In this document: piece after piece, positions 1 to 64,000 of the stretch
Layout: every line of letters starts with the position of its first letter
Position numbering within the stretch: position 1 is the stretch's first letter
Source of the DNA: Rotaria sp.
Lineage: Eukaryota
Reading direction: 5' to 3'
Length of the DNA: 64,000 nt
Assembly (NCBI GenBank): GCA_905330235.1
Contig: CAJNUA010000046.1
Span: forward strand, 311,575-375,574
The notes under the pieces: generated by a model
What the model was told of the DNA's origin: nothing
The model's database searches: none
What the model saw: the letters and a program-made list of their open reading frames with translations, nothing else
Program-made: the position numbers and the translations under genes

Positions 1-3000
1 GTCACTAGGCAAAGGAAAAGTTGCGACTTTCCGAGTAAATATATGATCACGTTTAATTAAGGAAAAAATGCGATTGGTGAGTACAGAAACGGATTATTTA
101 CACACTTTCATAGAATGCGCTACATAAAAAGAAATGTTGATTGACATCTTTCATCAGCAAAAAGAAAAGCCTCAATCTGTTCATGCTGAACATTGCCGCT
201 CATTGACAATAATTGTCTCTGGTGTCCAGTTTTCCAGTTTTTCATCCGTTTTTTAAACTGTTTTGCTTATGCAGTACATAGTCTCGGTAATTGTTTTTAC
301 CTTCTAAGGCAGTGTGTCAGCAGAAAGAGCATTTAAGAATAGACTATATTCCATTTCGATATAAAAGAAGGATGGGTGTTTTCGAAATAACTTTTGATAG
401 AAACAAGATGGACATTTACGGTTTTCCCTGTCTAAATGATGAGGTGAAACTGTATCAAATCATATAGACCAGATTTTTCTGAAAACGTTTCTCGGGATCT
501 GGCATCAAGTTTATTAAAAAGGAAGCATAGCGTAATGTAAAAGTTTTCGAATTCTAATTTTTAGAAATTTACTAGAATCTTTCACTAAAGATCCGTAAAT
601 TATGTTAGTCCGATGTTGCGGCATTCAGTCAATCATGGGTTACAAACATTTTGCTTCGCATTATCGGGATATTTTTCAGAAAAAATTGTCGTTTTTGAGG
701 AACTGACATATTTTCGAAGAAAATAGCGAGTGTAAGTTTTAAGTTCAAGTTTCGCGGCTCCCTTCCCCTCCCTCCTCCGTACCCCCTTCGTTACAGACGC
801 TCTGCAATCGAAGCCACCATTGCAAACATTCTTCGCCTCATTACAAACTTGAGCAATGGATAACAGCAGATATCAGATTTTCTAGTTTTTTGCAAAATTG
901 TCAACATCATTGTTTGTGAGTAGATTAATATATATAATAGAGCGTAAAATCTGCCGTAGATATCATGGATATGTAAAATAGACTTATTTGCCGATTAATT
1001 CAATGCTTATAATAATGAGAAAATTAAACTAAAAAAACACGAGTTAGTAAAAATGAAAAGTAATGAGCGAATATCAATAATGCAAACAAAAATAGGGTAC
1101 CCAAAAACAAACAATTTCTCTTTGAAATACAGCGAAATAATTGAGACAAATCTTTAATTTGCTGATTGATTATCTTCGAATGCAAGTATAATCTATGAAG
1201 GATTTTTCACTTCATCTATTTTGTAGTACTTTAATAAGACTAAAGAATATATGTGAGTTTCACATTTCAGCCTCAAAGAGGCTGCGCTAACAAAATTTTT
1301 TTCGGATTCTTTGACGAAAAATCCACTCTAAAGACCTATTTAAAGGCATCGACTTTTTTAGAAATCTTCATGAGAGACTCGGAAAAAACTGGTCAGAAAA
1401 AATGATCTTTACGAATCGATGCGGTTTCATCTACTATTTTAAATGATGAAAATCGTAGATCTCTATTTGGTTCCTATCAACAACTACTCCTATAATACTC
1501 AATCTTCATTTATTTTGGAATGGATAATAGTTATGATCTTCATGGAGTATTAGTGTGGCTGTGGTTGTGAATGTGCGAGAGTCTTCTCTTCACTTATATC
1601 GACATTCACACCGACATCTGCATCCGCTCACTGATTTATTCCTTAATAAAAAACAAATATCATGGTTTAGTGTCATACTCATTGGATTATATTATCATGA
1701 CAAAAGTTGTGCTTTCTAGCTCTAGACGTGGATTTAATGTATTAAGGCGGTTTTCCAATTCTTTTTTTTTCACTTAGACTTCGTCTCAAATAAAATATCC
1801 CATCAAGTTCTGTTGTTTTTCTAAAGAGCAGAAAGTGGATAGATGATGTCGTAGTAAAACACATGGGCACAAGATATATCAAAATGGTTGAGAACCATGA
1901 GCAACTGCAATAGAACTATTCGAAATTCAGACGAGTTCTCTGCGTCGCGTTCGAGCGTCTATAATTTCTTGACATCGAAAACCATTAGTCAGCAAGGGAA
2001 ATAGCTTAGTTTCTGAATGCAGACAGTTTCTGCGTGTAAGAACGTATCTGGGTTGGATTACTTTTCTATTTCTTGTTACGTGTCTAAGCATAATAGACTC
2101 TACAAGTCAGGTTGCTATGGTATCGAGCAAAACATTCTCTACCATGATTATTTCTTTCCCTGAAAAATCCAAAAAAGTGAAACATTTTGCCAAAGAACGA
2201 TCTCTAATTTTCATGACTTTATCGTTCATATCTGATGGCCTGTTTGTTTGTTTGTGATTCTATCGTAATTTTCTCTAATAATTTCAAAATATTATCATAA
2301 TACTCACTGGTATACTATGACCAACAGTGAATACGAATCCCGCAGCAAGAGAACTTTCGGTCTAAAATGCTCACAAATAAACAGTGCTGCGAGAAAAAAC
2401 ACGAATAGTAATATGTTGAAAAGCAACCATTTAGTCATATGATTTAAAAATAACGAAAAGCTTGTTATCGAGGTTCATGGATGGCAGTATATTTCTACCG
2501 TCAAAATATAACTAAGCGATCCTCAGCGGCATCGCTAGAAATTTTGAACTCTTTACGCTACTAGGACATACTTCATGTAGTGATGGCCAGAAGTGGAATG
2601 GTGCATTCATCTTGGATTTAATTTCGCAACCTAAAGTTTATTAAGTTACAAATGAACAATTAACCTAAAACTTTTCTATTTACCAGTCAATAGCTACTTT
2701 GAGAATTTTCTCTTAGTTGGAAATTAAATAGCTCTAAGTTACTGAATTACTCGCAAATAGCTCACTCGCATGCCACCAAGTTACCATTAAACAGATAAAT
2801 TTTAGTTAACGAGTGACAGCAAATGAATAATTTTGAATTACGAAGTTTTTTGTAGTTTAGTAGCTTGAAAGTCAGATTGTTATTAGAAACTAGGGAATTT
2901 ACAGAAACTAAATTACTAATAACTAATAGAGAAAACTTATTTATTATTTGTAACTAGGCAACTTCTGAGCTATTTAGTTATTGTGAAATATTCCAGTTCG

Positions 3001-3003
3001 AAG

Positions 3004-4197
3004 TTACCGAGTTACTAGTAAATCAAATGTAAGTACCACGTTCAGGTATAAAAAACCCAGTGAAAAACTAGTTATTTTTCTTTTACCTGTTGTAGACATC
3101 AATATAGTTGTGATTGTAGTTGTTGCTGTGATAGTGGTAGTTTGCGTTGTATTGCTACCTGTACTTGAGCTTTCGGCTGTGGTTGTTGTGGTCGAGGTCA
3201 CGTCTGCGTTTATAATAATCGTTGCCGTGGTTGTCGTGCTGGCTGTGGTGATCGCGGCTATGGCTGCGGTTGTTGTAGTCGATGTTACTTCTGTTGTTGT
3301 TGTAATTATTGTCATGGTTGTCGCGATAGTTGTTGTGGTCGAGGCCACGGCTGTGGTTGTTGTAATTGTTGTCGTGGTTGTCGCGGTGGTTGTTGTAATT
3401 GTTGTCGTGGTTGTCGCGGTGGTTGTTGTGGTCGAGGTCATGGCTGTGGTTGTTGTAGTCGAGGTTATGGCTGCGGTTGTTGTAATTGTTGTTGTTGTGG
3501 TCGAGCTCATGGCTGTGGTTGTTGTAATTGTTGTCGCGGTTGTGGCGGTGGTTGTTGTGGTCGAGGTCATGGCTGTGGTTGTTGTAGTCGAGGTTATGGC
3601 TGTGGTTGTTGTAATTGTTGTTGTTGTGGTCGAGGTCATGGCTGTGGTTGTTGTAGTCGAGGTCATGGCTGTGGTTGTTGTAATTGTTGTCGTGGTTGTG
3701 GCGGTGGTTGTTGTGGTCGAGGTCATGGCTGTGGTTGTTGTAGTCGAGGTCATGGCTGTTGTTGTTGTAATTGTTGTCGTGGTTGTGGCGGTGGTTGTTG
3801 TGGTCGAGGTCATGGCTGTGGCTGTTGTAGTCGAGGTTATGGCTGTGGTTGTTGTAATTGTTGCTGTTGTGATCGAGCTCATGGCTGTGGTTGTTGTACT
3901 TGTTGTCGTGGTTGTGGCGGTGGTTGTTGTGGTCGAGGTCATGGCTGTGGTTGTTGTAGTCGAGGTCATGGCTGTGGTTGTTGTAATTGTTGTCGTGGTT
4001 GTTGCGGTGGTTGTTGTGGTCGAGGTCATGGCTGCGGTTGTTGTAGTCGAGGTTATGGCTGAGGTTGTTGTGCTGGTCATCTTAGTCGTCGTGGTGGTTA
4101 TTGCTGCGATCTCTGTGTACGTTACGGAGGTAGTTGTTACGGTTGTGTGGGTGGTTGCGATGCCCGGAGTTGTCGTAGTCACTATTGTTGTTGTCAT
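3004..4197 (-). CDS. Thr-rich mucin-like repetitive protein (ORF may be incomplete at 5' end; no signal peptide at this Met)
   Basis: 397-aa ORF, >70% Thr, with reiterated AMTSTTTTTATTTTTITTTT-type units; encoded by the tandem repeat at 3110-4080. The plus-strand poly-Val ORF is its mirror image. Coding status is uncertain. Confidence 0.35.
   Translation of the reverse strand: MTTTIVTTTTPGIATTHTTVTTTSVTYTEIAAITTTTTKMTSTTTSAITSTTTTAAMTSTTTTTATTTTTITTTTAMTSTTTTTAMTSTTTTTATTTTTSTTTTAMSSITTATITTTTAITSTTTATAMTSTTTTTATTTTTITTTTAMTSTTTTTAMTSTTTTTATTTTTITTTTAMTSTTTTTAMTSTTTTTITTTTAITSTTTTTAMTSTTTTTATTATTITTTTAMSSTTTTTITTTAAITSTTTTTAMTSTTTTTATTTTTITTTTATTTTTITTTTAVASTTTTIATTMTIITTTTEVTSTTTTAAIAAITTASTTTTATIIINADVTSTTTTTAESSSTGSNTTQTTTITATTTITTILMSTTGKRKITSFSLGFLYLNVVLTFDLLVTR
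3110..4080. repeat. imperfect tandem minisatellite with nested ~39-nt and ~126-nt periodicities (GTT/GTG-rich on plus, ACN-rich on minus)
   Basis: Motifs such as gtcgaggtcatggctgtggttgttgtag recur more than 15 times. Confidence 0.85.
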
Positions 4198-6689
4198 TAG
4201 GATTGAGGCTTTGAAAGAGAAACAGAGGTAGAATGAATAGGGATGTCAGGTGCAAAGGGTGTTGGATGGAGGATACCTGAAGTCTGATCCGAATGCTTGC
4301 TCTGTCGGCTGAAATAAATACTTGGGACGAGAACCGCGGCCAGAATGCCAAAAGACAATGATACTAACAAGATTTTGTGAAATCTACGAGAACAAGTCTA
4401 TGTGCAAGTTGAAAGGAATAAGGAAGATACATACGGTATCATTGTGATTGTGTCAGTTAAACAGGAGCTTGCTTGGTGATTTTGGAAACTACTTCAAGAA
4501 AAGAATACGTAGTTTTAGTGCGAGCAGAGTAGATGAAGTTTTTGTGCGTATATGATCTGAAAATTTTAATTGTAGATGACTTCGATACTATTGGTAGCAA
4601 TGGCAAAGTTTGCTGTATTAATGAATACTCGTTGCTATTGTTTTGTAACACAATTGGTCGGTTAATAGTTTCTCGTTAAAAGTAGATCTTGTAGCGAAAA
4701 TTGTCGTCAAGGAATTCGCAATATTTGTTCGCGATTTGTGCGAAAGTCGATTAGCAACACGAGAAAAAATAACTGCATTAATTCTTTCCTGATCGCACAC
4801 GATCGAGACGAAGAATGAGGTGAGGCTGTGGTTGTCGGTATTTCTGCGGATGTGAGTAAAGACAATAGGCACACTTACACAGACAGTCTCTCTTTCGAAG
4901 AGTAGTCTTAGTGACGTTAGAAAAATATAATGACCTGATGCCAGGTACAAGATGAAGTGAACAGAATCCAAATTCGAACTGTACTCTGACTTTTCATTTG
5001 AAACGGATACGATGGGGCAAAGAACAGAGGACGAGGTAAGATACAATGGTAAACTGCTTCAACAGCATTGAGGAATTTCATGAATTTCAGTCGACAGAGC
5101 TTAATGAACTGTGCTTGTAGCGAAACTTTAAAACCAAAATGAGATCATAATGAAAAGATATTTATTTACGAATTGTCTTGTTTTCTGATGTTTCGAGTAA
5201 TATGACAAATTATGTGCCTTACCAATGGTCATCCGAATAAAAATCAAAGGCAAGTAGTCTATTTTTTAAAGGTTGAAAAAGTCCAGAAATCATTCTATTC
5301 AAGCTTGCAGAAAAATGTTTCGGTTATAATGCAGAGCACCACTACTTCGAAGTATTGAATGTAAATTGTGGACTTACAGATAAAATATTGGATGCATCTC
5401 TATCTCACGCGTAAAATACTCTCTGAGAATTTGGTATATAGCGTATCAACTTCCCATTTTAATGTCCAACGCAGGTCTTAAGGTCCCTCCTGATTATGAA
5501 GGAACTTTTTTCTACAACTATTTTCAAAATGGTTATACTAGTGCTTTCGAAACCGTGTCTATCAAGTAAGCTAAGGAATAGGTTATCTGTTTGATCAACT
5601 TTTTGAAAAAGTAGCTAGTGTTCATTCCAGAGACAGTCAGTGTGTGGTTTCTGAAAATTGTCAATCTTGTCCTTAATTGCATACGAAAGAGAGTGCCTTT
5701 TGCACTGAGATCATGCCCTAGTGTTAATCTAGAACATCTGATATGAATATTACATGGAAGTTCTGTATTTCTTCCAAAGAAATTTGTTATGCATGAACTA
5801 TCGATATACATTTTGTCGAACAAAGTTGGTGTATCTGTTCCTATTCTTCAAAACCGAAGGAGCGTGGAATGTAAACCAAATCAAGGATGATATTCACGCC
5901 GATGAAACCACCTATTTTTGATCCATCACAAAGAAAGATATGCTTAAAAACGTTTTTCTTATTAAGACAAAGTCGAAAAGGCATGTATTTTTTCCTCAGA
6001 TCTTATTTTGCCATTGTGATCAAAATTAGTTTTTTTCAACTTTTAATTACTCTAAAAATATATTTTTTGGAAAACTCAGTATATAAATATGACAGAACTT
6101 GAAATTCTGTGTCGTTCCATATATTTTTTGTTGTGTTTTGCATTCATGTGCTGAAAAATGATTTGAGTATTACATACGAGGCTCTTCATAGTTTTTCGAA
6201 GTGGGAGAAGCTAAATTTTTTTCGCAGACAGTGTGTAAAATTTTTCGCAGACATTGCTGAAAAGTCAAATGGGGAAGATGGAAGCGGCGAGGGCAAAAGG
6301 TTAGGAATTATTTTAAGCAGAGATGACATAAAATTTTTTCCAATGTCCAAATTGGGCAAAATTCTTTTTGCTCGGAATTTAATTTCGTACGAAATGTGGA
6401 CTTCGGCAAACTTCACTAACTGGTACAGAATTAAACTCAATGTCTCAGAAAGAGACCATTTCTCGCCGATTGCTAAGAGTTATACTTTTTAAAATTTCCG
6501 AAAAAAGTCTTTCATATGCAATGCAGAGTCGTTTCCTAATATTGTTGCCACCGAAGGCGGCTACACTTATGATGATCAGTCGTTAGTGAAACGCTTGTTA
6601 AGCTTAATTTTAAAAATCGCAGTCGACTGTGATCTTGTTTCACAGAAAGACAACTGAGCTTGCCGTAAGAGGAAGGAAGGTTTACTAAA

Positions 6690-7260
6690 GCTTTGTTTCA
6701 GATTCGATGCAAGCTCTATTGTGTCTATGAGATTCGTCGAGGTTACAGACTGCGCGCAAGATTTGCGAGACCTAGACTGCTTACTAGATCTAGCAGAAGT
6801 CACAGATTTTCTGCCAGATTTCCCAAACCTATTCTGTTTTCTAAATCTGATAGAACCACAGATTGTCTGGGAAATACAGCAGAAACTATAGACTACCTGC
6901 GAAAAATATAGATATAGGCTGTCAGCAAGATTTACCAGACCTGCATTGTCTGCTAGATTTGATAGAACTGCTGACTGTGTGTCGGGTGCAGCAGAAACCA
7001 CAGACAGACTGTAAGTTCTGACAGAAGTCAAAGACTATCTGCCAGACTTGCTAGTCATGTAGTTTCTGTTAGACATAATGGAACTGAAGACTATTTGGCA
7101 GATTCAGCGAAAACCATAAACAGCCTGCCAATTTTGCTAGGCGTGACAGAAGTCATTGACTGTCTGTCTGATTTGCCAGGCCTACGCTATCTGATATATC
7201 TGCTAATCAAGACTGTCTGCTGGATGTGCCAGAAGTCGAAGATTGCTTGAAAATTTGGCA
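6690..7260. repeat. degenerate tandem repeat, ~36-40-bp units of ctgccagatttgc/gacagaagtca-type motifs
   Basis: Repeated words ctgccagat, gactgtctg and cagaagtca(a/t)agac are visible in register. The Ser/Arg-rich 151-aa minus ORF is a by-product of the repeat. Confidence 0.5.
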
Positions 7261-7299
7261 GACAGTTAACCAGAAAATTTTCGCGGACACATAAAAACA

Positions 7300-7333
7300 G
7301 TGGGAGGGGCTAGCTCACCCCATCCCCTCCCAC
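7300..7333. other. GC-rich perfect hairpin (10-bp stem gtgggagggg / cccctcccac, 14-nt loop)
   Basis: Exact reverse-complement arms read directly; isolated GC island in AT-rich DNA. Confidence 0.5.
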
Positions 7334-7569
7334 ATCGAAAGCCACGATCACATAGACACTCGCCTTCACAAGCTCTAAAACAAAGTAGAACATTTTACTC
7401 TTTCTTTCGTCATTTGTTTCTAAAGTTCAGAACGATAGAATGTGCTAGACAGCATCAGGAGATATAATTACTTGTTCAAAAGATTATGTTTATACTCACA
7501 ATAAAGTTGAAATGAAAAGCAAAGTGTCACTAGAAAATTCAATTTTTTTCGGCTTTCCTAAGGAGGTTA

Positions 7570-8570
7570 TCTGAAGGGTGATCCAAAAGTCTTGGGCCCT
7601 CTCAGAAAAATTGTTCGTTCTTCCTTATAGTAAACTCAAAAATGCTCAAACTCTGGTATCTTATCCCTTGTAAGTAGGTGAATATTACCCCAAAGTTTCA
7701 TGTCTCTACCCCTTATTATAAGGGAGATATATGGGCTAACATTGTTGAAATCTTATTTTTTTATGTCCAAAAAATAATGGTTGGCTCATAATACATGTAC
7801 ATGGGTCACTTTTGCGTTGCATTTTCCCACCACTTGATACGTTCTATTAAGAAAACAAAATATACCACAAGATGCAGCGCAAAAAGCTCTACAATCTACA
7901 CAGTAAAGAGCATTTTAATTATGTAATTTTTGTTTTCAAAAAAAGAAAAACTCTGTACGATTAAGTTTGCCATTGCAAAAACTGATCGCGCAAAGTTTTG
8001 CTTTTTTTGCAAACAAAAATTACATAATTAAAATGCGCTTTACTGTGTAGGTTGTAGAGCTTTTCACGCTGCATCTTGTGGTATATTTTACTTTTTCTTA
8101 ATAAAATGTATTAGGTCACAAAAAAGTGAAAGAAAAACGAATTTTTCCTTCTTGTAGAAAAAGAAGATTTTTTTACGACGGCGAAAATTGATTGCATAGA
8201 GTTTCGCTTTTTTTTTGGAATCAAAAACTATATAATTGAAATATACTTTACTGTGTAGATTGTAGAGCTTTTCATGCTGCATCTTGCGGTATATTTTGTT
8301 TACTTATCATGTGGTGGAAAAATGAAACGCAAAAGTGGCCCATTTATTATGCGCCAACCATTATTTTTAGGACATGGAAAAATAAGCTTTCTAGAATGTT
8401 AGCCTATATATCTCCCTTATAATAAGGGATAGAGACATGAAACTTTGGGGTAATATTCGCCTACTTACAAGGGATAAGATATTAGAGTTTGAGTATTTTT
8501 GAGTTTACTATAAGGGAGAACGAACAATTTTTCTGAGAGGGTCCATGACTTTTGGATCACCCTTTATGTA
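7570..8570. mobile_element. foldback / MITE-like nonautonomous element, ~1 kb, ~300-bp terminal inverted arms plus internal inverted subrepeats
   Basis: 7575-7860 is the reverse complement of 8285-8564 (agggtgatccaaaagtcttgggccctctcagaaaaattgttcgttc...). An internal ataccacaagatgcagcg...aaaagctctacaa motif occurs in both orientations at 7861-7920, 8040-8090 and 8230-8290. No ORF. Confidence 0.6.
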
Positions 8571-9710
8571 ATGCTCTAATTATTATCCAGCACATATATG
8601 CACGACAGAAGAAATATATATAGGATGACAGAAAATTTTAAACTCCATCACAGTATATGTTTGTTTTTCTAAAAAAAAGTGTTTCTACAGTAATGAAAAA
8701 TTGAAAAAATTAATTTTGATGACAGTCATAAAATAAAGTCCGTCAGAATGTGAGGATGAGAGTAATTTCATCGCACTCATTTTATTTTGATAATACATAA
8801 GTGCAAACTAATGCAAGACTGTTCAGATGGATTGTAAACTCTAAGCGTTTTTAAATTATGCGTTTATTTTTTGTAAAAATATGTTTTTATAGTGATGATA
8901 TTTTTCAAATATAGACTGCAAATATTCATTTCGCGTGAGATAGAAACATGTTGAAACTCGTGGCCTTCCTTGTGGTATTGGTTTCAGCTGTGTCCATAGG
9001 CTATCAGATTTATACACTTATCTGGCAGTGTCGCTTTTGATACGAAGACTGCGTCGTACTATTGAACTTACTTTTCCCGTTTGGATGATGCATTGCACTA
9101 TCATATCGGTGTAACTTTTCCATGAAAATGAAGTGAAACGCTATACACATTCTTTTAATGAGAAATGAAAAGTGTCTGTTTTGAAAATCATCAGATAAGC
9201 AAGAAAGTATATGATTGGTGAAAAATGTTGTTAATATATCATTTATTTTGTCGTTATTACAATTTCTCATTTTCACCGTCTTCATGGAAACACAGATGGT
9301 GTACGAGGATAAAACGGGAATGGAAACACAGACAATAGATAGAAATAATGAAGAGAAATAGGGAAAGTAATTAGAATTGAATGACGTCTTAGAAGCTTAC
9401 TCACTCTTAAGTTACTTTACTTTATTGCAGAAGTACTCACACCCACATATGATTACTTTTTTTGGAAAGAAATTGGGTTTTAAGGAAAACTTACATCGGT
9501 ATATGGCTATATTCTCTTCGATTTGTTTAGATTCCTTATGGTAACTGGTTTACTCGTGAAGCCTTTAACTGTCCTCTGAACGTTGTCGTTCTAAAGAGAT
9601 TATGTGTTATTTACATACATCCAGTCCAAACAGTATCCGGGCATCCCTATGTTTTTTCGTAGCTCCTGGTTTGCGAAGCAGAAACAAGAGATAAATTTTT
9701 TCTTTTATTC

Positions 9711-10090
9711 CACCAATAGATAGTCCTTATTTTGTGCATTTTCCCACAGGCTTTCTAGCGGTATATTTGGAGATTATTTTTGATAAGAAATGCATTGTCA
9801 TCTTTTACTCGCACTGTGGTATTAGGCATGTTCAAGAATCTGATTTCTTTTAAAATAGTTTACGTGGTAAAAATTATCTTCCTTCATTGAAATATTATAC
9901 CAACAGATAGAGCGTCCTTTGCTCGTTCTAGCGGCATGCAGATAATATAATTTTAATGTCAGGAGATCGAGAACCTAATATATTGGAAAATCGGACATTT
10001 TCACGAGAAACGTCCCCGTAATTCGAGATGATAGTCAAAATTGCTGCTTTTTATAGGAAACCTAGTTCGCAGTAAGGACTATCTACTGGT
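9711..10090. mobile_element. putative MITE-like element with ~17-bp terminal inverted repeats (ccaatagatagtcctta / taaggactatctactgg) and an internal tandem duplication
   Basis: TIRs at 9711-9730 and 10071-10090. Internal units 9712-9890 and 9893-10060 share ccaMcagatag..tcct...ttctagcgg. Confidence 0.35.
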
Positions 10091-10595
10091 AGAAAAAGAA
10101 AGAAATTATCTTTTGTTTCTCTTTCGCAAATCAAGAAATACGAAAAAGCATAGGGGTGTCCTTATACTTTTTGGACTGGGTGTATATAGGCAGGAGAATA
10201 AAGCTACAACGAAGAAAAAAAAAGAAAATAATAAGAATGAACAAGGAAGAATGAGGAAAAAGGAAGAAAAAAGAGAAACAGGTGAAAAGGCTTCTGAGAA
10301 CTGCAAAGCCTCAAAAATTTCTTTCATCGAGTTTTCCAGTTGAATCTGTCATGCTATGAGATGGTATCCACATTGTGCCTATACTAAACACATCGGTGCA
10401 GAATCAAAACATTTTGATATATGTAGAAAACGAAACCGTCCCGTATATTTTTGCCATAAAGGTCTGTGAATGGTCAGCGAAATTTTCTCTAGTGAGTGAA
10501 AACCACCGAGTGCTCTTGCTAATGCTTTGTAGTATTTTTTCCCACTGGATGATGCAAATGAATTACAAAATAATTCAAAATTTTTATATTCTACC

Positions 10596-10893
10596 GGGAT
10601 CTCCCAGGACCTCCAGTATCTCCCAGAACCTCCAGTATCTACCAGAATCTCCAGGATCTTCAGGATCTACGAGGACCTCTAGGACCTTCTACGATCTACC
10701 TGGACTCCCAGGATCTGCCAGGATCTCCAGGATCTACCAGAACCTCCAGGATCTGCCAGGATCTCCAGGATCTTCCAGAATATACCAGGACCTCCAGGAT
10801 CTACGAGGACCACCAGGATCTACCAGAACCTCGAGAACCTTCAAGGATCTACCAGGACCTCCAGAATCTATCAGAATCTCCAGAACCTACCGG
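10596..10893. repeat. 9-bp tandem repeat (YYCCAGRAYCT)n, about 33 units
   Basis: ccaggatct / ccagaacct / ccaggacct units in register. Creates a 213-aa plus-strand ORF (10375-11016) of low-complexity PGSP/QDLQ peptide, probably not a real gene. Not collagen Gly-X-Y. Confidence 0.8.
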
Positions 10894-11274
10894 GGTTTAA
10901 CTATGGTCTACTACGGTCTGGATGTGGTTGCCATGAAGCAACTTACATCACGTCTCTCTCGATGTGAGTACCACAAAACCCTAGTTGACCCTGGTATATC
11001 CTGGAGATTCTGCTAGACTCTGGTATATGAGAATAAATTTATAATAATTATATGCATATATTCCTATAAATATGTAATATAGAAATTTTGAATTATTTTG
11101 TAATTCATTTGCGTCATGAACTCTTTTTTCCAGTAGATATTAGCACACATCATTGAGTAACTGTTCATCATAGACGGAAGCGAGGAAGAAATCTTTCTAG
11201 CAAAGGCAGTGATATACACGTTGTAGCGATGTGTAGTAAAAGTGGGTGTCGGTATGGGATGTGGAGCCTGGATC

Positions 11275-11341
11275 TGTGTGTGTGGGTGTGGGTGTGGGTG
11301 TGGGTGTGAGAGACTAGAAAAGTAACATCCACAACCACACC
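11275..11341. repeat. interstitial telomeric repeat (TGTGGG)x5 followed 15 nt later by degenerate C-strand (catccacaaccacacc)
   Basis: tgtgtgtgtgggtgtgggtgtgggtgtgggtgtgag ... catccacaaccacacc read directly. TGTGGG is the bdelloid telomeric unit. Confidence 0.7.
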
Positions 11342-11786
11342 TTTTACTCTCTCGAACTTAACTAACTTCACTTCATTCGCAAACTCATTATAAATCTTTA
11401 CAGATTTTTCCTCACCACCCTCATCAAGACAGATTCAATGTGTGTTTGAAAATTTTAAGTTGAACATATATGAAGTTCTCTCATATATTTGCTGATATTG
11501 CATATTCAGATGCTTTTGCCATATCCGATGAATTTTCTAACGTCTTGCAACACTTATAAAATATATCTGCTGTTCATGCTTATAATAAAATACTTTTTAT
11601 GTATGAAAATAAGTTCAAATGAAGGGCATTGTCTTCACGTGGACAATTGTACCGTTGAAAAAAATCGATTATCAAAGTTTATTTCTTTGAGAAGTAATGA
11701 ATCAATCAGTATGCAAGAAACTTTATACAACAGCAATGAAGAACACACTCCTTCCTCCCTTCCCACCAGAATAGGGTATGGATGCC

Positions 11787-11817
11787 GTGTGGGTGACGAA
11801 GAGACCCACGCCCACAA
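11787..11817. repeat. short head-to-head telomere-like pair (gtgtgggtg ... cccacgcccaca)
   Basis: Read directly; same G-then-C orientation as the other three loci. Confidence 0.4.
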
Positions 11818-12682
11818 AATAATTGAAAATTTCTATATGTTGTTGAGGAGAGTTATTTACAGAATTTACTGAGGTCTACCAGAATATACCACTATTAACA
11901 GGGATGTGAATGTAATCACAGACTCAGCCCAACCCGAAGTACATACACATCCTGGCAGACCATAGTACATTCTACAGATACTATTGATACAAATTATTAA
12001 GAACTGAATTGTTTTATAATTCATTTTTTTTATAATTACTTTATAATGCATTTGCGTCATCCATTGCTATTACTACTGTAGAATCCACTTCTGCATTCAA
12101 TTCAATTACCATGGTTTGTTTTACAATTCTAGGTGACTCTAATTCGACCGTCAATAAAACTGTTTTGATTCATATTCTTATAAGCATAGGCATTTGATCC
12201 GAACTGTATTGAATAAAACTTGAAGAAACTTCGAACGAAACTATAGAAAATTCATGCAAATTGCTTGAACTGTTCAAGAGCTCTTCATGATTATTTTTAT
12301 TTCGATAGACTTTTGGAACAGTCTATATTGTATCATCATACAGATTTTTCAAGAGGTATGGCGTAAATCTATTTATTGATGATTCTGTTTCATGATTAAA
12401 GAAATATTATTTTATTTCAAATAAAACTCGCGTAAATATTCTTCTTAAAAATTTTGAAAAGCACGAAAACAAAATACATTTTACATAAAAGAATTGTTAA
12501 ACGATTCTTTGCTTAACATTGACAGTAAATAATTAAAAACAATGAAGAACATGTTCTTGAAGAATCAAGCAGATTTAGTCGATATTTTATATATATGCCA
12601 GTACTTGTTTTGGTTTGTTTAACCTATAGAAAAAATTACTTTCCTTGACATTATTTTAGTGAAACCTATTTCTTACCTTCTT

Positions 12683-12745
12683 GGGTGTGGGTGTGGGCAT
12701 AGATCATCTCATCACACGCACATCCACACCCACACATCCACATCC
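12683..12745. repeat. interstitial telomeric repeat (GGGTGT)x2.5 then C-strand copy (catccacacccacacatccacatcc) after a 20-nt spacer
   Basis: gggtgtgggtgtgggcat ... catccacacccacacatccacatcc; lies at the left edge of the composite repeat region. Confidence 0.7.
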
Positions 12746-12749
12746 TTGT

Positions 12750-13140
12750 CAAGTAGTACTTTGATCTAGGCGAGGGAAGTTACCATTACGTTATCGAATA
12801 GCTGGTAATTGAAAATTCGTGATCATAATTTCTCGATATGTGAAGGGCATTTCAAGGAAATAACAATTTTTTTTATAAAGTTTCACCGAAGGCTTTCAGA
12901 GTTGATGAATTCGAATCTGTGAACAGTTTCTCGAAATTGTGTGCTCGATTTCTCGACCTAGTTACCACTACTCTGAAGACAATTGTTCAAACTTGAAATC
13001 AACTCGTTACTTTTTCAAAGCAGCTTATCTGTAGCGGAAAAATCAAGGTCACAATTGTGAAAAACTGATCACAAATTTGATTTCCCGGACTTCGAAAGAT
13101 TTTAATCAAACTTCACAAATAGCTTCTCTGTGTGACCCTC
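12750..13140. repeat. ~120-bp subrepeat units (one inverted, one direct) of the same family as 13952-14305
   Basis: 12870-12990 is the reverse complement of the 14080-14200 unit (gaaactgattacagatttgaattcctcg vs cgagaaactgttcacagattcgaattc). 13010-13130 is the direct match (aaaatcaaggtcacaattgtgaaaaactgatcacaaatttgatttcc). Confidence 0.5.
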
Positions 13141-13951
13141 CTATGAAGGGGCAAAGTGTGAAATTCACAAGCTCTGACTGTTTTAATTTTATGGTATATT
13201 TGCGTAGGATTTAAAATAATTTATTTTAAAAAAATGTCAAATCAATGAATAAATCAAAATTATAACAATTTTTATAGCTGATAGGTACGATATGATATTT
13301 TTACCTTTTAAAAATGTTTGCGTTTAGAATTACTTTTCTACAAATTTATTTGATTCATGTAACATCGTGATATTGTTAAAATTCATTTTTATTGCCAGAT
13401 ACATCTTCAACACACCTTCTTCTCTCCTAATGATAATATGTATGCGACGCAGGTCATAGGAAGTGGAAAATACCATTTTACTCTTCGTTTTGTCTTTTCA
13501 ACAACCGTATTTGCCTGCTATACACATTGATTTAACCGTTCAGTAATTTATCGTGCGCAACATCTTTTCTCACGACGAAGTTCGACATCAAGTATTGAGT
13601 TTTGCCTAAGCCTAGAATTCAATTGGTTCATACGTGTCTATCTCCGTCCTCTTCTGATAGTGCTAGATCGAGAATACGACCGCCCTATTTATTGGCACCT
13701 AGAATAAGATCGTTTTTCTACATTCAGAACGAAAACACGCAATATTTAGACTAGCTAGAATTAACAGAGTCCCAGAACGATCTACGCACTGATATTACTT
13801 GCATGTCTTTCCCCATCGCTAGGAAAACGTATCCAATAATCTTTGGTTTTCCCTCTTCTGGTTGCTCAGACCTAGCAGGAGGAAGTCGCAAGAACCCCGA
13901 TTAAAACTTACACTTACTGTTATTTTCTTCGGAGATATACGTGTTCCACAA

Positions 13952-14305
13952 ATCATTATTTCCTCAAAATAACGATCCTGTATCAAGCAATCAGGATGAT
14001 AAGTTTTTAGAAACCGATTACAGATTCGGATTCCTCGATCCCGGCTATCTTTGGTCAAGTTACATAAGAAATCGTTATTTCCTCGAAATATCGTTTCCCG
14101 GTTGAAAAAATCACGTACACAATTTTGAGAAACTGATTACAGATTTGAATTCCTCGGCACCGAATATCTTTGGTCAAACTTTGTAAAAAATCGTTATTTT
14201 CTCAGAAAAACCTTTCCTTGCTGAAAAAAATCAACTACGGAGTTTCGAGAATCTGATTGCAGATTCGAATTCCTCGACTCCAGATACATATGGTCAAACT
14301 TTGTG
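13952..14305. repeat. tandem repeat, 3 units of ~119 bp
   Basis: Units start aatcRttatttYctc and contain ...gattacagattcgRattcctcgRYcccgg...tttggtcaaRYtt. Confidence 0.8.
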
Positions 14306-14564
14306 GATGTAGGTTGTATCCTTGAAATATCCTTCACGTACCGAGAAATAATGGAGATGGATTTTCAATAACCAGTTGCTCGAGAGCGTAACGATAAGTT
14401 ATTTCGCCTAAATCAAAGTACTAGTTTACAAAAATAACTGAATATTTCAATCGGATGAATGCACTAACAATTCTGTACTATAAGAGTATAGAAACATCAA
14501 CGCTTGACCGAAGAACACACTATGGACCATATCGAGCAGTTCGATCTGTATCAGGGCTGTCACT

Positions 14565-15236
14565 TTAACTCTACTTTAAAAGTTCAATTTGAAGTGTTAC
14601 TTTAAACTTTAAAGTTTAAAGTTAAAGTAATACACTTCAAAACTGTAACTTTAAAAAATCAACGTTAAAGTACGTATGTTAAGGATCAATAATGGAACTT
14701 GATTTTATGAGTAAGTGGTTTTTTGGAAAATAACGATTTTTATAAAGGTTGACGATAGTAAATCGGGGTCGGGGAATCCGAATCAGAAATTCAAATTTCA
14801 AAATTTTGAGTTTCACGTTTTTTCATAAGTGTTTTTTCAAAAAAAATCAATTCTTTTTATAGAAGTTCAATTTTTATCAATAAATCTCTTTTTACCTAAA
14901 AAAATTACATTTTTTGTCAAGAAATGTTTTTTTTCAAAAAAAAAAACAGGTTTTTATGCAAAAAGAGATTTATTGATAAAAATTGAACTTATGTAAAAAA
15001 CCAATTTTTATGAAAAAACGTGAAACTCCAAGTTTTGAAATTCTGATTTCAGATTCTGATTCTCCGCCCCCGATTTAGTTTTATCAACCTTTATAAAAAA
15101 ATCGTCATTTTTCCAAAAAACCCTTTCCATACTCAAAAACTCAAGTTTCACTATCGATCCTTAACATCCGTACTTTAAGATACTGTAAGGTACTTTATCG
15201 TACTTTAAGGTACTTCAAAGTACAAAAGTATCATGT
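14565..15236. mobile_element. foldback element / long near-perfect palindrome (arms ~250 bp, centre ~14900) flanked by tactttaaag-type satellite in inverted orientation
   Basis: 14679-14870 is the reverse complement of 14980-15164 at ~85% (ggaaaataacgatttttataaaggttgacgatagtaaatcggggtcggggaatccgaatcagaaattc...). The arms share aatcgttattttcc and gattcggattcc with the 120-bp units. Confidence 0.7.
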
Positions 15237-15922
15237 TTCCCCCTTGTTTGGGCTGCAATGCAGCATAATTTGATGCTAAGTCCATCAAAACTCATGAAGA
15301 TAGACAACAAAAGCAACGAAATCAGTTTGAAAATAATCATCTGGAAGGTTTTTGAACGTAAGGAATTTCATATGAACCGATATTTCCAAGATTGTTCTTT
15401 CGAATGATCACAACTCAAGCTGCATAAATTGAAATAATAAAAAGTTATTCGAAAACAATGGAGAACATTTTAATAAAAGCCCGACATTAATACAATATGA
15501 AAGAGAAATTTTAGAATGATTTGCCAGTTCTTTAGATTTCTAATGATTTAAAATATTTTTACCTTGATAGATCATTCAATGCATTGCAGAAAATGCGGAA
15601 TTATTAGCTGACACCACAATATGTCAAAAAAGAACAATAAATGGATCATTGCTTTCTGATTCCACTGGATGTAAATTTCAGTAGAATGTAAACATAGTTT
15701 GAATTATAATTTTTCTAGATCCCATATGACATAGTAAACTGAGTTGGATCACAGATTTAGGAAAACGAACGTTACCTTAAGTGTAACCAACAGATTATGA
15801 TCATCATTAAGTACTTATAAATGAAAAAAAAAGCTTGAAAATTATTATTCGTGAAAAATTATTTACAATATAAAAACAAATATCTATATGTTACAAAAAT
15901 TCCATTTCTAATTAAATGCATT

Positions 15923-17167
15923 TCATATAGGGAGCTTTGATCTTTCTAGAGAGGCGATTTGTAATAATTGTTTTTCCACAATCTTAGAATTCCGAAAATC
16001 ACTCTCAGTAAATGTTGCACCAAACAAATCAGCATTTGTCAAATTTGCGTGATTAAATATGCATTGTTTACAATTAGCGTATCGCCAGTCACTATGACTT
16101 AAATCTGCACCCGTAAAATTTCCATTGATTACTCTACTATATTTCATTGATGCTTTATGCATATATGCATTTGAAAAGGTAGTATCAATAAACACAGCAT
16201 GATCAAATATTGAATTCATTAATTTAGTTTCAATTAATGCACATTTCGTAAAATTAGTATAAGTACCATTAACATGATTCATAGCCGTCTGATAGAAATC
16301 AACATTTAGACCAAACTTTGATCGATATAAATTAGCATAATCAAGTTTTGCAAACATAAATGAAGAGTTTTCAATAGCTGCATTTTCTAAATTTACTTCA
16401 ATCATAGTAGTAGAATCAAATAAACAATTGAGACAGAAAAATGTATGTAAATTAGCATGATTCATTATCACACCAATGAAATCAACATTTTCATATGTAG
16501 CAGAAAACAATGAAGCAGATGTTAAATTTGCATTATTGAAAAACAATTTTGGAGAATTATGTCTAAGAGTACTCATCTCATCATCAAATGTTGGAGCATT
16601 TCGAGTCCAAGAAAAATCAGCATTAATAAGTACAGCACCATTAAATCTTGCACCGCGGATATTAATTTCATGAAAATTAGCTCGTATCATAATAGTACTT
16701 TCCAATGAAAGATGAAATAATACTCTTCGTTCAGATTCATCAATTAATTTTAAATCAGTTAAATTAGCGTATTCAAGTGAAACTGGTGGTCGATAATCGT
16801 CTGATCGATAGGTGATTAATTTAGCTTCATATAATAAACGAACGAGAAAATTTCGTCGAGCAGAATCTAGACGATTTAATGCTGAAAGAGTGGCAAAACG
16901 AGCGATAAGTGAAGCAGATGAACTTTTATTAAGTTCTGTACCATATTTTTCAATTAATTTACTTAATGTCTTTTGACATTCATGAAGAATTTGATCTTTC
17001 TGTTGATCATCGGCTATATCAAGGTCTTGTTTACGATTATGATTTGCTATTGCAAAATCACGGTTACTTTCTAATACAGTATAAACACCAATAGCGATAG
17101 GAATAGAAATTGATATGAATAATTGAATCCAACCAAAACATGAATGATTATTGTTTTTCTGTTCCAT
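15923..17167 (-). CDS. pentapeptide-repeat protein with N-terminal transmembrane helix, intronless, 414 aa
   Basis: TM segment GWIQLFISISIPIAIGVYTVL, then coiled-coil-like region. More than 40 consecutive A(N/D)LxxA/F-type pentapeptide units follow (ANLTNADLFGATFTESDFRNSKI, NHANLHTFFCLNCLFDSTTM...). Confidence 0.7.
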   Translation of the reverse strand: MEQKNNNHSCFGWIQLFISISIPIAIGVYTVLESNRDFAIANHNRKQDLDIADDQQKDQILHECQKTLSKLIEKYGTELNKSSSASLIARFATLSALNRLDSARRNFLVRLLYEAKLITYRSDDYRPPVSLEYANLTDLKLIDESERRVLFHLSLESTIMIRANFHEINIRGARFNGAVLINADFSWTRNAPTFDDEMSTLRHNSPKLFFNNANLTSASLFSATYENVDFIGVIMNHANLHTFFCLNCLFDSTTMIEVNLENAAIENSSFMFAKLDYANLYRSKFGLNVDFYQTAMNHVNGTYTNFTKCALIETKLMNSIFDHAVFIDTTFSNAYMHKASMKYSRVINGNFTGADLSHSDWRYANCKQCIFNHANLTNADLFGATFTESDFRNSKIVEKQLLQIASLERSKLPI

Positions 17168-20033
17168 TTTGTGTTCTGAAAAGAAGTAATTTTGATTTGA
17201 CGATTATATTAATTGTAGGTAACTGATCAAATTTCTTCTGATAACATCATACTTTATACTTGAATCATGCTGATGATAGTATTAAACAAAGAAAACAGAC
17301 TAATATTGACTGAATTTCTCAAATGACTGAGTCATTGTAAGTCAAATGTTTTAAATCTTGACAATATATATATTAAATCTAGGCGTCAGTTTTCATACTC
17401 AACAAATATTTTGATAACATTGACAGAATAGATCGAACTCTAGGATAAGTATTACTCGGTAAAGCTAATTGAATTCGAACTGGAAGTTCTCGAATATTAT
17501 TAACGATGATAGGATTTAATTAATTCTAACATTGAACGATACTTGAAGTCAGAAGAGATGTGAAAGTAATACAAATTACTAACTATTGTTACAGAATATA
17601 TTACTATTTATAATGGATAAAATTTGTCAAGATGTTTTTATTTTATGACCTAGCTTAATTTACAAATCATATGTCTTGTAGATATTATCTGAGTTAATAT
17701 TCTAATAGAAAAGAAAAGAAGTTTTTTTTTAATTCAATATGCAAGCGAGAATATAATTTACTTGATTCAAAATCTTCTTCGCAATAATGTAATATGATCG
17801 TATCAACATTCGATAACTTTTAAAAATTGATTAAAATATGGAAGGAAGAACGATTTTATTGGGTATTTAATAATGTCCTTGCACATGTCATAAACATCAT
17901 GGTCATCATATTCGAATCCATTTAATATTGATTGAACTAGATCGATTAATTCTATGAATGAATACTATTCGAGTTTACTGAATATAATCCCACGGGAAAT
18001 TTGCCACTTTTCGATTGCTATAATTTATCAAGTACTATTTTCTTTCTTAATAGTTTGAATTTTTTTTTTAACTATTAAAATTTTTAGACTTTATGACGTT
18101 GTTTTTTTTTCAAGTCATTAAAAAGATCAGGCTAAGACTATTATGAATCCATCAGTTCATGTTCCTTATTGAATGAGCTGATTTCAATGCAGTCATGATA
18201 TTGGGGCAATAATCAATAGAACAAACAAAAAAGTACTTAAATAACAGTACGTAACAGTATCTCGGTCGAATATTCCATTGAGAATAGTCTTAGTACATAT
18301 GTACTTCAAAGAGTTCGTTCGATTACTTGTCTGGCTTTCAGAGTATTCCGCAAAAATTGTTTTGAATAAGTTAGTTGATTGACAACTTACAAGTATTTCG
18401 AAATCAAGAACTAAAAAAGTCCAAACACATCCGAAGCTACTGAAAAATCCAAAAGATTCTGTGGCATACTAGTAGCAGAGTATCGTGAAATTAGTATGTT
18501 CATTGCAAAGGTAGAACGACTAGTTATGATAAAATTCAAGTATTTCTATTATGATTCTTACATCATTTTAAATAAGAACATATCTAATTGACTCATCGAT
18601 GGTTACAAAATGCTTGTGTATACACTGTTATAATACGAGCTTTATTCAATGGACAAGTGTGTTCAAATAAAACAAATATTTATACTTATTGTTACTGGTA
18701 ATTTAGAGCATTTTTATGCCATTTTGTTAGCAATGTAAAATATTCGTGCTCGTCATTGTGTACAATGGAAGATGATAATCAAATAGACGCTATTGTGTTT
18801 GTATTTCGTACAAAACGTAAAGGTATTATTAAGAATACACATAAACTACAATACAAGTACCAATCTTCGTTTTGGTTCACAAAGAATGCTTTTTAAAATA
18901 ATCAAAGAAATAGTAAAACAACTAATTCCATAAAATAATATATCTAGATTCAGATGATTCAATCATCACAATAGGGTTGAAAACTGAATTTTGTAGCTCG
19001 ACAACGATCCGTATGATTTTCGAAAATAATAGGTGTTATTACTTTTCTTTTCATACTAGTATCTGAAAACTATGTTTAGATCTCTATGATGAACTACAAT
19101 AGATCTCTTAATTCAATATAATCAAGAACTCATTGTTTTCTATGAATTTCCTATTATAAATATTAATTAGATTTTGTGTCTTAATTGAATTTCCTCTCTT
19201 TATTTTGTTTTTGCTTCAGGCTATTGCAGTTTGCTTTTGTTTTGATAATTGATATATAGGGAGGAAGTATAGGCTTCGTTGCATCACTTAATATATTACT
19301 CATAAATAATATTCAAAGTTCAGAAAACAAAAAATACATTAGAAAAAAAAAATGACGACGTTTTTTATTACTGCAATGTACAATAAGAGTTACATTAAGT
19401 TTTTGTCTTTCCTTTATTTTTGTACTTCTGAACAAATATTACTTCAATTATGGTCGAAATATTTATTTAAATACAGAGATTAATAATATCTTGCTATATA
19501 TCATTAATTAAAAATGATAAAAAATCAAACTGCAGTAATCTGAAGCAAGAAAAACAAACTAGAGAAATTCAATTGAGACGCACTGTATAACAATAATATT
19601 TAGTTTAAAAATCGAACGTATATTATTTCAATATTAAATAGATGATACATTTTTTCTTTACATTTAGATACATATCTGGTGTTTTACAAACTATTATTAC
19701 AGAAAATAAACAGTAAGAATTCGAATGTTTAACAAATATTCGAAAGAAAAAAAATTGCATACAAAAAAATGATTAGTTTTAATAAAAATATCATACACAC
19801 AGACGTCAAAAGTTCATTCGATTCACAAAATATTTCTCTACCTAATATTTCACTCTGCTACACTACAATGTGAATATTTTTGTATAAAACCTATTCTCAT
19901 CATTAATATCAAGATCAAAAACCTTTTATATCAATGATAAATTCTAATAATTTATATAATAGGAGTTCATAGCGCATGTTCATCTCATGCCAAGTTACAA
20001 CTTTTTAAAATAATAGTTTTATTTTATTTTTTC

Positions 20034-20246
20034 TTATGCATGTGGTTTTCCACTGTGTTCAGCAGTGCAACCATGTTGATCACAACTACTATGCCCTATA
20101 TTTGATGGATTAATCGGTGGTAATGTTTGATTTGTGCTTGGATGCATACCAACTGTATTTGTTATTGAATTCATACCTGGCGGTGCCGATTCAGTAGCTA
20201 ATTTCCCATCTGAATCTTGTATATAGTGAGTAGATGAAGACGACAT
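20034..20246 (-). CDS. hypothetical small protein (70 aa), no recognisable domain
   Basis: Isolated ORF in an AT-rich desert; Ser/Pro/His-rich, ends CDQHGCTAEHSGKPHA. Weak support. Confidence 0.12.
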   Translation of the reverse strand: MSSSSTHYIQDSDGKLATESAPPGMNSITNTVGMHPSTNQTLPPINPSNIGHSSCDQHGCTAEHSGKPHA

Positions 20247-23200
20247 TTTTTTCTTTTTGGTAGGTTATTAGTAGAAATGATTCTATGTTAACAATCTGAA
20301 AGGAGAACTATGTGAGAGAATAAGAAAAAAAACACGAGAGAAATGGAAGGAAACCGACCCATGATGAAAGAATAGGAGAAAACGCGCAATTGGATATTTT
20401 CCCTTCCTTACTGTCGTTAAATGAATCAATCTCATATAGAAGAAAATAGTTATATACTGAAAGAGTCACTACATTACATTATCATGTCGACCTCCTTTCT
20501 TTTCAAGGAACTTTCCAATGGCTAGAAGAAATATTCAACTAATATAAATAAATATGTACACCTAACTATTGAACTGAATATTATTCAAAAACTAATTTCT
20601 ACGTTTTTCAATGTATTCAGAATGACAGTATTTTAAAGAAAATTCGAATATTCCTAAGAGCATCAGTTCATAAATTGTACCGATGATATGCTTGTTGAAA
20701 TCAATTTAAAGATTCAAACTTAAGTATTAACATTTGATATTCTATTCAAAGTTAAAGAAACAAATATTTTCTATCGTTATCATCTTGAACTTGAAGACAA
20801 AATTGATTTTGTTCTTTTGTATTAAATTAATAGCAACGCATTAATCTACTTCATTTATTTTGTAGAAATTTATCTTTTTTCTTAGTTATTATGATTTCAA
20901 AATCTTGATGAATTTCAATAATCATATAGGCGGCACAAATTAAACTTTCTAGAGGAAGCAAAAATTTTTTTTTGTAAACAGGTAATTATAAAAAACATTT
21001 CAGTTGAAGTCTTACATTGGTCAGTTTATTCATTTTCAAAATATTGTTTTGCGATACAAAACTTATTCACAAGAGTATCTAAATCAATATGAAAACAACG
21101 TTCAATATTAACTAAATAGTCTCTCTTGAACTGTTGGGTGTGAGGGTCGATGAGTACAGAGAAGATTATGAGGCATTTATATCAACGATGCCAACTTTTA
21201 ATGTTTCAAAAGTAACAAGCATTTTTTTTTATTCACAATTTTTCTTCAGTTTTTCCTTGATATCATAATGAGACAGTTTTGTAGTAGACTTCAATCGTCT
21301 AGAGTGATTTAAACAGATAAACAGAATAGTTTGATATATTTTGTGTTAACTGTCTGCTATTAGCCTGTTTTCATAACTTTCAATAATTCTTAGTTTGACA
21401 TGAGTTGTGTTTGTATGATCATAATTCAATATCATTTTACACGTCTTTTTTCGTTAATTAAGCTCCATGCCCGCAAAAAAGTCAATTTTTATTAGAAAAA
21501 TCGAAATTGACATGATTTCATCAGAGGTCTGATCTTTCATCAGTAACATGATCTTTTATGTGACATCTTGTTTGTTGTCAAAATTTTTGATGATTTCCAT
21601 CATCTTCGGCTTGAAAGATATGCTTTTGTTCTAGAAAAAAGCGAGAAAATACTTATTATTTCTCTTTGATAGACCATATCAAGATGCAGAACATGAAAGA
21701 GTATCTTTTTTGAGTTAGACTTAGTACCTTTTTAATTAGAGCGTCTTTTTTCTTGAGTTTTTCGAAGCATTGAATTTTCCTGTGTTTAAAAAGCAAAAAT
21801 TTGAAAAAAAAATGGTTCTGTTATGCTCTGCATCCTCACATGCCTTTTCAAACAGAAAAAAATTAAGTATATAAAATAAAGACTTACAGAGAATTTTGAG
21901 TTGCCAAGTAAGCTAATTTTAACTCGTTTGTTTGTTGAATATTCCTCGAAAACATCATGATACAGTGCTGAAAATTTTACCGTAGCCTTTTCACTATAGC
22001 CTCAACATATTCTAAAAATGTCATGTAATTTAAATGTACCTGATCTAAGATCGATTTTTGAGAGAAATCTTAAGAGATTCATCAAATTAAGTTTAAATAA
22101 CAGCGTAAATGATTATAAAAATGATTGAAAATACTTTTAATGATTAAATTTCAATTTCTAACTTAAAATTGTGCTATTATCATTTATTTGAATATGAGCA
22201 AAAACGTGTTTGGCATTTTTTTACTTCATGATCAGAGATGATTTAAAATTAAAAAATTTTAAAATCAACAAAATTTGCATATTAAATATGAATATTTTTT
22301 AAAGACAGACTTCATCGAAAATTTTTCCGTTCTAATCAAATTGATCTTTTCTTACAACACCACATATGTGTTGTCATTTCAGAATATTTGTTCAAATGTC
22401 GGGATCGTACATCGAACCAGAAATAAAACAAACATGAAATGCGACTGCTACTAATACAGAAGAAGTCTTTACAATTTAAATAGCTACAACAGTTGAACTC
22501 TTTTGTTCAGGCAAACAAGGATTACTACATAGTTTAAGGCTAAACCTTAAAATTTAGTCATTGAAAATATCTTTGACTGTTTTAATAGCCATCAAACGAT
22601 TTTCAACAATAGGTTGAAGAGTTACTTAATCGACAATACAAATAGAAATAAACTATTATTAAATTATATCATTGCGGCAAACTGTCTGGCAACTATACTC
22701 TAAACACGACAGAAGAAAAACAAGACAGGTAAAGAAAAAGTAACAAAGAAAAAGAAAATTAGAGTAGCACTTTTGTTAATTAGTAGAGAATATGTTACTC
22801 TCAAAAATAAATGAGTAAGGATAAGAAAATAACACTAACGAATGTTCATAGCAATTTCTCTAACATCTTCGAGCAGATGGCTAAGCAGAGTTTAAGAAAA
22901 TGTTTTAAAAGTGTTAAAATAATGGGATTTTAAAATGCAGAAAAAAAAAGCAGATGAGATGGCAACATTAATTAAATATATTAAAGTTTAAAAATAGTGG
23001 ATCATCAGAAAAGTAAACATGATAATCAAAGTAAAATATTTTCTTTAAAGAAAAAAATGACAAAGAACTTTCTCGTTGACAATCTGTCAAAAAAAATTCT
23101 TTCCATTAGTCATCATATACTTCAACTAAACATTAAACTTCCGATGAAAAAATCTGCAAATGGCTAAAACTAGAAGAAAATATAGACTTTTGTTACAAAT

Positions 23201-25287
23201 TTAAAACTAATAAATCTTATTTTATCGATGTTTTCTATTCTACCTGTGACTTCTAAAACTACAAACATTTTGGCTTACAAAATCAAATAATATAGAATAT
23301 ATATATTTAATTTTTATTTCAGCTGTTACATCTTGCTGCACGGTTTCATTGCATTAACAACAGCTGAGACGTCATCAACATACTTGATTTAGTGCCTTTA
23401 AAGAAAAAGCCTCAATATGTGATATATCACTTTTTCCGATGAATCTTATCTCAGCTGGTAAATATTATTGAGTATAGTAAAGCCTCAAAGGGTTCCTGTT
23501 TATTAGTCTTTCTTCTTGATTTATGACTATTTTAACGAATTTTGCAAGAAAATGTTTTTAATCTCTTTCAGATTATCTTCAAACTCGACAGGTGAATTCA
23601 AGCTTCGTATAAATAAGATCTTCAATGAAATTTGTTAATTTTGAAAGTGTCAAATTTCGCAGAATATCCTATTTTGAGACATAAATTTAAGAACAAACAT
23701 CGTTTATTCGATTAATATTATTTTCTTTGTTCTTATCTGAAAACAGAAGATGCTGCGAAATTTGATACTTTCAAAACTAATTAGTTCCATTGAGAATTTT
23801 GTTTCTGCAAAGTTTGAAGATGATCAGAAACAGACTAAAATGATCATAACTACACAATAAGGACTTATATAAACGAATTGCTTATGGCTTTCTTTAATCT
23901 CAATAGGGATAATCTAATACGATGAGACGAGTGGTCTCAAAAGGCGATTTGTGATTTGACGAAGTTTCTCCGTGAAATATATATGTGCAATGGAGACTTG
24001 ATTTATTTATAGCATTTAATCAGGACGATTAAAACATCATTAACACGATCTAGCAAAATTTTTCTATCATATCGAATAACATTTTAATGGTTGCTTGTTT
24101 TTTCATAACGAAAATTATTTGAAGATGTACAACAAAATCATCTACATATGTTTTTTTCTCGAATCGGTACATCATTCTTGTGTCACAAATAAGATTGAGC
24201 AAAAAAAAAAGATTTATATTTTAGTTTTTTATAGAGCTTGTAGTAAATCCATAGAACTAGAATCCTTATTACGAACTTTTATATTGAGAGAACGTACTTT
24301 AGATAACCGATTTTCTCGAGTAGTGATTTTTCATTATTTCTTCTTAGGGGCTATTAAAGGAGTTACACAACTTCTCATCCACGGTCACTACCTTGTTTTC
24401 AGGGATTAAACAGATCAATGTACTGTCCAAGCAATTCGTGCATCTCTTTAGAAAAGCTACATATTCGTTAAAAAAATATGGTTTGTTGCTGATATGGAAA
24501 CGTGTCAAAAATGTTGTTTCCTAATTAAATATTGTAATATATATATAATTTGCTTTGTACACTATACTGTGGTTCTTGTCCAGGCCAACGATACTTTTAA
24601 CTAATTATTATGATTGACAGTGGGCAACAACACAGAATGAAAGTCAGGGTATGAAAAGTGTGAGAATGAGCGTGTCGTCGGTCTGAAGCAATACCTATAC
24701 ATTATTCACAAATAATGATGTGAAATGAATGGTGGAAAAATTTGGTAATTAAAAATATTGTCACCCTTTTGCAATAATCATAACATCAAACAAGTTTATT
24801 TTACCTTTGTTTTTAAAGTTATTATTATATAATAGAAAGTCGAACCTCACGAAAAAAAACTTTGCTTAAAAAAATAAGGTGTCAGCCGTTCGACATTTAA
24901 GTAAAATGCCTTTTGACGTTTCTTTTTGTCATAGTTAGATCAAGCTCTTTGATTTAACTATAGAAATATTCTTTTCTTGATGTATTCAGACGACGTTATT
25001 GTAGTGAAACTTACGATAGTTAATTAGAAAAAATCAGAAAAGCCTATGAAAATTGAAAAACTTCAAAAGTATCAAGTTTTTGTATCGTCAATATTCATCC
25101 AAATATTTTTTTTGACTTGTCATATTGTTAGAAAACAAACTAATACATACTTCTTGAAAAATATTGTTTGATTATGGAAAAAAAAATTTTCTTTTCAACA
25201 TAATAGCAGAAAAATCATAAATACGGGTTTATATTTTAAGAAATCGACTATCAAAACTTCAGTTCAGAAAGAAACGAATATTATGTT

Positions 25288-25470
25288 TAGAATCAGCGTA
25301 AAAATCTGTATCGAATAATATACTCAATACTTCATCAAATCTTGACCTTAGTAGGAGCACAGATCACAGTATTAGAAAATCAGAGTGAGGGATTCTAAGA
25401 ACTAAAATCTGAAGAAAAGCAGTTTTGAGTATTGAATATATTAGTCAATACAGATTTTTACGCTAATTCT
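25288..25470. mobile_element. MITE-like hairpin element, ~183 bp, ~45-bp terminal inverted repeats
   Basis: agaatcagcgtaaaaatctgtatcgaataatatactcaatact (25288-25330) is the reverse complement of agtattgaatatattagtcaatacagatttttacgctaattct (25428-25470). Confidence 0.55.
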
Positions 25471-26454
25471 GAATATGATATCCATTTCTTTCGAAACTAA
25501 AGCTTTGATGGACAACATTTTAAAATAGAAATCCGTATTTATGACTTTATTGCTATTATATTGCAAAAATAGCGATTTTCTCGGCGATTGAAACAATATC
25601 TTTTCGAAATCATCCATCATTCTTTTTGTAACTTTATTTTGAGTAAAATTAAGAACAAATATATTTGGATAATTATTGAGGTTACGGAGACTTCATACCA
25701 ATGACATATTTCAATTTTTATAGGTTTTTCTGACTTTTCAACTTAATATTCCTCAGTTTCAATACAAAGACATTGTCTGAATATGCTAAAAACAATATTT
25801 CTTATAGGTAACTCGATGAAACTATATCTAATCATGATGAAAAAATGCCACAAAAATTTGCTCAAATTTCAAATGGTCGACATCTTACATATCGTACTTC
25901 ATCTATTCAATATTTATAAGTATTTTGAGTTAACAAGTCATGTAAGCAATGATTAAATTTGTTTGATCATTACTAATAATGTATTTAACTAAATGCATCT
26001 CAAGAATATTTTAGAGAATCGATTGTTCAAATAGTCGTATTAAGATGAAAATATCATCAACATGAAACTCATTATAAGAATTTGATATTAAATTGAATAT
26101 AAAAATAATCTCAAAATTATTTTCTGCATTCATGCAAGTAATATTATCGAAATTAAGCTTGAAACAACAAGTAACAGCTGTTTATCTGGAGTGTCTCATA
26201 TAAATTATATTTTGCGTATAGATATTTTCTTTTAATAAACTAGAATAAACATGCAGAGTGGGTGATATACATATCACTAAAATAAAAAAAACGAGAGATT
26301 TTTGCATCAGTGAAAACAAATCCGTTGATTTTTTTCGTTAGCGGTAGAAATTTATTCAAATCTTTTCTATATAGATAAGATAAGCAAATACTACGGTTAC
26401 GTATTATTGTTGGTAATATGAAAATAAATTTATCTGTTATCAAATAAGAAAAAT

Positions 26455-26975
26455 ACATGTGTAATGTTTCATAAATAATTTTTAGTTGTCGTTTAAGAGA
26501 ATAATGATAAAAAATCAAAACGAACTATATTGATGCACGCAGAATAAATTTTCAGATCTAATTAGTTTAGAAGTCAACGACTACAAAATTTTGAATTTTC
26601 AAACATGAAACACTGAGTTTTGCAATAAAGTTAATGTCCAAAGAATTGTAATGGGGCATTTCACTTCTGCAACACGAATCTCAACATTTAAACTCACTAT
26701 TAGTTTTAAAAACTTGCTTTGCGAGCATCAATATAGTTCGTTTTGATTTCTTATCATTATTCTCTTAGACAATAACTAAAAATAATCCATGAAATGTTTT
26801 ATATGTATTTTTCTTACTTGAAAGTAGTATATATTTCTGCTATTAGAACGAACAAAACCTTGAAATTAATTTTCTTTCACTAATGAAAAAATCAGCCCAT
26901 TCGAGCGAATTGAAGTGAAGATATTTTAATTTATTATTGTAGTGCTATTTATGGTCTACCCTACATTTTAATCTT
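26455..26975. repeat. repeat family R1 copy A (~520 bp) containing a ~310-bp hairpin with ~90-bp arms
   Basis: 26462-26545 pairs with 26715-26800 (gtcgtttaagagaataatgataaaaaatcaaaacgaactatattgatgc / gcatcaatatagttcgttttgatttcttatcattattctcttagac). The 3' part tcagcccattcgagcgaattgaagtgaagatatttt...ggtctaccctacat matches copy B. Confidence 0.65.
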
Positions 26976-27358
26976 CAAAACAAAATAAGCTTTTTTTATG
27001 AACTAAACTTCAGCAGAATATTGATATCATTTTACCATCGGATGCTAAGCAAATATAAAATTCATTTTTTTATCTATCTCAATCGAATTGTAAATATTTT
27101 ATAATAGAATAATTCTCAAGTCTGTAGCTTTGTTTTTTTTAATTTTATCATTTTAAAGAAATAAAAGTAGTATTGCAATTTAAAATAAGGCATAAACCAT
27201 GAAAAAAAGTAATATAGAAGAATACACGTTCTTATGTTTAAATTAACCACTCGATGATACTGCATGACTTGCGATCCATTCCGACAAAGCTTCTGGATTT
27301 CGTGTCTAAAATTTATATATATATATAATTTTCTATCGAATGAAAATATTTTTATTTC

Positions 27359-27737
27359 TTATATTACTTGAATATAAACTGTTCCAGGACCAGTAAATCG
27401 ACAAACAAGTCCTTCACCAGCATGCATTCCACTCATAAGACCACCACCGGTTCTTTCAATTGCATATGGACAATTCCATGCAACTAAATGTCCATTATCA
27501 ACAATCCATTGTTCACCTTGTCTTAAATAACGTTGTACAATAGCGCCAAGAGACGTAACAAAAATAATTCCAACACCTGATACACGATGAACAAAAAGAC
27601 CTTCACCAGAAAACATTGCTTTACCCAATCCTTGAGATTTCGTGTCTTTTACAACACCATGAGTCATAGCTAAGTAACCACCTTTGCCTATATTCCACTG
27701 AGTTTGACCATCTAATTGAATAGGAACGATATCACCC
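27359..27737 (-). CDS. AIM24 / DUF124-family protein, exon 2 of 2
   Basis: Acceptor ttttatag|GGGTGAT. The encoded GDIVPIQLDGQTQWNIGKGGYLAMTHGVVKDT...GTVYIQVI* matches the family pattern (PGDIVPIELDGESW...). Phase is consistent with exon 1. Confidence 0.8.
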
Positions 27738-27921
27738 CTATAAAATAAAATTAAAAAAACGATAGTTCTTATTTTTATTTTATCACAAGAGGCATTAAGA
27801 TATTGAAATATTTTTAACAGACTTTTATTTGTTTTTCATAGTTGAAAAATGTTCACTTAAATTTACTATGAAATTATAATATAGGATACTAGTACTAGTT
27901 AGAAGCTAATGAAAATCTTAC

Positions 27922-28220
27922 CAAATAGGTGGTGCAAGTAAGATTTCTCCAGGACCAGTAAATGTTGACTGAGCCATTTCACCACCTGTCAACATTTTTT
28001 TGAATGAAAATTTGAATTTTCCTTTGAGTGTCACTTCTGGACCCATAGCAACCATAGCTCCTGGTTGTGCATAAAATGGAATATTTGGTTGTAAAGTTAT
28101 TGAAAGAAGTGCATTTGTATCACGATGATCTATTTTGTAATAACCACCATTAAATTGACCTATTACATCTGCTAAACTAGTAACACCCGACGGTTGTGCT
28201 GCTGCTGCTGCTGCTGCCAT
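27922..28220 (-). CDS. AIM24 / DUF124-family protein, exon 1 of 2 (Met start, poly-Ala N-terminus); whole protein ~225 aa
   Basis: MAAAAAAAQPSGVTSLADVIGQFNGGYYKIDHRDTNALLSITLQPNIPFYAQPGAMVAMGPEVTLKGKFKFSFKKMLTGGEMAQSTFTGPGEILLAPPIW. Donor TG|GTAAGA. Intron 27738-27921. Confidence 0.8.
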
Positions 28221-29295
28221 TTGTCAGTATGAAAATGCTTCAGAATGTTTTTTTTTTCTATTTGATATGAAAAGATTAGTAAAATTATAAGCTTTGTATA
28301 TATATACTTAAGAAAAAAAACGCGAGACAACTATGCGTAGAGAAGAAGAAAAAATGAGTTAACTATGTCGGGTATACAAATATATGTGCATCATGAGGGT
28401 CTCTCTCCGTAGGATGAAAGCAATGAAAGAAGGAGAATAAGTGTTATTCATTGAATGACTCAGAAATAAAATGGAAGGAAAAGAAGAAAATACAGACTAA
28501 CATGTGTCGACGTCAGCAAAAAGACAAATAAGAGAGTAGGATGCTATGGAGAATAGATGAATAAATTCATACAATTTTTCTTATTTCTAACAACAATGAT
28601 TGAGAATGCATTTAGGTCATATTTCAATCAAATATTCGATGTACGAAAGCATCTCTTATATGGGTAGTATAATATCGATATTTGAATCAGAATAAGGCCT
28701 TGAAAATATACTACGCATTGACGTTAGATAAAAAGAAAGAAATTATCGATTTTTTTTCATGCGTTTGCATATTTGTCACACCTGTTTTTTTTTAATGTAA
28801 AACATGTTTGATGAATATTTATACATCGTTTACAACGAATATTCTTTGAGTTATTAGAACCAATTTCCACGATTTACATGCCATTCAAAAAATTAATTCG
28901 TGGTTATATTAACTTACAAAGTCATAGATTTTAGATGTCTGTGAAAGCTATTTAACAAAGACAAAAAAGGAGATACAAACTTCAAAAAGTAACAGTGCAA
29001 GTAGTAACTGATGATGATTCGTCATGTAATTACGACGAATTCATTAGTCGTATATGATTAAACTATAGAAAAATTTAAACTAAAAATGACAAAAGTCAAT
29101 TAAGTACAAATGACATGTCGTTTTCAAAAGAACGATAATACATTTAAACACAGACGATCTTCATTCGTGTAGTTATCGTGTTAAAATACAAGCAAATGTA
29201 GCGGTTGATATGAAACAGATAAACACTAAGAAATTTAGTTAATGATTAGATCTTCTTGATTAAAGAATTCAAGCTGATACTTACAGGGTGAATCA

Positions 29296-29360
29296 TAGAT
29301 AGCACTATGGTAAAAAATTGAAAGATCTCTACTTCGATTCGCTCGAATGAGCTGATTTTT
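29296..29360. repeat. inverted fragment of repeat family R1 (reverse complement of the tcagcccattcgagcgaattgaagtgaag segment)
   Basis: agatctctacttcgattcgctcgaatgagctga is the reverse complement of tcagcccattcgagcgaattgaagtgaagat. Confidence 0.5.
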
Positions 29361-29489
29361 TTGGTGAGTGATAAAAAATCTTTTTAAGTTCTTTTTTCAG
29401 ACGGATAATAGAAATAAAATACAACTGTCCAGTTACATTTTGGGTCTCACTAACAAAACTTCATTTATTATCAAATTAAAAAAAAATCA

Positions 29490-30065
29490 TATGAAATGTT
29501 TCATACATTTTTTTCAGTTGTTATTTAAGAGAATAATAATACGAAATCAAAACGAATTATATTGATGCACATAGAACAAGTTTTCAAAGCTAGTAGTCAA
29601 TTAAAATGTTGAAATTCGAGTCCCATAAGTAAAATACCCGATTGAAGTTTTTTTAACACAAACTTCTTGTAAAGATCAGTATTCAACGTTCGAAAATTCA
29701 AAATTTTGTAACTCTTGACCTTTAAACAAACTGGTTTCTAAAAAATTGCACTACGTGCATCAATATAGTATCATTCATAAATTTCATTTTGATTTCTTAT
29801 TATGACTCTCTTATATAACAACCGAAAATTATCCATGAAACGCTTTATAATTATTTTTCGTACTTGACAATAGGTAAAATTTCTTTAATGAGACTAACCA
29901 GATAACTTGACAGTTATATTTGTTTCTATTATTCGTATGAAAAAAAAACTAAATAATCCTTTTACACTAAACAAAAAAATTAGCTTATTTGAGCGATTCG
30001 AAATGAAGATATTTCGACTTTTTATCGTAGTGTTGTTTACAGTCTACCATGTATATAAAATAGCC
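29490..30065. repeat. repeat family R1 copy B (~575 bp) with internal hairpin, same orientation as copy A
   Basis: ttgttatttaagagaataataatacgaaatcaaaacgaattatattgatgcac...gtgcatcaatatagtatcattc. The 3' part ttagcttatttgagcgattcgaaatgaagatatttcg...agtctaccatgtatat aligns with copy A. Confidence 0.65.
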
Positions 30066-30662
30066 CTTATTGTGATGATAAATGGTTATCAATGTCTTTT
30101 CTCCTATGTATTTTATCCCTTCTCTTCTATGTATGAACTATTGACCGTTTCTTTGAGTATGATTCGCATTGTTTCGTCTTTTCATTTGATGCGAATAATA
30201 CCTTTTTAGTTCTACCGTGATTTTTTCACATTGTCATTATTCATTCGATGTTATCGATCTGTTGAAACTACATGATGACCTATGCATGTATCTTTAGTAT
30301 GGGTTCTCTCAACAAGAAAAGAAAAGCGTTCCTCTAATTTATAAATACGATATGTTATTCTTTTCTTGATTCATAATAGAGATGTTTATGTTTGAAAAAT
30401 AAAAAGCTTTTTAAAATTTTTTTACAAAAAGAAGTTTGAATAACAATAACATACTTTCCTTGCTTCAAAATCATTAGCATGCAAGTTCTATGAGATAGTA
30501 ACAATAGAAAAAGAAAGAAGAGATTCTTGTTGATTCAATGAGACTTAATTACATAAGTATTAGGAAAGATGTAAAGAAGTTTTATTTATTCTTTTTTCTG
30601 CTTCTTTTTTATTTCAAACATATATCTGACCCCACTCTTACTGGAAAAATGTCCGCACATAC

Positions 30663-30680
30663 ATATATATATATATATAT
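30663..30680. repeat. (TA)9 microsatellite
   Basis: atatatatatatatatat read directly. Confidence 0.9.
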
Positions 30681-33600
30681 TCTTCTATCCAGGGAAAACA
30701 TGTACATATACATATAGCGGTGGATGACTAGATATCATAGAACAAAGAAAAGGTATATCTAGTCATCAAAAGAAATATAATCAGTTACAAATGATATAGC
30801 TATAAGAAAAGAAAAACGAAAGAAAACAAAAGAGACCTAGATAAATGAAATAGAGTGGAAACGATGTGAAGGGCGAGCCCGTAACAATAAGTTAGGATTG
30901 CAGCAAGATGAAACGATTGTTTCGTATTCATCTGACAATAATTTACAATCATTCTCACCCTTTATACAAGCATAAACATAATTTGATAGCTGAGTAAATA
31001 GATTTGTGTAAAATGTATTCGATATTGATATCAAAATCTGACAAAATAAATACATAGCATACGGCGTTCAAAAGCTATAACTGTGACTTGATTGACATCT
31101 CGAATTTTATTATTATTATAAGACTCGTCATAACTATCACTGTATTGACATGTCTATATTGAGAAATTTATAAAAGATGATAAATGAAATTTTCATTGCT
31201 TTTTATCTTATATAACTTACTCACAAAAAAAAAACAAAAGCAAAAATAAATAATTTTATACTCGAAAAGTAAACAGTAAACTATTAGAAAAAAACTTATT
31301 TCTTTTTTTGTAGATAAAAAGACAAATATATTCTTTTGCGCATATTTGGTTGTTATCTCATTCTTTTTCTCTTGTGTTAAAGTAGAAAAGAAACTTGTTG
31401 GATAGTATATGATCAAGTTCTAGAAAAAAAAAGCTGTTACTACAATATATATGTGATTAAGATATGCAACATAATATAGTTGCTGTTGCTAATCACACGA
31501 AGATTCTCTTATTCAATCTATTTTCGAACACATTTCTTCGCTATCTGCTTACTTAATTTTGGAGAAATACAGTAAAAAAGTAGTTCAGATATCATAATGA
31601 AACGCTATTGATATATGGCCAGTAATCGTATATTAACAACTTATATTACGACCTGTGACAAAGGAGAGACGTTGCTAAGGATGTCTGTCATGTCTGTGGC
31701 GAGAATGAGTTCAAATTTCTACCTCTAAACTTCAACCCTTTTACATCATGTTTTACAAAGAGCCTATAACACGTATTACTTTTCTTATTAACTGTTTCCA
31801 TCTGATATCAAAGCTCATCATTATCTAATTAAATACGAGGTAAGTTATAATAGATTTTATTTTTTTATCATCATCATTTTTCCAAAAATTTTCACATACA
31901 AACTCTCACGACAATATATAATCGGTTTGAATAATAATTTTAAAAAATCATACAAAAACGGTTTTAATCAAAACCTAGTGTTTGTGTTTCTAAAACGGAC
32001 AATAGATGAGCATGAGTATACTAATGATATCAAAAACAACGAAGGGTTGTTGTCTGACCGATGATACACCATTGTATAAGTCTGAATTGCAACAACATGT
32101 CGTGATATTTCCTCAAAATCGGGTGCATTCAATGTCATACATTTGTTATCAACCACTTCGTATTCACTGATATCAACGGCATCTCGACTAATGACACTTA
32201 CATCGGTTTTGATTTTCTTTGAAAAATATAGTTAGTCTTGTTAAAAATGTTAGAGAATACGTAATTTTTATCGTTGGCTAGATTGTACCGTGACTTTTCA
32301 TGCATCTGCAGCTTGTCTTGCATTAAAAGGATCATTACAATCTGGTTTACTTACTAAGAATATTACATTGATGCATTGATAGGCTTCAGTAGACCAGATA
32401 ACTATAAGAATTTTATCCTCGAATAATTGTTCAATGTATATTCTATGTTTAAAACTTATTAAGTGAACAAACGAGAGCGACCAGAATTAATTTCAGGAGT
32501 GAATACTTGTTGAAGTATTGTTATTTATCGTCAAGCACAGCTGAAATGGGTAATAACATGGATTAAATGCTGTCGTTACTCTTGTATATATATTCATCAT
32601 GGAGACGTAATAAAAGTAATTATGTGTTATCTCATCTTGCAACACAGTTGTGCAATATTCTTAGTTTGAAAAAAACTTCTATTTTTACATGAATGATGGT
32701 CGTTTTCGGTTGGTTCTGTTTGTTAACTGCTATCGTTTTTCTGTTCATATGAAAAGAACTTCTGGAAATTGATGAAATATTGAAGAGTCATAATAGACCA
32801 GTGCTGTGCAATGACGTTGAGTTTTCGTTAGATGAAGTTTATCGTATTTACGCCACTAAAAAAATGGGAGGATCATTCATTTAAAAAGTAATTTGAAAAT
32901 GTTTTTAATGAATATATTACAAGATATGCCTTCAATCTTTTATTATTTTGTTTTGCTTGTTTTTGATGCAGTAGTAGTTCTATGAGATGATGAGAATTGG
33001 GAATCTTCGTATCACCCAAAAACTGACGCGTATATCCTCAAAATAGCTGGTTTTTCGAATATTCTATATGCAGTTAACGGAGTATAAGTGTAAATGCATT
33101 CAAAATAATGCTGTTTGAAGTCCTTTGTCTTCTCTATTAGACTCTTAGTTGTGATATAATCGATTAAATCTCAGAATTGGTTAAAAATGCCTACTTATTA
33201 TCAAAGGATAAAGGCGTTGGATTTCTATCACTTAAAAGACACATTTTTGAAGCAAAACATTCTTAATTTGCTTTATTTGTTAACATGTTTTATCGTGTCT
33301 AGAAAACAAATGAAAAAAAAAGTAAAATTTAACGGACTTGTACAGTTTCAAAAAGGGGTTTTTTTCCAGAAGCCTTCTCTTTATTACTCATTTTATTTTA
33401 TTAGATATCAATAGATCTTCGTTATTAAGTATTCACAACCAATATTCGGATCAATTCGAATAATTCAATGCAGTAGCATATCGGAGAGATAAGCCGCACA
33501 CTATTCTGTTACCAAGATGCCAAAAAACGACGAATTTGTCAAGCTGAAATTTTCAATTCAATTACAGTCACAGACATAAATTCTAATACCTAAGGTTTCC

Positions 33601-34004
33601 ATTGGCAACCAAGGTCGATCAGTCATACTCATCAATCGCCATACGATTAGCATTATTTGATGACGATGTAGTTTATACGTTTTGCGAGAATGTTTTCGTC
33701 CAAGATGTAGACTACTATTACTATTTCTGTATAACAAAAAGATTGTATTATTCACCTATGATAACATATTAAAGCAGGAGTGTCTGTTTTGAAAAAGTTG
33801 TCCGAATTCATTGAAGTTTGGGTAGCTTGTAGAAGTAAATAAGATACATGCATCATAAAATTTTCAGTTTGATATGCTTTATTGAAGAAAAGTTATAATG
33901 AAAATATGTCTGTATGAAATTGATGCAGATATAGAATAAATTTTGTTTAGTACTATTTTCATAAGATTCATCGGCTTTTTAGATTTCAAAGTATGACAAA
34001 AATT

Positions 34005-34063
34005 GGGTGTGGATGTGGGCATCAAATCAAGTATATGTCAAAAAAACACTCACACACCCACGC
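34005..34063. repeat. interstitial telomere-like repeat gggtgtggatgtgggcat followed by C-strand copy cactcacacacccacgc
   Basis: Same G-then-C architecture and the same ttgggtgtgg.tgtgggcat junction as the 12683 locus. Confidence 0.6.
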
Positions 34064-35052
34064 TTAAATTCTCGCTTTGAACGTGCAATTATCTGTTCTC
34101 ACTTATTTTCTCTCTGTCTTTTGCCAAACGATAATATTGCGGTCATACTCATCCTCATCCAGGTGCTCTTGCATCATGTTCATCTTGGTCAAAGTTTTGG
34201 ACTACACATCAATGAAAATATGTAAACATCGGTGATTCTTGAAAAAAAAATCAATGATAATCTGTGAACATAAAGTCTCTACTTCGGTGAATATTGACTT
34301 TTCAGAAAGCATCGATTGAAATATGTGGAATCACTCTGTAGTCATGTGCGATCATCAATGATTTTGAGAAAGCATGCGTTTTTATTGATGAAAACAACAT
34401 TGCACCTGAAATAAAATATGTTTTTGTTTTATGTAATCCACTCAGAGAGTCGTCGAAAGCAGTAATTTTGTTTTTCTAACGAGTGATTCTTGATAACAAA
34501 ATCTAAAAAACAAAACTTGCTTTACATTTTAAACAGTTTGTTTCTACAGTAAGAGGTCTAGGCATGAAATATTATGTCGACAAGTGAATAGTTTTGAAAT
34601 TTGCTTACACAATCGGTATAAAATGCTTTCAGAGAATACAACTGACCAAATCAATTCCGAATCGTACTACTTGTTCTTAGCTCCATAGATGAGAAGCCAC
34701 AGCACTTGATGATAAAGACATTTTGAAAAAATTATTGTGGACTGAAGGCACCTTTCATCACGCCACTTTCAAGCTCGATCAAAAGAGTCCTGACATCTGA
34801 AGTTGATTAATTCGAATGCATGACTTTTTTTATTCGTTCTTTCAACCTGCATCCCTCAAGTCATTATATCGGTGTATTATGTAAATATACCGCCTATTTT
34901 TTCATTAATGTTTTGATCATCGACTAGAAGAGCATGTTTGCATTTTATTCCAGTGTTATTCAGATTATATTTTTGCACGTAGAGGACAAATGATTGCTCA
35001 TGATGTATAAAAATGAAATCGGTGTTTGTAGAAGGCAACATTTCATTCCTCG

Positions 35053-35835
35053 TTGGTATTCATCATCATGGTATCAATGAATGTGTTTCTAGTACTTCTT
35101 ATCGTCACTAAGCTTCACTCGTTTGTATTGCGGTCTGATCAAAATATTCTATCTCAAAACGGAAAATCTCAATCACCTATCTCTGTCGATCTATCTCAAA
35201 CGAAGTATGGTTTATATCCACCATTTCTCTTTTCTACAGGTTATCGTCGACCCACAGTGTTTCAAGTGTTCAATCGTAATGGTGAAACAATTTCGATTAC
35301 CCCCATCCTCGTAGATTCGACAACTCTGGTAGTTAGTGGTGGTTGTCTGTCAGGTATATTTACATTCCAAAGTGCCCATCTTCATTGGCCAATGTCAGAA
35401 CATAGATTCACAAAAAAAAATTATGTAGCCGAAGCTCATTTTATTCATAAAAACTTGAATACAAATGAGACAGCTGTTTTTGCTTATTTCTTTACATTAG
35501 CCGATTCTCAGTCACAAGAGAATGATGACGAGTTGAACAGTTGGGAATTCGTTATACAAAGGTTTACTAACAATACTAATATGACGATCGTAGATGGACT
35601 ATCATCATTTATGAAAGGAAACACAAATCAATTCATTCACTATACAGGCAGTTTGACAACAGAACCTTTTACCGAAGGTATCATTTGGATACTTGTCTCA
35701 AGTGCCATGAAATTGAGCGACACTTCGCTCAATCGTCTTCGCACAAATGTTGTCGCAAGCAATTATCGACTGATCCAACCTGCCAATGATCGCCTTGTTC
35801 GCCGGAGCTTTCTTTCAACTTCATGGAACACATAA
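35053..35835 (+). CDS. alpha-carbonic anhydrase, secreted (signal peptide), intronless, 260 aa
   Basis: SQSPISV (QSPIDI motif). AHLHW holds zinc His94/His96 equivalents; SEHRFTKKNYVAEAHFIHKN holds the His119 equivalent; YTGSLTTEPFTEGIIWILV is the Thr199-loop motif. Hydrophobic N-terminus MVFIIMVSMNVFLVLLIVT. Confidence 0.8.
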   Translation: MVFIIMVSMNVFLVLLIVTKLHSFVLRSDQNILSQNGKSQSPISVDLSQTKYGLYPPFLFSTGYRRPTVFQVFNRNGETISITPILVDSTTLVVSGGCLSGIFTFQSAHLHWPMSEHRFTKKNYVAEAHFIHKNLNTNETAVFAYFFTLADSQSQENDDELNSWEFVIQRFTNNTNMTIVDGLSSFMKGNTNQFIHYTGSLTTEPFTEGIIWILVSSAMKLSDTSLNRLRTNVVASNYRLIQPANDRLVRRSFLSTSWNT

Positions 35836-38800
35836 TAGAAAATTTCTTTATTAGTTTAAATTTATGTCACTTACAGTAACGATTAAAAATAAAAGGAGCT
35901 GACAAAGCATTATAAAAACATACAAAAAAAGTGATCTAAAAATATGTTTGAGATAAAAATATAAATGTCTCCACTCTGCTTGAAAGTATTGGACTGATTT
36001 TTTTATAAGTGATACAGAAGTCCATAAAGTTGTTTTTCATTAGATAACCATTAATGAACACTGGTTTCAATTGACGACATTCACTTTAATACAATGGTAT
36101 AACATTGTAGAGTGTAGGTATATTGACGTATATGGCTTTGGCTGTGAAGGTCATAAGTTTACCTACATTCATCTGCCTCGCCTGTACCCATACCATAAAC
36201 TGATATAATATTTCGAAGCTTGCTTTGTAATATACTCAGATCAGTCAAACAACGGCGACTAGTATTAGAGCATGTCTGTCAAAGAAAATACAAACGAATT
36301 TGTGCTATTCGTTGAAGGTGATAGGTAAAGGAGACAGTGAAGAAAATCTAATACGTGTTGTTTAAAAAACGGTTCACAGGTAGATAGGATAGAGAGCTGC
36401 CGCACACAAGTATTGACTAGATGTTTGATTGGAAATTACAGTGATATTCGAAATGGATACACAAATGAGTGTGACATTGCCAATTAATAAGAACTGGAAA
36501 GGATTAATTTGTACATGGACAGCAAAAGACCGTGAGGTACTAGTGTATGGGTTTGAAAATCAATGTAGCAGAAGAATAAATTGAAATTATTTTCGTGCAC
36601 TAGTGGTTTACTATTCGTGATGGGAAAGAAAAAGGCTCGAGTCTCCGAACAATGCTCTTGCAAATTGAGGACTTCTCATTTATGAATATGTGTTTGTTGT
36701 TTGCTTGGTGGATATAAATACATTTTATAACGGCGTTTTTTTTGCTGGCTCTAGTCGTTCAATTCGTTGATTGAGTATTGAATACACTATCGACAACAGA
36801 GAAGTGTGTCGTTTTACGCTTGACTTTTTTTTTGTTCACTAGAGGACCGCTCTCGTATCTAAATCTGCTCCGCTAAAAACACGGAAGTCGATCAAAAGTT
36901 GGTATTTCTAGTACGCAGTTCATATTTGGAAAACCTTTTCTAGATAGTAGAAAGCTGTTGCTCTCAAATCATCTATATGCTAGGCTATTTTGGTTTTGCT
37001 TCGTTATTTTCAAGAGTAGATGTGAGAGTATCAATTGTGAATGTAAGATCCTAATAACGTGATATAAATAAGTCTCATCAACATAAACGATATTTTTTTT
37101 GTATTGACAAACATACCTTAAGGATCTGTATCAATCGTATTGTTATCGGCGACGGTTATAGCATTTGAATTTCATATAATACATTAACGAAATTTAGATT
37201 GATTAAAACATAGATATATAACGTAGGAATCTATCAGTTATAGTCAGATTTTTCAATAGCGGAGATAAATTGATATTGTTTATTAAATGTGAAAATAATT
37301 TACCGAACTTCAGGTGATCTGTCAAATTATCATATAAATAAAATAAGATCTTTCAATCATTGTTAGTTGGAAAATGAAATTATTTTTCAAAACTCTATAT
37401 TAAAAATAATATGAAAGTCATATTGATGAACTATTGAAAGAAAAAAGTACATACGATTGAGAAATGAGACACATATCTAAGTTCATTTTGATGATTCCAA
37501 ACATTTATAAATGAAAATTTCAGATTACATATAAGCCTAATAAATGGATGTTGAAATAACGAATCAGATAATATTTGACAAACTACAAAAAGAAAATTAT
37601 TGAAAGTTCATCCGTTGTTGGATTGATCAAAATCTGAACAATCATCGAAAAATACAACACACTGATTGAAGGCATCTTGCTTATCAAAAACTAGAGAAGT
37701 TTTCATATAATTTTTAATCAATCTTCATCGATCATCAAGAAAAACAACATCGACATATTTCTGGCAACTACTTTTTCTACGACAAAGCTCATTGAAAGTT
37801 ATTTTTGTCTTCTGTATAGAGAAACGATGTATTGGTTGAACAAATTTGCTTTTTAAATGCGACTGTTTGCATTTGAAAATATCATATTATTCTTCTCATA
37901 ACTTTTACTTCATTTGATAAACTGTACTTATCTGAAAAAATAAATTTAACTCATTATTATCTTATTTTAACGAAAAATTCGCATTACTAAAAGATATCAG
38001 CTATTGTTTATTAACGTTTAAAATTTTGAACTCTTGTCAGATGTTTGATCTAATATATTTGTTAATCTCTAAGACATTTGCTTTATAAACATTCATGGAT
38101 TCTCTATCTCTGAGTAGATTGATATTTACTTTTATGTCACGAGTGTTCTATACAATATGCCGAAGAAAAAGTGTATATTTACTTTTAAATAACAACATCA
38201 AAAGAAAAAAAAATTGATGATCGATCAAGAGATAATGGTGATAGGAAAAATCAATACATGATTCAAATTTATTTACTCAGTTGTTTCTTGTGAAATTGCT
38301 TCATAAGAAACAAAAAAAAACATCTGATTTGTCGTTCGATCGAAGTTATCCCAAGTATACGTCATTCTATGATGGATATCAAATTTTTCAATAGAAAGTT
38401 AACCTTGACATGTTGCCACTTTTCGTTGGTCAAGTAGCAACTAGATATAATATAAAATGTCAAGTGTCATTTCCAAAACAAAAAACAAAGATCATGATCA
38501 ACAGTCAATCTATTTCCTTAAGTTGATCGAAAATAGCCAATTAACAAGTGATTTTATATTGTCAGAAGTAGTCCGAATGATATTTGATGAAAGTCTTAAC
38601 ATATTTGCACCGAGAAAGTTTTTTTCGAAATAAAAGTTGACAATTTTTGTTAGCATTGCATTTGCAACCATTCTATCATTTTGAGCTTGTGAATACATTT
38701 TCATCTTTTATTTTACAAAAACAAACATTGTTTATGCATTCTTTTCGATTACAAGAAATGTTCACTATTATAAGTGAACACATATTTGCGTATCGTTAAA

Positions 38801-40345
38801 TCAATGGTAAATAATACTCACAAAAGTCACACAGAAAAATATATATTCTAGAGAGAATCGCCTGGAATCAAAGAATATATTGATGGTTATGACTATTCAC
38901 ATTTTAACTAAGAAGTTAACCGAACCAATCAATAAAATACACAAAAAACAGGCTAATGATATACGGTGAAGCAATGTTTAGAAACTACAAAATCCTGCCG
39001 ATGTTTCTATTTTACGTGATAATAAGTGCGCACATTACCTATGAATATTTTTTTCTCTATTTATGTTTAATCGATATCCTTTTGATGATGTAACAAACGT
39101 TTATTCTACAATTTTCTTTAATTGTATTTGTTTTAATAGCTCTTACAGATGCAGATTCCTATTACATGTTTTTGTATATTTCGAAGTGAGTGAAATAAAA
39201 TTACCCATTTTTTTCGTTTTATTGAAGCTATTGTCATAAACTATTCACCGTCTACTCTTTCAATAAAAGTAAATTCTTGCGTTCAGTGGATTAAAAAAGA
39301 AGTCGCAGGATTCAATACTAATAAACATCGTAAATCTAGCAATCAGCTGAATGAATCTACATGTATTGATGTTTCTATTTGCAAATCAGGAAATATCTAA
39401 TATATAGTTGATAAGAAAAATAAACTACTTCAATTGTTCACGTTTAGTCAATCATCAATAATGAGTATCGCTGTAACGTCTACCGAAACTTTTCCTTTCA
39501 GAATGTATATTAATGATGTCAATTGATCTAAAAAATGCGTTTTACTCTCCGATAGACATCGTGCGAATAAATAGATTGAAGGTGCATTAGCAACCAGATT
39601 AGTGGAAAATGAATGTTAAGTTTGTAAATATAGAGCATTCAACAGCCAGAAAAATATCTACAGTGTAATTTGTTGTTCTGAATAGTTTTTTTTTAACATG
39701 AATTATAATTTTTCACAAGCAAAACAGGAGTACTGCTACAGTTAGTTTCAGTTAGGAAGAATTCATAATAGTTCGTGTGTTTCAAGAAAAATTTCAATCT
39801 GATAAATAGAATGATTAATAAATCAGGCAAGATCCAATTTCGATAGCTGAGAGATGTTCACAAAAAGATTCTTTTTTCTTTGTTTTTAAATTCTTGGCTC
39901 ACTTTGACAAATTTATCACAATGCATCAATTTTCAGGAATAGTAGTCTCTAGAAAAGTCAACATAATTAAAAGTCTGATAGCACTTTGATGAAACTTTGT
40001 GTACTAACCGAAAGCTACTCATTATTTGTATTGGCACACATGATTTGATAAATGCTAAAGGCAACATTGGTTCATACTTTTTTAACTACTATAGTCCATT
40101 TAACAAACAATAAATTGATGTCAGGTACTTTCTACAAGTATCTGAGAGAGTTATTATAGGTCTATATAATTAGAACCTTTATTTTTAGACGCCACGTAAC
40201 AAATCATGCCCAAAGATTTGAAAAACAAAAACTATTCTCTTCCATTAGAACCGCGCATATGGTGTCTATAACAGTGCATATGGGAATAAAAACAGTCTTA
40301 TTTAAGTCGAACAAAAACAAAATGAAATATAAAAATATTTTTGAT

Positions 40346-41218
40346 TCATAGTATTAGAGTTTTAATCGTCTTATGGTTCGCGTTTACTTGCCGTATTGTT
40401 TCTTTTCCTTGATCACTGAATTGATTGCGTGCAAGATCCAATCTATTCAATGTTCGATTGATTTGTATCATCGCAACAATATTGTCGATACTTTTGTCTG
40501 AAATTTGATTCTGTCGAATATCAATGCATTGTAATACTTGATTCTCTTTTAAAGCCACACAAAAAGCTTGTATTCCTGCATCACCAATTTCATTGTAATC
40601 GAGAGAGAGCATCTTCAATGTTGTATTTGATCGAATCAACGAAGCTAATTCTTTTGCACTTACATCTGTCATACAAGTTCTTCCGATCTTCAATGTCGTT
40701 AAAGTTCGATTGTGTTGAAGAGCTTGAGCAATTAATGTTATTCCATTATCCGATAGTGGATTTGCGTGTAATAGTAAATTGATGACTGTTGAATTGGTTC
40801 GAAGCATTTCACTGATTGCTTGTGCACCAATCGCCGTTATGTGATTGTCTGTCAAGTTTAGATCAGCTATGGTCGTATTATATGTAAGTGAATTCATGAA
40901 AAGCGTAACTCCTCTATCTCCTAATGAATTACCGCATAGATGAAGAGCTTTCACTGCTGTATTAATTGCTAATGCTTCGAATAAATATTCAACACCGTCT
41001 TCATTAACCAGATTTTGACCAATTATTCTGAGAGAATTCCAAATTCTATTCGTTCTCAATTCATCTGCAATTAATTTTATATCATCATTAGATAAAGTAT
41101 TTACATAAAATGTTGCCGATTTGCATAAACGCATTTTTCGAATGAGTATCTCTAATTTTTCGTTTTCATATGTTGGTGTTGAATATTCTTCGATATCTTC
41201 GTCGTTAGTAGCAGCCAT
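40346..41218 (-). CDS. leucine-rich-repeat protein, ribonuclease-inhibitor (RNI/NLR-C-terminal) type, intronless, 290 aa
   Basis: Nine or more ~28-aa repeats of the L..L.L..N.I.D.G...L..AL..N..L type (LHLCGNSLGDRGVTLFMNSL, LSLDYNEIGDAGIQAFCVAL, LDLARNQFSDQG). Confidence 0.75.
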   Translation of the reverse strand: MAATNDEDIEEYSTPTYENEKLEILIRKMRLCKSATFYVNTLSNDDIKLIADELRTNRIWNSLRIIGQNLVNEDGVEYLFEALAINTAVKALHLCGNSLGDRGVTLFMNSLTYNTTIADLNLTDNHITAIGAQAISEMLRTNSTVINLLLHANPLSDNGITLIAQALQHNRTLTTLKIGRTCMTDVSAKELASLIRSNTTLKMLSLDYNEIGDAGIQAFCVALKENQVLQCIDIRQNQISDKSIDNIVAMIQINRTLNRLDLARNQFSDQGKETIRQVNANHKTIKTLIL

Positions 41219-44200
41219 TAATTGATGATTGTTGTTCTAAATTTCGTCTGAACTTTGTGAATGACTCAAAGCTCTTGAAAAAATTTTTAATAACGAATAG
41301 TAATTTGCAAAGTTTGTATATAAAGTAGCTTTTTTTGACGTTTATACGTGTAGTGTTTTTTTCTTTTGTTGCTATCGGTAATGTGTTATGCTTGTGTTGA
41401 ATGTTTATCGGTCGTCGTTGCAGTCATCTTTATCGCTTTTTTACCAATGCTATGAGTCATATCATCATACGTTCTACTGACATGACGAAGCAAATATTTT
41501 CATTGATTCATTCATTTTCTTTTTCATTGAGAAGAAATAACAAAAAAAATTGTTTTTTTTTTTTCTTCGATTTTGATGTCAATATTAAGAAAAAAATGAG
41601 TCTGAAATGGACCTGAATCATAACTTTGATGCAATATAATACAAGTGGTAATCCATAGAGGGATGAATCGATCACCTGAGTCATCACTAACAGACACTTT
41701 ATTTGCTTACTTTTTACATTTTTGATTTTATGAGATAAATTTGATAAATTTCGTATTGCATTTTTGACTAGAAAAATAATATTCGTTTTTATATGAGAAA
41801 AGCTGAAGCTATGTGAAACGTTATTTATCTAAATTATTACATATTCAAATTTAGGAAAAGCAAATTCCTTCCACAGTCATAAGATTTTATCCTGTCATAT
41901 AGTCAGAACCTTAAGCAAGATGGAAGACACAATTTGCAAAATTGTTTGGAGGGATAGTATGCCCAAAACGGTCAGTTTGTTTGTAGATCCTGCTATAAAT
42001 TTTCTTTCTTTTTATTTGTTTTCATATTTTGGTCATTTTTCTTCAATCAAATTCTATGTTACTATTCCGACAATTCCTATTTTAATCTATTAAATTTCTA
42101 ACAATGTGAGACATACTTGAACAGTAAGAGTTGACTGTAATATTGTGTTTCGCCCATTCTATAACAGCAACTTATGTACAGAGTGCATACATCTTATTGA
42201 CTTACGAAATAATGACTTAAGATTAAGAATGGCCCGTGTCCGACGATAAATCAATCGAAAATCGATTGATCTGCATCATCTAAGATACAGATTAATCTTC
42301 TAACCTCGATTCTGAATTTTCAGTAATCAATAGTATCGAAATAATTTAAAGCATAGGCAATGTGATTAATTAAAATAATAATTGAAGAAATGTACAGTTT
42401 ATAAACCGATGCATTTTGTGTTATTTAACCAAATATAAACACTCATCAGAGTTTTGTATTACCAGAAAGTGCAGAGGTCAAATAATGAAAGTTCAATAAA
42501 AGGAAGAAGAAAAAGGAAATGATGTCATCGAAATGGAATAACCATAGTAGAAAGTATAATTACCAAGACATCACGTAAAGATTGACAAAATTGAAGAATC
42601 AATAACAGTTGAATTAGACTAATAGGAAGTAGAAAACAAATCATATACTCAGTTATCAATTCGAATGTACGTATAAAAAATATCATCATTGAGTATGTGT
42701 TAATCGTTTTTGTCAATTGTGAATATGTCTTCTACTTAGGATCAGTACAATTCCATGGAACGTTGATTCAGCAAAGTATTCTTATCATGACGGATAATGT
42801 TTGGCTAGATATGTTACCATATTTGATCAATAGATAAAATAAATCAACATTATTTTGCCATGATCACTCGACAACTTTTGTTTACAAGGAAAATCCATCT
42901 TTTTTTTGTGTCATAGATTCTAATTTTGAGAAGTAAGTATTTAGTTAATACCGAATTTTAATAGTATTTGTGGAAACTACTCATAATTTAAGTCATTCTG
43001 AAATTTATTCAATAGCCATATGATTCGAAGTAACTCTCTTTCATCTCTCTCTCTATATATATTTCAAAGATAAAACAAAATCTATTGGAACGTATCCGCA
43101 TGGCAAATGAAATATTTTTCTTTATATACATTGGATGAATAACGTTGAATGATAAATATAGAGTATGGTTCGTATGATGGCTTGCGTTAAACAGTAGTAA
43201 AAGATTAAGAACATAGCCACAATTCAAAAACTGACTTAGACATAGAAACTTAACATTAATACAGAATTCAAGGTCATACCATCATTACCATCAACATAGA
43301 CAGTAGCTAATTACTTTCGCACTCATGATTAATGATACAATTGTAGCACTGCTTTGAAGTTGAGAGTCTTTTGTATACTGTCTTTTTTGAATTGCCATTT
43401 TTTGGAGTATGGATATTGCTAAAAGATTAGCCTATAGTCGTATGAATTTATTTATTGCTACCCGATGCGATACATTTTCCGCTATATATATTTAACATCA
43501 AACGGCGCAACCAGAAAGAAGTTGTATGAGTAGCTCAGTTTTCTGATAATGTCCATAAAGGAGGTTTAAGTCTTCTAGAGCGGAGGAGACAGTTCAACCT
43601 CTTTTAACCTTCCCTCTCCCCTCTGTCGTTACCGTCTGGCTGCGCTACTACTAATATCTACATCTATTTGTACTTTTCACTTGGAAATTAACAATACTCA
43701 AACGTCATGTTCGGTCTCTGGTCGAAGAATGAAAAAAAGTTGTATAACCAACGTTTCGAACTATTTTTCATTTAAGTATGTTTAATTACTTCCTTTTAGT
43801 GGTCTATTATTTAAAATCAAATGCGGATGGTATCACATAGATATGAGATAACTGGATGCTTCGCTTTTTTCTCTTTGACCATTATAAATACTGTACGTGA
43901 TAGTCGTATTTTTCTTTCGATCTTGCTCTTCAATAGAATATGTTGGGTTTCAATTTTTTCAACTCAGACCTGAACAAAACTAATCCGACAGATTCTACTC
44001 TTCAATGTATAATACTTATAGCTGCATGAAAAATGAATAAATATTATTTTTATATTTGGTAATTCATTTTAGTTATGTATTAAACGAGAATAATTGACTT
44101 TTCCGATGGTATATGATATCATATTGCTTTAGTAGTTATTTGTGATTCTAAATGAATAAGTATCATATCGATTCTGTAAACCTTAGAGATATTAAAATGT

Positions 44201-44283
44201 CTAAAATTGATATTATTGTTATCACTACCTAACTTAATAAGTTTAATAAGAAATTTTATTTGTTTATAAAAGAATTCAACTGT

Positions 44284-44837
44284 TTATGTTTGATTAATAG
44301 TAATCATTTTCACTTCATCATGATATTGCCAATAATCATTTATGTATCCTTCTTTAACATGTTTTAACAAAACGTTTCGTCGAGTATCACAATACTGATA
44401 CTTTTCGAATATTTTTCTTTTAATTTTATCGAGTACGATTTCTTTAGTTAAGTCTTGTTCTAAAAGTTCACTAAGTTCTTCACATATTCTTTCTAAGTGA
44501 GCTTGATTTTCTTCGAAAACAATCGATTGATTATTTTTTTCTAAATAATATGCAAATGGATAAGTATATATTAACGTTCGACGACAATTTAATAAAACAT
44601 TAAATGCTTTTTCAATGATTTGAATATCATTTTTCGATATTTGTTGTTCATTTCGAATTAGTTTTGGACGAATTTTTTCGAATAATTTCGATTCTAAATC
44701 AAATGAATGTTCATGATTACGAAAGCGGTCATAATAATGCATATATCGAGATAAAACAAGAGCGTATTGATTTTGCAATTCATCACTAATTTGATCTGCA
44801 TTGTAGCGATTGCATTCTGTATGTTTAGACCATTTGC
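44284..44837 (-). CDS. Ariadne-type RBR E3 ubiquitin ligase, exon 2 of 2 (end of RING2 plus Ariadne domain)
   Basis: Acceptor ttgttattaag|GCAAATGG; phase 1 matches exon 1. Encodes G-KWSKHTECNRYNADQISDELQNQYALVLSRYMHYYDRF...TLIYTYPFAYYLEKNNQSIVFEENQAHLE...* (compare ARIH1 WYNCNRYNE...RYMNH...[29 protein letters not shown]). Confidence 0.85.
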
Positions 44838-45689
44838 CTTAATAACAAACAGAGATAATATTGTATTTGTCATCGAAATGTCAGTGCATAGCGACAATGA
44901 AATATACAAAAATTCAAAATATTTATCACATCTATGTGGATGTAAAAAATACAAAGCATTATGAATATTATTTTACTTATCTTGACTCGCTTAGGTATTG
45001 GAAGCATTTAACAGAGTTTCTCAATTTTAGTATCTTTTTCAATTTTCTATTTCACAAGAAAATCTAATCAGCATAGTTTCTTTTAGACTGCTATGTAAAA
45101 TTGACTTATCCTTCTCACCTTAATTATACTAATAAAAAGAATGTGTAATCTAAAGTCACTCTAATGTAAACAGACTTGGAGGAAGTATAGGTACCCGAGA
45201 AATCCATTACTGTATGCGTTTCAGATACATTTTTCTTAGTTTTTATTGACTTTGTATTTTTAATCGTCTTATCGCGAAGTTATTATTTTACTGTATTAAC
45301 AAATAAGACTGGAGAACTCGACCGATATTACAAACGGTTTTTTTTGCAAAAAATATTTTCTACTCAATCTCGAAAGACAAGGGATTATGTAAAATTAAGC
45401 AAAACAAACTGACAAAGAAACGTTTGCGATTGATCAATCACTATTGCATTCGGACTCACGTCAGTGCATAAGGGATATTCCAGTAAGATATAAAAAAATC
45501 TCCAAAATATAAGTGCCATTGGATCTTCTGTCCAAAGTTATAATCATTTGGCCAGAATTTTACCCTTCGTCATGGTATATAGCAACAAATCGAATGATGG
45601 TACTTTGACATGATATTTCTTCTTACCAACAGATCTATTTGTCAGTAGAATGTTCTGAAGGTTTCAGCTCAAAAGAATAACGGGTGGGG

Positions 45690-46480
45690 CATCATAAATG
45701 ACCGCTTTTCGCATAACATGTTTTCATCAATTAGTGTGTGTTTTAAAAAAAAACAAAATATACCACAAGATGCGACGTGAAAAGCTCTACAGTTTACACA
45801 AGGCTGTTTTTTTTTATAGTTGCACGTTTTGCTTTCAAAGTGGTCAAAGTTTTGCACGGCCAAATTTTAACCATGCGAAAACGATGTTTTTTCGATGCAA
45901 AATGAATTCAGTTTTTCTCATTTCATCTTTTTATCACTTGATATCTTTTATTAAATAAAACAACAAAACATACCACTAGATGCAGCATGAAAAGCTTTAC
46001 AATTTACAAAGAACAGCTGATTTTACATTTGTATTTTATGTTTTAAAAATTGACAAAATTCTGAGCGATCCGATATCGACGCTGCGAAAAAGATATTTTT
46101 TGTCATATAACAAATTTGTTTTTTCTTATTTCATCACCTGATATCTTTTATTTAAAAAAGAAATAAATACATCACGAGATGCAGCGTGAAAAGCTCCATA
46201 ATCTAGAAAGCAAAGCTGATTTTAATTATGTACTTTTTGTTTCGTAAAAAAAAGCAAAGTTCTGTGGGACCATTTTTCGCACGCTTAAAATTTGGTCACG
46301 CAAAATTCTGACCACTTTGGAAGCAAAAAGTGCAATTATAAAAAAGTCAGTCGTATGTAAATTGTAGGGCATTTTACGCCGGATCTTGTGGCATAGTTTT
46401 TTTTAAATAAAACGTATTAATTGATGAAAACATGTAATGCGAAAAGCGGCCATTTATTATGCTTCACCTATTATTTCCTT
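45690..46480. mobile_element. foldback element, second related copy of the 7570-8570 family, inserted in the Ariadne intron
   Basis: Terminal inverted arms ggggcatcataaatgaccgcttttcgcataacatgttttcatcaattag (45697-45745) and taattgatgaaaacatgtaatgcgaaaagcggccatttattatgcttcacc (46418-46468). The ataccacRagatgcagcgtgaaaagctYYaca subrepeat recurs 3 times direct and once inverted. Inner inverted pair at 45835-45885 / 46270-46320. Degenerate extension to ~45560-46610. Confidence 0.6.
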
Positions 46481-47169
46481 CGCAGGATATTTAAGTTCCA
46501 AAAAACAGGAAATTCTAGCATCTTTCATGAAATATGAGTGATTTCTTGACACTATATTATCTCGAGAGAGAAATATTCTGTTAAGCTAGCATTTTCAAAG
46601 CATTCTACTGACAAGTAGACTTATCTATGGGCAAAATCTCAGATCGAAATATTGTCATCGGACTTGTTGGTATATACCATGACAGAGGCAAAACTTCCCA
46701 CAAAATACCTATAACTCTAGATAGAAAACCTAAGAGAACTTATTCTTTTGGGGTTATTCATATCTCATTAGAGCCTAGTTTATGCATGAAGTTCGAATTA
46801 AAAAATGATTGATCAGTTGAAAACGATCCTCTGTGAGTGAATGAAATCTTTTGCAATTTAATTGCCCTCTACATTACTGAATATTTAGTTCTGGTTGTTT
46901 CTCATTAGTGATTATGCATTTATAAGTAACATTACAATTATGAATATTTTTCATAATTGTAACTTTATTTGTCTGTGCTCCATTACTTCATACAATTTGC
47001 TGTTCTCATTAATATTTTTAAAAAAATCTTTGTTCTGCTTTTTACTTCTGCTTATCAGATCTGAGATCATAGTCAAACTCAAACTCAGGATTGCTGAATT
47101 ATAATCTAACAGAGTATGTATCATCCTTCATGTTCTGTAGTTTTTCATTGCAAAATTCATTGTACTTAC

Positions 47170-48232
47170 CAAAGCATAGCCAACAAAATTCATAGTTACA
47201 TTTTCTACATGTCATATGGTTACAACCACCATTCTTTTCAATATTTACTTTACATTTTGGACAAGTTTTTGTGTTAGCTTTTAACCATACAATTGTATGA
47301 CTATCATCAAGTAGTTTTTTATTCCATTGTAATAATAGAATACATTTTATTGGATCATGCCATGGTTGAGCACATTGAAAACAGAATGATGTTTGACAAT
47401 AATCACATGTAATCAATTGAGCATAATTATAAGCCGATGTAAGAGATGTTGCATTAATAATATGACCGCAATTTTTTCCTGGACACCAACGAGCACGAGG
47501 ATTATTATCTACATAGGAATTTAATATGATCTTTGTATAAATATGTTTAACGAATTCATTATTATCAAGGAATTTTGTGATAGTTTCATCATCAATAAGA
47601 ATTTCACATTGAGAATCTGGACAAACAATTGTTTGAGCAAGACCTTCATTAATAATTTGATTCATCAAATAATTTTTCCAACAATTATTACAAAATGTAT
47701 GTTTACATTCAAGACTAAACATTTCTTTTTGTTCATCGGAATAACAAATAAAACATGTACCAGTTGATTCATTTACAGAGGTTTTTTCAGCAAATGGATT
47801 AACAATTTTTGCTTGTTGAAAAAATTCATCATGATCAATTTCATAGAATTTTTCTAATAATCGTTGTTTATTCCATTTGAAATAATGCAATAAAAGTTTA
47901 ATAATAGTCGGTGGTAATTGTAGAATATCTTTTACTTCATCAACATAATTCATCATTAATTCAACATATTGATTTTGAGTTAAAATAGAATAATGAAAAT
48001 TTGGATTTATTTCATCAGATGGTGTTAATGGTTCATCAATATATGGTTGAATAGTTTCATGTTGAGTATCTTCAGGAATTTGATAAAAATTTTCGTCAAA
48101 TTCATCAGCAGGAGTTGATGGTTCGCTAGTTTTATTTTCTAATTCATTTTGTTCAGCGAATTTCGGCGAAACAGGTGATAATTCTGTCATATCATAATAG
48201 CATTCATCATCATCGGTTTCGGTTTCACTCAT
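47170..48232 (-). CDS. Ariadne-type RBR E3 ubiquitin ligase, exon 1 of 2 (acidic N-terminus, UBA-like region, RING1-IBR-RING2); full protein ~538 aa
   Basis: MSETETDDDECYYD...CFICYSDEQKEMFSLECKHTFCNNCW...CPGKNCGHII...CDYCQTSFCFQCAQPWHDP...CPKCKVNIEKNGGCNHMTCRKCNYEFCWLCFG. Donor CTTTG|GTAAGTAC at 47169. The 22 aa after CFG in the raw ORF are intronic read-through. Confidence 0.85.
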
Positions 48233-51200
48233 TCTTTGAAATTGTTTTATTTTACTTTCAACTGTAGAATGAATAGCTTAGCTTTTTTACGTTGTTTACG
48301 ATAGTTTTGGTTCATGTACATGCTGAATTGCACAACCATTTATTGATTTGATGTCAGAACAAATGATTTCCTATGACTAATAGATGATTATTCTGTAATA
48401 TGAAGTGAAACATACTTGAAAACATTTGCCAAACTCCTTCAGTCCATTGGTCCATGTTATACTTTTTTCTATATATGGTAATGAAAGTTATCAATAGGTG
48501 TCCCTAGTTAGCGATGAAGAATACTATCCGAAACCATTCTTTATCGTAAAAAAAGTTGCATGATTTATTTCTCTCTATACTTTAAAAATGATATTTTATG
48601 TTTTTTCTAATACAATCCTCGATGTTCATTGGACTTTTTGAAATTTTATAGGAAGAGACAGTATAACGTCTTATTATTACTAAAACGATCAAAGTTTTTT
48701 CGGCGTTTTTCTTACATACGACACGAGAGAGATTGACAATTAAAAATCAATTTCTAACATTCTATTTAATTTTGTTCTCGAAATAAAATACTGTATTGTA
48801 TGATACTGATGCTTGTGAATAAGATTAAAAAAGGTAGTCGTTTAGATTTACTTATATTTTATAGCAAAATATGAATACAGAGTATTTACAATTTTTGCTA
48901 TAATGTCGTTATTCTATGTGTAATTTCATAAGATTCATTTGGTATCCTTTTATTCGAGAAGCTGGGTATTTTTTATAGGATAAGAAAAAATTTGACATAT
49001 TCTAAGAATATTTTAAAACAACTGCATCAATAAATCGGTCATTGGAGAACTATAGATTTTCCTTAAACGGTCAAGAAAATATTTTTTTCTCATTTTGTTG
49101 CATATTAATCATTATGTGACACATTTCTTTTCACTTGTTTCAAGAATAAACATCCAATTTTTTTGAATGAAAGCGCAATCTTTGATTTTTCAGTACTATT
49201 CTAGCATTCTGTCCTTCTTATTTGATCTCAGGAATTACTTTGATTTTTTTAAAAATTTGGTCACACTTCGTCTACGTACAGCTCGTATATTTCTATATTG
49301 ATTTAAAAAAACACTACTATTTATTCTTTTATTCAGAATAATCTTTAGCTGTTAAGTTTTCTTTTGCACTTCATAGAAAAAAAAAGTCGCATAGTATGCA
49401 CGCATCGTCCATCAAACCGGATGTGTAGCATGAAGAAAATAAAAAGATTAAGAAAGTCTCATTAATTCTGATTTTAGAAAGGAAGTCACGTTGCATGCAT
49501 ATATGAATGCGAGCAACCTATACAAAATCAAAAGAGAAAATGCACGCACGTTCTTGAAGATGATGATGAAAAACGATCATAAATATAAATCAAAAGAGAC
49601 ATTTTTTGAAATAAAATCTTTCTAAGCAATTATTTATAATGAAAGTACAATGCAAATTGTTTTTTTTTTTGAGAATTTGTGTTGTTTCGGATTGAATTGT
49701 CAAAATGTTAAGACTAATTGACAATTTAATATTCAATAGCATTTTATTACAATAAACTAAAATTCGCCGTATCTCTATTCGGCAAAAATGCAGTTTGATT
49801 TCATTTAAACTAAATTGTGCTAGGGAAATTAATTTCAATTTGAGATATTTTAAGCTGGAGGTTTCAACGGTTTTTGTTTTTATATAGAAGTTTATTTCAT
49901 AAAAAATACAGACGAAAAACTTAGCAATCATATATAACAAGAAGCTTAAAGAAAGAAGAAGTAATAAAAAATATTTTTCAAATCAAATAATTAAGCAAAC
50001 ATATTCTCATTTCACATTTACAAAGATCATTTAATAAATAATCGTCATTTGTTAATATGAGAAATTCATTTCATAGAAGAAGAACATAAAAGGTTTCAAA
50101 CAATTTTAATTTTAAAAATATTAAAATATAGATATTTAAGAAAATTTTTTTACTATTAAAAAAGTGTACTTTTAGTTTAAGTTTTACTCACGAGAGACTA
50201 TTGATTATCTAGAATAATATTGATAAAAATTATAGTAGTCGAAAGAAGTCCTGCTATCACATAACAAGTATATAAACTTAAATGCTTTTGCTTGATATTT
50301 GGATTGCAAATAGTGCTCAATAAACCCTGATCACATGTAGTAACACGAGATCAGTAGATCTTAATGCAAAGGATTTACGATGAAAGCACTGGTTCTTTCG
50401 TAAAAGCCTAAAAATACTTTTTTTTGAAACATTTCTGGTTTTTCACAATTTAAATGAGTCAATCTCCATTTTCTTATTAGCAAATAAAGGTTCACATGCC
50501 TATATTTTGTCACAGCGCCATTGCTGGCTGTGATTATGAAATTTTCAACGAAAACTTGATAAAAACAAAGCACTCATTGAAGAACATTTCAAGGCAAGTG
50601 GTTAATATTATCTGAAGATACCAGCCAGTTTTTGACGATTTCCTTCAACTGTCATGTGAAGATTACTCAAAAAATACTTCATAAAGCAGGCAAACTAAAA
50701 TCGTTTGACATAGAATTTTTTTAGTTATAGAAGCAGCACGGTGCTGTCGGCTAAGTGATCTAACATTATAAGATGTTTTTTTTATGTTGAGATATCCTTG
50801 TCTGAAGAAAAAAATTTATATTGGCCTTCTAACTCTTCCGTATGAAGGCGAATCAGAGTTCAACATGTTCTATTTATGATTAAACTATGAAAATAAATGA
50901 TTAAACTTCAGGTGCTTTTTATCTGATAGCAAAACTTGTTGCGACTACTGTATCATTACTCCAAAATGAATGTGTAATATCGCAAATCATTGGCTCCCTA
51001 TTCGAAGCTTATTTTATTCATGTGTACCACAGTCATACCACAATTCCTAATACAGAGTGATTAAAAGAAAACATCGAAGAATTCGACTTTTTTTTTTCAA
51101 TGGAAAACTTTTAAAATATTAATACCACTAGTGTAACAAGATGTACATTACCGATGAAAAGATACTTGATGTTTATGTTATTTCTTCCCAAAGTGAATCA

Positions 51201-51506
51201 TTGAAATTTTGAAGAACAGTATAATATGATACTTTTCGTAGCCTACCCTTTGAAACTGAAATCATTCACGTAGATAGATTTATAAAGAAATGTCCACAAA
51301 GCAACACGTACAGGTTTTTGCATACACATGTGTAAATGCACATATTTGAGAGAAGAAGAGATTTAAAACTAATGTTATAGATTTTTGAAAACGAGATAGT
51401 TAACAATTTAGCAGTTACTATAAAATATAATTGATTATTGATACATGTAAAAGAGAAAGAAGAACAAAAATAAAACCAGGATAATGATAGTAAGGTATAT
51501 CGTAAA

Positions 51507-51819
51507 TTACATGAGATTACAAATAACTGATGTTGGATTTAATTTATCGTCAGTTTTATATGGTATGTAGACTTTAATTTCTTCGAGAAAAGTAAGGTAG
51601 TCCTTCAAACTGAGTGCCAAAGTTAGTTGAGATCTAGCAACGTCTTCTTTTAATGAAGAAAACATAGCTTGTTGGCCTGCTTGGCACATATCATAAACTT
51701 TATGCAGTAAATGACCGTTCATCCCTTCGAAAGCTAGTAGAAGAATACTAAGTTCTTTATCAAGAAGAAACGATTTGACATGATCTTTAGTCCACATATC
51801 GATACAATGTGGATATTCC
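51507..51819 (-). CDS. TIR-SAM (SARM1-like) protein copy 1, exon 3 of 3: SAM domain, stop
   Basis: Acceptor ttttattgcag|G. Encodes (V)EYPHCIDMWTKDHVKSFLLDKELSILLLAFEGMNGHLLHKVYDMCQAGQQAMFSSLKEDVARSQLTLALSLKDYLTFLEEIKVY...NLM* with a SAM-like W..V..FL....L..F.GMNG..LL pattern. Phase 2 matches exon 2. Confidence 0.75.
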
Positions 51820-52369
51820 CTGCAATAAAACAAACAATGAATTATATGTTCATTTGATAAAATGTTCAAGTTTTCCTTTATTAAACAGAAGTATAAACCA
51901 ATGTATAGATAATCAAGAACGATTAAAAATACACTAGTAGAAAATTTGACACAGACATTCTAAAAATTGATCCTCGAGATTAACAACTCTTAAAACTCTA
52001 CTTCCTCTTTTGGTATCCTGGTGGTGGTAGCTCAGCCGATTAGATTACACTTTTAATAAGGGTCAGTACAATATTTCTGAGATTTATCAAGTAGAAATTT
52101 CCATCTCAATAAATGTAAATTTGAATAAGCATTGCGCTGTTGTTCAGTTGACACAAATGTTACAAACATGATGCTTTTTTTCAGATTTCTAAGAATTCAG
52201 TAAGAAATACAGACAACACCTGTTGGACATTTCCGTCACAATTTATACTATATCTCATCTCAAATCATCAAGATCTCTGTATTTTATAAAAAGAACTTTC
52301 ACAACAAGTTTTCAAGGTTTCTTTTCAGTAGTTTAATACTTCTAACTCTCATCTTTAAAACAGACTTAC

Positions 52370-53225
52370 ACAACTGGATGTAGTTCTTTATTATTTTCAA
52401 CACTCGGAATTGTTTTCGGTGTATTATCCACTAAATAACTTGGATTATGCTGAACTTGATCTTGTTCAATAAGTGTTGAATTTGAATTATTCATTCGAAA
52501 TAGGCCAATCTGTTTCTTAAGTTCTTGATAAGCTTTATCAAAACCAAGCTTTGGAAAATCAACATAAATAAGTGCTGAAGTTAATACTCCAAGCCATCCA
52601 TCAGCTTTATAGTTGGTTGTCATCACTATTGGAATAATATGACAACGACGTTTAACTGCATAACTAGCTTCCATTTCACAAAAAGGACTCTGTTTGTAAG
52701 CATCAGACATACAAACAAGTACAAATTCTGCATTTTCAATAGCTTTAGCCATAGCATCAAATGTAGCACCATGCATCAATCGAGAATCAATCCAAACACG
52801 TAATTGATCTTTCTCAAGAGAATTTAGAATTCGATGACAAAGTTCTTTATCATTATGTGAATAACTTATCATAATATCATATTGTTTTTTGATTATCGTC
52901 GATGAAGAAATTGAAGAAGATTGTTCTTGAACTGTTTTGACTGTTGTTTCTGATTCTTTTTCTAATTTCCATATCAATGCAGTAGATACTAATTGTAGAT
53001 CTTGTTGTGGTGATGAAGTCAATGTTCGAACATGATTCATAAAAATGTCGTTGCCTTTGAGTATAGCAGCAAAGTCTTTGTTGAAAGCTAATGCAAGAAG
53101 AATTTGAAGTGCAGGAAGTTTTGCTTTGAGTGGATTGAATTGATCTTCGAGAGCACATCGAAGAAAAAGAGAGTGACCTTCTTGTTTGATTAATTCTTCA
53201 CGAATTTGATCATGCTGTGTTAATA
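52370..53225 (-). CDS. TIR-SAM (SARM1-like) protein copy 1, exon 2 of 3: linker plus TIR domain
   Basis: Acceptor tatttag|TATTAACACAG, donor GTTGT|GTAAGTCT. TIR domain DIMISYSHNDKELCHRILNSLEKDQLRVWIDSRLMHGATFDAMAKAIENAEFVLVCMSDAYKQSPFCEMEASYAVKRRCHIIPIV, with a Glu in FCEME aligned to the SARM1 catalytic Glu (KDWVHKEIV). Confidence 0.8.
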
Positions 53226-53683
53226 CTAAATAGAAAAAAGAAACACCAGTTTCTCAATGTCTATCTTAAAAAAAAACCTTTCTGATGCAATTTAAAAGAA
53301 AAAAAAAAAGAAATGCTTTCACTTCAACACATATAATATGTTACTTTAACTAAAGAAGGATCATACATTTATAAAGTCTAATTAGAATATTATTGTAAAA
53401 CAACATGGTATCAGACGAGTTGCTTTGTTAACTTAGATTGAAAGTTCAATAGATAGAATGAATCTATTCAAAGAATTGTTTTCACAGCTAGAGTTTGTTT
53501 AGAACAATAAAATGATTAAGTATCACACGTTTGATGAACGTAAGTGTTCTCAAAGAGTATTTTGCTAGTTTTACTGCTTGATGATGTACTCACTACAAAT
53601 AGTTGTGTTTCATCTAACTGAGCGGAAAAAAATTGCTTTTACCTTAATGTCTTACGTATGAAGAAAAGAGCTTAAAAACTCAC

Positions 53684-54458
53684 CTTTAAGACTTCGAAGA
53701 CTATTATGTAGACGACCTTCCGTTCGAATACCTCCATCAATAACATTTTTAATAAAAGTAATAAAAACAGTAGCAATTCTACTCGAATTTTGCAGTTGTT
53801 TTATATCTTCTTCTCCCATAATAACTGCTAGAATTCGATAGGCTTGTAAATGAATTTCATCATCATTATCTGATGTTCGTATAAGTACATTCATGAGATC
53901 GACTAACTGAAGGCTTTTAAGATAAATAACAAGCTCGCTGTCCAAAGTAAAATAGAAGAGAATTTGAAGAAGTTGTTGAACAAGAGGTATACCAGCTGGA
54001 TCTATTGTTACTTGATTTGATTCATTGACAAACATTAGAATACGTTTGATAGTATCAGCAATGCGTCGACATGTATCGCGCGTTTCATCACTAGTAATTA
54101 CATCACCAAGATCCATTCGAAATAATAGGTTAGTTATATGTAGTAGAATATTTATCATAGCTGAATTCCATTTGACATATGGTGGTCGACCAGTATAATT
54201 CTCACTAAGCCAGGTATTGAACCATTTGAGATGAGTACGTCGAATTCGTTCAATTATCTCTTGACGTCGATTACCTTCATACCAAGTAATTTGGTTTGGA
54301 TAATGCGTAAGCATAGTAAGCTCTTCATTTGAAAGAGAATTGGACTGTTCTTTAGCAACTTTTTCGAACATTTGTGTATACGTAGGAGAGCAAACTTGAT
54401 CAACAGATCTAGCTAATGTCTCGTTAAACTCTGTGCAGACAAATGCCATTGTTAACAA
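53684..54458 (-). CDS. TIR-SAM (SARM1-like) protein copy 1, exon 1 of 3: ~258-aa alpha-helical (ARM/HEAT-like?) N-terminal domain; total protein ~647 aa
   Basis: MLTMAFVCTEFNETLARSVDQVCSPTYTQMFEKVAKEQ...LRSLK. Donor AAAG|GTGAGT; phase 1 completed by exon 2. Confidence 0.7.
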
Positions 54459-57400
54459 CGTTTATTCATGAAAAAAATGTTTTAACGTGATGAAATAAAT
54501 AAAAAGTAACGTATTTTAAAAGGACATATATCAAGCTTATATTTTTATTTTTCTTGACGACAAAGTCTATATTAGCAACATACAGAAAGAAAAAGAAAAT
54601 GTTTCACGTTGTAGAAATTTCAACCACAATGAAATTCTTAACGTGTCGTTCACGTTGATTTTTGTTACAGAAGTTGTGAAATGACGGCAAGAAAAAAAAA
54701 CTCCTCTATCACCCTTCCTACAGCCATAAATACAGAACGTATAGAAAATAAGTAACTACTTCTCTTCAAGACAAAACAATACATTTACTATAAACAGAAG
54801 TAGATGGTTGATTCGAGTTAGAATATAAGTGAAGACGAAAGAACTTAAGTAAATCATTATACTTAACTAAAAACAACGTTTAACATTCAAAGACAGAAGT
54901 TTAATAATCAAAGCTATGATTTCAATGTTTTGGTTAGTTCTGATTAATTAAATTAATTAGTATCATCAATAACATTATCAAATCATTCGTGGACTTAATT
55001 TAATCTTCCTCAAAATAGTGTATTTAAAGTTCGATCTTGCTGTTCAGATAGACGAGCATTAGTAGTAGCTTTACAGCTGATGATCGCTGTTTTCATATCA
55101 TTAGTCTGTATTAAGAGATCATTTTTTAGGGAAATCATTAGTTTCGACTGTAGATATTTCAATTATGTTCTTATGATAAATTGTTTCCAATATATTTTGT
55201 TGACGCTCATTAAATATTCAAAATACTATTTAGAACTTTGGCGAAAGTTGATAAATATCATTAATGTGCTTTTTCTCAATTTTCCGATTGTTCATTGGAG
55301 ATATATGGGTACAAAGCCTTTCGTCTCGCTTTTCTGGTACTTTAACACAGTGCGATATCTTCGAACCTTCTTGTTGTGGTATCGTCGTCATCAAATGTTC
55401 TTTTCTGAATTCAGTGCATACTATCTCTTAAAGTATTCGTTTATTTTAATAACCTGCCTAGTCATTGCAAGATAGTTTCTACATATGCAAGACCTTCAGT
55501 ATCGGTTACCTCTTATTTTTCTGCAAATTTCGAATATCACTGTAGGCTATTTCTTTTATACACCTAATATCCGTTATTTTTCAAATAAATATCTTATTTT
55601 CTACAACCATACTGTGTGAGTCATCCACAAGGAAACTAAGATATTGAAATACTATCATATATGGTGGTAACTCCTTTGGTTTTCAAGGAATTTTTAAAAT
55701 ATAATTTTATAATATGTTTTACAAGTCTGGAAACGTTTATGCATGTTCTGATCTCTAAATTTATGCATTTTGTGAATTGAAAACAAATCAATCCATATTC
55801 AAAAACGGCCTTTAACTAATATGGCAGAATCTGTTTCGCAATCACTTTAATGATTTTCAGCTCATTTTCAATTTACATTATAATTCAACCTAAGTTTCTC
55901 TTTTGTTTTATTTGATTACTTATAGAGAGAGAGACTATTTTGCATTTTCTCATTTATTTCCGAAATGATATTTATCTCCCAAATCTTCATTTATATTTGA
56001 ACTCAAAAATTCATGATAACCATAGTTGATTACAGAATTTTGTTCTGTTTTTAATAATGGAACGATCCGAAACATCAGATTTTTCTCGTGATACAGATGA
56101 ATATATCAATCAAATGAGCCAATTTTCAAAATGAAAATGAAGCATCACTTTTTATTTTTAATCTTTTTTATAATTTATTGTTTTTATTCAAACTACTGCT
56201 TTTTTCTCATAAAGTGACTTATTGTAATCATTGAATAAAATATTGACTCAAGGAAATTTTGTTACTATTTAGAATAGCACGTTAATTTCTTTGCCATTAA
56301 AGTAAATTATTAAATAACACTTGATCGATTAATCAATTTGAACCAACGTCAAATAAGAATTATATTGCAAATGTGAACTAATTTAATTTGGCTTTTCGAA
56401 CTTCCCAATGATGATGATATATTAAAGTCGAAATTCGATCTAGAGAGTCAGCAAGATAAACAAGTCTAAGACATGCAGATCAGATTGAGATATCGACATT
56501 TTACTAGGTTTTTCAATTCGCGCAAAATTTGAAGTCGAAACTCGATAGTCAATTTTCCACGTGATCTGAGAGAGACCATAGGTTTTTGTTGAAAAACCCA
56601 GTACAATTTTGATATTTGATGAACAAAGGCCTGGAGAACCAAACCATTCGAGATTTGTCTACTACTCACTAGTACTACTCAAATGAATGCTGTCTCAGTC
56701 GAACAGCAATTTGACACTTGAAGAGATTTTCCCGTAAGTTTTCATCGAAACACCGCATAGAACTCATTATCGTAATAGAGTTGATTACTGAAATGAATCC
56801 TCATATTTTACAAGCGTAATTTGTATTGATGCGTCATTTATGAATAGTTTTATATAATTGTAATAACCTACTTTCACATGAAAATGAAAAATTTTCTAAT
56901 CTATGAAAAAGCTATCCGCATAATTCTAAGCTTATTATTAAAATTGACATCATATTAGGCTTGTGTTTTTGTGCTATTTTTCTTAATATGTTATTGTGGT
57001 TACAAAGCTGAAAACATTTGTGTTTATAATTAATCCTGATCTGTTTTATTTTTCATTAAGTATTATCTGACTATTATAATCTGTTCTAAGATTCAATTGA
57101 AACACATGTGATGTGTCACCTATCATGAACTATAATAACTATGACATTGGGACGAATGCTCGAAAATAAGATGATATCATCTATTATGCTCATGAATCAG
57201 AAAATCATAATAAATTATATTTGAAAGATCCAGAAAAAAAATTTAACATGAACAATTGTCAATGGTTCATAATCGATGATGCCGATATACGGACTACATA
57301 TATAGAGTTCCATGATACTTGTTGTTGATCTATTTAGAAAAATTTAGAATGATCAATGAAAAACGTCAGACACATCCAATTCAAATATAAATTTTGCGTC

Positions 57401-58283
57401 AAGTTAAAACATATTTCATAGCATTGATGTAAATCAGTCAAGAATATTTAGCTTTCGTCTACTGTGAAACATGGTCTAAAAAGAGTGCTGAATGTATATC
57501 AATGACGACTCATTATTATATATTGCATTTCTAGAAGATGAACTAAAAGAATGGTGAAAAAATGTGTCTGAAAGTAGATTGAATAAAACAATTTCTCAGT
57601 GATTAGTCATAGCTGTTACAACGTGTTTTACATTCTAATGCTGCAAGGGTTGCTCTAGCAACTTTGTTTTTGTTACCATAAAAACAACTGTTTTTGAATT
57701 CATATTGAATTTTCATCTACCATGTTCTTTGCAATTAGCGTTAAAAAAAACTATTAATCGTCATCAAACACCGACTTTCATTATTTTCTTTCTTCAACGA
57801 TTATGAAGTTTACAAAACATTATCATTCACAAAAACCTAGCACTTTTACTATTCAAAACTTTTAAGTGTCGTATATGTTCATTGATAATCTAGAAAACAA
57901 TTTATGATTACATCAAAGATAAAACTAATTTTATATATATTCATAATTTTTGTAAAGTTTTTACACTAAATATATTCCATAAGATGCGCATTCTTATAAT
58001 ATTCTACTTCAATAGAGGTCTTCTTTGGCTTATCTATCTGCTAATTGATATATTCTATGGAAATTTCTTCAGTCTTCTCAAAACCATTATGATATTCTGC
58101 TCGCTTTATTTCATCTGTATTCCTGACATTAAACGGTAACGTAAATAAAAAATATGTGATGCGATTCCAGTGTTCAATATACATTTATGAAAATCAGATG
58201 TGTAATAATAGAAGAATGAATAAAATTAGAATGGTCACTAATGTGTACAAAAAACAAATGACTTTGACGAAAAATACCATAAG

Positions 58284-58593
58284 TCACATAAGATTGCAAA
58301 CGCTCGATGCTGGATTCAATGAATTGCTAGCTGTAAATGGTATGTAGATTTTGATTTCTTCGAGAAAAGTAAGATAGTCTTTTAAACTGAGTGTTGCACG
58401 CTGAGATCTGTTAACATCTTCTTTCAGTGATAAAAACATTCCTTGTTGGTTGGCTTGACACATGAAGTAAGCTTGATGTAGTATTTTTCCGTTCATTCCT
58501 TCCATAACAGGCAAAAGTGCATCAAGCTCTTTATCAAGAAGAAATGATTTCACATGATCTTCAGTCCACATATCAATACTATGTGGATATTTC
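58284..58593 (-). CDS. TIR-SAM (SARM1-like) protein copy 2, exon 3 of 3: SAM domain, stop
   Basis: Acceptor ttttttgtag|G. Encodes (V)KYPHSIDMWTEDHVKSFLLDKELDALLPVMEGMNGKILHQAYFMCQANQQGMFLSLKEDVNRSQRATLSLKDYLTFLEEIKIY...NLM*, ~75% identical to copy 1. Confidence 0.75.
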
Positions 58594-58791
58594 CTACAAA
58601 AAAAAACAATAATTGCTTAACTTGGCATCATTCGGTCTATAATTATGGCTTTCTCATAAATTATGCATTAGATTCATGACGATGAATGGAAGACAAAATA
58701 AATTCACTAAACGTTACTCTCTACACTAATAGTTATAAAGAAGAGTAGCTCATGTCTAGAATGACAACTCCCATCGTTAAAATAGACTTAC

Positions 58792-59647
58792 ACAACTGGA
58801 TGTGGTTCTTTATTATTTTCAACATTCGGAATTGTTTTTGGTGTATTATCCACTAAATAACTTGGATTATGCTGAACTTGATCTTGTTCAATAAGTGTTG
58901 AATTTGAATTATTCATTCGAAATAGGCTAATCTGTTTCTTAAGTTCTTGATAAGCTTTATCAAAATCAAGTTTTGGGAAATCAACATAGATAAGTGCTGA
59001 AGTTAATACTCCAAGCCATCCATCAGCTTTATAGTTGGTTGTCATCACTATTGGAATAATATGACAACGACGTTTAACTGCATAACTAGCTTCCATTTCA
59101 CAAAAAGGACTCTGTTTGTAAGCATCAGACATACAAACAAGTACAAATTCTGCATTTTCAATAGCTTTAGCCATAGCATCAAATGTAGCACCATGCATCA
59201 ATCGAGAATCAATCCAAACACGTAATTGATCTTTCTCAAGAGAATTTAGAATTCGATGACAAAGTTCTTTATCATTATGTGAATAACTTATCATAATATC
59301 ATATTGTTTTTTGATTATCGTCGATGAAGAAATTGAAGAAGATTGTTCTTGAACTGTTTTGACTGTTGTTTCTGATTCTTTTTCTAATTTCCATATCAAT
59401 GCAGTAGATACTAATTGTAGATCTTGTTGTGGTGATGAAGTCAATGTTCGAACATGATTCATAAAAATGTCGTTGCCTTTGAGTATAGCAGCAAAGTCTT
59501 TGTTGAAAGCTAATGCAAGAAGAATTTGAAGTGCAGGAAGTTTTGCTTTGAGTGGATTGAATTGATCTTCGAGAGCACATCGAAGAAAAAGATAGTGACC
59601 TTCGTGTTTGATTAATTCTTCACGAATTTGATCATGCTGTGTTAATA
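58792..59647 (-). CDS. TIR-SAM (SARM1-like) protein copy 2, exon 2 of 3: linker plus TIR domain
   Basis: Same splice sites as copy 1; 856 nt, ~97-99% identical to 52370-53225 (only a few aa differences, e.g. GFDKAY vs DFDKAY). Confidence 0.8.
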
Positions 59648-59921
59648 CTAAATGAAAAAAAAATTATAAGTTTGTAAATGAGTGCGTTAGAAAGTATTTG
59701 GAGAGAAATTTATAATATGTCTAATTTTCAAAGTATATGCTGTTATAGCTATAGAATCAATATAAGGATTTTCTTTGGATCTTGTATTTACTAGGTGTTT
59801 CCTAATATATCGGTTGAATGAAAATTCGTTATTAAGATGATATATTCATCTAAGAGAATAGAAGAATTTTTTTGTTTTTTTTAATCATCATCATCCGTCG
59901 AAGAAGACAACTAAAACTAAC

Positions 59922-60696
59922 CTTTGAGACTTCGAAGACTATTGTGTAAGCGAGCTTCATAGGGAACGCCACCATCAATAGCATCCTTAATAAAAGTAAT
60001 AAAAACAATAGTAATTCTACTTGAATTCTGCAGTTGTTTTATATCTGCTTCTGCCATAATAACTGCTAGAACTCGATAGGCTTGCAAATGAATTTCATCA
60101 TCATTATTTGATGTTTGTATAAGTGCATTCATGAGATCGACTAACTGAAGATTTTTAAGATAAATAGCAAGTTTACTATCCAAAGTAAAATAGAAAAGAA
60201 TTAAAAGAAGCTCTCGAACAACAGGTATAGCAGTTGTATCGATGGTTATCGGATTCGATTTGCTGATGTTCAGCAAAATACATTTGATAGTATTTGTGAT
60301 TTGTCGAAAAGCACGACGCGTTTCATTGCTAGTAATAACATCATCGAGATCCACTCGAAAGAATAAGTTAGTCGCATGTAGCATGAGATCATTCATAACT
60401 AAACTCCATTTGAAATACGGTGGCAAGCCAGTATATTGTTTACTTAACCAACTATTGAACCATTTGAGATGAGTACGTCGAATTCGTTCAATTATTTCTT
60501 GACGTTTATCTCCTTGGTACCAAGTGATCTCGTTTGGATAATACACGAGTACAGTACGCTGTTCGTTTGAAAGATTATGAGGCTGTTCTTTAGCCACTTT
60601 TTGAAACAATTGTGCATATAAAGGAGAACAAACTTGATCAACAGCTCGAGCGATTTCCACTGTGGATGCTGTAGAGTTCTCAGTCATTGTTAACAA
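59922..60696 (-). CDS. TIR-SAM (SARM1-like) protein copy 2, exon 1 of 3: divergent N-terminal helical domain
   Basis: MLTMTENSTASTVEIARAVDQVCSPLYAQLFQKVAKEQ...LRSLK. Donor CAAAG|GTTAGT. Same 775-nt length as copy 1 exon 1, ~70% aa identity. Confidence 0.7.
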
Positions 60697-63102
60697 CGTT
60701 TATGTCTTACGAATTGTTAAAATATAATATTGCAACGCCAATAAGAAAAGAAAAAAAAATCTTACTTTTCTTTTTACGTTGATGCCAAGACGATGCAACA
60801 GAAAATCGACAGAAAGAAAATATAAACGTATCATGATATAAAATCTTCAGGCAAGATAGAATGTTAAACCTTTCTTCAGCTTTGCGTGTCATGCAGAAAT
60901 TATGAAATGATGTTAAGAAGAAAAAAAATTATATCTTCCACTACACTGAGTACCAAAAGATGCATCAAAGGAAATAGAAAACAATCGTTTCTCTACAAGA
61001 TAAACATAATCAAATTACTTATACACAAAATGATTTATAACTAAAGCTAGTAGTCAATATTCATCTTTTGAGAAATGAAAAGCAATTCTTTATTTTTTCA
61101 AGGTTACGCCATTTTTGTTCGGCAATGATATACTTGACGTCTTTAACCAAGTGCAATCTTAACAGGATTTATCTGTCATATACAATAGCAATGTCAAGTT
61201 TCTTTTTTTTTTTTAATTGGAACAGATTAGCAAAACTCACTGAAGAAGCAATTAAAGTTTATCCATAAAAGATATCTAGACAATTAGAGAGAACGGGAGG
61301 ATCCATCAAAACTGGGCGAATCTGCACAGAGCAGAGGAGGATAAATATCTCTAGATGTTCAAGACATCTACTGCGAATATTTTTCTCTTTTACCACACAA
61401 CTTTCTGCAAAATTTTCAGTTAGAAGAGCATATCTAAATAGGAAATAAGTTGAATATGAATCAAGGGTTTCCTACATAAGTTCTGAACTTCAACAAAAAA
61501 ATTAGTTTATAGGTAAACAAAGAATTATTACTATTCTACTATATCGATATGAGCTTCGAGTACTTAGGGCGATGTTTTCAATAGCATATTATCCGATGAC
61601 ATTATCCCTTTTAATAATACTGATATAAACAGAAAAAACGTGATAGTTAAGATCTTCAATTCGACCAGTATTTTTTTTTTAGAAACTTAAATGTGCTATG
61701 ATTTCATTGTATGTAAAGTAACAGAATTATACAAAGCGATATGTTGATGTAGGTATGGCTATTCTCTGTACTTGCACCTTAATTATCAGGTTTCTTCTAT
61801 TTATCTCACTATTATTCAAAGAGATAATGTCATCGGATAAGATGCCATTCAAAACATTGTCCTAAGTAGTCGAAGTCTATATAAATATATTTCGGTGAAG
61901 ATCACTCTTTGTTGACATATTAACTAATTTTGTTGAGGTTCAGAACTAATGGGATGGCCTTTATGGTGTTGAAATAATTGAAGATTATGTTACATAAGCA
62001 GGTATCTATTTCGTGAAGCAGTTATATGAATGTTGTTATATTGTCGAGGGCCATTGGTATTGAACTTCATTTTTTGTTTTTACTATTTTTGATTCGTTAA
62101 AATTCTATGCGTTTAGAAAACAAAAACTTTGCAATAGGTTAGATTTTTGTTTGTTGTTTATGCAATATGTGTTTTGTAGAGTTTGGTGATGCCAAAAGTC
62201 ATCCGAAATCGAAACCACAGCTTCGAGTGCTAAAAATGAGAAGAAAAAAAACGGTTCTGATTCAATTTCCAATATATTACATAGAACCTAAATCATTAAA
62301 TCATAAGATAAATACGAACAATTTAAATATATTTTCAAGAAATTGTCATTATTGAATTTGTTGAGATTAAAGACGCCATATATTTCAGTACTTAAGCAAA
62401 ACAAGATTATACACATATATTGTGAATTATGTAATCTCAAGAATAAAAAAAGTGAAGATTTCTCGATATAGACTTGAGAATTTTTTGTATCTATCTGAAG
62501 ATTTTATGCATCTGGTTCCAAGAAATTTGTAAAAAGTTTGTTCTAGTTCGATTCCAGTTTTGTTTTGGAACCATCGAACTCTACTGTTTTGTCTCGTTTT
62601 CTTCATATGTATATATTCATTTCTATGTTTAATATATCTGTTTAATAAACTGTTATTTAATAAAAAAAAGAAACAATATATTTGAACAAGCAGGCTCTTT
62701 GTGGAAAGTTTTTTTTTCTAGTGAACGTCCAGAAGGAGAGAGGATTGGTGAAAAAATGTCATTCTTACCTGAACATCTTTTATGTATGATTCCTTATTAT
62801 CTAACCATCCATGAAACACATACTATCAACGCAACTTTCTAATGCTTATATTATATTTAAGACATCATTTACATCTATTAAGGTGAGAAGATACGACGAT
62901 TTATGACAAGCATCAACTCTAGAACTTCAATTGTGTCTATTGATAATTAAGGGGAAAAATATATAATTTCAGACTACTAGAATATTAACCAATCCAAAAT
63001 ATGATTAGTTTATCTAATATCCGAGTTAGTTTTCATCATAGAAAGTGTGAATGAGAGCAATATTCTGGATTTTATTTAAAAAAATAACAAAAAAAAAAAG
63101 AT

Positions 63103-64000
63103 TTAAAAACTTGTTACATTTTCATCAAAATCTTCATCAAAAAGTTCTTTTAGAATTTTTTTTCGTTTAATCGATTCAATATATGCTCGATTTTCTACCA
63201 CATCAGGATGAGAAGGTGATAATGTTTTTAAAAATTGTTCAGTTGATTTTTCTACGCTCTCTATAGCTTCATCCAATTTTCCTTGACTTGAATAAACAAG
63301 TGCTACATTAAAAAGTGTTATCCCAACTAATGAATGATTTTCTGGTAAAGATATTGATGCAATTTCAAGACTTTTAAAATAACTTTTTAATGCATCTGAA
63401 TATTGTTCTTCTCGATAATACATTAAACCAATATTATTATAAAGTAATGCAAATGATGGATGTGTTAATGGTAAATATTCTTGTTGACATTCTAAAGCAA
63501 GTTTTAAATAAGTCAATGATTCATGAGATCGGCCAATTTTTAAATAAACATTTCCAACAGTATAATACGAAGAACCTAATGTACTAGGATTACGTGGTAC
63601 AATACGTTCTTGAATTTCAATTGATTTCTTATAGTAATATAAAGCATCGTTATATTTAAGTTGTACAAGATATGTATCACCTGCATTATCATAAGCTAAT
63701 GCAAGTTCATTATCATGTGGTTCAGTTACTTGTTCAAGAATTTTTAAAGTACGTTGAAATGATTTAATAGCTTCGGAATATTTTCCTTGTTTTGACAAAA
63801 TAATGCCTATATTATTTGTATAATTACAAATAGTAAGTAAATCTGGAGTGTTTGAACGAAGTTGTACACCAAGTGCTTTTTGATAATATTCATGAGATTT
63901 TTCACAATTATCTAGACGTAAATACATTCCAGCAATATTACCATAAAGTGAAGTTAATTCTAACGTATTGGGTGACATAAATCGAAGAAATGCATCTAAT
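63103..64000 (-). CDS. TPR-repeat protein (kinesin-light-chain-like TPR array), C-terminal part; ORF continues upstream beyond the window edge
   Basis: Seven or more 34-aa TPR units (AGMYLRLDNCEKSHEYYQKAL, YDNAGDTYLVQLKYNDALYYYKKSIEI, YNNIGLMYYREEQYSDALKSYFKSLEI, LFNVALVYSSQGKLDEAIESVEKS). Stop at 63103. The frame stays open from 63978 to 64000, so the N-terminus (possibly an NB-ARC or other domain) is outside the window. Confidence 0.75.
   Translation of the reverse strand, partial: LDAFLRFMSPNTLELTSLYGNIAGMYLRLDNCEKSHEYYQKALGVQLRSNTPDLLTICNYTNNIGIILSKQGKYSEAIKSFQRTLKILEQVTEPHDNELALAYDNAGDTYLVQLKYNDALYYYKKSIEIQERIVPRNPSTLGSSYYTVGNVYLKIGRSHESLTYLKLALECQQEYLPLTHPSFALLYNNIGLMYYREEQYSDALKSYFKSLEIASISLPENHSLVGITLFNVALVYSSQGKLDEAIESVEKSTEQFLKTLSPSHPDVVENRAYIESIKRKKILKELFDEDFDENVTSF

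What the first reader, a model, noticed from the sequence alone, without database searches (positions are those of the whole stretch)
11275..12745. Four interstitial head-to-head telomeric-repeat pairs, (TGTGGG)n followed by a (CCCACA)-like block, all in the same orientation
At 11275, 11787, 12683 and 34005 a short G-strand block of the bdelloid telomeric hexamer is followed after 10-30 nt by a degenerate C-strand block. The pair can form a hairpin. Two loci share the junction ttgggtgtgg.tgtgggcat. Interstitial telomeric tracts are expected where telomere-associated Penelope-like (Athena) elements or healed breaks were internalised. The consistent G-then-C architecture suggests a specific terminal structure of a repeat family rather than random telomere capture. 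The 12683 locus bounds the composite foldback region.
Basis: partly seen in the sequence, partly recalled or inferred. Interest (0 to 1): 0.6.

Follow-up and report, generated by a model that had tools for sequence, protein, structure and literature searches.

The report
Head-to-head telomere-repeat scars in rotifer
Short, decayed blocks of the bdelloid rotifer telomere repeat face each other inside a chromosome; they are most likely old scars where two telomere-capped DNA ends were joined, which is a known kind of feature and not the end of a transposon family.

Summary
The window comes from Rotaria sp. Silwood2, a bdelloid rotifer. It holds four places (11241-11342, 11787-11817, 12680-12745, 34003-34064) where a TGTGGG-type block is followed 3-25 nt later by a CCCACA-type block. 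Random placement never gives this.

"Same orientation" says nothing about strand, because a G-then-C pair reads G-then-C on both strands. The informative fact is that the pairs are inward (G then C) and never outward.

I found no reverse-transcriptase or other protein-family hit, no hammerhead ribozyme and no shared flanks. The Athena and "terminal structure of a repeat family" readings are therefore unsupported.

The blocks lie in DNA that is structurally unstable. A second Silwood2 haplotype lacks the whole 11-15 kb region. In Rotaria sp. Silwood1, a similar block cluster sits exactly at a homology breakpoint. Locus 34005 is ancient: at the same site Silwood1 has about 250 nt of decayed G-strand repeat.

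Best reading (confidence about 0.5): these are decayed inward interstitial telomeric junctions, scars of joining two telomere- or neotelomere-capped ends. Locus 11787 is weak and may be a diverged transposon inverted repeat. The 20-mer shared by loci 12683 and 34005 remains unexplained. This is a new member of a known kind and of moderate interest.

The parts
11241..11312 (.). Locus A, G-strand run. It is degenerate on the left and has a perfect (TGTGGG)4 core at 11281-11304, then TGTGAG.
11325..11342 (.). Locus A, C-strand block acatccacaaccacacct, 12 nt after the G run.
11343..12679 (.). 1.34-kb segment bounded by a C-block on its left and a G-block on its right. This is the layout of a linear piece with telomere repeats on both ends. 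It contains locus B and element E2.
   Evidence: (I12: 11270-11302 vs 12713-12745, 85% complementary); the capped-piece reading is inference
11787..11817 (.). Locus B, a weak pair (gtgtgggtg ... cccacgcccac). It may be the diverged left inverted repeat of E2 with a 12-15 nt C-strand-like replacement.
   Evidence: TGGGTGACG vs family terminus TGGATGACG, 8 of 9
11814..12060 (+). E2, a short diverged copy of the E inverted-repeat element family.
10549..11117 (+). E1, an element with 42-nt terminal inverted repeats (95% complementary) around a 19-nt tandem array. It lies 123 nt left of locus A.
12680..12700 (.). Locus C, G-block cttgggtgtgggtgtgggcat. It shares a 20-mer with locus D.
12701..12745 (.). 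Locus C, degenerate C-strand run. The scan threshold is met from 12713. The run ends exactly where the foldback arm begins.
12746..14441 (.). Foldback structure. Its inverted arms are built of 119-120-nt sub-repeats, and its outer ends are at 12746 and about 14441.
14665..15178 (.). Palindrome, 77-86% between arms. Homology to the alternative Silwood2 haplotype (L134) stops inside it, at about 14997.
33032..34002 (.). 972-nt Silwood2-specific segment. It lies between the conserved left flank and D's G-block. In Silwood1 the same place holds about 250 nt of decayed G-strand repeat.
34003..34022 (.). Locus D, G-block ttgggtgtggatgtgggcat.
34046..34064 (.). Locus D, C-block acactcacacacccacgct. 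The spacer and the C-block are orthologous in Silwood1.

Best explanation
The pairs are decayed inward (head-to-head) interstitial telomeric-repeat junctions. Each is the scar of a joining event between two DNA ends that both carried telomeric repeats. The left end finished in (TGTGGG)n on the top strand. The right end finished in (TGTGGG)n on the bottom strand, which reads (CCCACA)n on top.

The capped ends could have been true telomeres, or short neotelomeres added by telomerase to broken ends. The join itself would be end-joining. Afterwards the tracts decayed, mostly by G-to-A changes that give TGTGGA and TGTGAG units.

The 1.5-kb cluster A-C reads as ...G][C-segment-G][C..., that is, one or two small pieces capped on both ends and ligated between two other capped ends. 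This happened in a repeat-rich, gene-free stretch that also carries fold-back palindromes.

The pairs have no demonstrated function, and their hairpin potential follows automatically from the geometry.

Shown: the telomere-repeat identity, the non-random inward pairing, the interior position, the structural instability of the surroundings, and the great age of locus D. Inferred: that telomerase made the tracts and that end-joining fused them.
For: 1. Sequence identity and enrichment of the bdelloid unit (telomeric unit from PMC7943196 and PMC8494291).

2. Inward pairing.
- The window has 4 of 4 inward pairs and 0 outward.
- In about 171 kb of bdelloid DNA, 5 loci have a C-like 10-mer with at most 1 mismatch within 80 nt downstream of a G-block. 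None has one upstream.
- The fifth locus is in Rotaria sp. Silwood1 (L007 10917-11025).
- Weaker inward pairs occur in a Silwood1 paralogous locus (L136 17697) and in Adineta vaga (L135 3293).

3. Association with structural junctions.
- The window is collinear with Silwood1 and R. sordida only down to about 15247-15488.
- An alternative Silwood2 haplotype (L134, 97.7% identical) diverges at 14997. It has no telomere-like block and is collinear with Silwood1 further on.
- In Silwood1 the outermost C-block (ctagacccacac + atatat) ends within about 6 nt of where homology to L134 begins.
- Locus C's C-run ends exactly at the outer end of the foldback arm.
- At D, Silwood1 has about 250 nt of G-strand repeat starting where left-flank homology ends. 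Silwood2 has 972 nt of unrelated DNA there.

4. Asymmetry. The tract lengths and variant content differ between the two arms: C has 20 nt of G against about 41 nt of C, and Silwood1's D has about 250 nt against about 30 nt. This fits two independent tracts better than a copy of one.

5. No transposon signature and unique flanks.

6. Precedent.
- Head-to-head "fusion ITS" are a recognised class (PMC8537989).
- That paper also reports rare DSB-site insertions with telomerase acting on both sides (3 of 41 loci).
- Fusions of neotelomeres and inward telomere fusions are described in cancer genomes (PMC11293586).
- Telomeric repeats and Athena fragments were found at deletion breakpoints in A. vaga, with transient neotelomeres proposed to leave scars (PMC13564844).
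Against: - No clean empty orthologous site with contiguous flanks was found for any locus, so no joining event is reconstructed base by base.
- The inward versus outward asymmetry rests on 5-7 loci (one-sided p about 0.03).
- At looser thresholds, two 7-8-nt outward C-like motifs appear in Silwood1: L007 10806, and the conserved flank CACCCACA next to the D-orthologous run.
- Locus B may not be telomere-derived at all.
- C's C-run abuts the natural end of a foldback structure rather than a demonstrably truncated sequence.
- Loci C and D share an exact 20-mer frame with the same start phase, length and TT/CAT flanks. Independent healing events do not predict this.
- I did not verify TGTGGG at a Rotaria chromosome end myself.
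- Loci A and B were seen in one assembly only. C and D were seen in two.
Confidence: 0.5

Rival explanations
1. Local inverted duplication. A single interstitial telomeric block was copied in inverted orientation next to itself, by fold-back priming or intrastrand template switching during replication or repair. No second capped end was involved.
For: - The neighbourhood is full of fold-back structures: 12746-14441 and 14665-15178, and Silwood1 has its own palindrome at the same place.
- At locus A the C-block is shorter than the G-run, and its reverse complement matches the run at about 15 of 17 positions.
Against: - Complementarity never extends into the flanks.
- At locus C the C-run (about 41 nt) is longer than the G-block (20 nt) and has different variant units.
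- This mechanism predicts outward pairs as often as inward ones, and none reached the same threshold.
- It does not explain the coincidence with homology breakpoints.
Confidence: 0.17
2. Terminal or internal hairpin of a repeat family. This is the first reader's idea: an Athena/Penelope-like 3' end with reverse-complement telomeric repeats, or another transposon whose ends carry telomere-like inverted repeats.
For: - Loci C and D share TTGGGTGTGGRTGTGGGCAT plus a loose CAT.A.ATCA.
- Telomere-like blocks lie 0-170 nt from ends of E-family or foldback elements in four cases.
- Athena 3' ends do carry (ACACCC)n (PMC8557442).
Against: - No RT, endonuclease or any other Pfam hit.
- No hammerhead ribozyme.
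- Flanks and spacers are unique in the window plus about 107 kb of other bdelloid loci.
- D is an orthologous single-copy site whose Silwood1 version does not contain the 20-mer.
- Metagenome matches to the 18-mer core are unrelated GC-rich arrays or coding DNA without a partner block.
Confidence: 0.08
3. For loci C and D only: the shared 20-mer frame and the CAT that follows it are a cDNA copy of the telomerase RNA template region, with read-through past the template boundary. This would resemble vertebrate TERC-ITS. It would be a sub-case of break repair by telomerase rather than a separate origin.
For: - The two loci have an identical start phase, length and TT/CAT flanks.
- Rough chance estimate is 1e-3 or less (my own estimate, not a formal test).
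- Precedent: TERC-derived fragments sit next to telomeric repeats at break sites, including head-to-head cases (PMC8537989).
Against: - The bdelloid telomerase RNA is not available to me, so there is no direct comparison.
- A 15-17-nt template would be unusually long.
- In D the sequence after CAT (ATCAAGTATATG) is orthologous flank shared with Silwood1, so little or no read-through sequence is left to explain.
Confidence: 0.1
4. Functional hairpin: a small RNA precursor, or a palindromic regulatory site (CACCC-box-like).
For: - Stable predicted hairpins, especially at locus C (-28 to -32 kcal/mol as RNA, z about -4).
- The block conserved between C and D is 20 nt long and starts with T.
Against: - No Rfam family above noise.
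- The conserved 20-mer begins at the very base of the stem, so there is no lower stem for processing.
- Loci A-C are absent from another haplotype of the same species.
- D's Silwood1 ortholog has diverged at a neutral-like rate, and its fold is not better than shuffles (z = -1.35).
- No genes were called within 10 kb of A-C.
Confidence: 0.04
5. Chance: GT-rich and CA-rich low-complexity DNA that happens to resemble the telomere unit, or an assembly or amplification artefact.
For: - Locus B is short and has an alternative origin.
- Some blocks picked up by the scan are clearly unrelated, for example the coding array at 3175-4100.
Against: - Shuffle and placement tests.
- C and D recur in an independent assembly at 99.2-99.4% identity.
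- D is orthologous in two Silwood1 assemblies.
- Point-mutational decay argues against a chimeric-read artefact.
Confidence: 0.03

Closest known systems
Fusion-type (head-to-head, inward) interstitial telomeric sequences, such as the ancestral telomere-telomere fusion at human 2q13 (my own knowledge), listed as the class "fusion ITS" in PMC8537989
   Same: A G-strand tract is followed on the same strand by a C-strand tract. The location is interior, and the tracts have decayed.
   Different: Here the tracts are tiny (12-72 nt, or about 250 nt in the Silwood1 ortholog of D). Three lie within 1.5 kb. The flanks are not shown to be two former subtelomeres.
Short ITS inserted at double-strand breaks by telomerase, including the rare head-to-head cases (3 of 41 TERC-ITS loci; mouse lemur, Xenopus) explained by a second telomerase acting on the other side of the break (PMC8537989)
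   Same: Short inward pairs at sites of breakage. The shared frame of C and D could be template-region read-through.
   Different: Those loci have empty orthologous sites with contiguous flanks. None was found here. Here the inward form is the commonest form rather than a rarity.
Neotelomeres, fusions of neotelomeres and inward telomere fusions in cancer genomes (PMC11293586)
   Same: The same proposed sequence of events: break, short telomere addition, then fusion leaving a short telomeric tract at the junction.
   Different: Those events are somatic and recent and are verified by long reads. These are germline and old, and the events are only inferred.
Neotelomere and Athena signatures at deletion breakpoints in Adineta vaga (PMC13564844)
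   Same: The same animal class and the same repeat unit. The authors propose that transient neotelomeres leave scars.
   Different: That work reports single-sided soft-clipped repeats in experimental lines, not fixed inward pairs.
Athena / Terminon endonuclease-deficient Penelope-like elements of bdelloids (PMC3846280, PMC8557442)
   Same: They carry short (ACACCC)n stretches and are the usual source of internalised telomeric repeats in bdelloids.
   Different: They have an RT ORF, a hammerhead ribozyme and same-orientation repeats between head-to-tail copies. None of these is present here.

Membership tests
Fusion-type (inward) interstitial telomeric sequence | The repeats are the species' own telomeric unit. 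| tested here: met
   Perfect (TGTGGG)4 plus variants. The unit for bdelloids comes from the literature. The organism is Rotaria sp. Silwood2. A Rotaria chromosome end was not inspected here.
Fusion-type (inward) interstitial telomeric sequence | A G-strand tract lies 5' of a C-strand tract on the same strand, close together. | tested here: met
   Gaps of 12, 3, 12 and 25 nt, and no outward pair.
Fusion-type (inward) interstitial telomeric sequence | Interior chromosomal position. | tested here: met
   The same locus lies at 373-378 kb of a 777-kb contig. The surrounding genes are ordinary ones.
Fusion-type (inward) interstitial telomeric sequence | The two flanks derive from two formerly separate ends, so synteny breaks at the junction. 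| tested here: inconclusive
   - Synteny and haplotype homology end near the loci: 14997/15247; at L007 within 6 nt of a block; at 33031 for D.
- No junction was resolved into two identified source ends.
Telomerase-mediated short ITS insertion at a DSB (Nergadze/Giulotto type) | An empty orthologous site exists, with otherwise contiguous flanks. | tested here: not met
   - D's ortholog in Silwood1 also carries the ITS.
- Haplotypes lacking the loci lack many kilobases around them.
Athena / Terminon (EN-deficient Penelope-like element) terminus | A reverse-transcriptase ORF or its remnants lie adjacent. | tested here: not met
   No Pfam hit in 20 local or large ORFs. Short remnants without ORFs were not searched by profile.
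Athena / Terminon (EN-deficient Penelope-like element) terminus | A hammerhead ribozyme motif lies next to (ACACCC)n. | tested here: not met
   No Rfam match at gathering score or at E<=5 in the window regions or in L007.
Athena / Terminon (EN-deficient Penelope-like element) terminus | Telomeric repeats all lie in one orientation between head-to-tail copies. | tested here: not met
   The blocks alternate G, C, G, C, G, C.
Transposon or MITE family with telomere-like terminal repeats | Several copies share internal or flanking sequence, with target-site duplication. | tested here: not met
   Flanks and spacers are unique in the window and in the other bdelloid loci. The sample is only about 171 kb, so a rare family is not excluded.
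Animal microRNA precursor | A hairpin with about 22 bp plus a lower stem, conserved arms and expression. | tested here: inconclusive
   Only noise-level Rfam miRNA hits (E 0.18-2.9). There is no lower stem. The loci are absent from another haplotype. Expression is not testable here.

The most novel reading that the evidence does not exclude
In bdelloid rotifers, double-strand breaks are often capped on both sides by very short telomerase-made neotelomeres before the ends are rejoined. Short inward (TGTGGG)n-(CCCACA)n pairs would then be a countable, datable genomic record of past chromosome breakage, for example from desiccation. Clusters like A-C would record small doubly capped fragments that were stitched back together. 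The 20-mer shared by loci C and D would reflect the telomerase RNA template and its boundary.
Probability: 0.22. Interest if true: 0.65.

Novelty: new member of a known kind. Interest (0 to 1): 0.38.

Why it matters
Bdelloids survive massive DNA fragmentation. A 2026 study of Adineta vaga (PMC13564844) proposes that transient neotelomeres protect broken ends and leave scars.

If short inward telomere-repeat pairs are such scars, they can be counted in existing assemblies. They could then be compared between desiccating and non-desiccating species and between haplotypes. That would turn a proposed repair intermediate into a measurable genomic footprint.

If they are only a handful of old fusion junctions in junk DNA, they are ordinary interstitial telomeric sequences.

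Tried and rejected
1. Metagenome scan for GGGTGTGGRTGTGGGCAT.
- It returned at least 120 contigs, almost all with GC 45-70%. They are (GGGTGT)n arrays of other organisms or coding DNA.
- Only 5 have a C-like block within 150 nt downstream and 4 upstream, mostly (CA)n.

2. Rfam at the gathering threshold and at E<=5 gave no hammerhead and only noise-level miRNA hits.

3. Pfam on 20 ORFs gave nothing transposon-like.

4. Searches for shared flanks by BLAST with short words gave nothing.

5. Treating B's C-block as capping a truncated E2 inverted repeat was withdrawn. Alignment showed the supposed G-block matches the repeat terminus at 8 of 9 positions.

6. Treating C's C-run as capping a truncated foldback arm was weakened. 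Both arms end at the same sub-repeat boundary, so 12746 is the natural outer end of the structure.

7. Orthology of locus A with the Silwood1 block cluster was not supported. Only the E-family inverted repeat aligns.

8. The homoeologous carbonic-anhydrase locus (P0024) could not be fetched.

The cluster members were used instead.
Full report
SOURCE AND POSITION

A 414-aa pentapeptide-repeat protein is encoded at 15923-17167 on the minus strand. Its exact sequence occurs in several NCBI assemblies of Rotaria sp. Silwood2. One contig (GCA_905332175.1, CAJOBL010000068.1) is 100% identical to the window over 21 kb. In a 777-kb contig the locus lies at about 375 kb, so it is not at a contig end.

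GC content is about 30%. The large ORFs are ordinary genes: an ARIH1-like RBR ligase, and TIR, TPR, LRR and carbonic-anhydrase proteins.

TGTGGG is the accepted bdelloid telomeric unit. It is found at all scaffold ends of the A. vaga chromosome-level assembly and is described as "supported in other rotifers" (PMC8494291 and PMC7943196). I did not inspect a Rotaria chromosome end myself.

THE OBSERVATION

The four pairs are present. I scanned for 12-mers within two mismatches of (TGTGGG)n or its complement. Outside an unrelated coding array at 1550-4840, the scan gives G-type blocks at 10915, 11241, 11274, 11787, 12680, 14302 (weak), 21135 and 34003. It gives C-type blocks at 9434, 11325, 11802, 12713 and 34046.

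The core of locus A is a perfect (TGTGGG)4. Telomere-like words are far above shuffle expectation: 10 against 0.01, and 7 against 0.13.

Four G-blocks are followed by a C-block after 12, 3, 12 and 25 nt, and no C-block is followed closely by a G-block. Random placement gives a mean of 0.045 close pairs and never four in 100000 trials. Even inside the 1.5-kb cluster the observed order has P = 0.001.

All four can fold. Only locus C is clearly better than shuffles under DNA parameters.

The junction shared by C and D is real (12681-12700 and 34003-34022, 19 of 20 identical).

One logical correction is needed. An inward pair is its own reverse complement in architecture, so "same orientation" says nothing about strand. 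The only alternative arrangement is an outward pair (C then G).

WHAT IS NOT THERE

- No Pfam family matched any ORF of 50 aa or more around the loci, or any ORF of 150 aa or more in the window, that would indicate a transposon.
- Rfam found nothing at gathering scores. At E<=5 it found only noise, and no hammerhead ribozyme.
- Athena/Terminon elements are defined by an RT, a 3' hammerhead motif with (ACACCC)n, and same-orientation telomeric repeats added to 5' ends (PMC3846280 and PMC8557442).
- The four loci align only through their telomere-like letters.
- Their flanks and spacers match nothing else in the window or in the other bdelloid loci fetched.
- A metagenome scan with the 18-mer core found only unrelated GC-rich arrays and coding DNA, with no partner-block bias.

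THE SURROUNDINGS ARE STRUCTURALLY UNSTABLE

Loci A-C lie in a gene-free stretch of at least 10 kb that is made of repeats:
- E1 (10549-11117), with 42-nt inverted ends around a 19-nt tandem array.
- E2, a short diverged copy (about 11814-12060).
- A foldback of 119-120-nt sub-repeats (12746-14441).
- A palindrome (14665-15178).

Collinearity with Rotaria sp. Silwood1 and R. sordida runs from 27167 down to about 15247-15488 and then stops.

A second Silwood2 haplotype (L134, 97.7% identical) diverges at about 14997. It has no telomere-like block in 12 kb. From its position 5867 it is collinear with Silwood1. The segment carrying A-C is therefore a derived or translocated piece that is polymorphic within the species. 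Locus C is confirmed in an independent assembly (L133, 99.4% identical).

AN INDEPENDENT CASE IN SILWOOD1

About 1.5 kb beyond its own palindrome, Silwood1 carries a cluster of G, G, C, C blocks (L007 10841-11053). The outermost C-block (ctagacccacac followed by atatat) ends within about 6 nt of the point where homology to the Silwood2 L134 haplotype begins. A telomere-like block therefore sits at a rearrangement junction there.

LOCUS D IS OLD

I used AIM24 cluster members to fetch neighbouring DNA. Silwood1 aligns to the window from 35343 down to 34053, and again from 33029 leftward.

At the position of D, Silwood1 has about 250 nt of decayed G-strand repeat that begins where left-flank homology ends. 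This is followed by a spacer orthologous to D's spacer (ATCGAATATATGTTAAGAGAAT against ATCAAGTATATGTCAAAAAAAC) and then a decayed C-like stretch.

In Silwood2, 972 nt of unrelated DNA (33032-34002) replaces most of the run. D therefore predates the split of two species whose non-coding DNA is only 76-79% identical. It is single-copy and orthologous, and it has drifted at a neutral-like rate. Its Silwood1 version does not fold better than shuffles.

The larger segment containing D is itself present or absent:
- A Silwood2 contig joins window 30916 to 50483.
- A Silwood1 contig joins about 32349 to about 45325.
- Neither carries telomere-like blocks at the join.

HOW GENERAL IS THE INWARD ARRANGEMENT

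In about 171 kb of non-redundant bdelloid DNA, five loci have a C-like 10-mer with at most 1 mismatch within 80 nt downstream of a G-block. None has one upstream. Weaker inward pairs occur in a Silwood1 paralogous locus and in A. vaga, 2.5 Mb from a chromosome end.

At looser thresholds two 7-8-nt outward motifs appear in Silwood1. The asymmetry is therefore suggestive (p about 0.03), not proven.

INTERPRETATION

An inward pair is what results when two ends that each terminate in the G-strand repeat are joined. This is the recognised class of fusion ITS. Rare break-site insertions with telomerase acting on both sides have also been described (PMC8537989). Fusions of neotelomeres are documented in cancer genomes (PMC11293586). 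In A. vaga, telomeric repeats and Athena fragments occur at deletion breakpoints, and transient neotelomeres have been proposed to leave scars (PMC13564844).

The A-C cluster reads as ...G][C-1.34 kb-G][C.... This is a piece capped on both ends and ligated between two other capped ends. The outer G of A and the outer C of C form the 85%-complementary pair that the repeat finder reported (I12).

The arms are unequal in length and differ in variant units, which fits two independent tracts. The neighbouring fold-back palindromes are compatible with repeated break-and-repair at this site, but they may also be foldback transposons.

I put this explanation at about 0.5.

CAVEATS AND CORRECTIONS TO MY OWN EARLIER READING

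- Locus B is weak. Its G part (TGGGTGACG) matches the E-family repeat terminus (TGGATGACG) at 8 of 9 positions. B may therefore be a diverged E2 end with a 12-15-nt C-like replacement.
- C's C-run abuts the natural outer end of the foldback, not a demonstrably truncated copy.
- No locus has a clean empty site.
- The frame shared by C and D (same start phase, length, and TT/CAT flanks) is not predicted by independent healing. Possible explanations are read-through of a telomerase RNA template region, gene conversion, or chance. This remains unexplained.

RIVALS

The rivals are a local inverted copy of a single tract (0.17), telomerase-RNA read-through for C and D (0.10, a sub-case of break repair), a repeat-family hairpin (0.08), a functional hairpin (0.04), and chance or artefact (0.03). 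Each is set out with its test in the rival section.

VERDICT

This is a real, non-random feature. It belongs to the known class of inward interstitial telomeric junctions. Its possible value is as a countable footprint of neotelomere-mediated repair in bdelloids, and that requires a genome-wide census I could not run.

Noticed in passing
window 14997 (also 15247-15488); L134, L007, L010: The interval downstream of the pentapeptide gene is hypervariable. The window, a second Silwood2 haplotype (L134), Silwood1 and R. sordida each continue with unrelated DNA. Silwood1 and the window each have a palindrome there, but built from different segments.
   Followed up: partly
window 30916-50483; L140, L139: A 19.6-kb segment carrying locus D and the carbonic-anhydrase, LRR and ARIH1-like genes is missing from a 99.5%-identical Silwood2 contig. 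A different 13-kb span (about 32349-45325) is missing from a Silwood1 contig. These look like independent large indels at the same place in two species.
   Followed up: partly
window 18133-18135; L140 20084-20975 and L134 1-65: In assembly GCA_905330535.1 two contigs break at this point. They end in sequences that are reverse complements of each other, which suggests an insertion with inverted ends (a transposon polymorphism) or an assembly-graph branch.
   Followed up: no
window 15923-17167 (-): An intron-less pentapeptide-repeat gene (bacterial YjbI-like). It is conserved at 77-82% protein identity in Silwood1 and R. sordida, and there are many metagenome relatives. It looks like a horizontally acquired gene.
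   Followed up: partly
window 10549-11117, 11814-12060; L006 14152-14233: The E family of small elements has about 42-nt terminal inverted repeats (ATGAYGCAAATGAATTACAAAATAATTC...), and E1 has an internal 19-nt tandem array. A related inverted repeat occurs in Silwood1. Telomere-like blocks lie 0-170 nt from three of these ends.
   Followed up: partly
window 7770-8370 and 45671-46476; L006 1833-2832: A dispersed repeat with internal inverted and direct sub-repeats is shared between two window sites and Silwood1. It is unclassified.
   Followed up: no
window 3004-4197 (-), array 3175-4103: A long ORF is filled by a nested tandem array (periods 27, 87, 129 and 216 nt) of GGCTGTGGTTGT-type units. 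It gave false hits in the telomere-like scan. No Pfam family matched.
   Followed up: no
window 35053-35835 (+): An alpha-carbonic-anhydrase ORF has no exact protein in the collection (best hits 79-80% identity). This copy seems unannotated in all Silwood2 assemblies, or it is a pseudogene.
   Followed up: no
window 52366-53040 and 58788-59462 (-); L140 1641-7196: There are two 224-aa TIR-domain ORFs. The L140 contig aligns to both 62460-58766 and 53259-50483 with overlapping coordinates, which suggests the window carries a tandem duplication of roughly 6 kb that L140 lacks.
   Followed up: no
window 21135-21147; L010 6174-6192: A single telomere-like block (tgggtgtgagggt) with no partner block lies inside conserved collinear DNA. 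It is present at the orthologous place in R. sordida.
   Followed up: no
window 36100-36190; L012 10180-10290: Just past the carbonic-anhydrase stop codon both species keep a GT-rich then CA-rich imperfect inverted repeat (gtgtaggtat...acctacattcat). It may be a conserved 3' structure or another decayed pair.
   Followed up: no
L033, L039, L055, L064, L066, L086 (metagenome contigs, GC 0.37-0.39): Six contigs share cccagaaata..tccatttttt..GGGGTGTGGGTGTGGGCATgtacttccataa. This appears to be a conserved gene start (MPTPTP... on the other strand) in some low-GC organism and is unrelated to rotifers.
   Followed up: no

Follow-up and report, generated by a model that had tools for sequence, protein, structure and literature searches.

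A single-exon gene for a membrane-anchored pentapeptide-repeat protein of probable bacterial ancestry in a bdelloid rotifer

The longest open reading frame in the window (i.e. the whole stretch of 64,000 nt of Rotaria DNA that was analysed) runs unbroken from ATG to TGA through 414 codons (Table 1). The computed chance of a 414-codon open frame is ~2e-15 at the given base composition, and the translation is identical (100%, full length) to a 414-aa NCBI protein model (P0001) from Rotaria sp. Silwood2. The intronless reading frame proposed here by an earlier note, which was made from the sequence alone, is therefore borne out. The orthologous ORFs of five further lineages are also unbroken. The locus is a real, intact bdelloid rotifer gene for a membrane-anchored beta-helix protein built of pentapeptide repeats (a pentapeptide-repeat protein, PRP).

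The neighbours of the gene in the window are eukaryotic. Among them are a eukaryotic carbonic anhydrase, genes of the LRR, TIR and TPR types, and an ARIH1-type RBR ligase whose coding sequence is divided among exons. A small bdelloid-specific gene (orf70) lies upstream on the same strand, as it does at every orthologous or paralogous locus examined where upstream sequence is present. The earlier note had drawn attention to the AT-rich flanks. They are indeed AT-rich, but this is uninformative, since the gene at 30% GC lies within a window of 25-35% GC throughout and there is no compositional contrast between the gene and its flanks. In a genome of 30% GC the AT-rich flanks and the absence of an intron carry little weight as evidence of horizontal transfer.

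Table 1. Position of the gene, the parts of its product and the associated upstream features; residue numbers refer to the 414-aa protein.
Feature	Position in window	Strand	Basis or remark
Complete single-exon CDS, 414 aa + stop	15923..17167	(-)	ORF list, NCBI protein P0001, PF00805, AF2
C-terminal cap, aa 397-414 (helix 398-403 + last strand), + stop codon	15923..15979	(-)	AF2
Pentapeptide right-handed quadrilateral beta-helix (predicted), aa 131-396	15980..16777	(-)	Pfam, register, AF2, Foldseek
Irregular 20-aa loop, aa 187-206, WTRNAPTFDDEMSTLRHNSP	16550..16609	(-)	pLDDT <50 at aa 197-202
Helical stalk + N-cap, aa 33-130	16778..17071	(-)	AF2 helices 10-78, 83-99, 102-114
TM helix, aa 11-32, FGWIQLFISISIPIAIGVYTVL	17072..17137	(-)	Hydropathy, AF2 helix, BLASTP alignment to bacterial TM
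Putative core promoter	17176..17208	(-)	TATAAT 17208..17203; Inr-like TCAG, A at 17177
70-aa bdelloid-specific gene (orf70), conserved	20034..20246	(-)	Neighbour of the PRP gene, outside its CDS

The protein has a short N-terminal tail, one transmembrane (TM) helix, a helical stalk and the pentapeptide repeats, in that order. The 19-mer of highest hydrophobicity is IQLFISISIPIAIGVYTVL, with a mean Kyte-Doolittle value of 2.03. In the AF2 model the TM helix is part of one long helix running from residue 10 to 78, and by BLASTP it is homologous to the 'TLWDWLQLLIVP...' helix of bacterial proteins. The stalk starts with units of ~11 residues (N-R-x-x-D-L-x-I-A-x-x), followed by the ARFATLSALNRLD...RLLYEAKLI helices. 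Additional 11-mer units can be read from the sequences of the stalks of two paralogues (P0270 and P0275).

The repeat region has the extent expected from the earlier note (~250 aa); read from the sequence in register it comprises ~266 aa, corresponding to ~53 pentapeptides and ~13 coils. The register is broken twice, by the 20-aa loop, which is variable and gapped across the family alignment, and by a one-residue bulge near residues 286-290. Beyond the repeats a C-terminal motif QL..A.SL..S.L is conserved in the rotifer family and its bacterial relatives. Five stretches match the Pfam model Pentapeptide (PF00805; E=9e-31, 105.5 bits against a cutoff of 20.2), and there are matches to Pentapeptide_4 and Pentapeptide_3. 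A score above the Pfam gathering threshold, together with at least eight contiguous repeats, places the protein in the PF00805/Rfr superfamily.

Structure prediction, which the earlier note had proposed as a check, returned a quadrilateral beta-helix. The pLDDT of the AF2 model is 89 overall (pTM 0.81), and 95-99 over most of the beta-helix. The residue at position i of the repeat is F, L, M or I in 38 of 50 repeats, while that at i-2 is A, V, S, T or C in 40 of 50. A quadrilateral beta-helix with four repeats per coil, and with the side chains of i and i-2 directed inward, is thus confidently predicted. Two CxxC pairs (C245/C248 and C366/C369) were considered as a metal site, and this was rejected; each pair consists of an i position and the next i-2 position. 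The two pairs face the core and are six coils apart, so a role in structural packing is more likely.

In searches with the window protein both Foldseek and phmmer matched pentapeptide-repeat proteins only. The best structural matches are HetL, MfpA, Qnr, AlbG and NP275/276, with a probability of 1.0 to HetL, MfpA, NP275/276 and others. HetL, MfpA, Qnr and AlbG have the same Rfr quadrilateral beta-helix, but they are soluble proteins of ~180-240 aa with neither TM helix nor stalk, unlike the 414-aa rotifer protein. The shared fold, and the extreme tolerance of DNA damage of bdelloids (PMC10665377, PMC10809525), might suggest a DNA mimic of the Qnr/MfpA/AlbG type that protects topoisomerases. 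We regard this as very improbable. The NCBIfam Qnr/MfpA models give 27-32 bits against cutoffs of 240-490, and the conserved TM helix anchors the protein in the membrane. Moreover the beta-helix is longer than the ~180-220 aa of Qnr/MfpA, and with a net charge of only -5 and a pI of 6.1 it is not strongly acidic. The NCBIfam search as a whole gave sub-threshold generic repeat matches only, including the HetL equivalog NF047416 (72.7 bits, cutoff 260) and HalA (Hailong; 18 bits, cutoff 250). A likeness in layout is seen in HglK of Anabaena, which has N-terminal TM segments and a long C-terminal pentapeptide region (36 repeats) that is required for function (PMC8145042). Unlike the rotifer protein, HglK has 727 aa, four TM segments and a large intervening region, and it was not among the relatives found for the N-terminal module.

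The earlier note had set kinship with the pentapeptide region of SV2 or KCTD9 against a bacterial origin. A pentapeptide protein of metazoan type, with KCTD9 or the luminal domain of SV2 as its kin, could have come down to rotifers by vertical inheritance, and eukaryotes do account for ~14% of Pfam pentapeptide sequences (PMC8145042). The window protein matches the LD_SV2 model (PF23894) weakly (E=1.7e-4), and 13 of 30 paralogues match it at E<1e-4. However, the score is 22.3 bits where the cutoff is 29, while the generic Pentapeptide model gives 105.5 bits. The rotifer protein has a single TM helix and lacks an MFS transporter domain, whereas in SV2 a beta-helix of ~4.5 coils is placed inside a 12-TM MFS transporter; the rotifer protein resembles it in the generic repeat only. 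Nor was there a match to the BTB domain at E<=0.1; in place of the N-terminus of KCTD9 there is a TM-stalk module, this non-repeat part being homologous to bacterial proteins only. The PDB sequence matches at E<=0.01 are bacterial, cyanobacterial, plastid-lumen and synthetic, with no SV2 chain, and named eukaryotes other than bdelloids are absent from the homologue matches. No relatedness to SV2 or KCTD9 was found, and vertical descent is hardly credible.

The bacterial affinity of the N-terminal module is seen in alignments of residues 1-143, for which BLASTP gives E=7e-13 with bacterial protein P0024 and E=6e-8 with P0039. The module is 25-36% identical to many metagenomic bacterial proteins, with pairwise E down to 1e-14. 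A profile made from rotifer sequences only found 2248 cluster representatives at E<=1e-3 among 1.84 billion proteins, and scored bacterial members at 60-70 bits (E ~1e-12 over the whole library). Scanning with the bacterial alignment located the TM + stalk module at 64 GTDB loci, mostly in Ktedonobacter, Dictyobacter, Thermogemmatispora, Gaiellaceae, Rubrobacter, Solirubrobacterales, Nostoc and Chroococcus. In the GTDB ORFs and in bacterial proteins P0024, P0039, P0104 and P0111 the stalk leads directly into the pentapeptide domain, as in the rotifer protein.

The bacterial TM-stalk-PRP family can be described by a TM helix '...KTLWDWLQLLIVP...', a stalk 'QAYLDQMS.LLL ... ARARTLTVL.RLD..RK..V.QFLYE..LI' and then repeats. 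The TM helix, stalk, beta-helix and a C-terminal 'QL...A.SL.G..LP.G' tail are common to the rotifer and bacterial families, Ktedonobacter racemifer included. There are also differences. The bacterial signature at the start of the TM helix is K-T-L-W-D-W-L-Q-L-L, whereas the rotifer consensus is S-C-F-E-W-I-Q-L-F, so that the W..QL core is kept and the remainder has diverged. A second TM helix further upstream is present in 40 of 76 bacterial members but in none of 51 rotifer members. The rotifer repeats are more degenerate than the bacterial ones, being rich in F, M, C and N and poor in the A(D/N)LSG consensus. Finally, the rotifer genes have AT-rich codons, a putative eukaryotic promoter and, in some paralogues, a fusion to a PLAT domain.

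The TM helix and stalk were thus probably inherited from bacteria together with the repeats, as a module common to Ktedonobacteria, other Chloroflexota, Actinomycetota and cyanobacteria. The TM helix had been called atypical of eukaryotes in the earlier note; it is indeed a single N-terminal helix, but it is not a separate oddity, since the TM helix and stalk together are homologous to the bacterial module. The N-terminal module delimited here is widespread in bacteria and is not covered by any Pfam family. The 77 flanking ORFs of the GTDB loci revealed no common partner, with integrases and transposases scattered among them, and PADLOC gave no match for the rotifer protein or three bacterial relatives. 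We note that three IMG/VR contigs have a bacterial-type copy. No rotifer-type copy was found on viral contigs.

Rotifer and bacterial types were assigned by the WDW motif and by a tree of the N-terminal module. In this neighbour-joining tree, which is midpoint-rooted and has no support measure, 71 rotifer-type sequences (52 of them representatives of clusters at 50% identity) form one clade against 139 of bacterial type. Amino-acid composition was dropped as a means of telling rotifer from bacterium; the separation was not clean. The only outgroups of the rotifer clade are bacterial, and no specific bacterial sister group or donor emerges. All the named members of the clade are bdelloid, while most rotifer-type sequences come from metagenome contigs. 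The named matches outside Rotaria and Adineta are bacterial (Anabaena, Rivularia, Ktedonobacteria and others), as judged from the matches themselves and not by a formal alien index.

The window gene is the member of what we call clade A in Rotaria sp. Silwood2, and represents one branch of a large, old multigene family that is found across the bdelloids. The acquisition is neither isolated nor recent. On a 16-Mb chromosome of Adineta vaga MMP, orf70 and an intact orthologous ORF of 421 aa follow one another in the same order as at a Rotaria locus (L007), with UQ_con/F-box as further neighbours. The A. vaga locus lies at ~14.96-14.98 Mb of CP075495.1, with the ORF at L079:10710-11975. A mistake in the annotation of the A. 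vaga chromosome assembly also came to light. Some paralogues have N-terminal extensions, and 2 of 30 divergent paralogues are fused to a PLAT domain, one of them being A. vaga UJR34623.1. Three A. vaga entries in GenBank (ACD54822.1, AEN94407.1 and AEN94425.1) already bear the name 'pentapeptide repeat (family/-like) protein'. No description of the rotifer PRP family was found in the literature searched, and the word 'pentapeptide' is absent from the supplements of PMC11258130 and PMC4632278.

With bacteria as the closest non-rotifer relatives, and with metagenomic copies named 'YjbI with pentapeptide repeats' by the JGI pipelines, it might be asked whether the locus is bacterial contamination or a chimeric assembly. 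We consider the chance of this to be negligible. The 64-kb window is uniform at 30% GC and holds intron-bearing eukaryotic genes, the same protein is present on six contigs (the largest of 777 kb), and the codon usage is host-like. The reading is refuted by the syntenic orthologues in the independent assemblies of Silwood1, R. sordida, R. socialis and A. vaga.

The codon usage of the gene was compared with that of its neighbours, as suggested in the earlier note, and is fully host-like. Its GC3 is 0.154, the neighbours ranging from 0.07 to 0.33, and the RSCU correlation is r=0.92. For the bacterial homologues the median GC3 is 0.49 and the median RSCU r is 0.04.

Upstream of the ATG there is a TATA box, with the A of an Inr-like element 31 nt downstream of TATAAT, implying a 5'UTR of ~10 nt. 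The elements TATATAAT and TTTTCA(G/A) are kept at equal spacing before the ATG in the window and at four other loci (L009, L011, L003 and L077), and further motifs upstream of TATA/Inr are also conserved. This is the putative conserved core promoter of the gene. The sequence ttttcag before the ATG was considered as a 5' splice or trans-splice acceptor and rejected, the AG not being conserved in orthologues (ttttcaa); an initiator is the better reading, since a conserved TATA box lies 31 nt upstream of it. Two Logan contigs (L077 and L078) were similarly rejected as transcripts; they include promoter DNA and are genomic.

Among close Rotaria orthologues dN/dS is 0.51-0.99 (pairwise Nei-Gojobori), reaching ~1 for Silwood1 against R. 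sordida. The R. socialis orthologue is a pseudogene: R104, which is invariant elsewhere, has given way to an in-frame stop, the reading frame shifts, and the 3' end is truncated. A protein fragment from R. magnacalcarata also appears damaged. Because of the high dN/dS and the R. socialis pseudogene, the clade A copy is at best weakly constrained, and dispensable in some lineages. These observations would suit a decaying relic, i.e. a once-useful foreign gene that is drifting to a pseudogene in Rotaria, is open by luck and has no present function. Against this, the ORF is intact in the window, Silwood1, R. sordida, L003, L077, L078, L007 and A. vaga. In neutral simulations, which applied substitutions only and ignored indels, the ORF survived in 0.12% of the runs with the smallest divergence tested and in 0 of 5000 at larger divergences. 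The ORF has been kept open beyond neutral expectation, and this cannot be neutral. Core positions are clearly more conserved than the surface; in the register corrected for the loop, column identity is 0.80 at i, 0.67 at i-2, 0.60 at i-1 and 0.51-0.52 at i+1 and i+2. The constraint is weak, and acts mainly on the inward-facing core residues. With the upstream motifs also conserved, a decaying relic is improbable.

The criteria for horizontal transfer were those used by Eyres 2015 and Nowell 2018. The best non-rotifer matches are non-metazoan and no metazoan matches were found, and the gene is linked on the same scaffold to bona fide metazoan genes both in the Rotaria window and in A. vaga. A bacterial gene that has been domesticated, as put forward in the earlier note, is supported by the bacterial identity of all the nearest relatives outside rotifers, by the lack of any relationship found to SV2 or KCTD9, by the intron-bearing eukaryotic genes around it, by the host codon usage and by the conserved TATA/Inr elements. 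That note had presented horizontal transfer and a new use of the fold in eukaryotes as alternatives; both apply, and they are not mutually exclusive.

We propose that an early bdelloid acquired TM helix, stalk and repeats from a bacterium in a single event, the donor carrying the family now common in the bacterial groups listed above. A single acquisition is suggested by monophyly in what is a crude neighbour-joining tree. The acquisition is old, to judge from the syntenic A. vaga orthologue, the host codon usage and the conserved promoter. Full domestication followed, in which the gene took on the codon usage of its host and a TATA/Inr promoter and became linked to rotifer genes, and an expansion gave the multigene family, some members gaining PLAT domains or N-terminal extensions. 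We hold this account of origin and structure to be highly probable. The complete statement, that a bacterial architecture was acquired, domesticated and expanded and now serves as a membrane-tethered binding platform, is favoured with rather less assurance.

The region N-terminal to the TM helix is more positively charged than that C-terminal to it in 32 of 51 rotifer members and less so in eight, although in the window protein both flanks have a charge of +1. The bias weakly favours a cytosolic N-terminus with an exoplasmic beta-helix (type II). About one in two bacterial relatives has an additional TM helix upstream, and in these the repeats would come to lie on the other side of the membrane. 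The protein is likely to be non-enzymatic. The TM helix would tether it to the membrane, the stalk of ~11-residue repeats would set the distance and may oligomerise, and the flat faces of the beta-helix, with their fast-evolving outward residues, could present a surface to partner macromolecules. A rigid, membrane-tethered platform for binding or scaffolding is offered as a tentative function.

A narrower form of the platform idea is a fast-evolving recognition molecule on the outside of the cell, i.e. an immune receptor or one for biotic interactions. Members of this large and diversified family have been lost in individual lineages, the surface residues change rapidly around a conserved core, and the charge bias is towards an exoplasmic beta-helix. 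SV2A/B/C provide an animal precedent, in which a membrane protein has a pentapeptide beta-helix with a protein-binding surface (the BoNT/A receptor) in the exoplasmic lumen (PMC8145042); if the type II topology holds, both would be exoplasmic. The window is also rich in TIR, LRR and TPR genes. However, the pairwise Nei-Gojobori ratios give no support for site-specific positive selection, and 'pentapeptide' does not occur in the supplementary tables of a fungal-infection study. We therefore think a recognition molecule unlikely. Unlikelier still is the fuller proposal that one bacterial gene gave rise in bdelloids to a large family of rapidly evolving beta-helix receptors at the cell surface, some of them fused to PLAT, with clade A kept beside a bdelloid-specific 70-aa partner gene. 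If true, it would be an animal repertoire for recognition or defence built on a bacterial fold, a use with no known parallel in other animals. The preferred reading remains the more general binding platform.

Horizontally acquired genes in bdelloids were reportedly described by Gladyshev et al. in 2008 and by Flot et al. in 2013. Such genes are on record in bdelloid rotifers (PMC4632278, PMC5916493), and like them the PRP gene is of bacterial type, intronless, ameliorated, linked to metazoan genes and common to Adineta and Rotaria. It fits the 'ancient HGT' class of Eyres et al. 2015. Our current understanding is not overturned, as bdelloid horizontal transfer, including genes annotated as pentapeptide-repeat, has been known for years. 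The gene is a clean, well-delimited addition to the catalogue of foreign genes in bdelloids, in which an entire bacterial domain architecture would have been taken over intact. It was kept through the whole Adineta-Rotaria divergence, multiplied, and recombined with the eukaryotic PLAT domain. Most of the well-studied horizontally acquired genes of bdelloids encode enzymes (of biosynthesis, DNA ligation and carbohydrate metabolism), whereas the PRP would be a non-enzymatic scaffold in a large family. Not being an enzyme, it bears on the domestication of structural and scaffolding genes, and not of metabolic genes alone.

The PRP gene is a single open frame of 414 codons, running from ATG to TGA without interruption, and lies exactly where the earlier note had placed an intronless pentapeptide-repeat gene. 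With 69% A+T in the window, one stop is expected per ~13 codons, and the probability of 414 open codons is ~2e-15. The product matches Pentapeptide of Pfam (PF00805; E=9e-31, 105.5 bits against a cutoff of 20.2), as well as Pentapeptide_4 and Pentapeptide_3. Laid out in fives, the sequence keeps a register of ~53 repeats over aa 131-396 with two interruptions, a loop of 20 residues (aa 187-206) and, near aa 286-290, a bulge of one residue. The one strongly hydrophobic segment, aa 11-32, whose best 19-mer averages 2.03 on the Kyte-Doolittle scale, follows a 10-residue tail. The flanks are indeed AT-rich, as had been remarked, but this is merely the genome-wide composition (window 25-35% GC, gene 30%).

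Features of the window, of the modelled protein and of related loci
Feature	Sequence	Coordinates	Strand	Remark
PRP gene	window	15923..17167	-	
Long helix	PRP model	aa 10-78		TM + stalk
Two short helices	PRP model	aa 83-99, 102-114		
Beta-helix	PRP model	~aa 131-396		pLDDT 95-99 save loop 197-202
Short C-terminal cap helix	PRP model	aa 398-403		
TATATAAT box	window	17208..17203		
A of TTTTCA(G/A)	window	17177		
Spacer, PRP gene to orf70	window	17168-20033		
orf70	window	20034-20246	-	~2.9 kb upstream of PRP gene
orf70	L003 (metagenomic orthologue)	2756-2968		
orf70	L007 (Rotaria clade B)	7627-7839		
orf70	L009 (Rotaria orthologue)	3610-3822		
orf70	L011 (Rotaria orthologue)	2785-2997		
orf70	L079 (A. 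vaga chromosome)	10001-10219		
421-codon ORF	L079	10710-11975		CP075495.1, GCA_021613535.1
Annotated 187-aa product	L079	11412-11975		
PRP pseudogene	L080 (R. socialis)	5001-6045		CAJNYU010003394.1
Ariadne-type RBR E3 ligase	window	47099-48232 and 44284-44778		at least 2 exons
Eukaryotic-type carbonic anhydrase	window			
LRR_6 protein	window			
Two TIR genes	window			
TPR_12 protein	window			
Tandem segmental duplication	window	51628-54458 and 58402-60696		period ~6.2-6.8 kb
TIR-domain gene of duplication	window	52366-53040 / 58788-59462		96% DNA identity
Adjacent gene of duplication	window	53652-54458 / 59917-60696		no assigned family; 87% identity
GC-rich island	window	3004-4231		GC 0.47, GC skew 0.52

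An AlphaFold2 model of PRP, built with a 36-sequence alignment, has a mean pLDDT of 89 and a pTM of 0.81. The Rfr fold rises by 4.8 Å per coil, from which the rod would be ~60 Å long. The top Foldseek matches in the PDB are pentapeptide-repeat proteins only (HetL, MfpA, Qnr, AlbG, NP275/276, Rfr32 and designed solenoids), and searching the PDB by sequence gave these again, with the plastid-lumen protein TL15 in addition and no SV2 chain at E<=0.01. Best matches to SV2 or KCTD9 had been proposed as grounds for rejecting horizontal transfer; on running this check LD_SV2 fell below the Pfam threshold, and PRP has neither the MFS domain of the one nor the BTB domain of the other, and is thus a member of neither. 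All NCBIfam matches likewise score far short of their cutoffs, namely HetL (72.7 vs a cutoff of 260), Qnr (27 vs 240), MfpA (32 vs 360) and PipB2 (50 vs 354), and PADLOC gave no match for PRP. The beta-helix is near neutral (net charge -5, pI 6.1), which together with the membrane anchor argues against a DNA mimic of the Qnr/MfpA kind.

A full-length search recovered a tight family in Rotaria and in unnamed metagenome contigs (45-82% identity), below which scores fall abruptly from 223 bits to the 70 bits at which the generic pentapeptide proteins of bacteria start. Two bacterial relatives, P0024 and P0039, are alignable to PRP over almost its entire length, and the non-repeat part alone (the N-module, i.e. 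TM helix and stalk, aa 1-143) matches them by BLASTP at E=7e-13 and 6e-8 respectively. The aligned motifs, PRP first, are FGWIQLFISI and LWDWLQLLIIS, DDQQKDQILHECQKTLSKLI and IQQQDTILSDYFSDMSSLLL, and ARFATLSALNRLD...RLLYEAKLI and ARARTLLALRRLD...QFLYEAGLI. An N-module profile matched 1091 proteins in a word-indexed database, and a rotifer-only profile matched 2248 cluster representatives among 1.84 billion searched, 198 of them at E<=1e-10. The 64 N-module loci in GTDB genomes are mostly from Ktedonobacteria (Ktedonobacter racemifer, Dictyobacter, Thermogemmatispora, Tengunoibacter); the others come from further Chloroflexia, from Actinomycetota (Gaiellaceae, Rubrobacter, Solirubrobacterales) and from some cyanobacteria (Nostoc, Chroococcus). 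In bacteria pentapeptide repeats always follow the N-module, so the TM helix is a component of the inherited architecture, transferred with the repeats, and not the separate, eukaryote-atypical oddity for which it had been taken. Around half of the bacterial relatives have an extra upstream TM helix, which is absent from all 51 rotifer proteins examined, and the rotifer N-module is 25-36% identical to any bacterial sequence. The 77 flanking ORFs of the GTDB loci reveal no conserved neighbourhood, so genomic context yields no functional lead. Phage_integrase occurs in three of these 77 ORFs and rve_3 in two (loci L013-L076), integrases or transposases thus being occasional, and a bacterial TM-stalk-pentapeptide gene lies on three IMG/VR contigs classed as viral (L082, L083, L084); this hints at mobility of the gene among bacteria.

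PRP matches at 100% identity an entry of the bdelloid rotifer Rotaria sp. Silwood2 labelled 'unnamed protein product', which is encoded on contigs as long as 777 kb. The remaining long ORFs of the window are of kinds typical of animals or bdelloids. The GC3 of the PRP gene is 0.154, within the range of its neighbours (0.07-0.33), compared with a median of 0.49 for the bacterial homologues; relative synonymous codon usage correlates with that of the neighbours at r = 0.92 (bacterial median 0.04). The eukaryotic neighbours and the host-like GC3 and codon usage exclude bacterial contamination. We note that the window also holds a tandem segmental duplication. Its GC-rich island, which has a strong AT skew too, contains a 397-aa Thr/Ala/Ser-rich repetitive ORF (-), overlapped by a Val-rich ORF (+), that could be mucin-like or else a tandem repeat of low complexity.

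Exhaustive searching found many more divergent proteins of rotifer-like composition with the same TM-stalk-repeat architecture, e.g. A. vaga UJR34623.1 (874 aa) and UJR18939.1 (724 aa), carrying extra 11-residue stalk units (N-R-x-x-D-L-x-I-A-x-x), N-terminal extensions or C-terminal PLAT domains. In the first of these (P0283) and in P0273 (549 aa) a PLAT/LH2 domain follows the pentapeptide helix (best Pfam E=2.2e-53); this is an architecture of bacterial origin fused to a typically eukaryotic domain. In a neighbor-joining tree of the N-module all 71 rotifer-type sequences (19 named family members and 52 cluster representatives) form one clade, with all 139 bacterial-type sequences across the midpoint root. 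A single acquisition and subsequent expansion would fit this; the tree, which is crude and midpoint-rooted, singles out no donor lineage among these sequences.

Two paralogues of ~49% identity, clade A (the window gene) and clade B, occur in Silwood2 as in Silwood1, so the duplication is older than the separation of these species. The metagenome contigs with close relatives have 29-31% GC and fragmented animal genes as neighbours (matrix metalloproteinase (MMP), MSP, AIM24, IBR), and are therefore rotifer DNA. At every examined locus with upstream sequence, including clade B and Adineta vaga, PRP is preceded on the same strand by orf70, a 70-aa gene of pattern MSSS..DGKLATE.AP.GMNSITNTVGMHPST...SCD..GCT.EHSGK.H. 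that has no Pfam match and was found in bdelloids only (Rotaria spp., A. vaga, A. steineri, A. ricciae). The two genes lie 0.3-3 kb apart; the spacer, just 0.3-0.5 kb long in L003 and A. vaga, reaches 2.2-3.0 kb in Silwood2, Silwood1 and R. sordida, pointing to a possible insertion in the Silwood/sordida lineage. The pairing may be functional or mere linkage. Tracing orf70 located an intact 421-codon ORF on the A. vaga chromosome that shares TM helix, stalk, repeats and C-terminal tail with PRP. The assembly annotates there a 187-aa product alone, which appears to be a truncated model that kept the orthologue out of the protein-search results. The order MMP - orf70 - PRP is identical in A. vaga and in the Rotaria clade B locus, so the gene was in place before the Adinetidae/Philodinidae split. 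The bacterial origin first proposed for this gene is supported, but has to be re-dated to an ancient, bdelloid-wide acquisition, the gene being one of a multigene family.

The window, Silwood1, R. sordida and two metagenomic orthologues have in common, before the ATG, a TATATAAT box and, 31 nt downstream of it, the motif TTTTCA(G/A); farther upstream there are additional conserved blocks. The distance is the canonical TATA-Inr spacing, implying a putative 5'UTR of ~10 nt. Reading the 'ttttcag' as a splice acceptor was ruled out, as its AG is not conserved.

Pairwise Nei-Gojobori dN/dS for PRP is high: 0.51-0.56 when Silwood2 is paired with Silwood1 or R. sordida, and 0.99 between the latter two. 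At a GC3 of 15% the dS of distant pairs is probably too low, but the close pairs still point to weak constraint. For orf70 the same three pairs give 0.11-0.36, i.e. it is better conserved. The clade A orthologue of R. socialis is a pseudogene: a stop replaces R104, which is invariant elsewhere, the frame shifts near aa 255 and the sequence is truncated after aa 346. Its deposited 241-aa model splices around the stop. P0090, a fragment from R. magnacalcarata, seems damaged too at the protein level. Neutral drift of a gene in pure decay would account for the high dN/dS and the pseudogene, but in neutral simulations (substitutions only) the ORF stayed open in just 0.12% of runs when the divergence was that of Silwood1, and in 0/5000 at the three largest divergences tested, and it is intact in eight independent lineages. 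Moreover, column identity tracks the structural register (0.80 at i, 0.67 at i-2, 0.60 at i-1, ~0.51 at i+1 and i+2). From these three observations we conclude that the fold is maintained while the surface changes fast.

Massive horizontal transfer into bdelloids is established, much of it ancient and common to Adineta and Rotaria (PMC4632278, PMC5916493, PMC11258130). GenBank already has A. vaga entries named 'pentapeptide repeat (family/-like) protein', which may belong to the PRP family. In a published annotation table (supplement of PMC10809525) the best match of at least one PF00805 gene of A. vaga is from Ktedonobacter racemifer; this gene, too, may be a member. There FUN_011774 (Supplementary file 12) stands under NER/ERCC3 (XPB) in the DNA-repair table yet carries PF00805 only, its best match being a K. 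racemifer pentapeptide protein; it is possibly mis-assigned, and possibly a member of the rotifer PRP family. The literature searched contains no account of that family, the N-module, the orf70 linkage or the PLAT fusions. We regard PRP as a tidy, well-supported case of transfer into bdelloids with some new detail, unsurprising to the specialist.

PRP contains no catalytic motif or domain, and the most economical reading of its function, as we infer it, is a membrane-tethered rigid scaffold. The TM helix would anchor the protein, the stalk (of variable length, with ~11-residue repeats) may oligomerise, and the exposed faces of a rod of ~13 coils could bind partners. Topology can be read from the charges flanking the TM helix by the positive-inside rule. 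The N-terminal side is the more positive in 32 of 51 rotifer proteins and the less so in eight, several paralogues reaching +4 to +6, which weakly predicts a cytosolic N-terminus and a beta-helix that would be exoplasmic, like the luminal domain of SV2. In the window protein itself the two flanks are balanced (+1/+1). A role in biotic interactions is speculation, though one that a rapidly evolving surface, an expanded family and loss in particular lineages would suit.

What the first reader, a model, noticed from the sequence alone, without database searches (positions are those of the whole stretch)
26455..30065. AIM24/DUF124-family gene bracketed by ~0.5-kb direct repeats (family R1) that each contain a hairpin
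The only gene between 17 and 35 kb (27359-28220) belongs to a family found widely in bacteria and archaea and as mitochondrial AIM24 in fungi, and it has a single acquired intron. It lies exactly between two same-orientation copies of a repeat (26455-26975 and 29490-30065), and an inverted fragment of the same repeat sits at 29296-29360. This is compatible with a repeat-flanked, possibly mobilised or horizontally acquired cassette. Bdelloid subtelomeres are known to accumulate foreign genes.
Basis: partly seen in the sequence, partly recalled or inferred. Interest (0 to 1): 0.55.

Follow-up and report, generated by a model that had tools for sequence, protein, structure and literature searches.

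The report
Old rotifer gene between two decayed transposons
A long-resident, fungus-like AIM24 gene of a bdelloid rotifer has two old, separately inserted hairpin-shaped transposon relics on either side, so this is ordinary junk DNA next to a gene and not a mobile gene cassette.

Summary
The repeats and the AIM24 gene are real, but the cassette reading fails.

**Repeats.** A (26253-26964) and B (29284-30051) are complete 712- and 768-nt foldback (whole-length palindromic) elements with no coding capacity. Their termini are CAGRG/TAGGG. The "inverted fragment" at 29296-29360 is simply B's left end. The non-palindromic cores match only in reverse, so A and B lie in opposite, not the same, orientation.

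**Independence from the gene.**
- Rotaria magnacalcarata keeps the gene and its flanks at the same syntenic locus but lacks both A and B, with clean empty sites.
- R. sordida shares A.
- R. socialis lacks A. Almost at B's site it carries an unrelated hAT-like element with an 18-bp TIR and an 8-bp TSD.
- Adineta steineri keeps the gene next to the same small neighbouring gene.

So the gene predates the repeats.

**Gene model.** The gene has three exons and two introns and encodes 243 aa (not 225), ending at 27243. Both intron positions are shared by all bdelloid paralogues examined and by neither fungal gene examined.

**Affinity.** Mean identity to the window protein is about 78% for bdelloids, 70% for the nematode Panagrolaimus, 55-59% for Dikarya fungi and 38% for bacteria. 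This fits an ancient fungal-type acquisition, not a recent or bacterial one.

Ordinary overall; low interest.

The parts
27922..28220 (-). AIM24 exon 1 (ATG at 28220; ends ...APPIW with a phase-2 split)
   Evidence: Spliced translation. Collinear with bdelloid homologues.
27738..27921 (-). Intron 1, 184 nt, GTAAG...TTTTATAG
   Evidence: The same position (PPIW|GD) is found in A. steineri, A. vaga (both paralogues), R. socialis and R. sordida.
27368..27737 (-). AIM24 exon 2
27306..27367 (-). Intron 2, 62 nt, GTAAT...TTTTAG.
   Evidence: The same position (YIQ|TRNP) is found in all bdelloid loci examined.
27243..27305 (-). AIM24 exon 3 (TRNPEALSEWIASHAVSSSG, stop TAA at 27245-27243)
   Evidence: The C-terminal motif TRNPEALSEWI is conserved in bdelloid and Panagrolaimus homologues, and in diverged form (TRNPTAF/TRNAEVL) in the two fungal ones.
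27006..27242 (-). Conserved 3' flank (probable 3'UTR; ATTAAA at 27143)
   Evidence: Part of a continuous 1.8-kb alignment with R. magnacalcarata and R. socialis. Poly(A)-signal scan. The UTR assignment is inferred.
28221..28780 (-). Conserved 5' flank (probable 5'UTR and promoter)
   Evidence: Alignment with L001 and L004-L009. The function is inferred.
26253..26964 (+). Foldback element A (R1 family), 712 nt, whole-length palindrome. Termini GCAGAGTG... and ...CCCTAC. Lies 278 nt downstream of the stop codon.
   Evidence: Empty site in R. magnacalcarata and R. socialis. Orthologous filled site in R. sordida.
26563..26698 (+). Non-palindromic core of A, which defines its orientation
29284..30051 (-). 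Foldback element B (R1 family), 768 nt, whole-length palindrome. Opposite orientation to A. Lies 1063 nt upstream of the ATG.
   Evidence: Empty site in R. magnacalcarata: 97 nt between anchors, against 864 nt in the window.
29593..29740 (-). Non-palindromic core of B (reverse complement of A's core)

Best explanation
The window comes from a Rotaria-like bdelloid rotifer.

**The gene.** The AIM24/DUF124 gene (three exons, 243 aa) is an old resident of this locus.
- It was probably acquired from a Dikarya-type fungus, or a related donor, before the bdelloid radiation and genome duplication.
- It then gained two bdelloid-specific introns.

**The repeats.** The two flanking repeats are decayed copies of one non-autonomous foldback (MITE-like) DNA transposon family.
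- The termini resemble those of hAT elements (CAGRG/TAGGG).
- Each copy was a near-perfect ~0.7-kb palindrome around a ~135-nt unique core.
- Each inserted separately into non-conserved intergenic DNA: A just past the 3' end of the gene, B about 1 kb upstream of the ATG, in opposite orientation.
- B possibly arose by a short-range hop from A, or A from B.
- Both have since drifted to about 75% arm-to-arm identity.

**What is shown and what is inferred.**
- Shown: the anatomy of the elements, their absence at orthologous sites, the conserved position of the gene, the shared introns and the sequence affinities.
- Inferred: mobilisation in trans by a transposase, the hAT assignment, the local hop and the fungal donor.

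The gene-between-repeats arrangement is a neutral by-product of transposon insertion. It is not a unit of mobility.
For: **Synteny**
- The window is collinear with the R. magnacalcarata and R. socialis loci across AIM24, an LRR gene and an Ariadne gene.
- It shares AIM24 plus the neighbouring 69-71-aa gene with A. steineri.

**Empty sites**
- A: 58 nt separate the anchors in R. magnacalcarata, against 91 + 712 nt in the window.
- B: 97 nt against 864 nt, a difference of 767 nt for a 768-nt element.
- A is present at the orthologous site in R. sordida, in a contiguous alignment at 83.6% identity running through the element and the gene.

**Element anatomy and family**
- Palindromy and fold statistics.
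- Opposite orientation of the cores.
- No Pfam-detectable coding capacity in the element ORFs.
- Six termini share [C/T]A[G/T][A/G]G...CACTA.
- A remote relative lies beside unrelated genes in A. steineri (L002 226-742, E = 3e-14).
- At least six other long palindromic elements occur in the window.
- Foldback-like DNA transposon insertions and MITEs have been reported in bdelloids (PMC2861651, PMC7943196).

**Gene**
- PF01987, E = 3e-61.
- The nearest non-bdelloid relatives are Panagrolaimus and Dikarya fungi.
- Intron positions are shared across bdelloid paralogues and differ from those of two fungal genes.
- Candidate homoeologous loci with a TPR gene upstream, AIM24, and (in two of three) a 7tm_1 gene downstream.
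Against: - No target-site duplication could be recognised for A or B. A ~25-nt flank similarity at A is not significant (about 10% of controls score as high). A cut-and-paste mechanism and hAT membership are therefore unproven.
- Only two copies plus one remote relative of the family were found, in about 64 kb of window plus about 300 kb of partly redundant bdelloid loci. Two metagenome scans gave nothing real. 'Dispersed family' therefore rests on few copies, and the closeness of A and B to each other is itself unexplained beyond the local-hop guess.
- B's status in R. sordida is unknown, because homology with L010 ends at window 28291.
- The phylogeny is only a neighbour-joining tree with weak support for placement inside Dikarya, so vertical descent with massive loss in animals is not excluded.
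Confidence: 0.85

Rival explanations
1. Composite cassette. The two R1 copies act together as the ends of a composite or macro-transposon that brought AIM24 into this locus, or can move it.
For: Two copies of one family bracket a single gene within 3.8 kb. Their inverted orientation is what composite transposons often show. Few other R1 copies were seen.
Against: The gene, both flanks and its neighbours are present at the orthologous locus without A and B in R. magnacalcarata. A occurs without any demonstrable B in R. sordida. The AIM24 paralogue loci carry no R1. Each empty site matches one single element, not the 3.8-kb unit.
Confidence: 0.03
2. Local rearrangement, not transposition. A and B arose by palindrome-forming repair or inverted segmental duplication around the gene, for example after a double-strand break, so they are not mobile elements.
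For: No target-site duplication could be found. The family has very few copies in the sequence available. Both copies are long palindromes.
Against: Both copies are discrete units with homologous termini, and their boundaries coincide with clean indels relative to R. magnacalcarata. A remote relative sits at an unrelated place in A. steineri. Many unrelated palindromic elements with their own terminal inverted repeats occur in the window. Two of the six with sequence in the R. sordida locus (at 23.6 and 24.9 kb), like A, are shared with R. sordida as units.
Confidence: 0.07
3. The AIM24 gene is not foreign. It is an ancestral opisthokont gene, vertically inherited and lost in nearly all other animals.
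For: The gene is ancient in bdelloids, has introns and lies at syntenic loci. A second animal lineage, Panagrolaimus, groups with bdelloids at 71% bootstrap. Placement inside Dikarya is weakly supported.
Against: Identity to Dikarya (55-59% mean, up to 67%) is far higher than to chytrids or Amoebozoa (43%). No other animal appears among the best 120 hits of two searches. The intron positions are bdelloid-specific.
Confidence: 0.2
4. The foldback elements have been co-opted as regulators. Transcribed hairpins would give small RNAs, or the elements would act as boundary or enhancer elements controlling AIM24.
For: Very stable hairpins lie within 0.3-1.1 kb of the gene ends. A has been retained since the split from R. 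sordida.
Against: The arms have decayed to about 75% identity, as expected for neutral sequence. Both elements lie outside the blocks conserved with R. magnacalcarata. Related species do without them. There are no Rfam matches.
Confidence: 0.05

Closest known systems
Foldback / long-TIR MITE-like non-autonomous DNA transposons (foldback-like insertions and MITEs reported in bdelloids: PMC2861651, PMC7943196)
   Same: - Sub-kilobase size and no coding capacity.
- Arms that pair over almost the whole length around a short unique core.
- Presence or absence at orthologous sites between related species.
- Several copies of the family.
   Different: - No target-site duplication could be recovered.
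- Very low copy number in the sequence that could be searched.
- No autonomous partner identified.
- The family itself appears unnamed in the literature searched.
hAT-superfamily elements (Ac/Ds, hobo, Hermes)
   Same: The termini CAGGGTG, CAGAGTG and TAGGGTA fit the hAT YARNG end motif, and from memory resemble the Ac ends CAGGGATGAAA / TAGGGATGAAA. A clear hAT-like element sits at almost the same site in R. socialis: TIR CAGAGCATCAACCAGGCC, 8-bp TSD ATGTATAC. The tendency of hAT elements to hop locally (from general knowledge) would explain two linked copies.
   Different: An 8-bp TSD was not demonstrable for A or B. No transposase gene was found. hAT-derived MITEs usually have short TIRs, not whole-length palindromes.
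AIM24 / DUF124 / TIGR00266 family (yeast Aim24; Podospora IDC4 and Neurospora EOP-1; plant AIM24-A/B, PAWH1/2)
   Same: Full-length PF01987 match (positions 1-203 of 205). Collinear with fungal proteins through to the C-terminal TRNP motif.
   Different: The bdelloid proteins lack the long low-complexity N-terminal extension seen in many fungal homologues, being about 240 aa against 250-390 aa. Their function in animals is unknown.
Bacterial-type composite transposons and Ac/Ds macrotransposons (gene flanked by two element copies)
   Same: A gene lies between two inverted copies of one element family.
   Different: Comparative loci show that the gene was there first and that the two copies are separate indels. 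There is no sign that the unit ever moved.

Membership tests
AIM24/DUF124 (PF01987) | Pfam HMM match above the gathering score over the full domain | tested here: met
   207.1 bits against a cut-off of 25.7; profile positions 1-203 of 205.
AIM24/DUF124 (PF01987) | Mitochondrial or ER-associated cellular role, as in yeast or plants | not testable with these tools
   No localisation or expression data. The N-terminus is short (MAAAAAAAQPSG...) and no targeting prediction was run.
Non-autonomous foldback/MITE-like DNA transposon | Terminal inverted repeats or long inverted arms | tested here: met
   A vs rc(A) 75.4% identity; B vs rc(B) 76.4%. Fold z-scores -16 and -15.
Non-autonomous foldback/MITE-like DNA transposon | No coding capacity | tested here: met
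   ORFs are 100 aa or shorter and have no Pfam match at or above the curated cut-off.
Non-autonomous foldback/MITE-like DNA transposon | Insertion polymorphism at orthologous sites, with boundaries at the element ends | tested here: met
   Empty sites for A and B in R. magnacalcarata. A is filled in R. sordida.
Non-autonomous foldback/MITE-like DNA transposon | Target-site duplication | tested here: inconclusive
   Flank comparison: A scores 9, a value that 10% of controls reach. B is at background.
Non-autonomous foldback/MITE-like DNA transposon | Multiple dispersed copies in the genome | tested here: inconclusive
   Two copies in the window, plus one remote relative and two weak hits in A. 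steineri L002. None in the other loci. Metagenome scans were uninformative. The host genome could not be searched.
hAT superfamily | 8-bp target-site duplication | tested here: inconclusive
   The 8-bp flanks of A and B do not match beyond chance. The elements are old (about 25% decay).
hAT superfamily | Termini of YARNG type | tested here: met
   CAGAG, TAGGG, CAGGG and CATGG in the window copies, and CAGAG and TAGAG in R. sordida.
hAT superfamily | hAT transposase (autonomous partner) | not tested
   No search for a transposase was possible in the host genome.
Composite transposon / mobile gene cassette | Cargo gene absent from the orthologous locus wherever the flanking repeats are absent | tested here: not met
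   The gene is present without A and B in R. magnacalcarata, and without R1 flanks in A. steineri, R. socialis and A. vaga.
Composite transposon / mobile gene cassette | Both flanking copies arrive in one event, giving a single indel that spans the unit | tested here: not met
   Two separate indels of 712 and 767 nt. A is shared with R. sordida independently.
LTR retrotransposon / solo-LTR pair | Direct-orientation long terminal repeats | tested here: not met
   The cores match only in inverted orientation. Each repeat is itself a palindrome.
Horizontally acquired (foreign) gene in bdelloids | Closest relatives outside bdelloids are non-metazoan | tested here: inconclusive
   Fungi dominate the hits at 55-67% identity, but the single closest outgroup is the nematode Panagrolaimus at 70-74%. 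No other animals appear in the top 120 of two searches.
Horizontally acquired (foreign) gene in bdelloids | Nested within a donor clade with support | tested here: inconclusive
   In the neighbour-joining tree, bdelloids plus Panagrolaimus sit beside Basidiomycota inside Dikarya, but the relevant bootstraps are 18-26%.

The most novel reading that the evidence does not exclude
Bdelloid rotifers and Panagrolaimus nematodes are both desiccation-tolerant animals, and they are each other's closest AIM24 relatives (69-74% identity; 71% bootstrap as one clade). Both sit next to Dikarya fungi, and no other animal appeared in the top hits. The evidence does not exclude that this reflects either one transfer passed between animals or two captures of the same fungal lineage's gene, retained because it helps survival when dry. 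In that case AIM24 would be a convergently or serially acquired stress gene. The flanking repeats play no part in this.
Probability: 0.15. Interest if true: 0.55.

Novelty: new member of a known kind. Interest (0 to 1): 0.2.

Why it matters
It removes a tempting false lead. A gene neatly bracketed by repeats in a genome famous for foreign genes looks like a mobile cassette, but comparison with sister species shows that the gene came first and the repeats were added one at a time.

What remains is modest:
- a corrected three-exon gene model;
- an apparently unnamed, low-copy foldback transposon family in Rotaria;
- one more probable ancient fungal-type gene in bdelloids, whose only animal counterpart found here is in the anhydrobiotic nematode Panagrolaimus.

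Tried and rejected
- **Own-genome look-ups.** The host genome could therefore not be searched for more R1 copies.
- **Metagenome scans.** Two scans with conserved R1 motifs gave 0 hits, then 12 chance hits with no R1 homology.
- **Profile search.** An nhmmer R1 profile found no copies in A. vaga, R. sordida paralogue, Rotaria sp. Silwood1 or fungal loci.
- **Rfam.** The window and the 24.5-30.5 kb stretch were searched for ribozyme, SINE or tRNA-like origins (for example hammerhead motifs of Penelope-like elements). Nothing was found beyond one sub-threshold miRNA-like hit on another palindrome.
- **Long target-site duplication at A.** A ~25-30-nt duplication was suggested by eye from three-way alignments, but it is not significant against controls, so I dropped it.
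- **Target-site duplication at B.** Several candidate registers were examined by eye against the R. magnacalcarata empty site. None was convincing.
- **LTR reading.** Rejected because of the inverted cores and the internal palindromy.
- **Panagrolaimus genomic locus.** Needed for an intron comparison, but it is not on record.
- **Spliced-alignment script.** The first version timed out. A k-mer threading version replaced it.
- **First bootstrap.** The bootstrap values printed were invalid because of a rooting mismatch. They were recomputed as unrooted splits.
Full report
**Observation**

The gene lies on the minus strand. That product is a full-length AIM24/DUF124 protein (PF01987, 207 bits, E = 3e-61).

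Homologues from Adineta and Rotaria all continue past '...YIQ' into a short last exon, 'TRNPEALSEWI...'. The window has the same arrangement:
- a GT donor directly after the CAA (Gln) codon at 27370-27368;
- a 62-nt intron at 27367-27306;
- a third exon at 27305-27243.

The corrected product is 243 aa and is collinear to the last residue with bdelloid, nematode and fungal proteins. So the gene has two introns, not one, and ends at 27243, not 27359.

**The repeats**

The repeats are real.
- A vs B gives BLAST E = 2e-69.
- Global alignment scores are 434-522, against 34-62 for shuffled sequence, at about 73% identity.

They are larger and differently built than described.
- Each is a palindrome over its whole length. 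A is 26253-26964 (712 nt) and B is 29284-30051 (768 nt).
- Each matches its own reverse complement at 75-76% identity.
- As single-stranded DNA they fold into one long hairpin of -112 and -129 kcal/mol, with z-scores of -16 and -15.
- The 'inverted fragment' at 29296-29360 is simply B's left terminal arm.

The ~135-nt non-palindromic core settles the orientation:
- A's core (26563-26698) matches B's core (29593-29740) only as reverse complement, with 101/132 matches and score 94;
- the direct alignment scores 20, which is the shuffle level.

A and B are therefore inverted relative to each other, not direct repeats.

Neither element has coding capacity. Neither matches any Rfam family. All six available termini (A, B and the R. 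sordida copy) share a [C/T]A[G/T][A/G]G...CACTA end.

**Surroundings and related loci**

The closest proteins are bdelloid, and their contigs could be fetched. The window is collinear with loci from other bdelloids:
- With the Rotaria magnacalcarata and R. socialis loci it matches across a downstream block, AIM24 with about 240 nt of 3' flank and about 560 nt of 5' flank, an LRR gene and an Ariadne E3-ligase gene. With R. magnacalcarata it also matches across TIR/TPR genes.
- With Adineta steineri it shares AIM24 plus the adjacent small gene. That gene encodes 69-71 aa and lies at window 20040-20225 on the minus strand. It contradicts 'the only gene between 17 and 35 kb'.

Presence and absence of the elements at the orthologous sites:

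| Species | Element A | Element B |
|---|---|---|
| Window | present (712 nt) | present (768 nt) |
| R. sordida | present at the orthologous site, inside one contiguous alignment at 83.6% identity that runs through the element and the gene | unknown; homology with L010 ends at window 28291 |
| R. magnacalcarata | absent: 58 nt between anchors, against 91 + 712 nt in the window | absent: 97 nt between anchors, against 864 nt in the window, a difference of 767 nt |
| R. socialis | absent | a different, young element almost at the same point: 1,538 nt, perfect 18-bp TIR CAGAGCATCAACCAGGCC, 8-bp TSD ATGTATAC |

So the gene and its regulatory flanks are older than either repeat. The two repeats are separate indels, and only A can be shown to predate the split from R. 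sordida.

**Is R1 a dispersed family?**

- A profile built from A, B and the R. sordida copy finds a remote relative in A. steineri. It lies about 9 kb from AIM24, next to a QVR-domain gene (L002 226-742, E = 3e-14), and there are two weaker hits.
- No copies occur in the A. vaga, R. sordida paralogue or Silwood1 loci.
- Two motif scans of metagenome contigs gave nothing real.
- The host genome itself could not be searched.
- The window holds at least six other long palindromic or long-TIR elements of other families: 7574-8564, 14665-15178, 23597-23818, 24875-25887, 45408-46838 and 61475-61951.

This architecture is therefore commonplace here. Foldback-like insertions and MITEs have been noted in bdelloids before (PMC2861651, PMC7943196).

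No target-site duplication could be established for A or B. A flank similarity of about 25 nt at A is matched by 10% of controls.

**Origin of the gene**

Mean identity of the window protein to each group:

| Group | Identity |
|---|---|
| Bdelloids | 78% |
| Panagrolaimus | 70% |
| Ascomycota | 59% |
| Basidiomycota | 55% |
| Chytrids / Amoebozoa | 43% |
| Bacteria (TIGR00266) | 38% |

Group labels for the outgroups came from cluster look-ups.

A neighbour-joining tree groups all bdelloid copies (70% bootstrap) with Panagrolaimus (71%). It places that clade beside Basidiomycota inside Dikarya, but with weak support of 18-26%. A reciprocal search with the Panagrolaimus protein returns bdelloids first (69-74%), then fungi (63% or less), and no other animal among the top 120.

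Both bdelloid intron positions (PPIW|GD and YIQ|TRNP) are shared by every bdelloid copy examined, including both A. vaga paralogues. The Mucidula and Peziza genes have introns elsewhere.

The paralogous loci also share a TPR gene upstream (A. vaga, R. sordida, Silwood1). Two of the three have a 7tm_1 gene downstream, as does the A. steineri locus of the window-type copy. This is as expected of homoeologues.

The affinity is thus eukaryotic and fungal-like, not bacterial. Any transfer predates the bdelloid radiation. An AIM24 family survey (PMC10203443) describes a complex history in eukaryotes and does not mention rotifers. No paper found links AIM24 with rotifers.

**Mechanism**

The best-supported account is that R1 is a non-autonomous foldback/MITE-like DNA transposon, mobilised in trans.
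- Its ends fit the hAT YARNG motif. This assignment is inferred; it is a resemblance and not a demonstrated membership.
- Two copies landed in unconstrained intergenic DNA, on either side of a resident gene.
- They then decayed neutrally.
- The closeness of the two copies, given the family's apparent rarity, is most simply explained by a short-range hop, which is typical of hAT elements. This step is inference from general knowledge.

Rivals carry low weight for the reasons listed in their entries: a composite cassette, a local palindrome-forming rearrangement, and co-opted hairpin regulators. Vertical inheritance of AIM24 remains a real but minority alternative for the gene's origin.

**Verdict**

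- The cassette interpretation is refuted.
- The foreign-gene idea survives only as an ancient, fungal-type acquisition unrelated to the repeats.

This is a new member of known kinds and of low interest. The one point worth a specialist's glance is the exclusive bdelloid-Panagrolaimus pairing of this gene.

Noticed in passing
L004 7527-9064 (R. socialis; also L005-L008 at about 1.24 kb); corresponds to window about 29214-29284: A young hAT-like non-autonomous element with a perfect 18-bp TIR (CAGAGCATCAACCAGGCC) and an 8-bp TSD (ATGTATAC). It sits within about 10-20 bp of where element B sits in the window and is absent from R. magnacalcarata. Two size variants (1,538 and about 1,238 nt) occur among R. 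socialis assemblies. The same intergenic spot was hit independently by two different elements.
   Followed up: partly
window 20040-20225 (-): A small conserved gene (69-71 aa, ...DGKLATESAPPGMNSITNTVGM...CTAEHSGKPHE) lies next to AIM24 in Adineta and Rotaria, at about 70% amino-acid identity. In the R. magnacalcarata annotation it is fused to AIM24 as a false last exon (P0001, 301 aa).
   Followed up: partly
window 7574-8564, 14665-15178, 23597-23818, 24875-25887, 45408-46838, 61475-61951: At least six further long palindromic or long-TIR elements of other families. The 1-kb element at 24875-25887 is shared with R. sordida. Its ends, TAAGGTG/TAAGATG, and those of the element at 7574 (AAGGGTG) also look hAT-like.
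   Followed up: partly
proteins P0023, P0027, P0323, P0330 (Panagrolaimus davidi, P. sp. ES5) versus bdelloid AIM24: Bdelloid and Panagrolaimus AIM24 proteins are reciprocal closest relatives (69-74% identity) and are closer to each other than either is to fungi. No other animals appear among the top hits. Both hosts are desiccation-tolerant.
   Followed up: partly
L029 10001-10923 and 14408-15330 (Rotaria sp. Silwood1; the same in L030): A tandem duplication of the paralogous AIM24 gene (two 245-aa copies 4.4 kb apart) in two Silwood1 assemblies but not in a third (L031).
   Followed up: no
window 15926-17167 (-): An intronless 414-aa ORF made of pentapeptide repeats (PF00805, E = 9e-31). It is a typical candidate for a bacterial-origin gene in bdelloids. 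The region is conserved with Rotaria loci.
   Followed up: no
window about 30150-40070, including 35053-35832 (+): A segment of about 10 kb with no counterpart in the R. magnacalcarata or R. socialis loci. It contains a single-ORF eukaryotic-type carbonic anhydrase (PF00194, E = 1e-29).
   Followed up: no
window 52369-53040 and 58788-59462 (-): Two near-identical 224-aa TIR-domain ORFs about 6.4 kb apart (a tandem duplicate). Both match the same R. magnacalcarata TIR/TPR gene end.
   Followed up: no
window 3004-4231: Long overlapping ORFs on both strands (397 and 373 aa) across an internally repeated stretch (3175-4071, 74-77% self-identity) with strong GC skew. There is no Pfam match.
   Followed up: no
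L010 11849-12083 (R. sordida copy of element A): The R. sordida orthologue of A carries an extra insertion of about 235 nt inside its left arm relative to the window copy.
   Followed up: no

Follow-up and report, generated by a model that had tools for sequence, protein, structure and literature searches.

An internal exon of tandem ARM-TIR-SAM genes in the bdelloid rotifer Rotaria sp. 'Silwood-2' is probably kept near-identical by gene conversion

Background

Concerted evolution restricted to one segment of a gene has been described for long-lasting mammalian gene pairs (PMC2720389), and further cases are known among Caenorhabditis paralogues (PMC3966223) and CEACAM paralogues (PMC7042247). 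The tandem pair reported here resembles these conversion pairs in that, over a bounded tract, the paralogues are closer to each other within a species than orthologues are between species, while the exons and introns on either side still reflect how old the duplication is; the two copies also lie close together in direct orientation, with tracts of hundreds of bp. It differs from them in its bdelloid host, in a tract that coincides almost exactly with a single internal exon, and in its parallel occurrence in three species.

In plant TIR-NLR clusters and paired receptors, signalling domains are homogenised and recognition domains diverge. The rotifer locus shares with such immune-receptor clusters an exchanged effector module beside diverged flanks, a tandem arrangement and a large lineage-specific expansion. 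Unlike them, it encodes no NB-ARC or LRR, its N-terminus has a pN/pS below 0.5, and the homogenised exon takes in part of the presumed sensor. An immune role for the rotifer genes is conceivable.

SARM1 and C. elegans TIR-1, which are NAD+ hydrolases, have all three domain types and the TIR Cys-x-x-Glu motif in common with the rotifer genes, but their domain order is ARM-SAM-SAM-TIR, whereas the rotifer order is ARM-TIR-SAM with one SAM. No similarity between SARM1 and the rotifer genes is detectable at the sequence level. SARM1 has an N-terminal mitochondrial targeting signal; the rotifer proteins have a C-terminal CaaX-like box instead. The first-pass annotation of this DNA had called the genes SARM1-like, a description that holds for domain content, as ARM, TIR and SAM were all confirmed, but not for domain order, SAM number or sequence match.

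Locus and gene models

The window (the whole 64-kb stretch of DNA that was analysed) belongs to Rotaria sp. 'Silwood-2', a bdelloid rotifer. Two copies of the gene, A and B, were the only ones found in it by tblastn. Both are intact and lie in direct tandem on the minus strand with an offset of 6,422 bp, in agreement with the same orientation and 6.4 kb distance first reported. Each has three exons, and the introns are canonical GT..AG with matching phases in the two genes.

In gene A, exon 1 (53684 to 54449, minus strand, 766 nt, ATG at 54447-54449) encodes N-terminal armadillo-type helical repeats (aa 1-255). Exon 2 (52370 to 53225, minus strand, 856 nt, aa 256-541), with AG/GTAAGT boundaries, encodes in order the last armadillo repeats (aa 256 to ~350), a linker, the TIR domain and a low-complexity tail. 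Exon 3 (51507 to 51819, minus strand, 313 nt including the TAA at 51507-51509) encodes a SAM-fold domain and the C-terminal CaaX-like box CNLM (codons 51510-51521). Gene B has the same layout on the minus strand: exon 1 at 59922 to 60687 (766 nt, ATG at 60685-60687), the homogenised exon 2 at 58792 to 59647 (856 nt), and exon 3 at 58284 to 58593 (310 nt including the TGA at 58284-58286), which encodes the SAM-fold domain and CNLM (codons 58287-58298). The unstranded intergenic spacer runs from 54450 to 58283.

The exon 2 coordinates of both genes had been given exactly in the first pass, which also took exon lengths and splice sites to be equal throughout; this is correct for exons 1 (766/766) and 2 (856/856) and for the intron phases, but exon 3 differs by one codon (313/310). 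The end it placed at 60696 marks how far the open frame extends upstream, not the start of gene B, whose ATG is at 60687. The predicted proteins are 644 aa (A) and 643 aa (B) in length. The spliced A protein is identical to NCBI CAF3866533.1, and the NCBI model of B, CAF3866512.1, places the exon 3 acceptor 15 nt further downstream than our model.

Protein domains and family

The domain order is ARM (1-350), TIR (373-491), a single SAM (~547-625) and CaaX. Pfam detected only the TIR in the two proteins, as TIR_2 at aa 373-491 (E 1.4e-21; minus strand, 52519 to 52875 in gene A and 58941-59297 in gene B). SAM and ARM went undetected by sequence, and structure prediction was therefore needed to see them. 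Residues 1-350 were modelled by AF2 with a pLDDT of ~90 as a predicted superhelix of stacked three-helix armadillo repeats, for which Foldseek gave a probability of 1.0 to designed ARM proteins, importin-alpha, beta-catenin and APC; human SARM1 (7anw) and TIR-1 (8p2m) were among the top matches of the armadillo N-terminus. The C-terminal domain is a five-helix SAM bundle. The last third of the armadillo domain, ~95 residues, is encoded by exon 2, so that the homogenised exon includes part of the putative sensor besides the TIR, and the original label of TIR exon is accurate but incomplete.

C438 and E441 of the Cys-x-x-Glu motif are invariant in 41 family members, and Glu441 aligns with the conserved TIR glutamate. 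Non-catalytic TLR TIRs likewise carry this glutamate, and NADase activity of the rotifer TIR is putative. Family profiles searched against all PDB sequences matched the TIRs of Cat1, TLR, RPS4 and MyD88 and gave no match to SARM1, on which ground homology to SARM1 beyond the domain level was rejected; an ARM-only profile found nothing meaningful in the PDB sequences at E<=10. The CNLM of both genes fits the CaaX pattern (Cys at -4, an aliphatic second following residue, terminal M/L/I), and Cys is present at -4 in 18 of 20 aligned family members (CNLM, CTLI, CKLM, CNVL and others), marking a putative prenylation site. Judged from domain content, these are probably TIR proteins that oligomerise and are anchored to a membrane, their conserved glutamate occupying the position that is catalytic in NADases.

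Of the three exons, exon 2 has the best conserved protein sequence across the family. The family of the N-terminal domain occurs in bdelloids only, in 375 clusters at 50% identity. No earlier description of this bdelloid ARM-TIR-SAM family was found in the literature searched, where bdelloid TIR domains receive passing mention only and rotifer SARM, or SARM1 together with Adineta, returned nothing.

Divergence between the two copies

Exon 1 of A and B is identical at 603 of 766 nt (78.7%) and at 70% of amino acids; the ~70% originally quoted for the N-terminal exons is the protein figure. Exon 3 has 75% nucleotide identity, as had been reported for the SAM exons, and exon 2 has 98.8% (846/856). 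The near-identity was also said to extend ~25 nt into the downstream intron, and 23 of 26 intron bases next to exon 2 are indeed the same in both copies. The high-identity tract detected by blastn covers 916 bp at 97.7% with one gap (A 52344 to 53259 against B 58766-59680, minus strand), its limits being taken from blastn and a fixed-offset mismatch list. Within it lies a perfect core of 603 bp (A 52568 to 53170, B 58990-59592, minus strand), which spans the C-terminal ARM repeats, the linker and most of the TIR, including the Glu441 codon (52669-52671). This is the longest identical run, compared with a maximum of 102 bp in 5,000 permutations of the 246 differences. The edges of exon 2 differ between A and B by ~4%. 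The introns are of different length (458 vs 274 nt and 550 vs 198 nt) and not alignable, as first claimed for both introns and spacers. The spacer cannot be aligned to the flanks of the other copy except for a 119-bp match of 67% identity (54582-54700 vs 60809-60926), which sits upstream of both start codons.

Per-exon dS, proposed at the outset as a check, followed the predicted pattern: exons 1, 2 and 3 have an A-B dS of 0.53, 0.022 and 0.92, from 63.8/168, 4/181.5 and 32.5/61 raw synonymous differences per site, respectively. A recent duplication of the whole gene was rejected on this dS evidence. Both proteins are under purifying selection (pN/pS 0.25-0.47), and no sign of diversifying selection was seen on the N-terminus (pN/pS below 0.5); the N-terminal exons have diverged between A and B as suggested, but under purifying rather than diversifying selection. 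There is no signature of GC-biased conversion, exon 2 having the lowest GC3 of the exons (0.16).

Comparison with related species

R. sordida, in two assemblies, and R. sp. Silwood-1 share the gene order TPR - B - A - Ariadne E3 with the window. In a neighbour-joining (NJ) tree of exon 1, the A and B genes each form a clade across species with 100% bootstrap, gene B of the window clustering with the B orthologues of R. sordida and Silwood-1 at 100%; in the exon 3 tree, there is an A clade (98%) and a clade of B with the dispersed paralogue C (100%). In exon 2, the A and B copies of the same species pair up at 100% in all three species, with a dS within species of 0.022 in Silwood-2, 0.019 in Silwood-1 (where the A exon 2 sequence comes from contig ends only) and 0.11 in R. 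sordida, against 0.21-0.34 between species. The comparison with relatives that the first-pass annotation had proposed thus groups exons 1 and 3 by orthology and exon 2 by species, the latter at 100% bootstrap.

Exon 2 of R. sordida is a mosaic in which identical blocks alternate with unconverted ones, columns 734-873 being 21% different, and this shows conversion tracts of ~100-400 bp. At columns 388, 396, 591 and 595 (residues SDK[T/K] and KCQC), R. sordida B and the syntenic gene of R. socialis alone have states in common, which are missing from B of Silwood-1 and Silwood-2. Since these relic B states survive in R. sordida and R. socialis, the sequences suggest that an A-type exon overwrote the B-type exon in Silwood-1 and Silwood-2. 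A B-type patch lies within exon 1 of A in R. sordida allele P0074, so conversion is not absolutely limited to exon 2. The syntenic locus of R. socialis has a single gene, with exon 1 nearer B in amino acids (68% vs 64%). Its exon 3 is nearer A in amino acids (75% vs 64%) and likewise in dN, but in the NJ tree from all sites it falls with B and C, and its placement is ambiguous.

Alternative explanations

The Silwood-2 assemblies were made from Illumina data of whole-genome-amplified single animals with SSPACE, GapCloser and RaGOO (PMC7943196), and data of this kind, gap closing and reference-guided scaffolding could yield a collapsed consensus of two diverged exon-2 copies that was used twice. 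In other assemblies, exon 2 is precisely where a break or collapse occurs, which a long near-perfect repeat would be expected to cause; the sister assembly GCA_905329745.1 jumps from exon 2 of B to exon 2 of A and leaves the 6,422-bp unit on its own 6,480-bp contig, and L012, another Silwood-2 individual or haplotype, has 4 private differences inside the 603-bp core, in the B copy, while gene A of the second haplotype is represented by truncated exon 1 models. Collapse itself, however, needs near-identity, and an assembler would have kept copies with 20% divergence separate. The two protein clusters holding A and B include 14 Silwood-2 sequences, none of which has a divergent exon 2, and at both exon edges the differences that tell the copies apart adjoin unique introns without a break. 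The second public Silwood-2 assembly (L011) is 100% identical to positions 41507 to 64000 of the window, tandem included. In two assemblies of R. sordida, both copies are resolved within single contigs and still have species-specific substitutions in common. An artefact is highly improbable; short-read collapse may overstate the core identity slightly, at most raising it from ~98-99% to 100%. Strong constraint on exon 2 that extends to synonymous sites (splicing enhancers, RNA structure, codon bias) would remove the need for conversion, and it draws on the protein-level conservation of this exon across the family and on the somewhat lower exon-2 dS of the dispersed paralogues C and D (0.32-0.5 vs 0.5-0.9). 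It is barely credible, since orthologous pS in exon 2 (0.20-0.25) is like that in exons 1 and 3 (0.20-0.35) and constraint cannot then account for the A/B identity. The changes common to both copies in each species, which give species clades at 100% bootstrap, and the matching adjoining intron bases also argue against it, and purely synonymous constraint was rejected on the between-species dS.

Repeated unequal crossing-over (NAHR) in exon 2, or one recent replacement of the exon, could be read from gene models that join exon 1 of B to exon 3 of A in two Silwood-2 assemblies (P0001, P0078), and from the single R. socialis gene with its B-like exon 1 and, in amino acids, A-like exon 3. These make deletion by NAHR plausible as an occasional outcome. 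As the general explanation it is very unlikely: crossing-over would drag a flank along and scramble orthology, yet exons 1 and 3 group strictly by orthology across the three species; the assembly with a hybrid contig also holds the missing unit separately, which points to collapse; and it takes several short events to produce the perfect core, the ~4% edges and the R. sordida mosaic. It is possible, though doubtful, that conversion reaches the whole gene and that selection purges it from exons 1 and 3, the two copies supposedly differing in N-terminal (sensing) and SAM (oligomerisation) function, with TIR identity tolerated or favoured. The B-type patch in exon 1 of A in the R. sordida allele fits this, as does purifying selection on both copies in three species, and short tracts would still be feasible in those blocks of exon 1 where A and B are most alike. 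Homologous repair needs minimal efficient processing segments, and exons 1 and 3, at 75-79% identity and without long perfect runs, are poor substrates for it, while the unalignable introns give a sufficient mechanical explanation. This possibility is a refinement of conversion rather than an alternative to it.

Proposed mechanism

The best explanation, with a probability of about 0.88, is that A and B are old tandem duplicates whose exon 2 has been kept near-identical by recurrent non-allelic gene conversion. An old duplication with later conversion of the middle exon was the original proposal, and dS, synteny and trees all support it. Under gene conversion, an ARM-TIR-SAM gene would have been duplicated in tandem before Silwood-2, Silwood-1 and R. 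sordida split, and the copies would since have exchanged sequence repeatedly by interlocus conversion, presumably as non-crossover repair of DNA breaks templated by the paralogue at 6.4 kb distance. Exon 2 alone appears long and similar enough for strand invasion, and since the flanking introns differ in length and are unalignable, heteroduplex could not pass beyond it. Each conversion would restore the identity that allows the next one, in a self-reinforcing loop, whereas exons 1 and 3, having fallen to 75-79% identity, would now be evolving apart under purifying selection. In Silwood-2 more than one event is likely, the ~4% edges being attributable to older whole-exon events and the difference-free core to a more recent one.

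That the identity of exon 2 is maintained as useful, providing an interchangeable ARM-C/TIR module to paralogues co-assembling in one TIR signalling or NADase complex, is an unlikely extension. If it were true, differences in input or oligomer specificity would come from the N-terminal armadillo repeats and the SAM domains, which have diverged, and the pair would be comparable, in an animal and within a bdelloid-only family of several hundred ARM-TIR genes, to the paired TIR receptors of plants.

Significance

The locus is a clean new example of a known process, gene conversion, in an uncharacterised rotifer-specific gene family. A practical consequence is that the homogenised exon breaks or collapses short-read assemblies and leads to chimeric public gene models, among the faulty ones a 'protein' joining B exon 1 to A exon 3 and a truncated A model. 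Bdelloids are ancient asexuals in which conversion between homologues has been much discussed. The case is one of non-allelic conversion in a bdelloid validated across species, in a group where the debate on long-term asexuality centres on recombination-like processes; loci of this kind could act as natural reporters of ectopic repair. The genes also belong to an undescribed bdelloid-specific expansion of ARM-TIR(-SAM-CaaX) proteins that has the domain set of SARM1 in another order, and the members of this family are candidates for TIR/NAD+-based signalling or defence in rotifers.

Structure of the gene pair and identity by exon

The window is AT-rich (~30% GC), and its proteins match those of the bdelloid rotifer Rotaria sp. 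'Silwood-2'. Only two copies of the ARM-TIR-SAM gene were found inside it, in the same orientation on the minus strand and both with intact reading frames: gene A (exons 53684-54449, 52370-53225 and 51507-51819; 644 aa) and gene B (exons 59922-60687, 58792-59647 and 58284-58593; 643 aa). The first-pass annotation had ended gene B at 60696, which is the upstream limit of the open frame and not the start codon. It had also described identical exon lengths and splice sites; all introns are GT..AG with phases shared between both genes, but exon 3 measures 313 nt in A and 310 nt in B. What it called the TIR exon does encode the TIR domain, together with the last armadillo repeats, the linker and the TIR tail (residues 256-541). 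A TPR-repeat protein is encoded upstream of B, and an Ariadne-type RBR E3 ubiquitin ligase followed by an RI-type LRR protein downstream of A (neighbouring genes at 40346-48232 and 63103-63978). After splicing, gene A yields a protein that matches NCBI CAF3866533.1 at every residue; this entry comes from a contig of 66,289 bp. For gene B, the NCBI model CAF3866512.1 (638 aa) places the exon-3 acceptor 15 nt downstream of the A-homologous site and so lacks residues KYPHS (58579-58593); the additional AG arose by a Cys to Ser change in B (TGT to AGT).

The tandem pair with a near-identical exon 2 was confirmed, since A and B share 98.8% of nucleotides there (846/856), compared with 78.7% in exon 1 (603/766, ungapped) and 75% in exon 3. 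The ~75% first given for the SAM exon and the unalignable introns (458 vs 274 nt and 550 vs 198 nt) were both borne out by alignment, and the ~70% first given for the N-terminal exon fits amino acid identity in exon 1 but not nucleotide identity. At a fixed offset of 6,422 bp, the ten differences in exon 2 are confined to its margins, with two close to the 5' end and the other eight within the final 200 nt, and 603 bp (52568-53170) are identical in both copies. When the 246 differences over 1,929 aligned coding sites were shuffled 5,000 times, the longest identical run was at most 102 bp. Near-identity continues for 23 of 26 bases of the downstream intron and for ~34 bases, with one gap, of the upstream intron. 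Between the Silwood-2 copies, 63.8 raw synonymous differences were counted over the 168 sites of exon 1, 4 over the 181.5 sites of exon 2 and 32.5 over the 61 sites of exon 3, giving Nei-Gojobori dS values of 0.53, 0.022 and 0.92. Between orthologues dS was 0.26-0.36 in exon 1, 0.21-0.34 in exon 2 with any copy pairing, and 0.23-0.48 in exon 3.

Comparison with related species

R. sordida and R. sp. Silwood-1 have the gene order of the window (TPR gene, B, A, Ariadne-type RBR E3 ligase), making three Rotaria species in all. In R. sordida (locus L003) gene B lies at 10001-12269 and gene A at 14954-17497, and L005 is the locus in a second assembly of this species; the Silwood-1 loci are L004 and L006. 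Within species, exon-2 dS between A and B was 0.019 in Silwood-1 and 0.11 in R. sordida. A tree was built for each exon by neighbour joining (300 bootstraps). The exon 1 tree recovered an A clade and a B clade, each at 100%, and the exon 3 tree an A clade at 98% and B plus the dispersed paralogue C at 100%, while in the exon 2 tree A paired with B of its own species at 100% in all three species. Orthology in exons 1 and 3 combined with grouping by species in exon 2 indicates that the duplication is older than the split of these species. After that split, exon 2 underwent concerted evolution within every one of these lineages. An old duplication with exon-restricted gene conversion, as first proposed, is thus supported by independent cross-species comparison, exon trees and dS.

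Within the A clade Silwood-2 joins R. sordida (93%, exon 1), whereas within the B clade it joins Silwood-1 (97% in exon 1, 93% in exon 3); this conflict could reflect unequal rates, old alleles or ohnologues that sorted differently, or an exchange that went undetected. For the dispersed paralogues C and D (L007, L009 and L010), paralogous dS was 0.32-0.5 in exon 2, below that of exons 1 and 3 (0.5-0.9), and in the past exon-2 exchange may have involved more copies than the tandem pair. The syntenic locus of R. socialis, between the TPR and Ariadne genes (L008, 8847-11667), has one, more divergent gene. Exon 1 of this gene is closer to B (68% vs 64% aa). Exon 3 is closer to A (75% vs 64% aa; 103 codons, like A), but its placement in the tree is ambiguous. 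The gene may be a B/A hybrid formed by unequal crossing-over or an early-diverging copy.

Tract structure and direction of exchange

In Silwood-2 the edges of exon 2 are ~4% different and the core 0%, which implies that whole-exon events took place first and a further event more recently. Silwood-1 has six differences in 774 nt compared and an identical core of 562 bp. Exon 2 of R. sordida is a mosaic: alignment columns 0-376 are almost identical, differences are grouped at 377-401 and 548-629, columns 630-733 are identical, and columns 734-873 are 21% different, the unconverted level. This mosaic implies several events with tracts of ~100-400 bp. At columns 388, 396, 591 and 595 (residues SDK[T/K] and KCQC), R. 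sordida B has states shared only with the R. socialis syntenic gene and missing from all copies of types A, C and D, as well as from B of Silwood-1 and Silwood-2. These states look like relics of the original B-type TIR, and their distribution suggests that A-type sequence replaced B in both Silwood species. GC3 is lowest in exon 2 (0.16), and by GC3 across exons a signature of GC-biased conversion is absent.

The gene B region of a second Silwood-2 haplotype or individual (L012, GCA_905332185.1), corresponding to 55880-62561 of the window, is 99.06% identical to it; intron 2 carries an insertion of 21 bp. Compared with B of the window, 11 differences fall in the 856 nt of exon 2 and one in the 1,076 nt of the other two exons (Fisher p = 9e-4); of the 11, five change the base to the A state. 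This fits continuing exchange, but new mutations in one haplotype could also account for it. At the protein level, an allele of R. sordida A exon 1 (P0074) differs from another (P0072) at four substitutions around residues 185-212 (M, V, Q and T), all matching R. sordida B. The patch looks like a short B-to-A conversion, and conversion is then not absolutely limited to exon 2, to which the first-pass annotation had confined it.

Alternative explanations and mechanism

The Silwood-2 assemblies were made from Illumina reads of whole-genome-amplified single animals, with SSPACE and GapCloser finishing and RaGOO scaffolding (Nowell et al. 2021, PMC7943196), and a short-read artefact could be considered as the source of the exon-2 near-identity. 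In GCA_905329745.1, a 777-kb contig is >99.8% identical to the window on both sides, yet passes directly from B exon 2 to A exon 2 (L001, 10001-12759 of CAJNSZ010000042.1), and the missing 6,422-bp unit is a separate 6,480-bp contig (L002, CAJNSZ010005932.1). This collapse produced a chimeric database protein of B exon 1, exon 2 and A exon 3 (P0001, CAF2497293.1) and a truncated A model of exons 1 and 2 (P0002) on the contig of one repeat-unit size. Silwood-1 contigs stop within A exon 2 in two assemblies. Breaks and collapses here are expected of a long near-perfect repeat in short-read assembly, and copies 20% apart could not yield them. The tandem arrangement is present in GCA_905330805.1 (100% over 22,494 bp), the edge differences specific to each exon-2 copy run on into unique intron sequence, and among the 14 Silwood-2 sequences in the two protein clusters holding A and B a divergent exon 2 did not occur. 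An artefact is therefore very improbable; the near-identity is real, although the figure of exactly 100% for the core could be a slight overestimate. Silent-site constraint is ruled out, since between orthologues the pS of exon 2 (0.20-0.25) is on a par with that of the other two exons.

Since the exchange is concerted, exon-bounded and recurrent and leaves the flanks unscrambled, non-crossover gene conversion fits and unequal crossing-over does not. Proteins joining B exon 1 to A exon 3, of which P0078 is a second example, might be read as real deletion alleles from unequal crossing-over, but the chimera of GCA_905329745.1 is ascribed to collapse. Under gene conversion, restriction to exon 2 would follow from its being the sole long, highly similar substrate, flanked by unalignable introns, and every conversion would renew the similarity that the following one needs. 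The restriction may be strengthened by selection against converted exons 1 and 3, an effect inseparable here from the homology limit. R. sordida, Silwood-1 and Silwood-2, all with homogenised pairs, are desiccation-tolerant, and R. socialis, with its one gene at the locus, is not; on this one phylogenetic contrast, it may be speculated that break repair following desiccation drives the exchange.

Encoded proteins and comparison with SARM1

Pfam detected TIR_2 alone (aa 373-491, E 1e-21). An AlphaFold model from 41 family members (mean pLDDT 78.8) contained a helical-repeat domain at 1-350 (pLDDT ~90), the TIR, a disordered linker at 504-537 and a small C-terminal helical bundle. Foldseek placed the N-terminal part among armadillo-repeat proteins (designed ARM proteins, importin-alpha and beta-catenin), its top ten including human SARM1 (7anw) and C. 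elegans TIR-1 (8p2m). The proteins were first described as SARM1-like, which holds for the domain set (ARM, SAM and TIR) but not for domain order, SAM number or sequence homology: A and B read ARM-TIR-SAM(-CaaX) with one SAM, whereas SARM1 is ARM-SAM-SAM-TIR. SARM1 was not recovered by sequence with family profiles, and orthology was rejected on domain order and this lack of a profile match. The proteins may nevertheless act as SARM1 does, with the ARM part regulating, the SAM driving oligomerisation and the TIR serving as effector.

Across the family, Cys438 and Glu441 of the C-x-x-E motif do not vary, and they align with the conserved TIR glutamate. This residue is catalytic in NADase TIRs and is retained also by non-catalytic TLR TIRs, so the A and B TIRs are only candidate NADases. 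A CaaX-like C-terminus is present in both proteins (51510-51521 and 58287-58298, minus strand) and in 18 of 20 aligned members (CNLM, CTLI, CKLM, CNVL, CSLM), which suggests prenylation and membrane anchoring. The N-terminal domain profile matched 375 clusters at 50% identity among 1.84 billion representatives; the named clusters among those checked were all bdelloid (Rotaria, Adineta and Didymodactylos), most with a TIR. On these matches, the family is a bdelloid-specific ARM-TIR expansion. No evidence of diversifying selection on the N-terminus was obtained (pN/pS 0.25-0.47).

Other features of the window and significance

A single uninterrupted 414-aa ORF of pentapeptide repeats (15923-17167, minus strand; Pfam PF00805, E 9e-31) is a candidate horizontally acquired gene, being intronless within an intron-containing animal genome. 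Horizontally acquired genes are common in bdelloids. Two imperfect tandem arrays in long ORFs are probably low-complexity coding repeats: a GT-rich one at 3175-4103 (periods 27/87/129), where both strands have open frames and GC and GC skew are locally higher, and another at 10597-10891 (periods 19/48/67).

The kind of phenomenon described here is well known (PMC2720389, PMC3966223, PMC7042247); no prior description of this case or gene family was found in the searched literature, where both appear to be undescribed. The homogenised exon accounts for the assembly breaks and chimeric gene models. The locus could be used to follow ectopic repair, as a reporter provided by nature, in an ancient asexual lineage, and it points to a large unstudied TIR family.

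What the first reader, a model, noticed from the sequence alone, without database searches (positions are those of the whole stretch)
51507..54458. Non-canonical domain order (N-terminal helical domain, then TIR, then C-terminal SAM) with the catalytic glutamate retained
Canonical SARM1/TIR-1 is ARM-SAM-SAM-TIR. Here the TIR precedes a single C-terminal SAM. The TIR keeps a Glu (FCEME) at the position aligned to the SARM1/plant/bacterial TIR NADase catalytic glutamate. This suggests an NAD+-cleaving effector whose oligomerisation module (SAM) is rearranged. Such an architecture may be undescribed for an animal lineage and is reminiscent of bacterial TIR-SAM antiphage effectors.
Basis: partly seen in the sequence, partly recalled or inferred. 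Interest (0 to 1): 0.65.

Follow-up and report, generated by a model that had tools for sequence, protein, structure and literature searches.

The report
Rotifer ARM–TIR–SAM gene, lipid-anchored
This is a normal, intact bdelloid-rotifer gene (one of two tandem copies) for a protein with an armadillo-repeat domain, a TIR domain that keeps its catalytic glutamate, a hidden C-terminal SAM domain and a probable lipid-anchor signal; it belongs to a large, catalogued but functionally untested animal family, so it is a useful annotation refinement, not a new kind of system.

Summary
A three-exon, minus-strand gene (54449..51507, 644 aa) encodes an all-helical armadillo-repeat (ARM) domain, a TIR domain and a C-terminal domain. 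Pfam does not call that last domain SAM. Three other lines do: a fold comparison, a profile search of PDB sequences, and a homology bridge to algal TIR–SAM proteins. The Glu of FCEME (E441) aligns with SARM1 E642 and is present in 177 of 180 family TIR domains.

- The TIR is not of the SARM1 type.
- The gene is eukaryotic, not bacterial-like.
- The ARM–TIR family is already catalogued across animals. It includes rotifer paralogues, listed in a 2026 preprint.
- In that preprint, four isolated TIR domains of the same 40%-identity cluster were inactive in E. coli. TIRs of neighbouring clusters produced cADPR or depleted NAD+. NAD+ cleavage here is therefore plausible but unproven.

New points found here:
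- The cryptic SAM follows this TIR type in rotifers, a fish, a scallop and green algae.
- A conserved CaaX box (CNLM) suggests farnesylation.
- The family is very large in bdelloids (887 clusters at 50% identity).
- A tandem paralogue lies at 60687..58284, and its TIR-bearing exon has been homogenised by gene conversion.

Verdict: new member of a known kind, of moderate interest.

The parts
51507..54449 (-). Copy A, the gene of the finding. It has three exons (54449..53684, 53225..52370, 51819..51507 including the stop) and encodes 644 aa.
   Evidence: Splice sites and the only open reading combination were found. The junctions agree with orthologue proteins.
52957..54428 (-). Armadillo-repeat (ARM) domain, aa 8-345. 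It spans exon 1, intron 1 and the 5' part of exon 2.
   Evidence: The AlphaFold2 model is all-helical with pLDDT of about 90. Foldseek hits SARM1, importin-alpha, beta-catenin and designed ARM proteins. Paralogues hit Pfam ARM families.
52492..52881 (-). TIR domain, aa 371-500.
   Evidence: Pfam TIR_2 E=1.4e-21. Profile hits to solved TIR domains. 44% identical to a lancelet TIR of cluster A0A0B7AZE4_1.
52669..52671 (-). Codon GAA for E441, the putative catalytic glutamate. It is the second E of FCEME.
   Evidence: Aligned with RPS4 E88 and SARM1 E642. Glu in 177 of 180 family TIRs. Same column as the Glu predicted structurally for paralogues in Table S2 of the preprint.
51567..51809 (-). Cryptic SAM domain, aa ~545-625, in exon 3.
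51510..51521 (-). C-terminal CaaX box CNLM (aa 641-644), a probable farnesylation signal.
   Evidence: 21 of 21 full-length members of alignment A1 end in C-x-[LVI]-[MLI]. 52 of 94 family members with an intact tail do so, with X = M 29, L 11, I 9.
58284..60687 (-). Copy B, a tandem paralogue with the same three-exon structure (60687..59922, 59647..58792, 58593..58284). It encodes 643 aa and also ends in CNLM.
   Evidence: tblastn and the gene model.
52344..53225 (-). Gene-conversion tract in copy A: exon 2 plus about 26 nt of intron 2. Its partner in copy B is 58766..59647.
   Evidence: 98.8% nucleotide identity, against 79% and 76% for exons 1 and 3 and about 50% for the introns.

Best explanation
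The locus encodes one of two tandem copies of a bdelloid-rotifer (Rotaria sp. Silwood2) member of the eukaryote-wide ARM-TIR family. Its full architecture is ARM repeats, a 21-aa flexible linker, TIR, a 37-aa flexible linker, a single divergent SAM domain, a short tail and a CaaX box.

Most likely mechanism (inferred, not shown):
- The TIR is an NAD+-processing enzyme that uses E441. Its product would be cADPR and/or ADPR, with or without NAD+ depletion.
- Like other catalytic TIRs, it needs self-association to be active.
- The C-terminal SAM provides that oligomerisation.
- The farnesylated C-terminus holds the oligomer on a membrane.
- The ARM domain acts as an autoinhibitory or ligand- or partner-sensing module, as it does in SARM1.

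This is a SARM1-like logic built from a TIR of another clade and in another domain order. The huge, tandemly duplicating and gene-converting family, in animals reported to lack Toll-like receptors, points to innate immunity or cell death.

What is shown: the gene structure, the domain folds and their order, conservation of the Glu and of the CaaX box, purifying selection, and the family's size and spread. What is inferred: catalysis, oligomerisation, prenylation, regulation by the ARM domain, and the immune role.
For: - Architecture.
- Glu aligned with SARM1 E642 and RPS4 E88, and near-invariant (177/180).
- Related TIRs of neighbouring clusters are Glu-dependent cADPR producers or NAD+ depleters: C. 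gigas 639-aa protein with TIR 369-497, Adineta steineri 666-aa protein with TIR 366-501, Latimeria, herring (preprint 10.64898/2026.04.20.719644).
- TIR then SAM is the only order seen: 108 of 207 family proteins have both domains and none has SAM first. The order recurs after the same TIR type in an eel, a scallop and Chlamydomonas eustigma.
- The CaaX box is conserved.
- Both copies are under purifying selection: dN/dS 0.36 for exon 1 and 0.20 for the SAM exon.
- Family size: 887 representatives at E<=1e-30, and ten sampled were all bdelloid.
- Toll-like receptors were not detected in A. vaga or R. tardigrada (PMC8609888).
Against: - The four TIR domains tested from the very same 40%-identity cluster (lancelet, gar, tunicate, Chlamydomonas; 36-44% identical to this TIR) gave no detectable cADPR isomers or NAD+ depletion when expressed alone in E. 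coli.
- The aromatic residue four positions before the Glu (W in SARM1's WxxxE) is variable in this family: Y 86, N 41, F 17 of 180.
- Some non-catalytic TIRs also keep this Glu.
- Pfam does not recognise the SAM. No oligomer was modelled.
- The inter-domain arrangement in the full-length model is uncertain (pTM 0.56).
- The CaaX box is absent from 42 of 94 family members with an intact tail.
- No expression or functional data exist for this gene.
Confidence: 0.55

Rival explanations
1. The protein is a non-catalytic signalling adaptor or scaffold. The TIR would act only through TIR-TIR contacts and the SAM through SAM-SAM contacts, as in MyD88-type adaptors, with the Glu kept for structural reasons.
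For: All four isolated TIRs tested from the same 40%-identity cluster were inactive in E. coli. The profile also resembles the MyD88 and TLR15/TLR2 TIRs. The aromatic residue of the WxxxE motif is not conserved.
Against: The Glu is kept in 177 of 180 diverged paralogues, which is hard to explain without a function. Bdelloids are reported to lack the Toll-like receptors that such adaptors would serve. TIRs in neighbouring clusters are Glu-dependent enzymes. Isolated TIRs often need an oligomerisation module, which was removed in those assays.
Confidence: 0.3
2. The gene is a rearranged orthologue of SARM1/TIR-1, that is, a domain permutation of ARM-SAM-SAM-TIR.
Confidence: 0.05
3. The gene was acquired from bacteria by horizontal transfer, as a relative of antiphage TIR effectors.
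For: The best solved-structure sequence match is the bacterial CRISPR-associated TIR protein Cat1. PADLOC TIR models match. Bdelloids are known for horizontal gene transfer.
Against: The gene has two spliceosomal introns. The ARM and SAM partners are eukaryotic. PADLOC matches cover only the TIR. The same TIR type is 36-44% identical in lancelet, gar, tunicate and Chlamydomonas.
Confidence: 0.03
4. The architecture is an artefact of mis-assembly or of the gene model.
For: Public gene models for this locus are flawed. P0002 stops at the exon-2 donor. P0001 is a chimera of copies B and A, from an assembly that lacks 5.5 kb of the window.
Against: The same order and junctions occur in both window copies and in orthologues of three genera. 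Exon 3 is under purifying selection. The TIR-then-SAM order recurs in 108 family proteins.
Confidence: 0.02

Closest known systems
ARM-TIR proteins of invertebrates and lower chordates. This is TIR cluster A0A0B7AZE4_1 in Hurieva et al. 2026 (bioRxiv 10.64898/2026.04.20.719644) and the 'ARM-TIR' class in the Aplysia immunome (PMC9334734).
   Same: An N-terminal ARM (Pfam 'TPR' clan) domain is followed by a TIR with a predicted catalytic Glu. Rotifer paralogues P0066 and P0141 are listed in this cluster. The window TIR is 44% identical to the lancelet member. Each listed member has about 100-110 unannotated residues after the TIR.
   Different: No SAM and no lipid anchor is annotated for the family. 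The bdelloid expansion is extreme (887 clusters at 50% identity). The CaaX box was seen in bdelloid members; among the non-rotifer fragments examined only one ends in a CaaX-like box (CGMQ).
SARM1 / C. elegans TIR-1 (ARM-SAM-SAM-TIR NAD+ hydrolase)
   Same: The three domain types are the same, the catalytic Glu is equivalent (E441 to E642), and the presumed logic is the same: SAM oligomerisation plus ARM regulation of a TIR enzyme. SARM1 is the top Foldseek hit.
   Different: The domain order is ARM-TIR-SAM and there is one SAM, not two. The TIR and SAM belong to other sequence clades (E=0.69 and 0.23 against SARM1 chains). It has a C-terminal CaaX box, whereas SARM1 (from my own knowledge) has an N-terminal mitochondrial targeting sequence. 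F replaces the W of WxxxE.
Green-algal TIR-SAM proteins (for example Chlamydomonas eustigma CEUSTIGMA_g3745/g3747, annotated 'SAM domain-containing protein')
   Same: The TIR subtype is the same, and it is followed by a SAM at the same distance. The rotifer SAM profile hits exactly the residues that Pfam calls SAM_1/SAM_2.
   Different: The records seen are about 200 aa and have no ARM domain. Their SAM is canonical enough for Pfam. They have no CaaX box.
CaaX-prenylated membrane proteins (Ras, lamin B type)
   Same: The C-terminal C-x-aliphatic-M/L/I box is conserved across orthologues.
   Different: No polybasic stretch or second Cys lies upstream. The modification is untested, and I found no report of a natively prenylated TIR protein.

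Membership tests
ARM-TIR family (TIR cluster A0A0B7AZE4_1, Hurieva et al. 2026) | The TIR domain is at least about 40% identical to cluster members. | tested here: met
   44% to lancelet A0A8J9W3M3, 42% to gar W5N735 and 39% to Chlamydomonas. Paralogues P0066 and P0141 are listed in the cluster.
ARM-TIR family (TIR cluster A0A0B7AZE4_1, Hurieva et al. 2026) | An N-terminal ARM/HEAT-type (Pfam TPR clan) solenoid lies before the TIR. | tested here: met
   The AlphaFold2 model and Foldseek hits to ARM proteins. Pfam ARM families match in paralogues. Pfam gives no ARM hit on the window protein itself.
ARM-TIR family (TIR cluster A0A0B7AZE4_1, Hurieva et al. 2026) | A Glu sits at the catalytic position of helix alpha-C. 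| tested here: met
   E441.
Catalytic (NAD+-processing) TIR domains | Glu-dependent NAD+ cleavage or cADPR production. | not testable with these tools
   Published tests on the nearest relatives are mixed: four of the same cluster were inactive, while neighbouring clusters were active.
Catalytic (NAD+-processing) TIR domains | The WxxxE motif, with an aromatic residue four positions before the Glu. | tested here: inconclusive
   The window protein has F437. Across the family the position is Y 86, N 41, F 17 of 180.
SARM1/TIR-1 | Tandem SAM domains lie between the ARM and the TIR. | tested here: not met
   There is a single SAM after the TIR.
SARM1/TIR-1 | The TIR belongs to the SARM1 clade. 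| tested here: not met
   The profile gives E=0.69 against a SARM1/TIR-1 chimeric chain. SARM1 has a different cluster representative in Table S4.
SARM1/TIR-1 | The ARM domain has an NMN/NAD+ allosteric pocket. | not tested
   Only similarity at the fold level was shown.
SAM domain superfamily | The Pfam SAM_1, SAM_2 or SAM_PNT model matches above its threshold. | tested here: not met
   No hit for the window protein. One of 28 relatives hits SAM_PNT at E=0.036.
SAM domain superfamily | The compact helical SAM fold. | tested here: met
SAM domain superfamily | Sequence homology to bona fide SAM domains. | tested here: met
   Profile A5: liprin-beta 1e-4, ETV6 1e-3, SMS1 SAM 5e-3. It hits the Pfam-positive SAM regions of P0377 and P0357.
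SAM domain superfamily | Self-association, as a polymer or a ring. | not testable with these tools
   No multimer prediction tool was available.
CaaX-prenylated proteins | Cys at position -4, an aliphatic residue at a2, and X that specifies farnesyl (M/S/Q/A) or geranylgeranyl (L). | tested here: met
   CNLM in both copies. The family pattern is C-x-[LVI]-[MLI] in 52 of 94 members.
CaaX-prenylated proteins | Actual prenylation, proteolysis and methylation. | not testable with these tools
   This needs an experiment.
Bacterial TIR antiphage effectors | A match to a defence-system protein over more than the TIR, in a prokaryotic gene context. | tested here: not met
   PADLOC hits lie within aa 341-467, that is, the TIR and the linker before it. 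The gene has introns and eukaryotic neighbours.

The most novel reading that the evidence does not exclude
The whole ARM-TIR family, from green algae through molluscs, rotifers and lancelets to fish, may really be an ARM-TIR-SAM family. It would be a second, independently assembled SARM1-like class of autoinhibited, SAM-oligomerised TIR enzymes. In bdelloids it would be farnesyl-anchored to membranes and expanded into hundreds of genes as a main innate-immune or cell-death effector system in animals without Toll-like receptors. This would also explain why the isolated TIR domains of this cluster were inactive in the 2026 screen: the SAM had been cut off.
Probability: 0.35. Interest if true: 0.65.

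Novelty: new member of a known kind. Interest (0 to 1): 0.42.

Why it matters
If the hidden SAM and the lipid anchor are real, they give a concrete and cheap hypothesis for an uncharacterised family of hundreds of rotifer genes, with relatives in many animal phyla. The hypothesis is that activity needs the TIR-SAM unit, possibly on a membrane. That would explain the negative results obtained with bare TIR domains of this cluster. It would also add a second, convergent example of the SARM1 design (ARM brake, SAM hub, TIR enzyme). Finally, it points to what may replace Toll-like-receptor signalling in bdelloids. For genome annotation, it corrects two faulty public gene models and adds two unannotated features.

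Tried and rejected
- Direct Pfam scans for SAM or ARM on the window protein found nothing beyond the TIR. The SAM call rests on structure, a broader profile and the homology bridge.
- The first SAM profile (28 sequences) gave only sub-significant SAM_PNT and liprin matches. A more diverse 43-sequence profile reached E=1e-4.
- The AlphaFold-database fold library (afdb50) was not available. I therefore could not test, by fold, the C-terminal tails of the full-length gar, lancelet or oyster proteins.
- The search for homologous proteins with short domain queries returned only short proteins or fragments. No full-length non-rotifer ARM-TIR protein was retrieved, so the presence of SAM in them is inferred from fragments (eel, scallop) and from tail lengths in Table S2.
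- The representative search listed only the top 150 of 887 strong hits, and all ten that were sampled were bdelloid. It could not show the edge of the family.
- A SARM1-orthologue reading, a bacterial-transfer reading and a mis-assembly reading were all considered and rejected (see the rival explanations).
It was later confirmed against Table S4 of the preprint.
- I could not inspect model coordinates, so the position of E441 in the pocket rests on alignments, not on superposition.
Full report
**What is at the coordinates.** The window is AT-rich eukaryotic DNA, about 30% G+C. On the minus strand, three open segments join through canonical GT-AG introns in only one frame-consistent way. Exon 1 is 54449..53684, exon 2 is 53225..52370 and exon 3 is 51819..51507, giving 644 aa.

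The flanks are 99.8-99.97% identical to Rotaria sp. Silwood2 assembly GCA_905329745.1. The source is therefore that bdelloid rotifer. Orthologues of 54-88% identity with the same junctions exist in Rotaria, Adineta and Didymodactylos.

**Domains.**
- TIR: Pfam calls TIR_2 at aa 373-491 with E=1.4e-21, and TIR with E=2e-5. It calls nothing else.
- Full-length model: AlphaFold2 on a 23-sequence alignment gives mean pLDDT 78. It shows an all-helical solenoid at aa 8-345 (pLDDT about 90) and a disordered linker at 347-367. The alpha/beta TIR domain covers 371-503, a second disordered linker covers 502-538, and a small helical domain lies at about 545-625.
- N-terminal domain: Foldseek against the PDB puts full-length human SARM1 and C. 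elegans TIR-1 first (E=1.8e-5), followed by importin-alpha, beta-catenin, APC and designed armadillo proteins. Seven of 23 family members hit Pfam ARM_ARMC5 and six hit V-ATPase_H_N; others hit ARM_PUB, HEAT_2 and Arm. The N-terminal domain is an armadillo-type repeat.

**Is the C-terminal domain a SAM?** Pfam says no. There is no hit for the window protein, and one of 28 relatives hits SAM_PNT at E=0.036. Three independent lines say yes.
2. A profile of 43 diverse family domains hits PDB sequences of liprin-beta-1 (E=1e-4), ETV6 (1e-3), the SMS1 SAM (5e-3), the FLI1 PNT domain (0.012), and then neurabin, Shank2 and SARM1. Most of the 31 hits are SAM or PNT domains.
3. The same profile finds the region after the TIR in 17 non-rotifer proteins that carry this TIR subtype. 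They include an eel protein (P0318, E=1.4e-10), a scallop protein (P0369) and Chlamydomonas eustigma proteins P0377 and P0357. In those two algal proteins Pfam itself calls SAM_1/SAM_2 above its threshold on the same residues.

The domain is a divergent, 'cryptic' SAM. Between the two window copies it evolves with dN/dS = 0.20.

**The glutamate.** FCEME is aa 437-441. The second E (E441, GAA at 52671..52669) aligns as follows:
- with the Glu of RPS4 (SVWCVRE) and with Cat1 in HMMER alignments;
- with SARM1 E642 in a profile-sequence alignment and in a MAFFT alignment with the TIRs of the preprint's Table S4;
- in the same motif column as the Glu that Hurieva et al. predicted by structural alignment for paralogues P0066 (E598) and P0141 (E578).

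Across 180 TIR domains of the family the position is Glu in 177, and the Cys three residues before it is present in 179. The residue four positions before it, which is W in SARM1's WxxxE, varies: Y 86, N 41, F 17.

**What family is this?** A full HMMER scan of 1.84 billion representatives found 887 proteins at E<=1e-30. The best 150 all scored below 1e-56, and the ten I looked up are all from bdelloids. Of 207 family proteins collected, 108 contain both a TIR and the SAM-like domain, always in the order TIR then SAM.

The family is not private to bdelloids. In the supplementary tables of Hurieva et al. 2026 (bioRxiv 10.64898/2026.04.20.719644), paralogues P0066 and P0141 sit in a 40%-identity TIR cluster with representative A0A0B7AZE4_1. 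The cluster also holds proteins of Brachionus, Lottia, Mytilus, Sepia, Pocillopora, Schistosoma, Branchiostoma, Phallusia, spotted gar and Chlamydomonas. Most have an N-terminal 'TPR'-clan domain, which I take (from my own knowledge of Pfam clans) to include ARM and HEAT repeats. They also have a predicted catalytic Glu and about 100-110 unannotated residues after the TIR. The window TIR is 44% identical to the lancelet member and 42% to the gar member. An 'ARM-TIR' class of 11 genes was also listed for Aplysia (PMC9334734).

The ARM-TIR architecture with a catalytic Glu is therefore already catalogued in animals. What is not annotated is the SAM.

**Relation to SARM1 and to bacteria.** The TIR profile matches Cat1 (1e-8), TLR15/TLR2 (7e-7), RPS4 (2e-5) and MyD88 (2e-5), but a SARM1/TIR-1 chimeric chain only at E=0.69. 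SARM1 has a different cluster representative in Table S4. The SAM profile matches the SARM1 SAM at E=0.23. This is not a permuted SARM1 orthologue. It is a separate assembly of the same three domain types.

PADLOC models of bacterial defence proteins match only the TIR portion. The gene has introns, and its neighbours are eukaryotic: carbonic anhydrase, an LRR protein, an Ariadne RBR ligase and a TPR protein. Nothing supports a bacterial origin or a 'bacterial TIR-SAM' analogy.

**Is it an NADase?** Direct evidence is lacking, and the nearest evidence is mixed. In Table S4 of the preprint, the four TIR domains tested from this very cluster showed no activity when expressed alone in E. coli. 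These were the Chlamydomonas, lancelet, gar and Phallusia TIRs.

TIRs of neighbouring clusters that are 34-36% identical to the window TIR were active:
- C. gigas A0A8W8J0Z4 (639 aa, TIR 369-497, E439) made cADPR.
- Adineta steineri A0A814VN55 (666 aa, TIR 366-501, E440) made cADPR.
- The herring TIR made cADPR.
- The Latimeria TIR depleted NAD+.

Activity always depended on the Glu. My reading is that the enzyme hypothesis is the best one, at about 0.55. A testable reason for the negatives is that the oligomerising SAM had been removed. The adaptor-only rival stands at about 0.3.

**An unreported feature: a CaaX box.** Both window copies end in CNLM. All 21 full-length members of alignment A1 end in C-x-[LVI]-[MLI]. 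In the wider family 52 of 94 proteins with an intact tail do so, with X = M 29, L 11, I 9. This is the classic prenylation signal, where M favours farnesyl and L geranylgeranyl (established knowledge). A search for natively CaaX-bearing TIR proteins found only experimental CAAX tags. A membrane-anchored SAM hub with tethered TIRs is the resulting model; it is inferred, not shown.

**Locus structure.** A second, intact copy lies 3.8 kb upstream on the same strand, at 60687..58284 (643 aa). Exon 2 encodes the end of the ARM domain, the TIR and the following linker. It is 98.8% identical between the copies, including a 604-nt stretch with no difference. Exons 1 and 3 are 79% and 76% identical, and the introns barely align. 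The identical tract runs about 26 nt into intron 2. This is a gene-conversion tract.

The near-identity has consequences in public data. Assembly GCA_905329745.1 has a single gene between the TPR gene and the Ariadne gene and lacks window 53244..58765. Its protein, P0001, is copy B's 5' part fused to copy A's 3' part, with the breakpoint inside exon 2. P0002 is the reciprocal combination and is also truncated at the exon-2 donor. Either that assembly collapsed the repeat, or an unequal-crossover allele exists.

**Verdict.** The locus is a new member of a known, catalogued but functionally uncharacterised kind (ARM-TIR). The refinements made here are a cryptic SAM after the TIR that appears ancient, a conserved prenylation box in many bdelloid members, an extreme bdelloid expansion, and a tandem pair homogenised by gene conversion. 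Interest is moderate. A specialist would not be very surprised, but the SAM and CaaX findings turn an uncharacterised family into a directly testable one.

Noticed in passing
window 58284..60687 (minus strand): A second intact copy of the gene (643 aa, same three exons, also ending in CNLM) lies 3.8 kb upstream of the reported one.
   Followed up: yes
window 52344..53225 and 58766..59647: Exon 2 of the two copies is 98.8% identical in nucleotides, with 604 nt free of any difference. Exons 1 and 3 are 79% and 76% identical and the introns about 50%. This is a gene-conversion tract that covers the TIR exon and about 26 nt of intron 2.
   Followed up: yes
L001 (GCA_905329745.1, CAJNSZ010000042.1) against window 41507..64000: The public Rotaria sp. 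Silwood2 assembly has a single chimeric B/A gene and lacks window 53244..58765. The flanks are 99.8-99.97% identical. This is either an assembly collapse at the identical exon 2 or an unequal-crossover deletion allele. Database protein P0002 is the reciprocal A/B chimera and is truncated at the exon-2 donor.
   Followed up: partly
window 51510..51521 and 58287..58298: A conserved C-terminal CaaX box (CNLM), a probable farnesylation signal. It is present in 52 of 94 family members with an intact tail.
   Followed up: partly
family proteins P0035, P0098, P0121, P0158, P0104: Some family members carry tandem SAM-like domains (P0035) or two to three TIR domains in one protein (P0098, P0121, P0158). 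P0104 appears to repeat the whole TIR-SAM unit. Some of these may be fused gene models.
   Followed up: no
window 63103..63978 (minus strand; the gene runs off the window end): The upstream neighbour is a TPR_12-rich protein. In R. magnacalcarata a fused gene model (P0049) joins an ADP-ribosyltransferase (ADPrib_exo_Tox) plus TPR protein to an ARM-TIR N-terminus. An ART-TPR gene, another NAD+-using enzyme type, may therefore be the conserved neighbour.
   Followed up: partly
window 15923..17167 (minus strand): An intronless 414-aa ORF encodes a pentapeptide-repeat protein (Pfam Pentapeptide, E=9e-31) with a hydrophobic N-terminal segment. From my own knowledge, this family is mostly bacterial, so it could be a horizontal-transfer candidate in a bdelloid.
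   Followed up: partly
window 3004..4231: A long Thr/Ala/Ile-rich, mucin-like repetitive ORF (397 aa) lies in a region of strong GC skew (0.30) and AT skew (-0.23), with an equally long ORF on the opposite strand. Pfam gives no match.
   Followed up: no
window 35053..35835, 40346..41218 and 44284..48232: Other neighbours are an alpha-carbonic-anhydrase exon, an LRR_6 (RNI-type) leucine-rich-repeat protein and an Ariadne-type RBR E3 ubiquitin ligase.
   Followed up: partly
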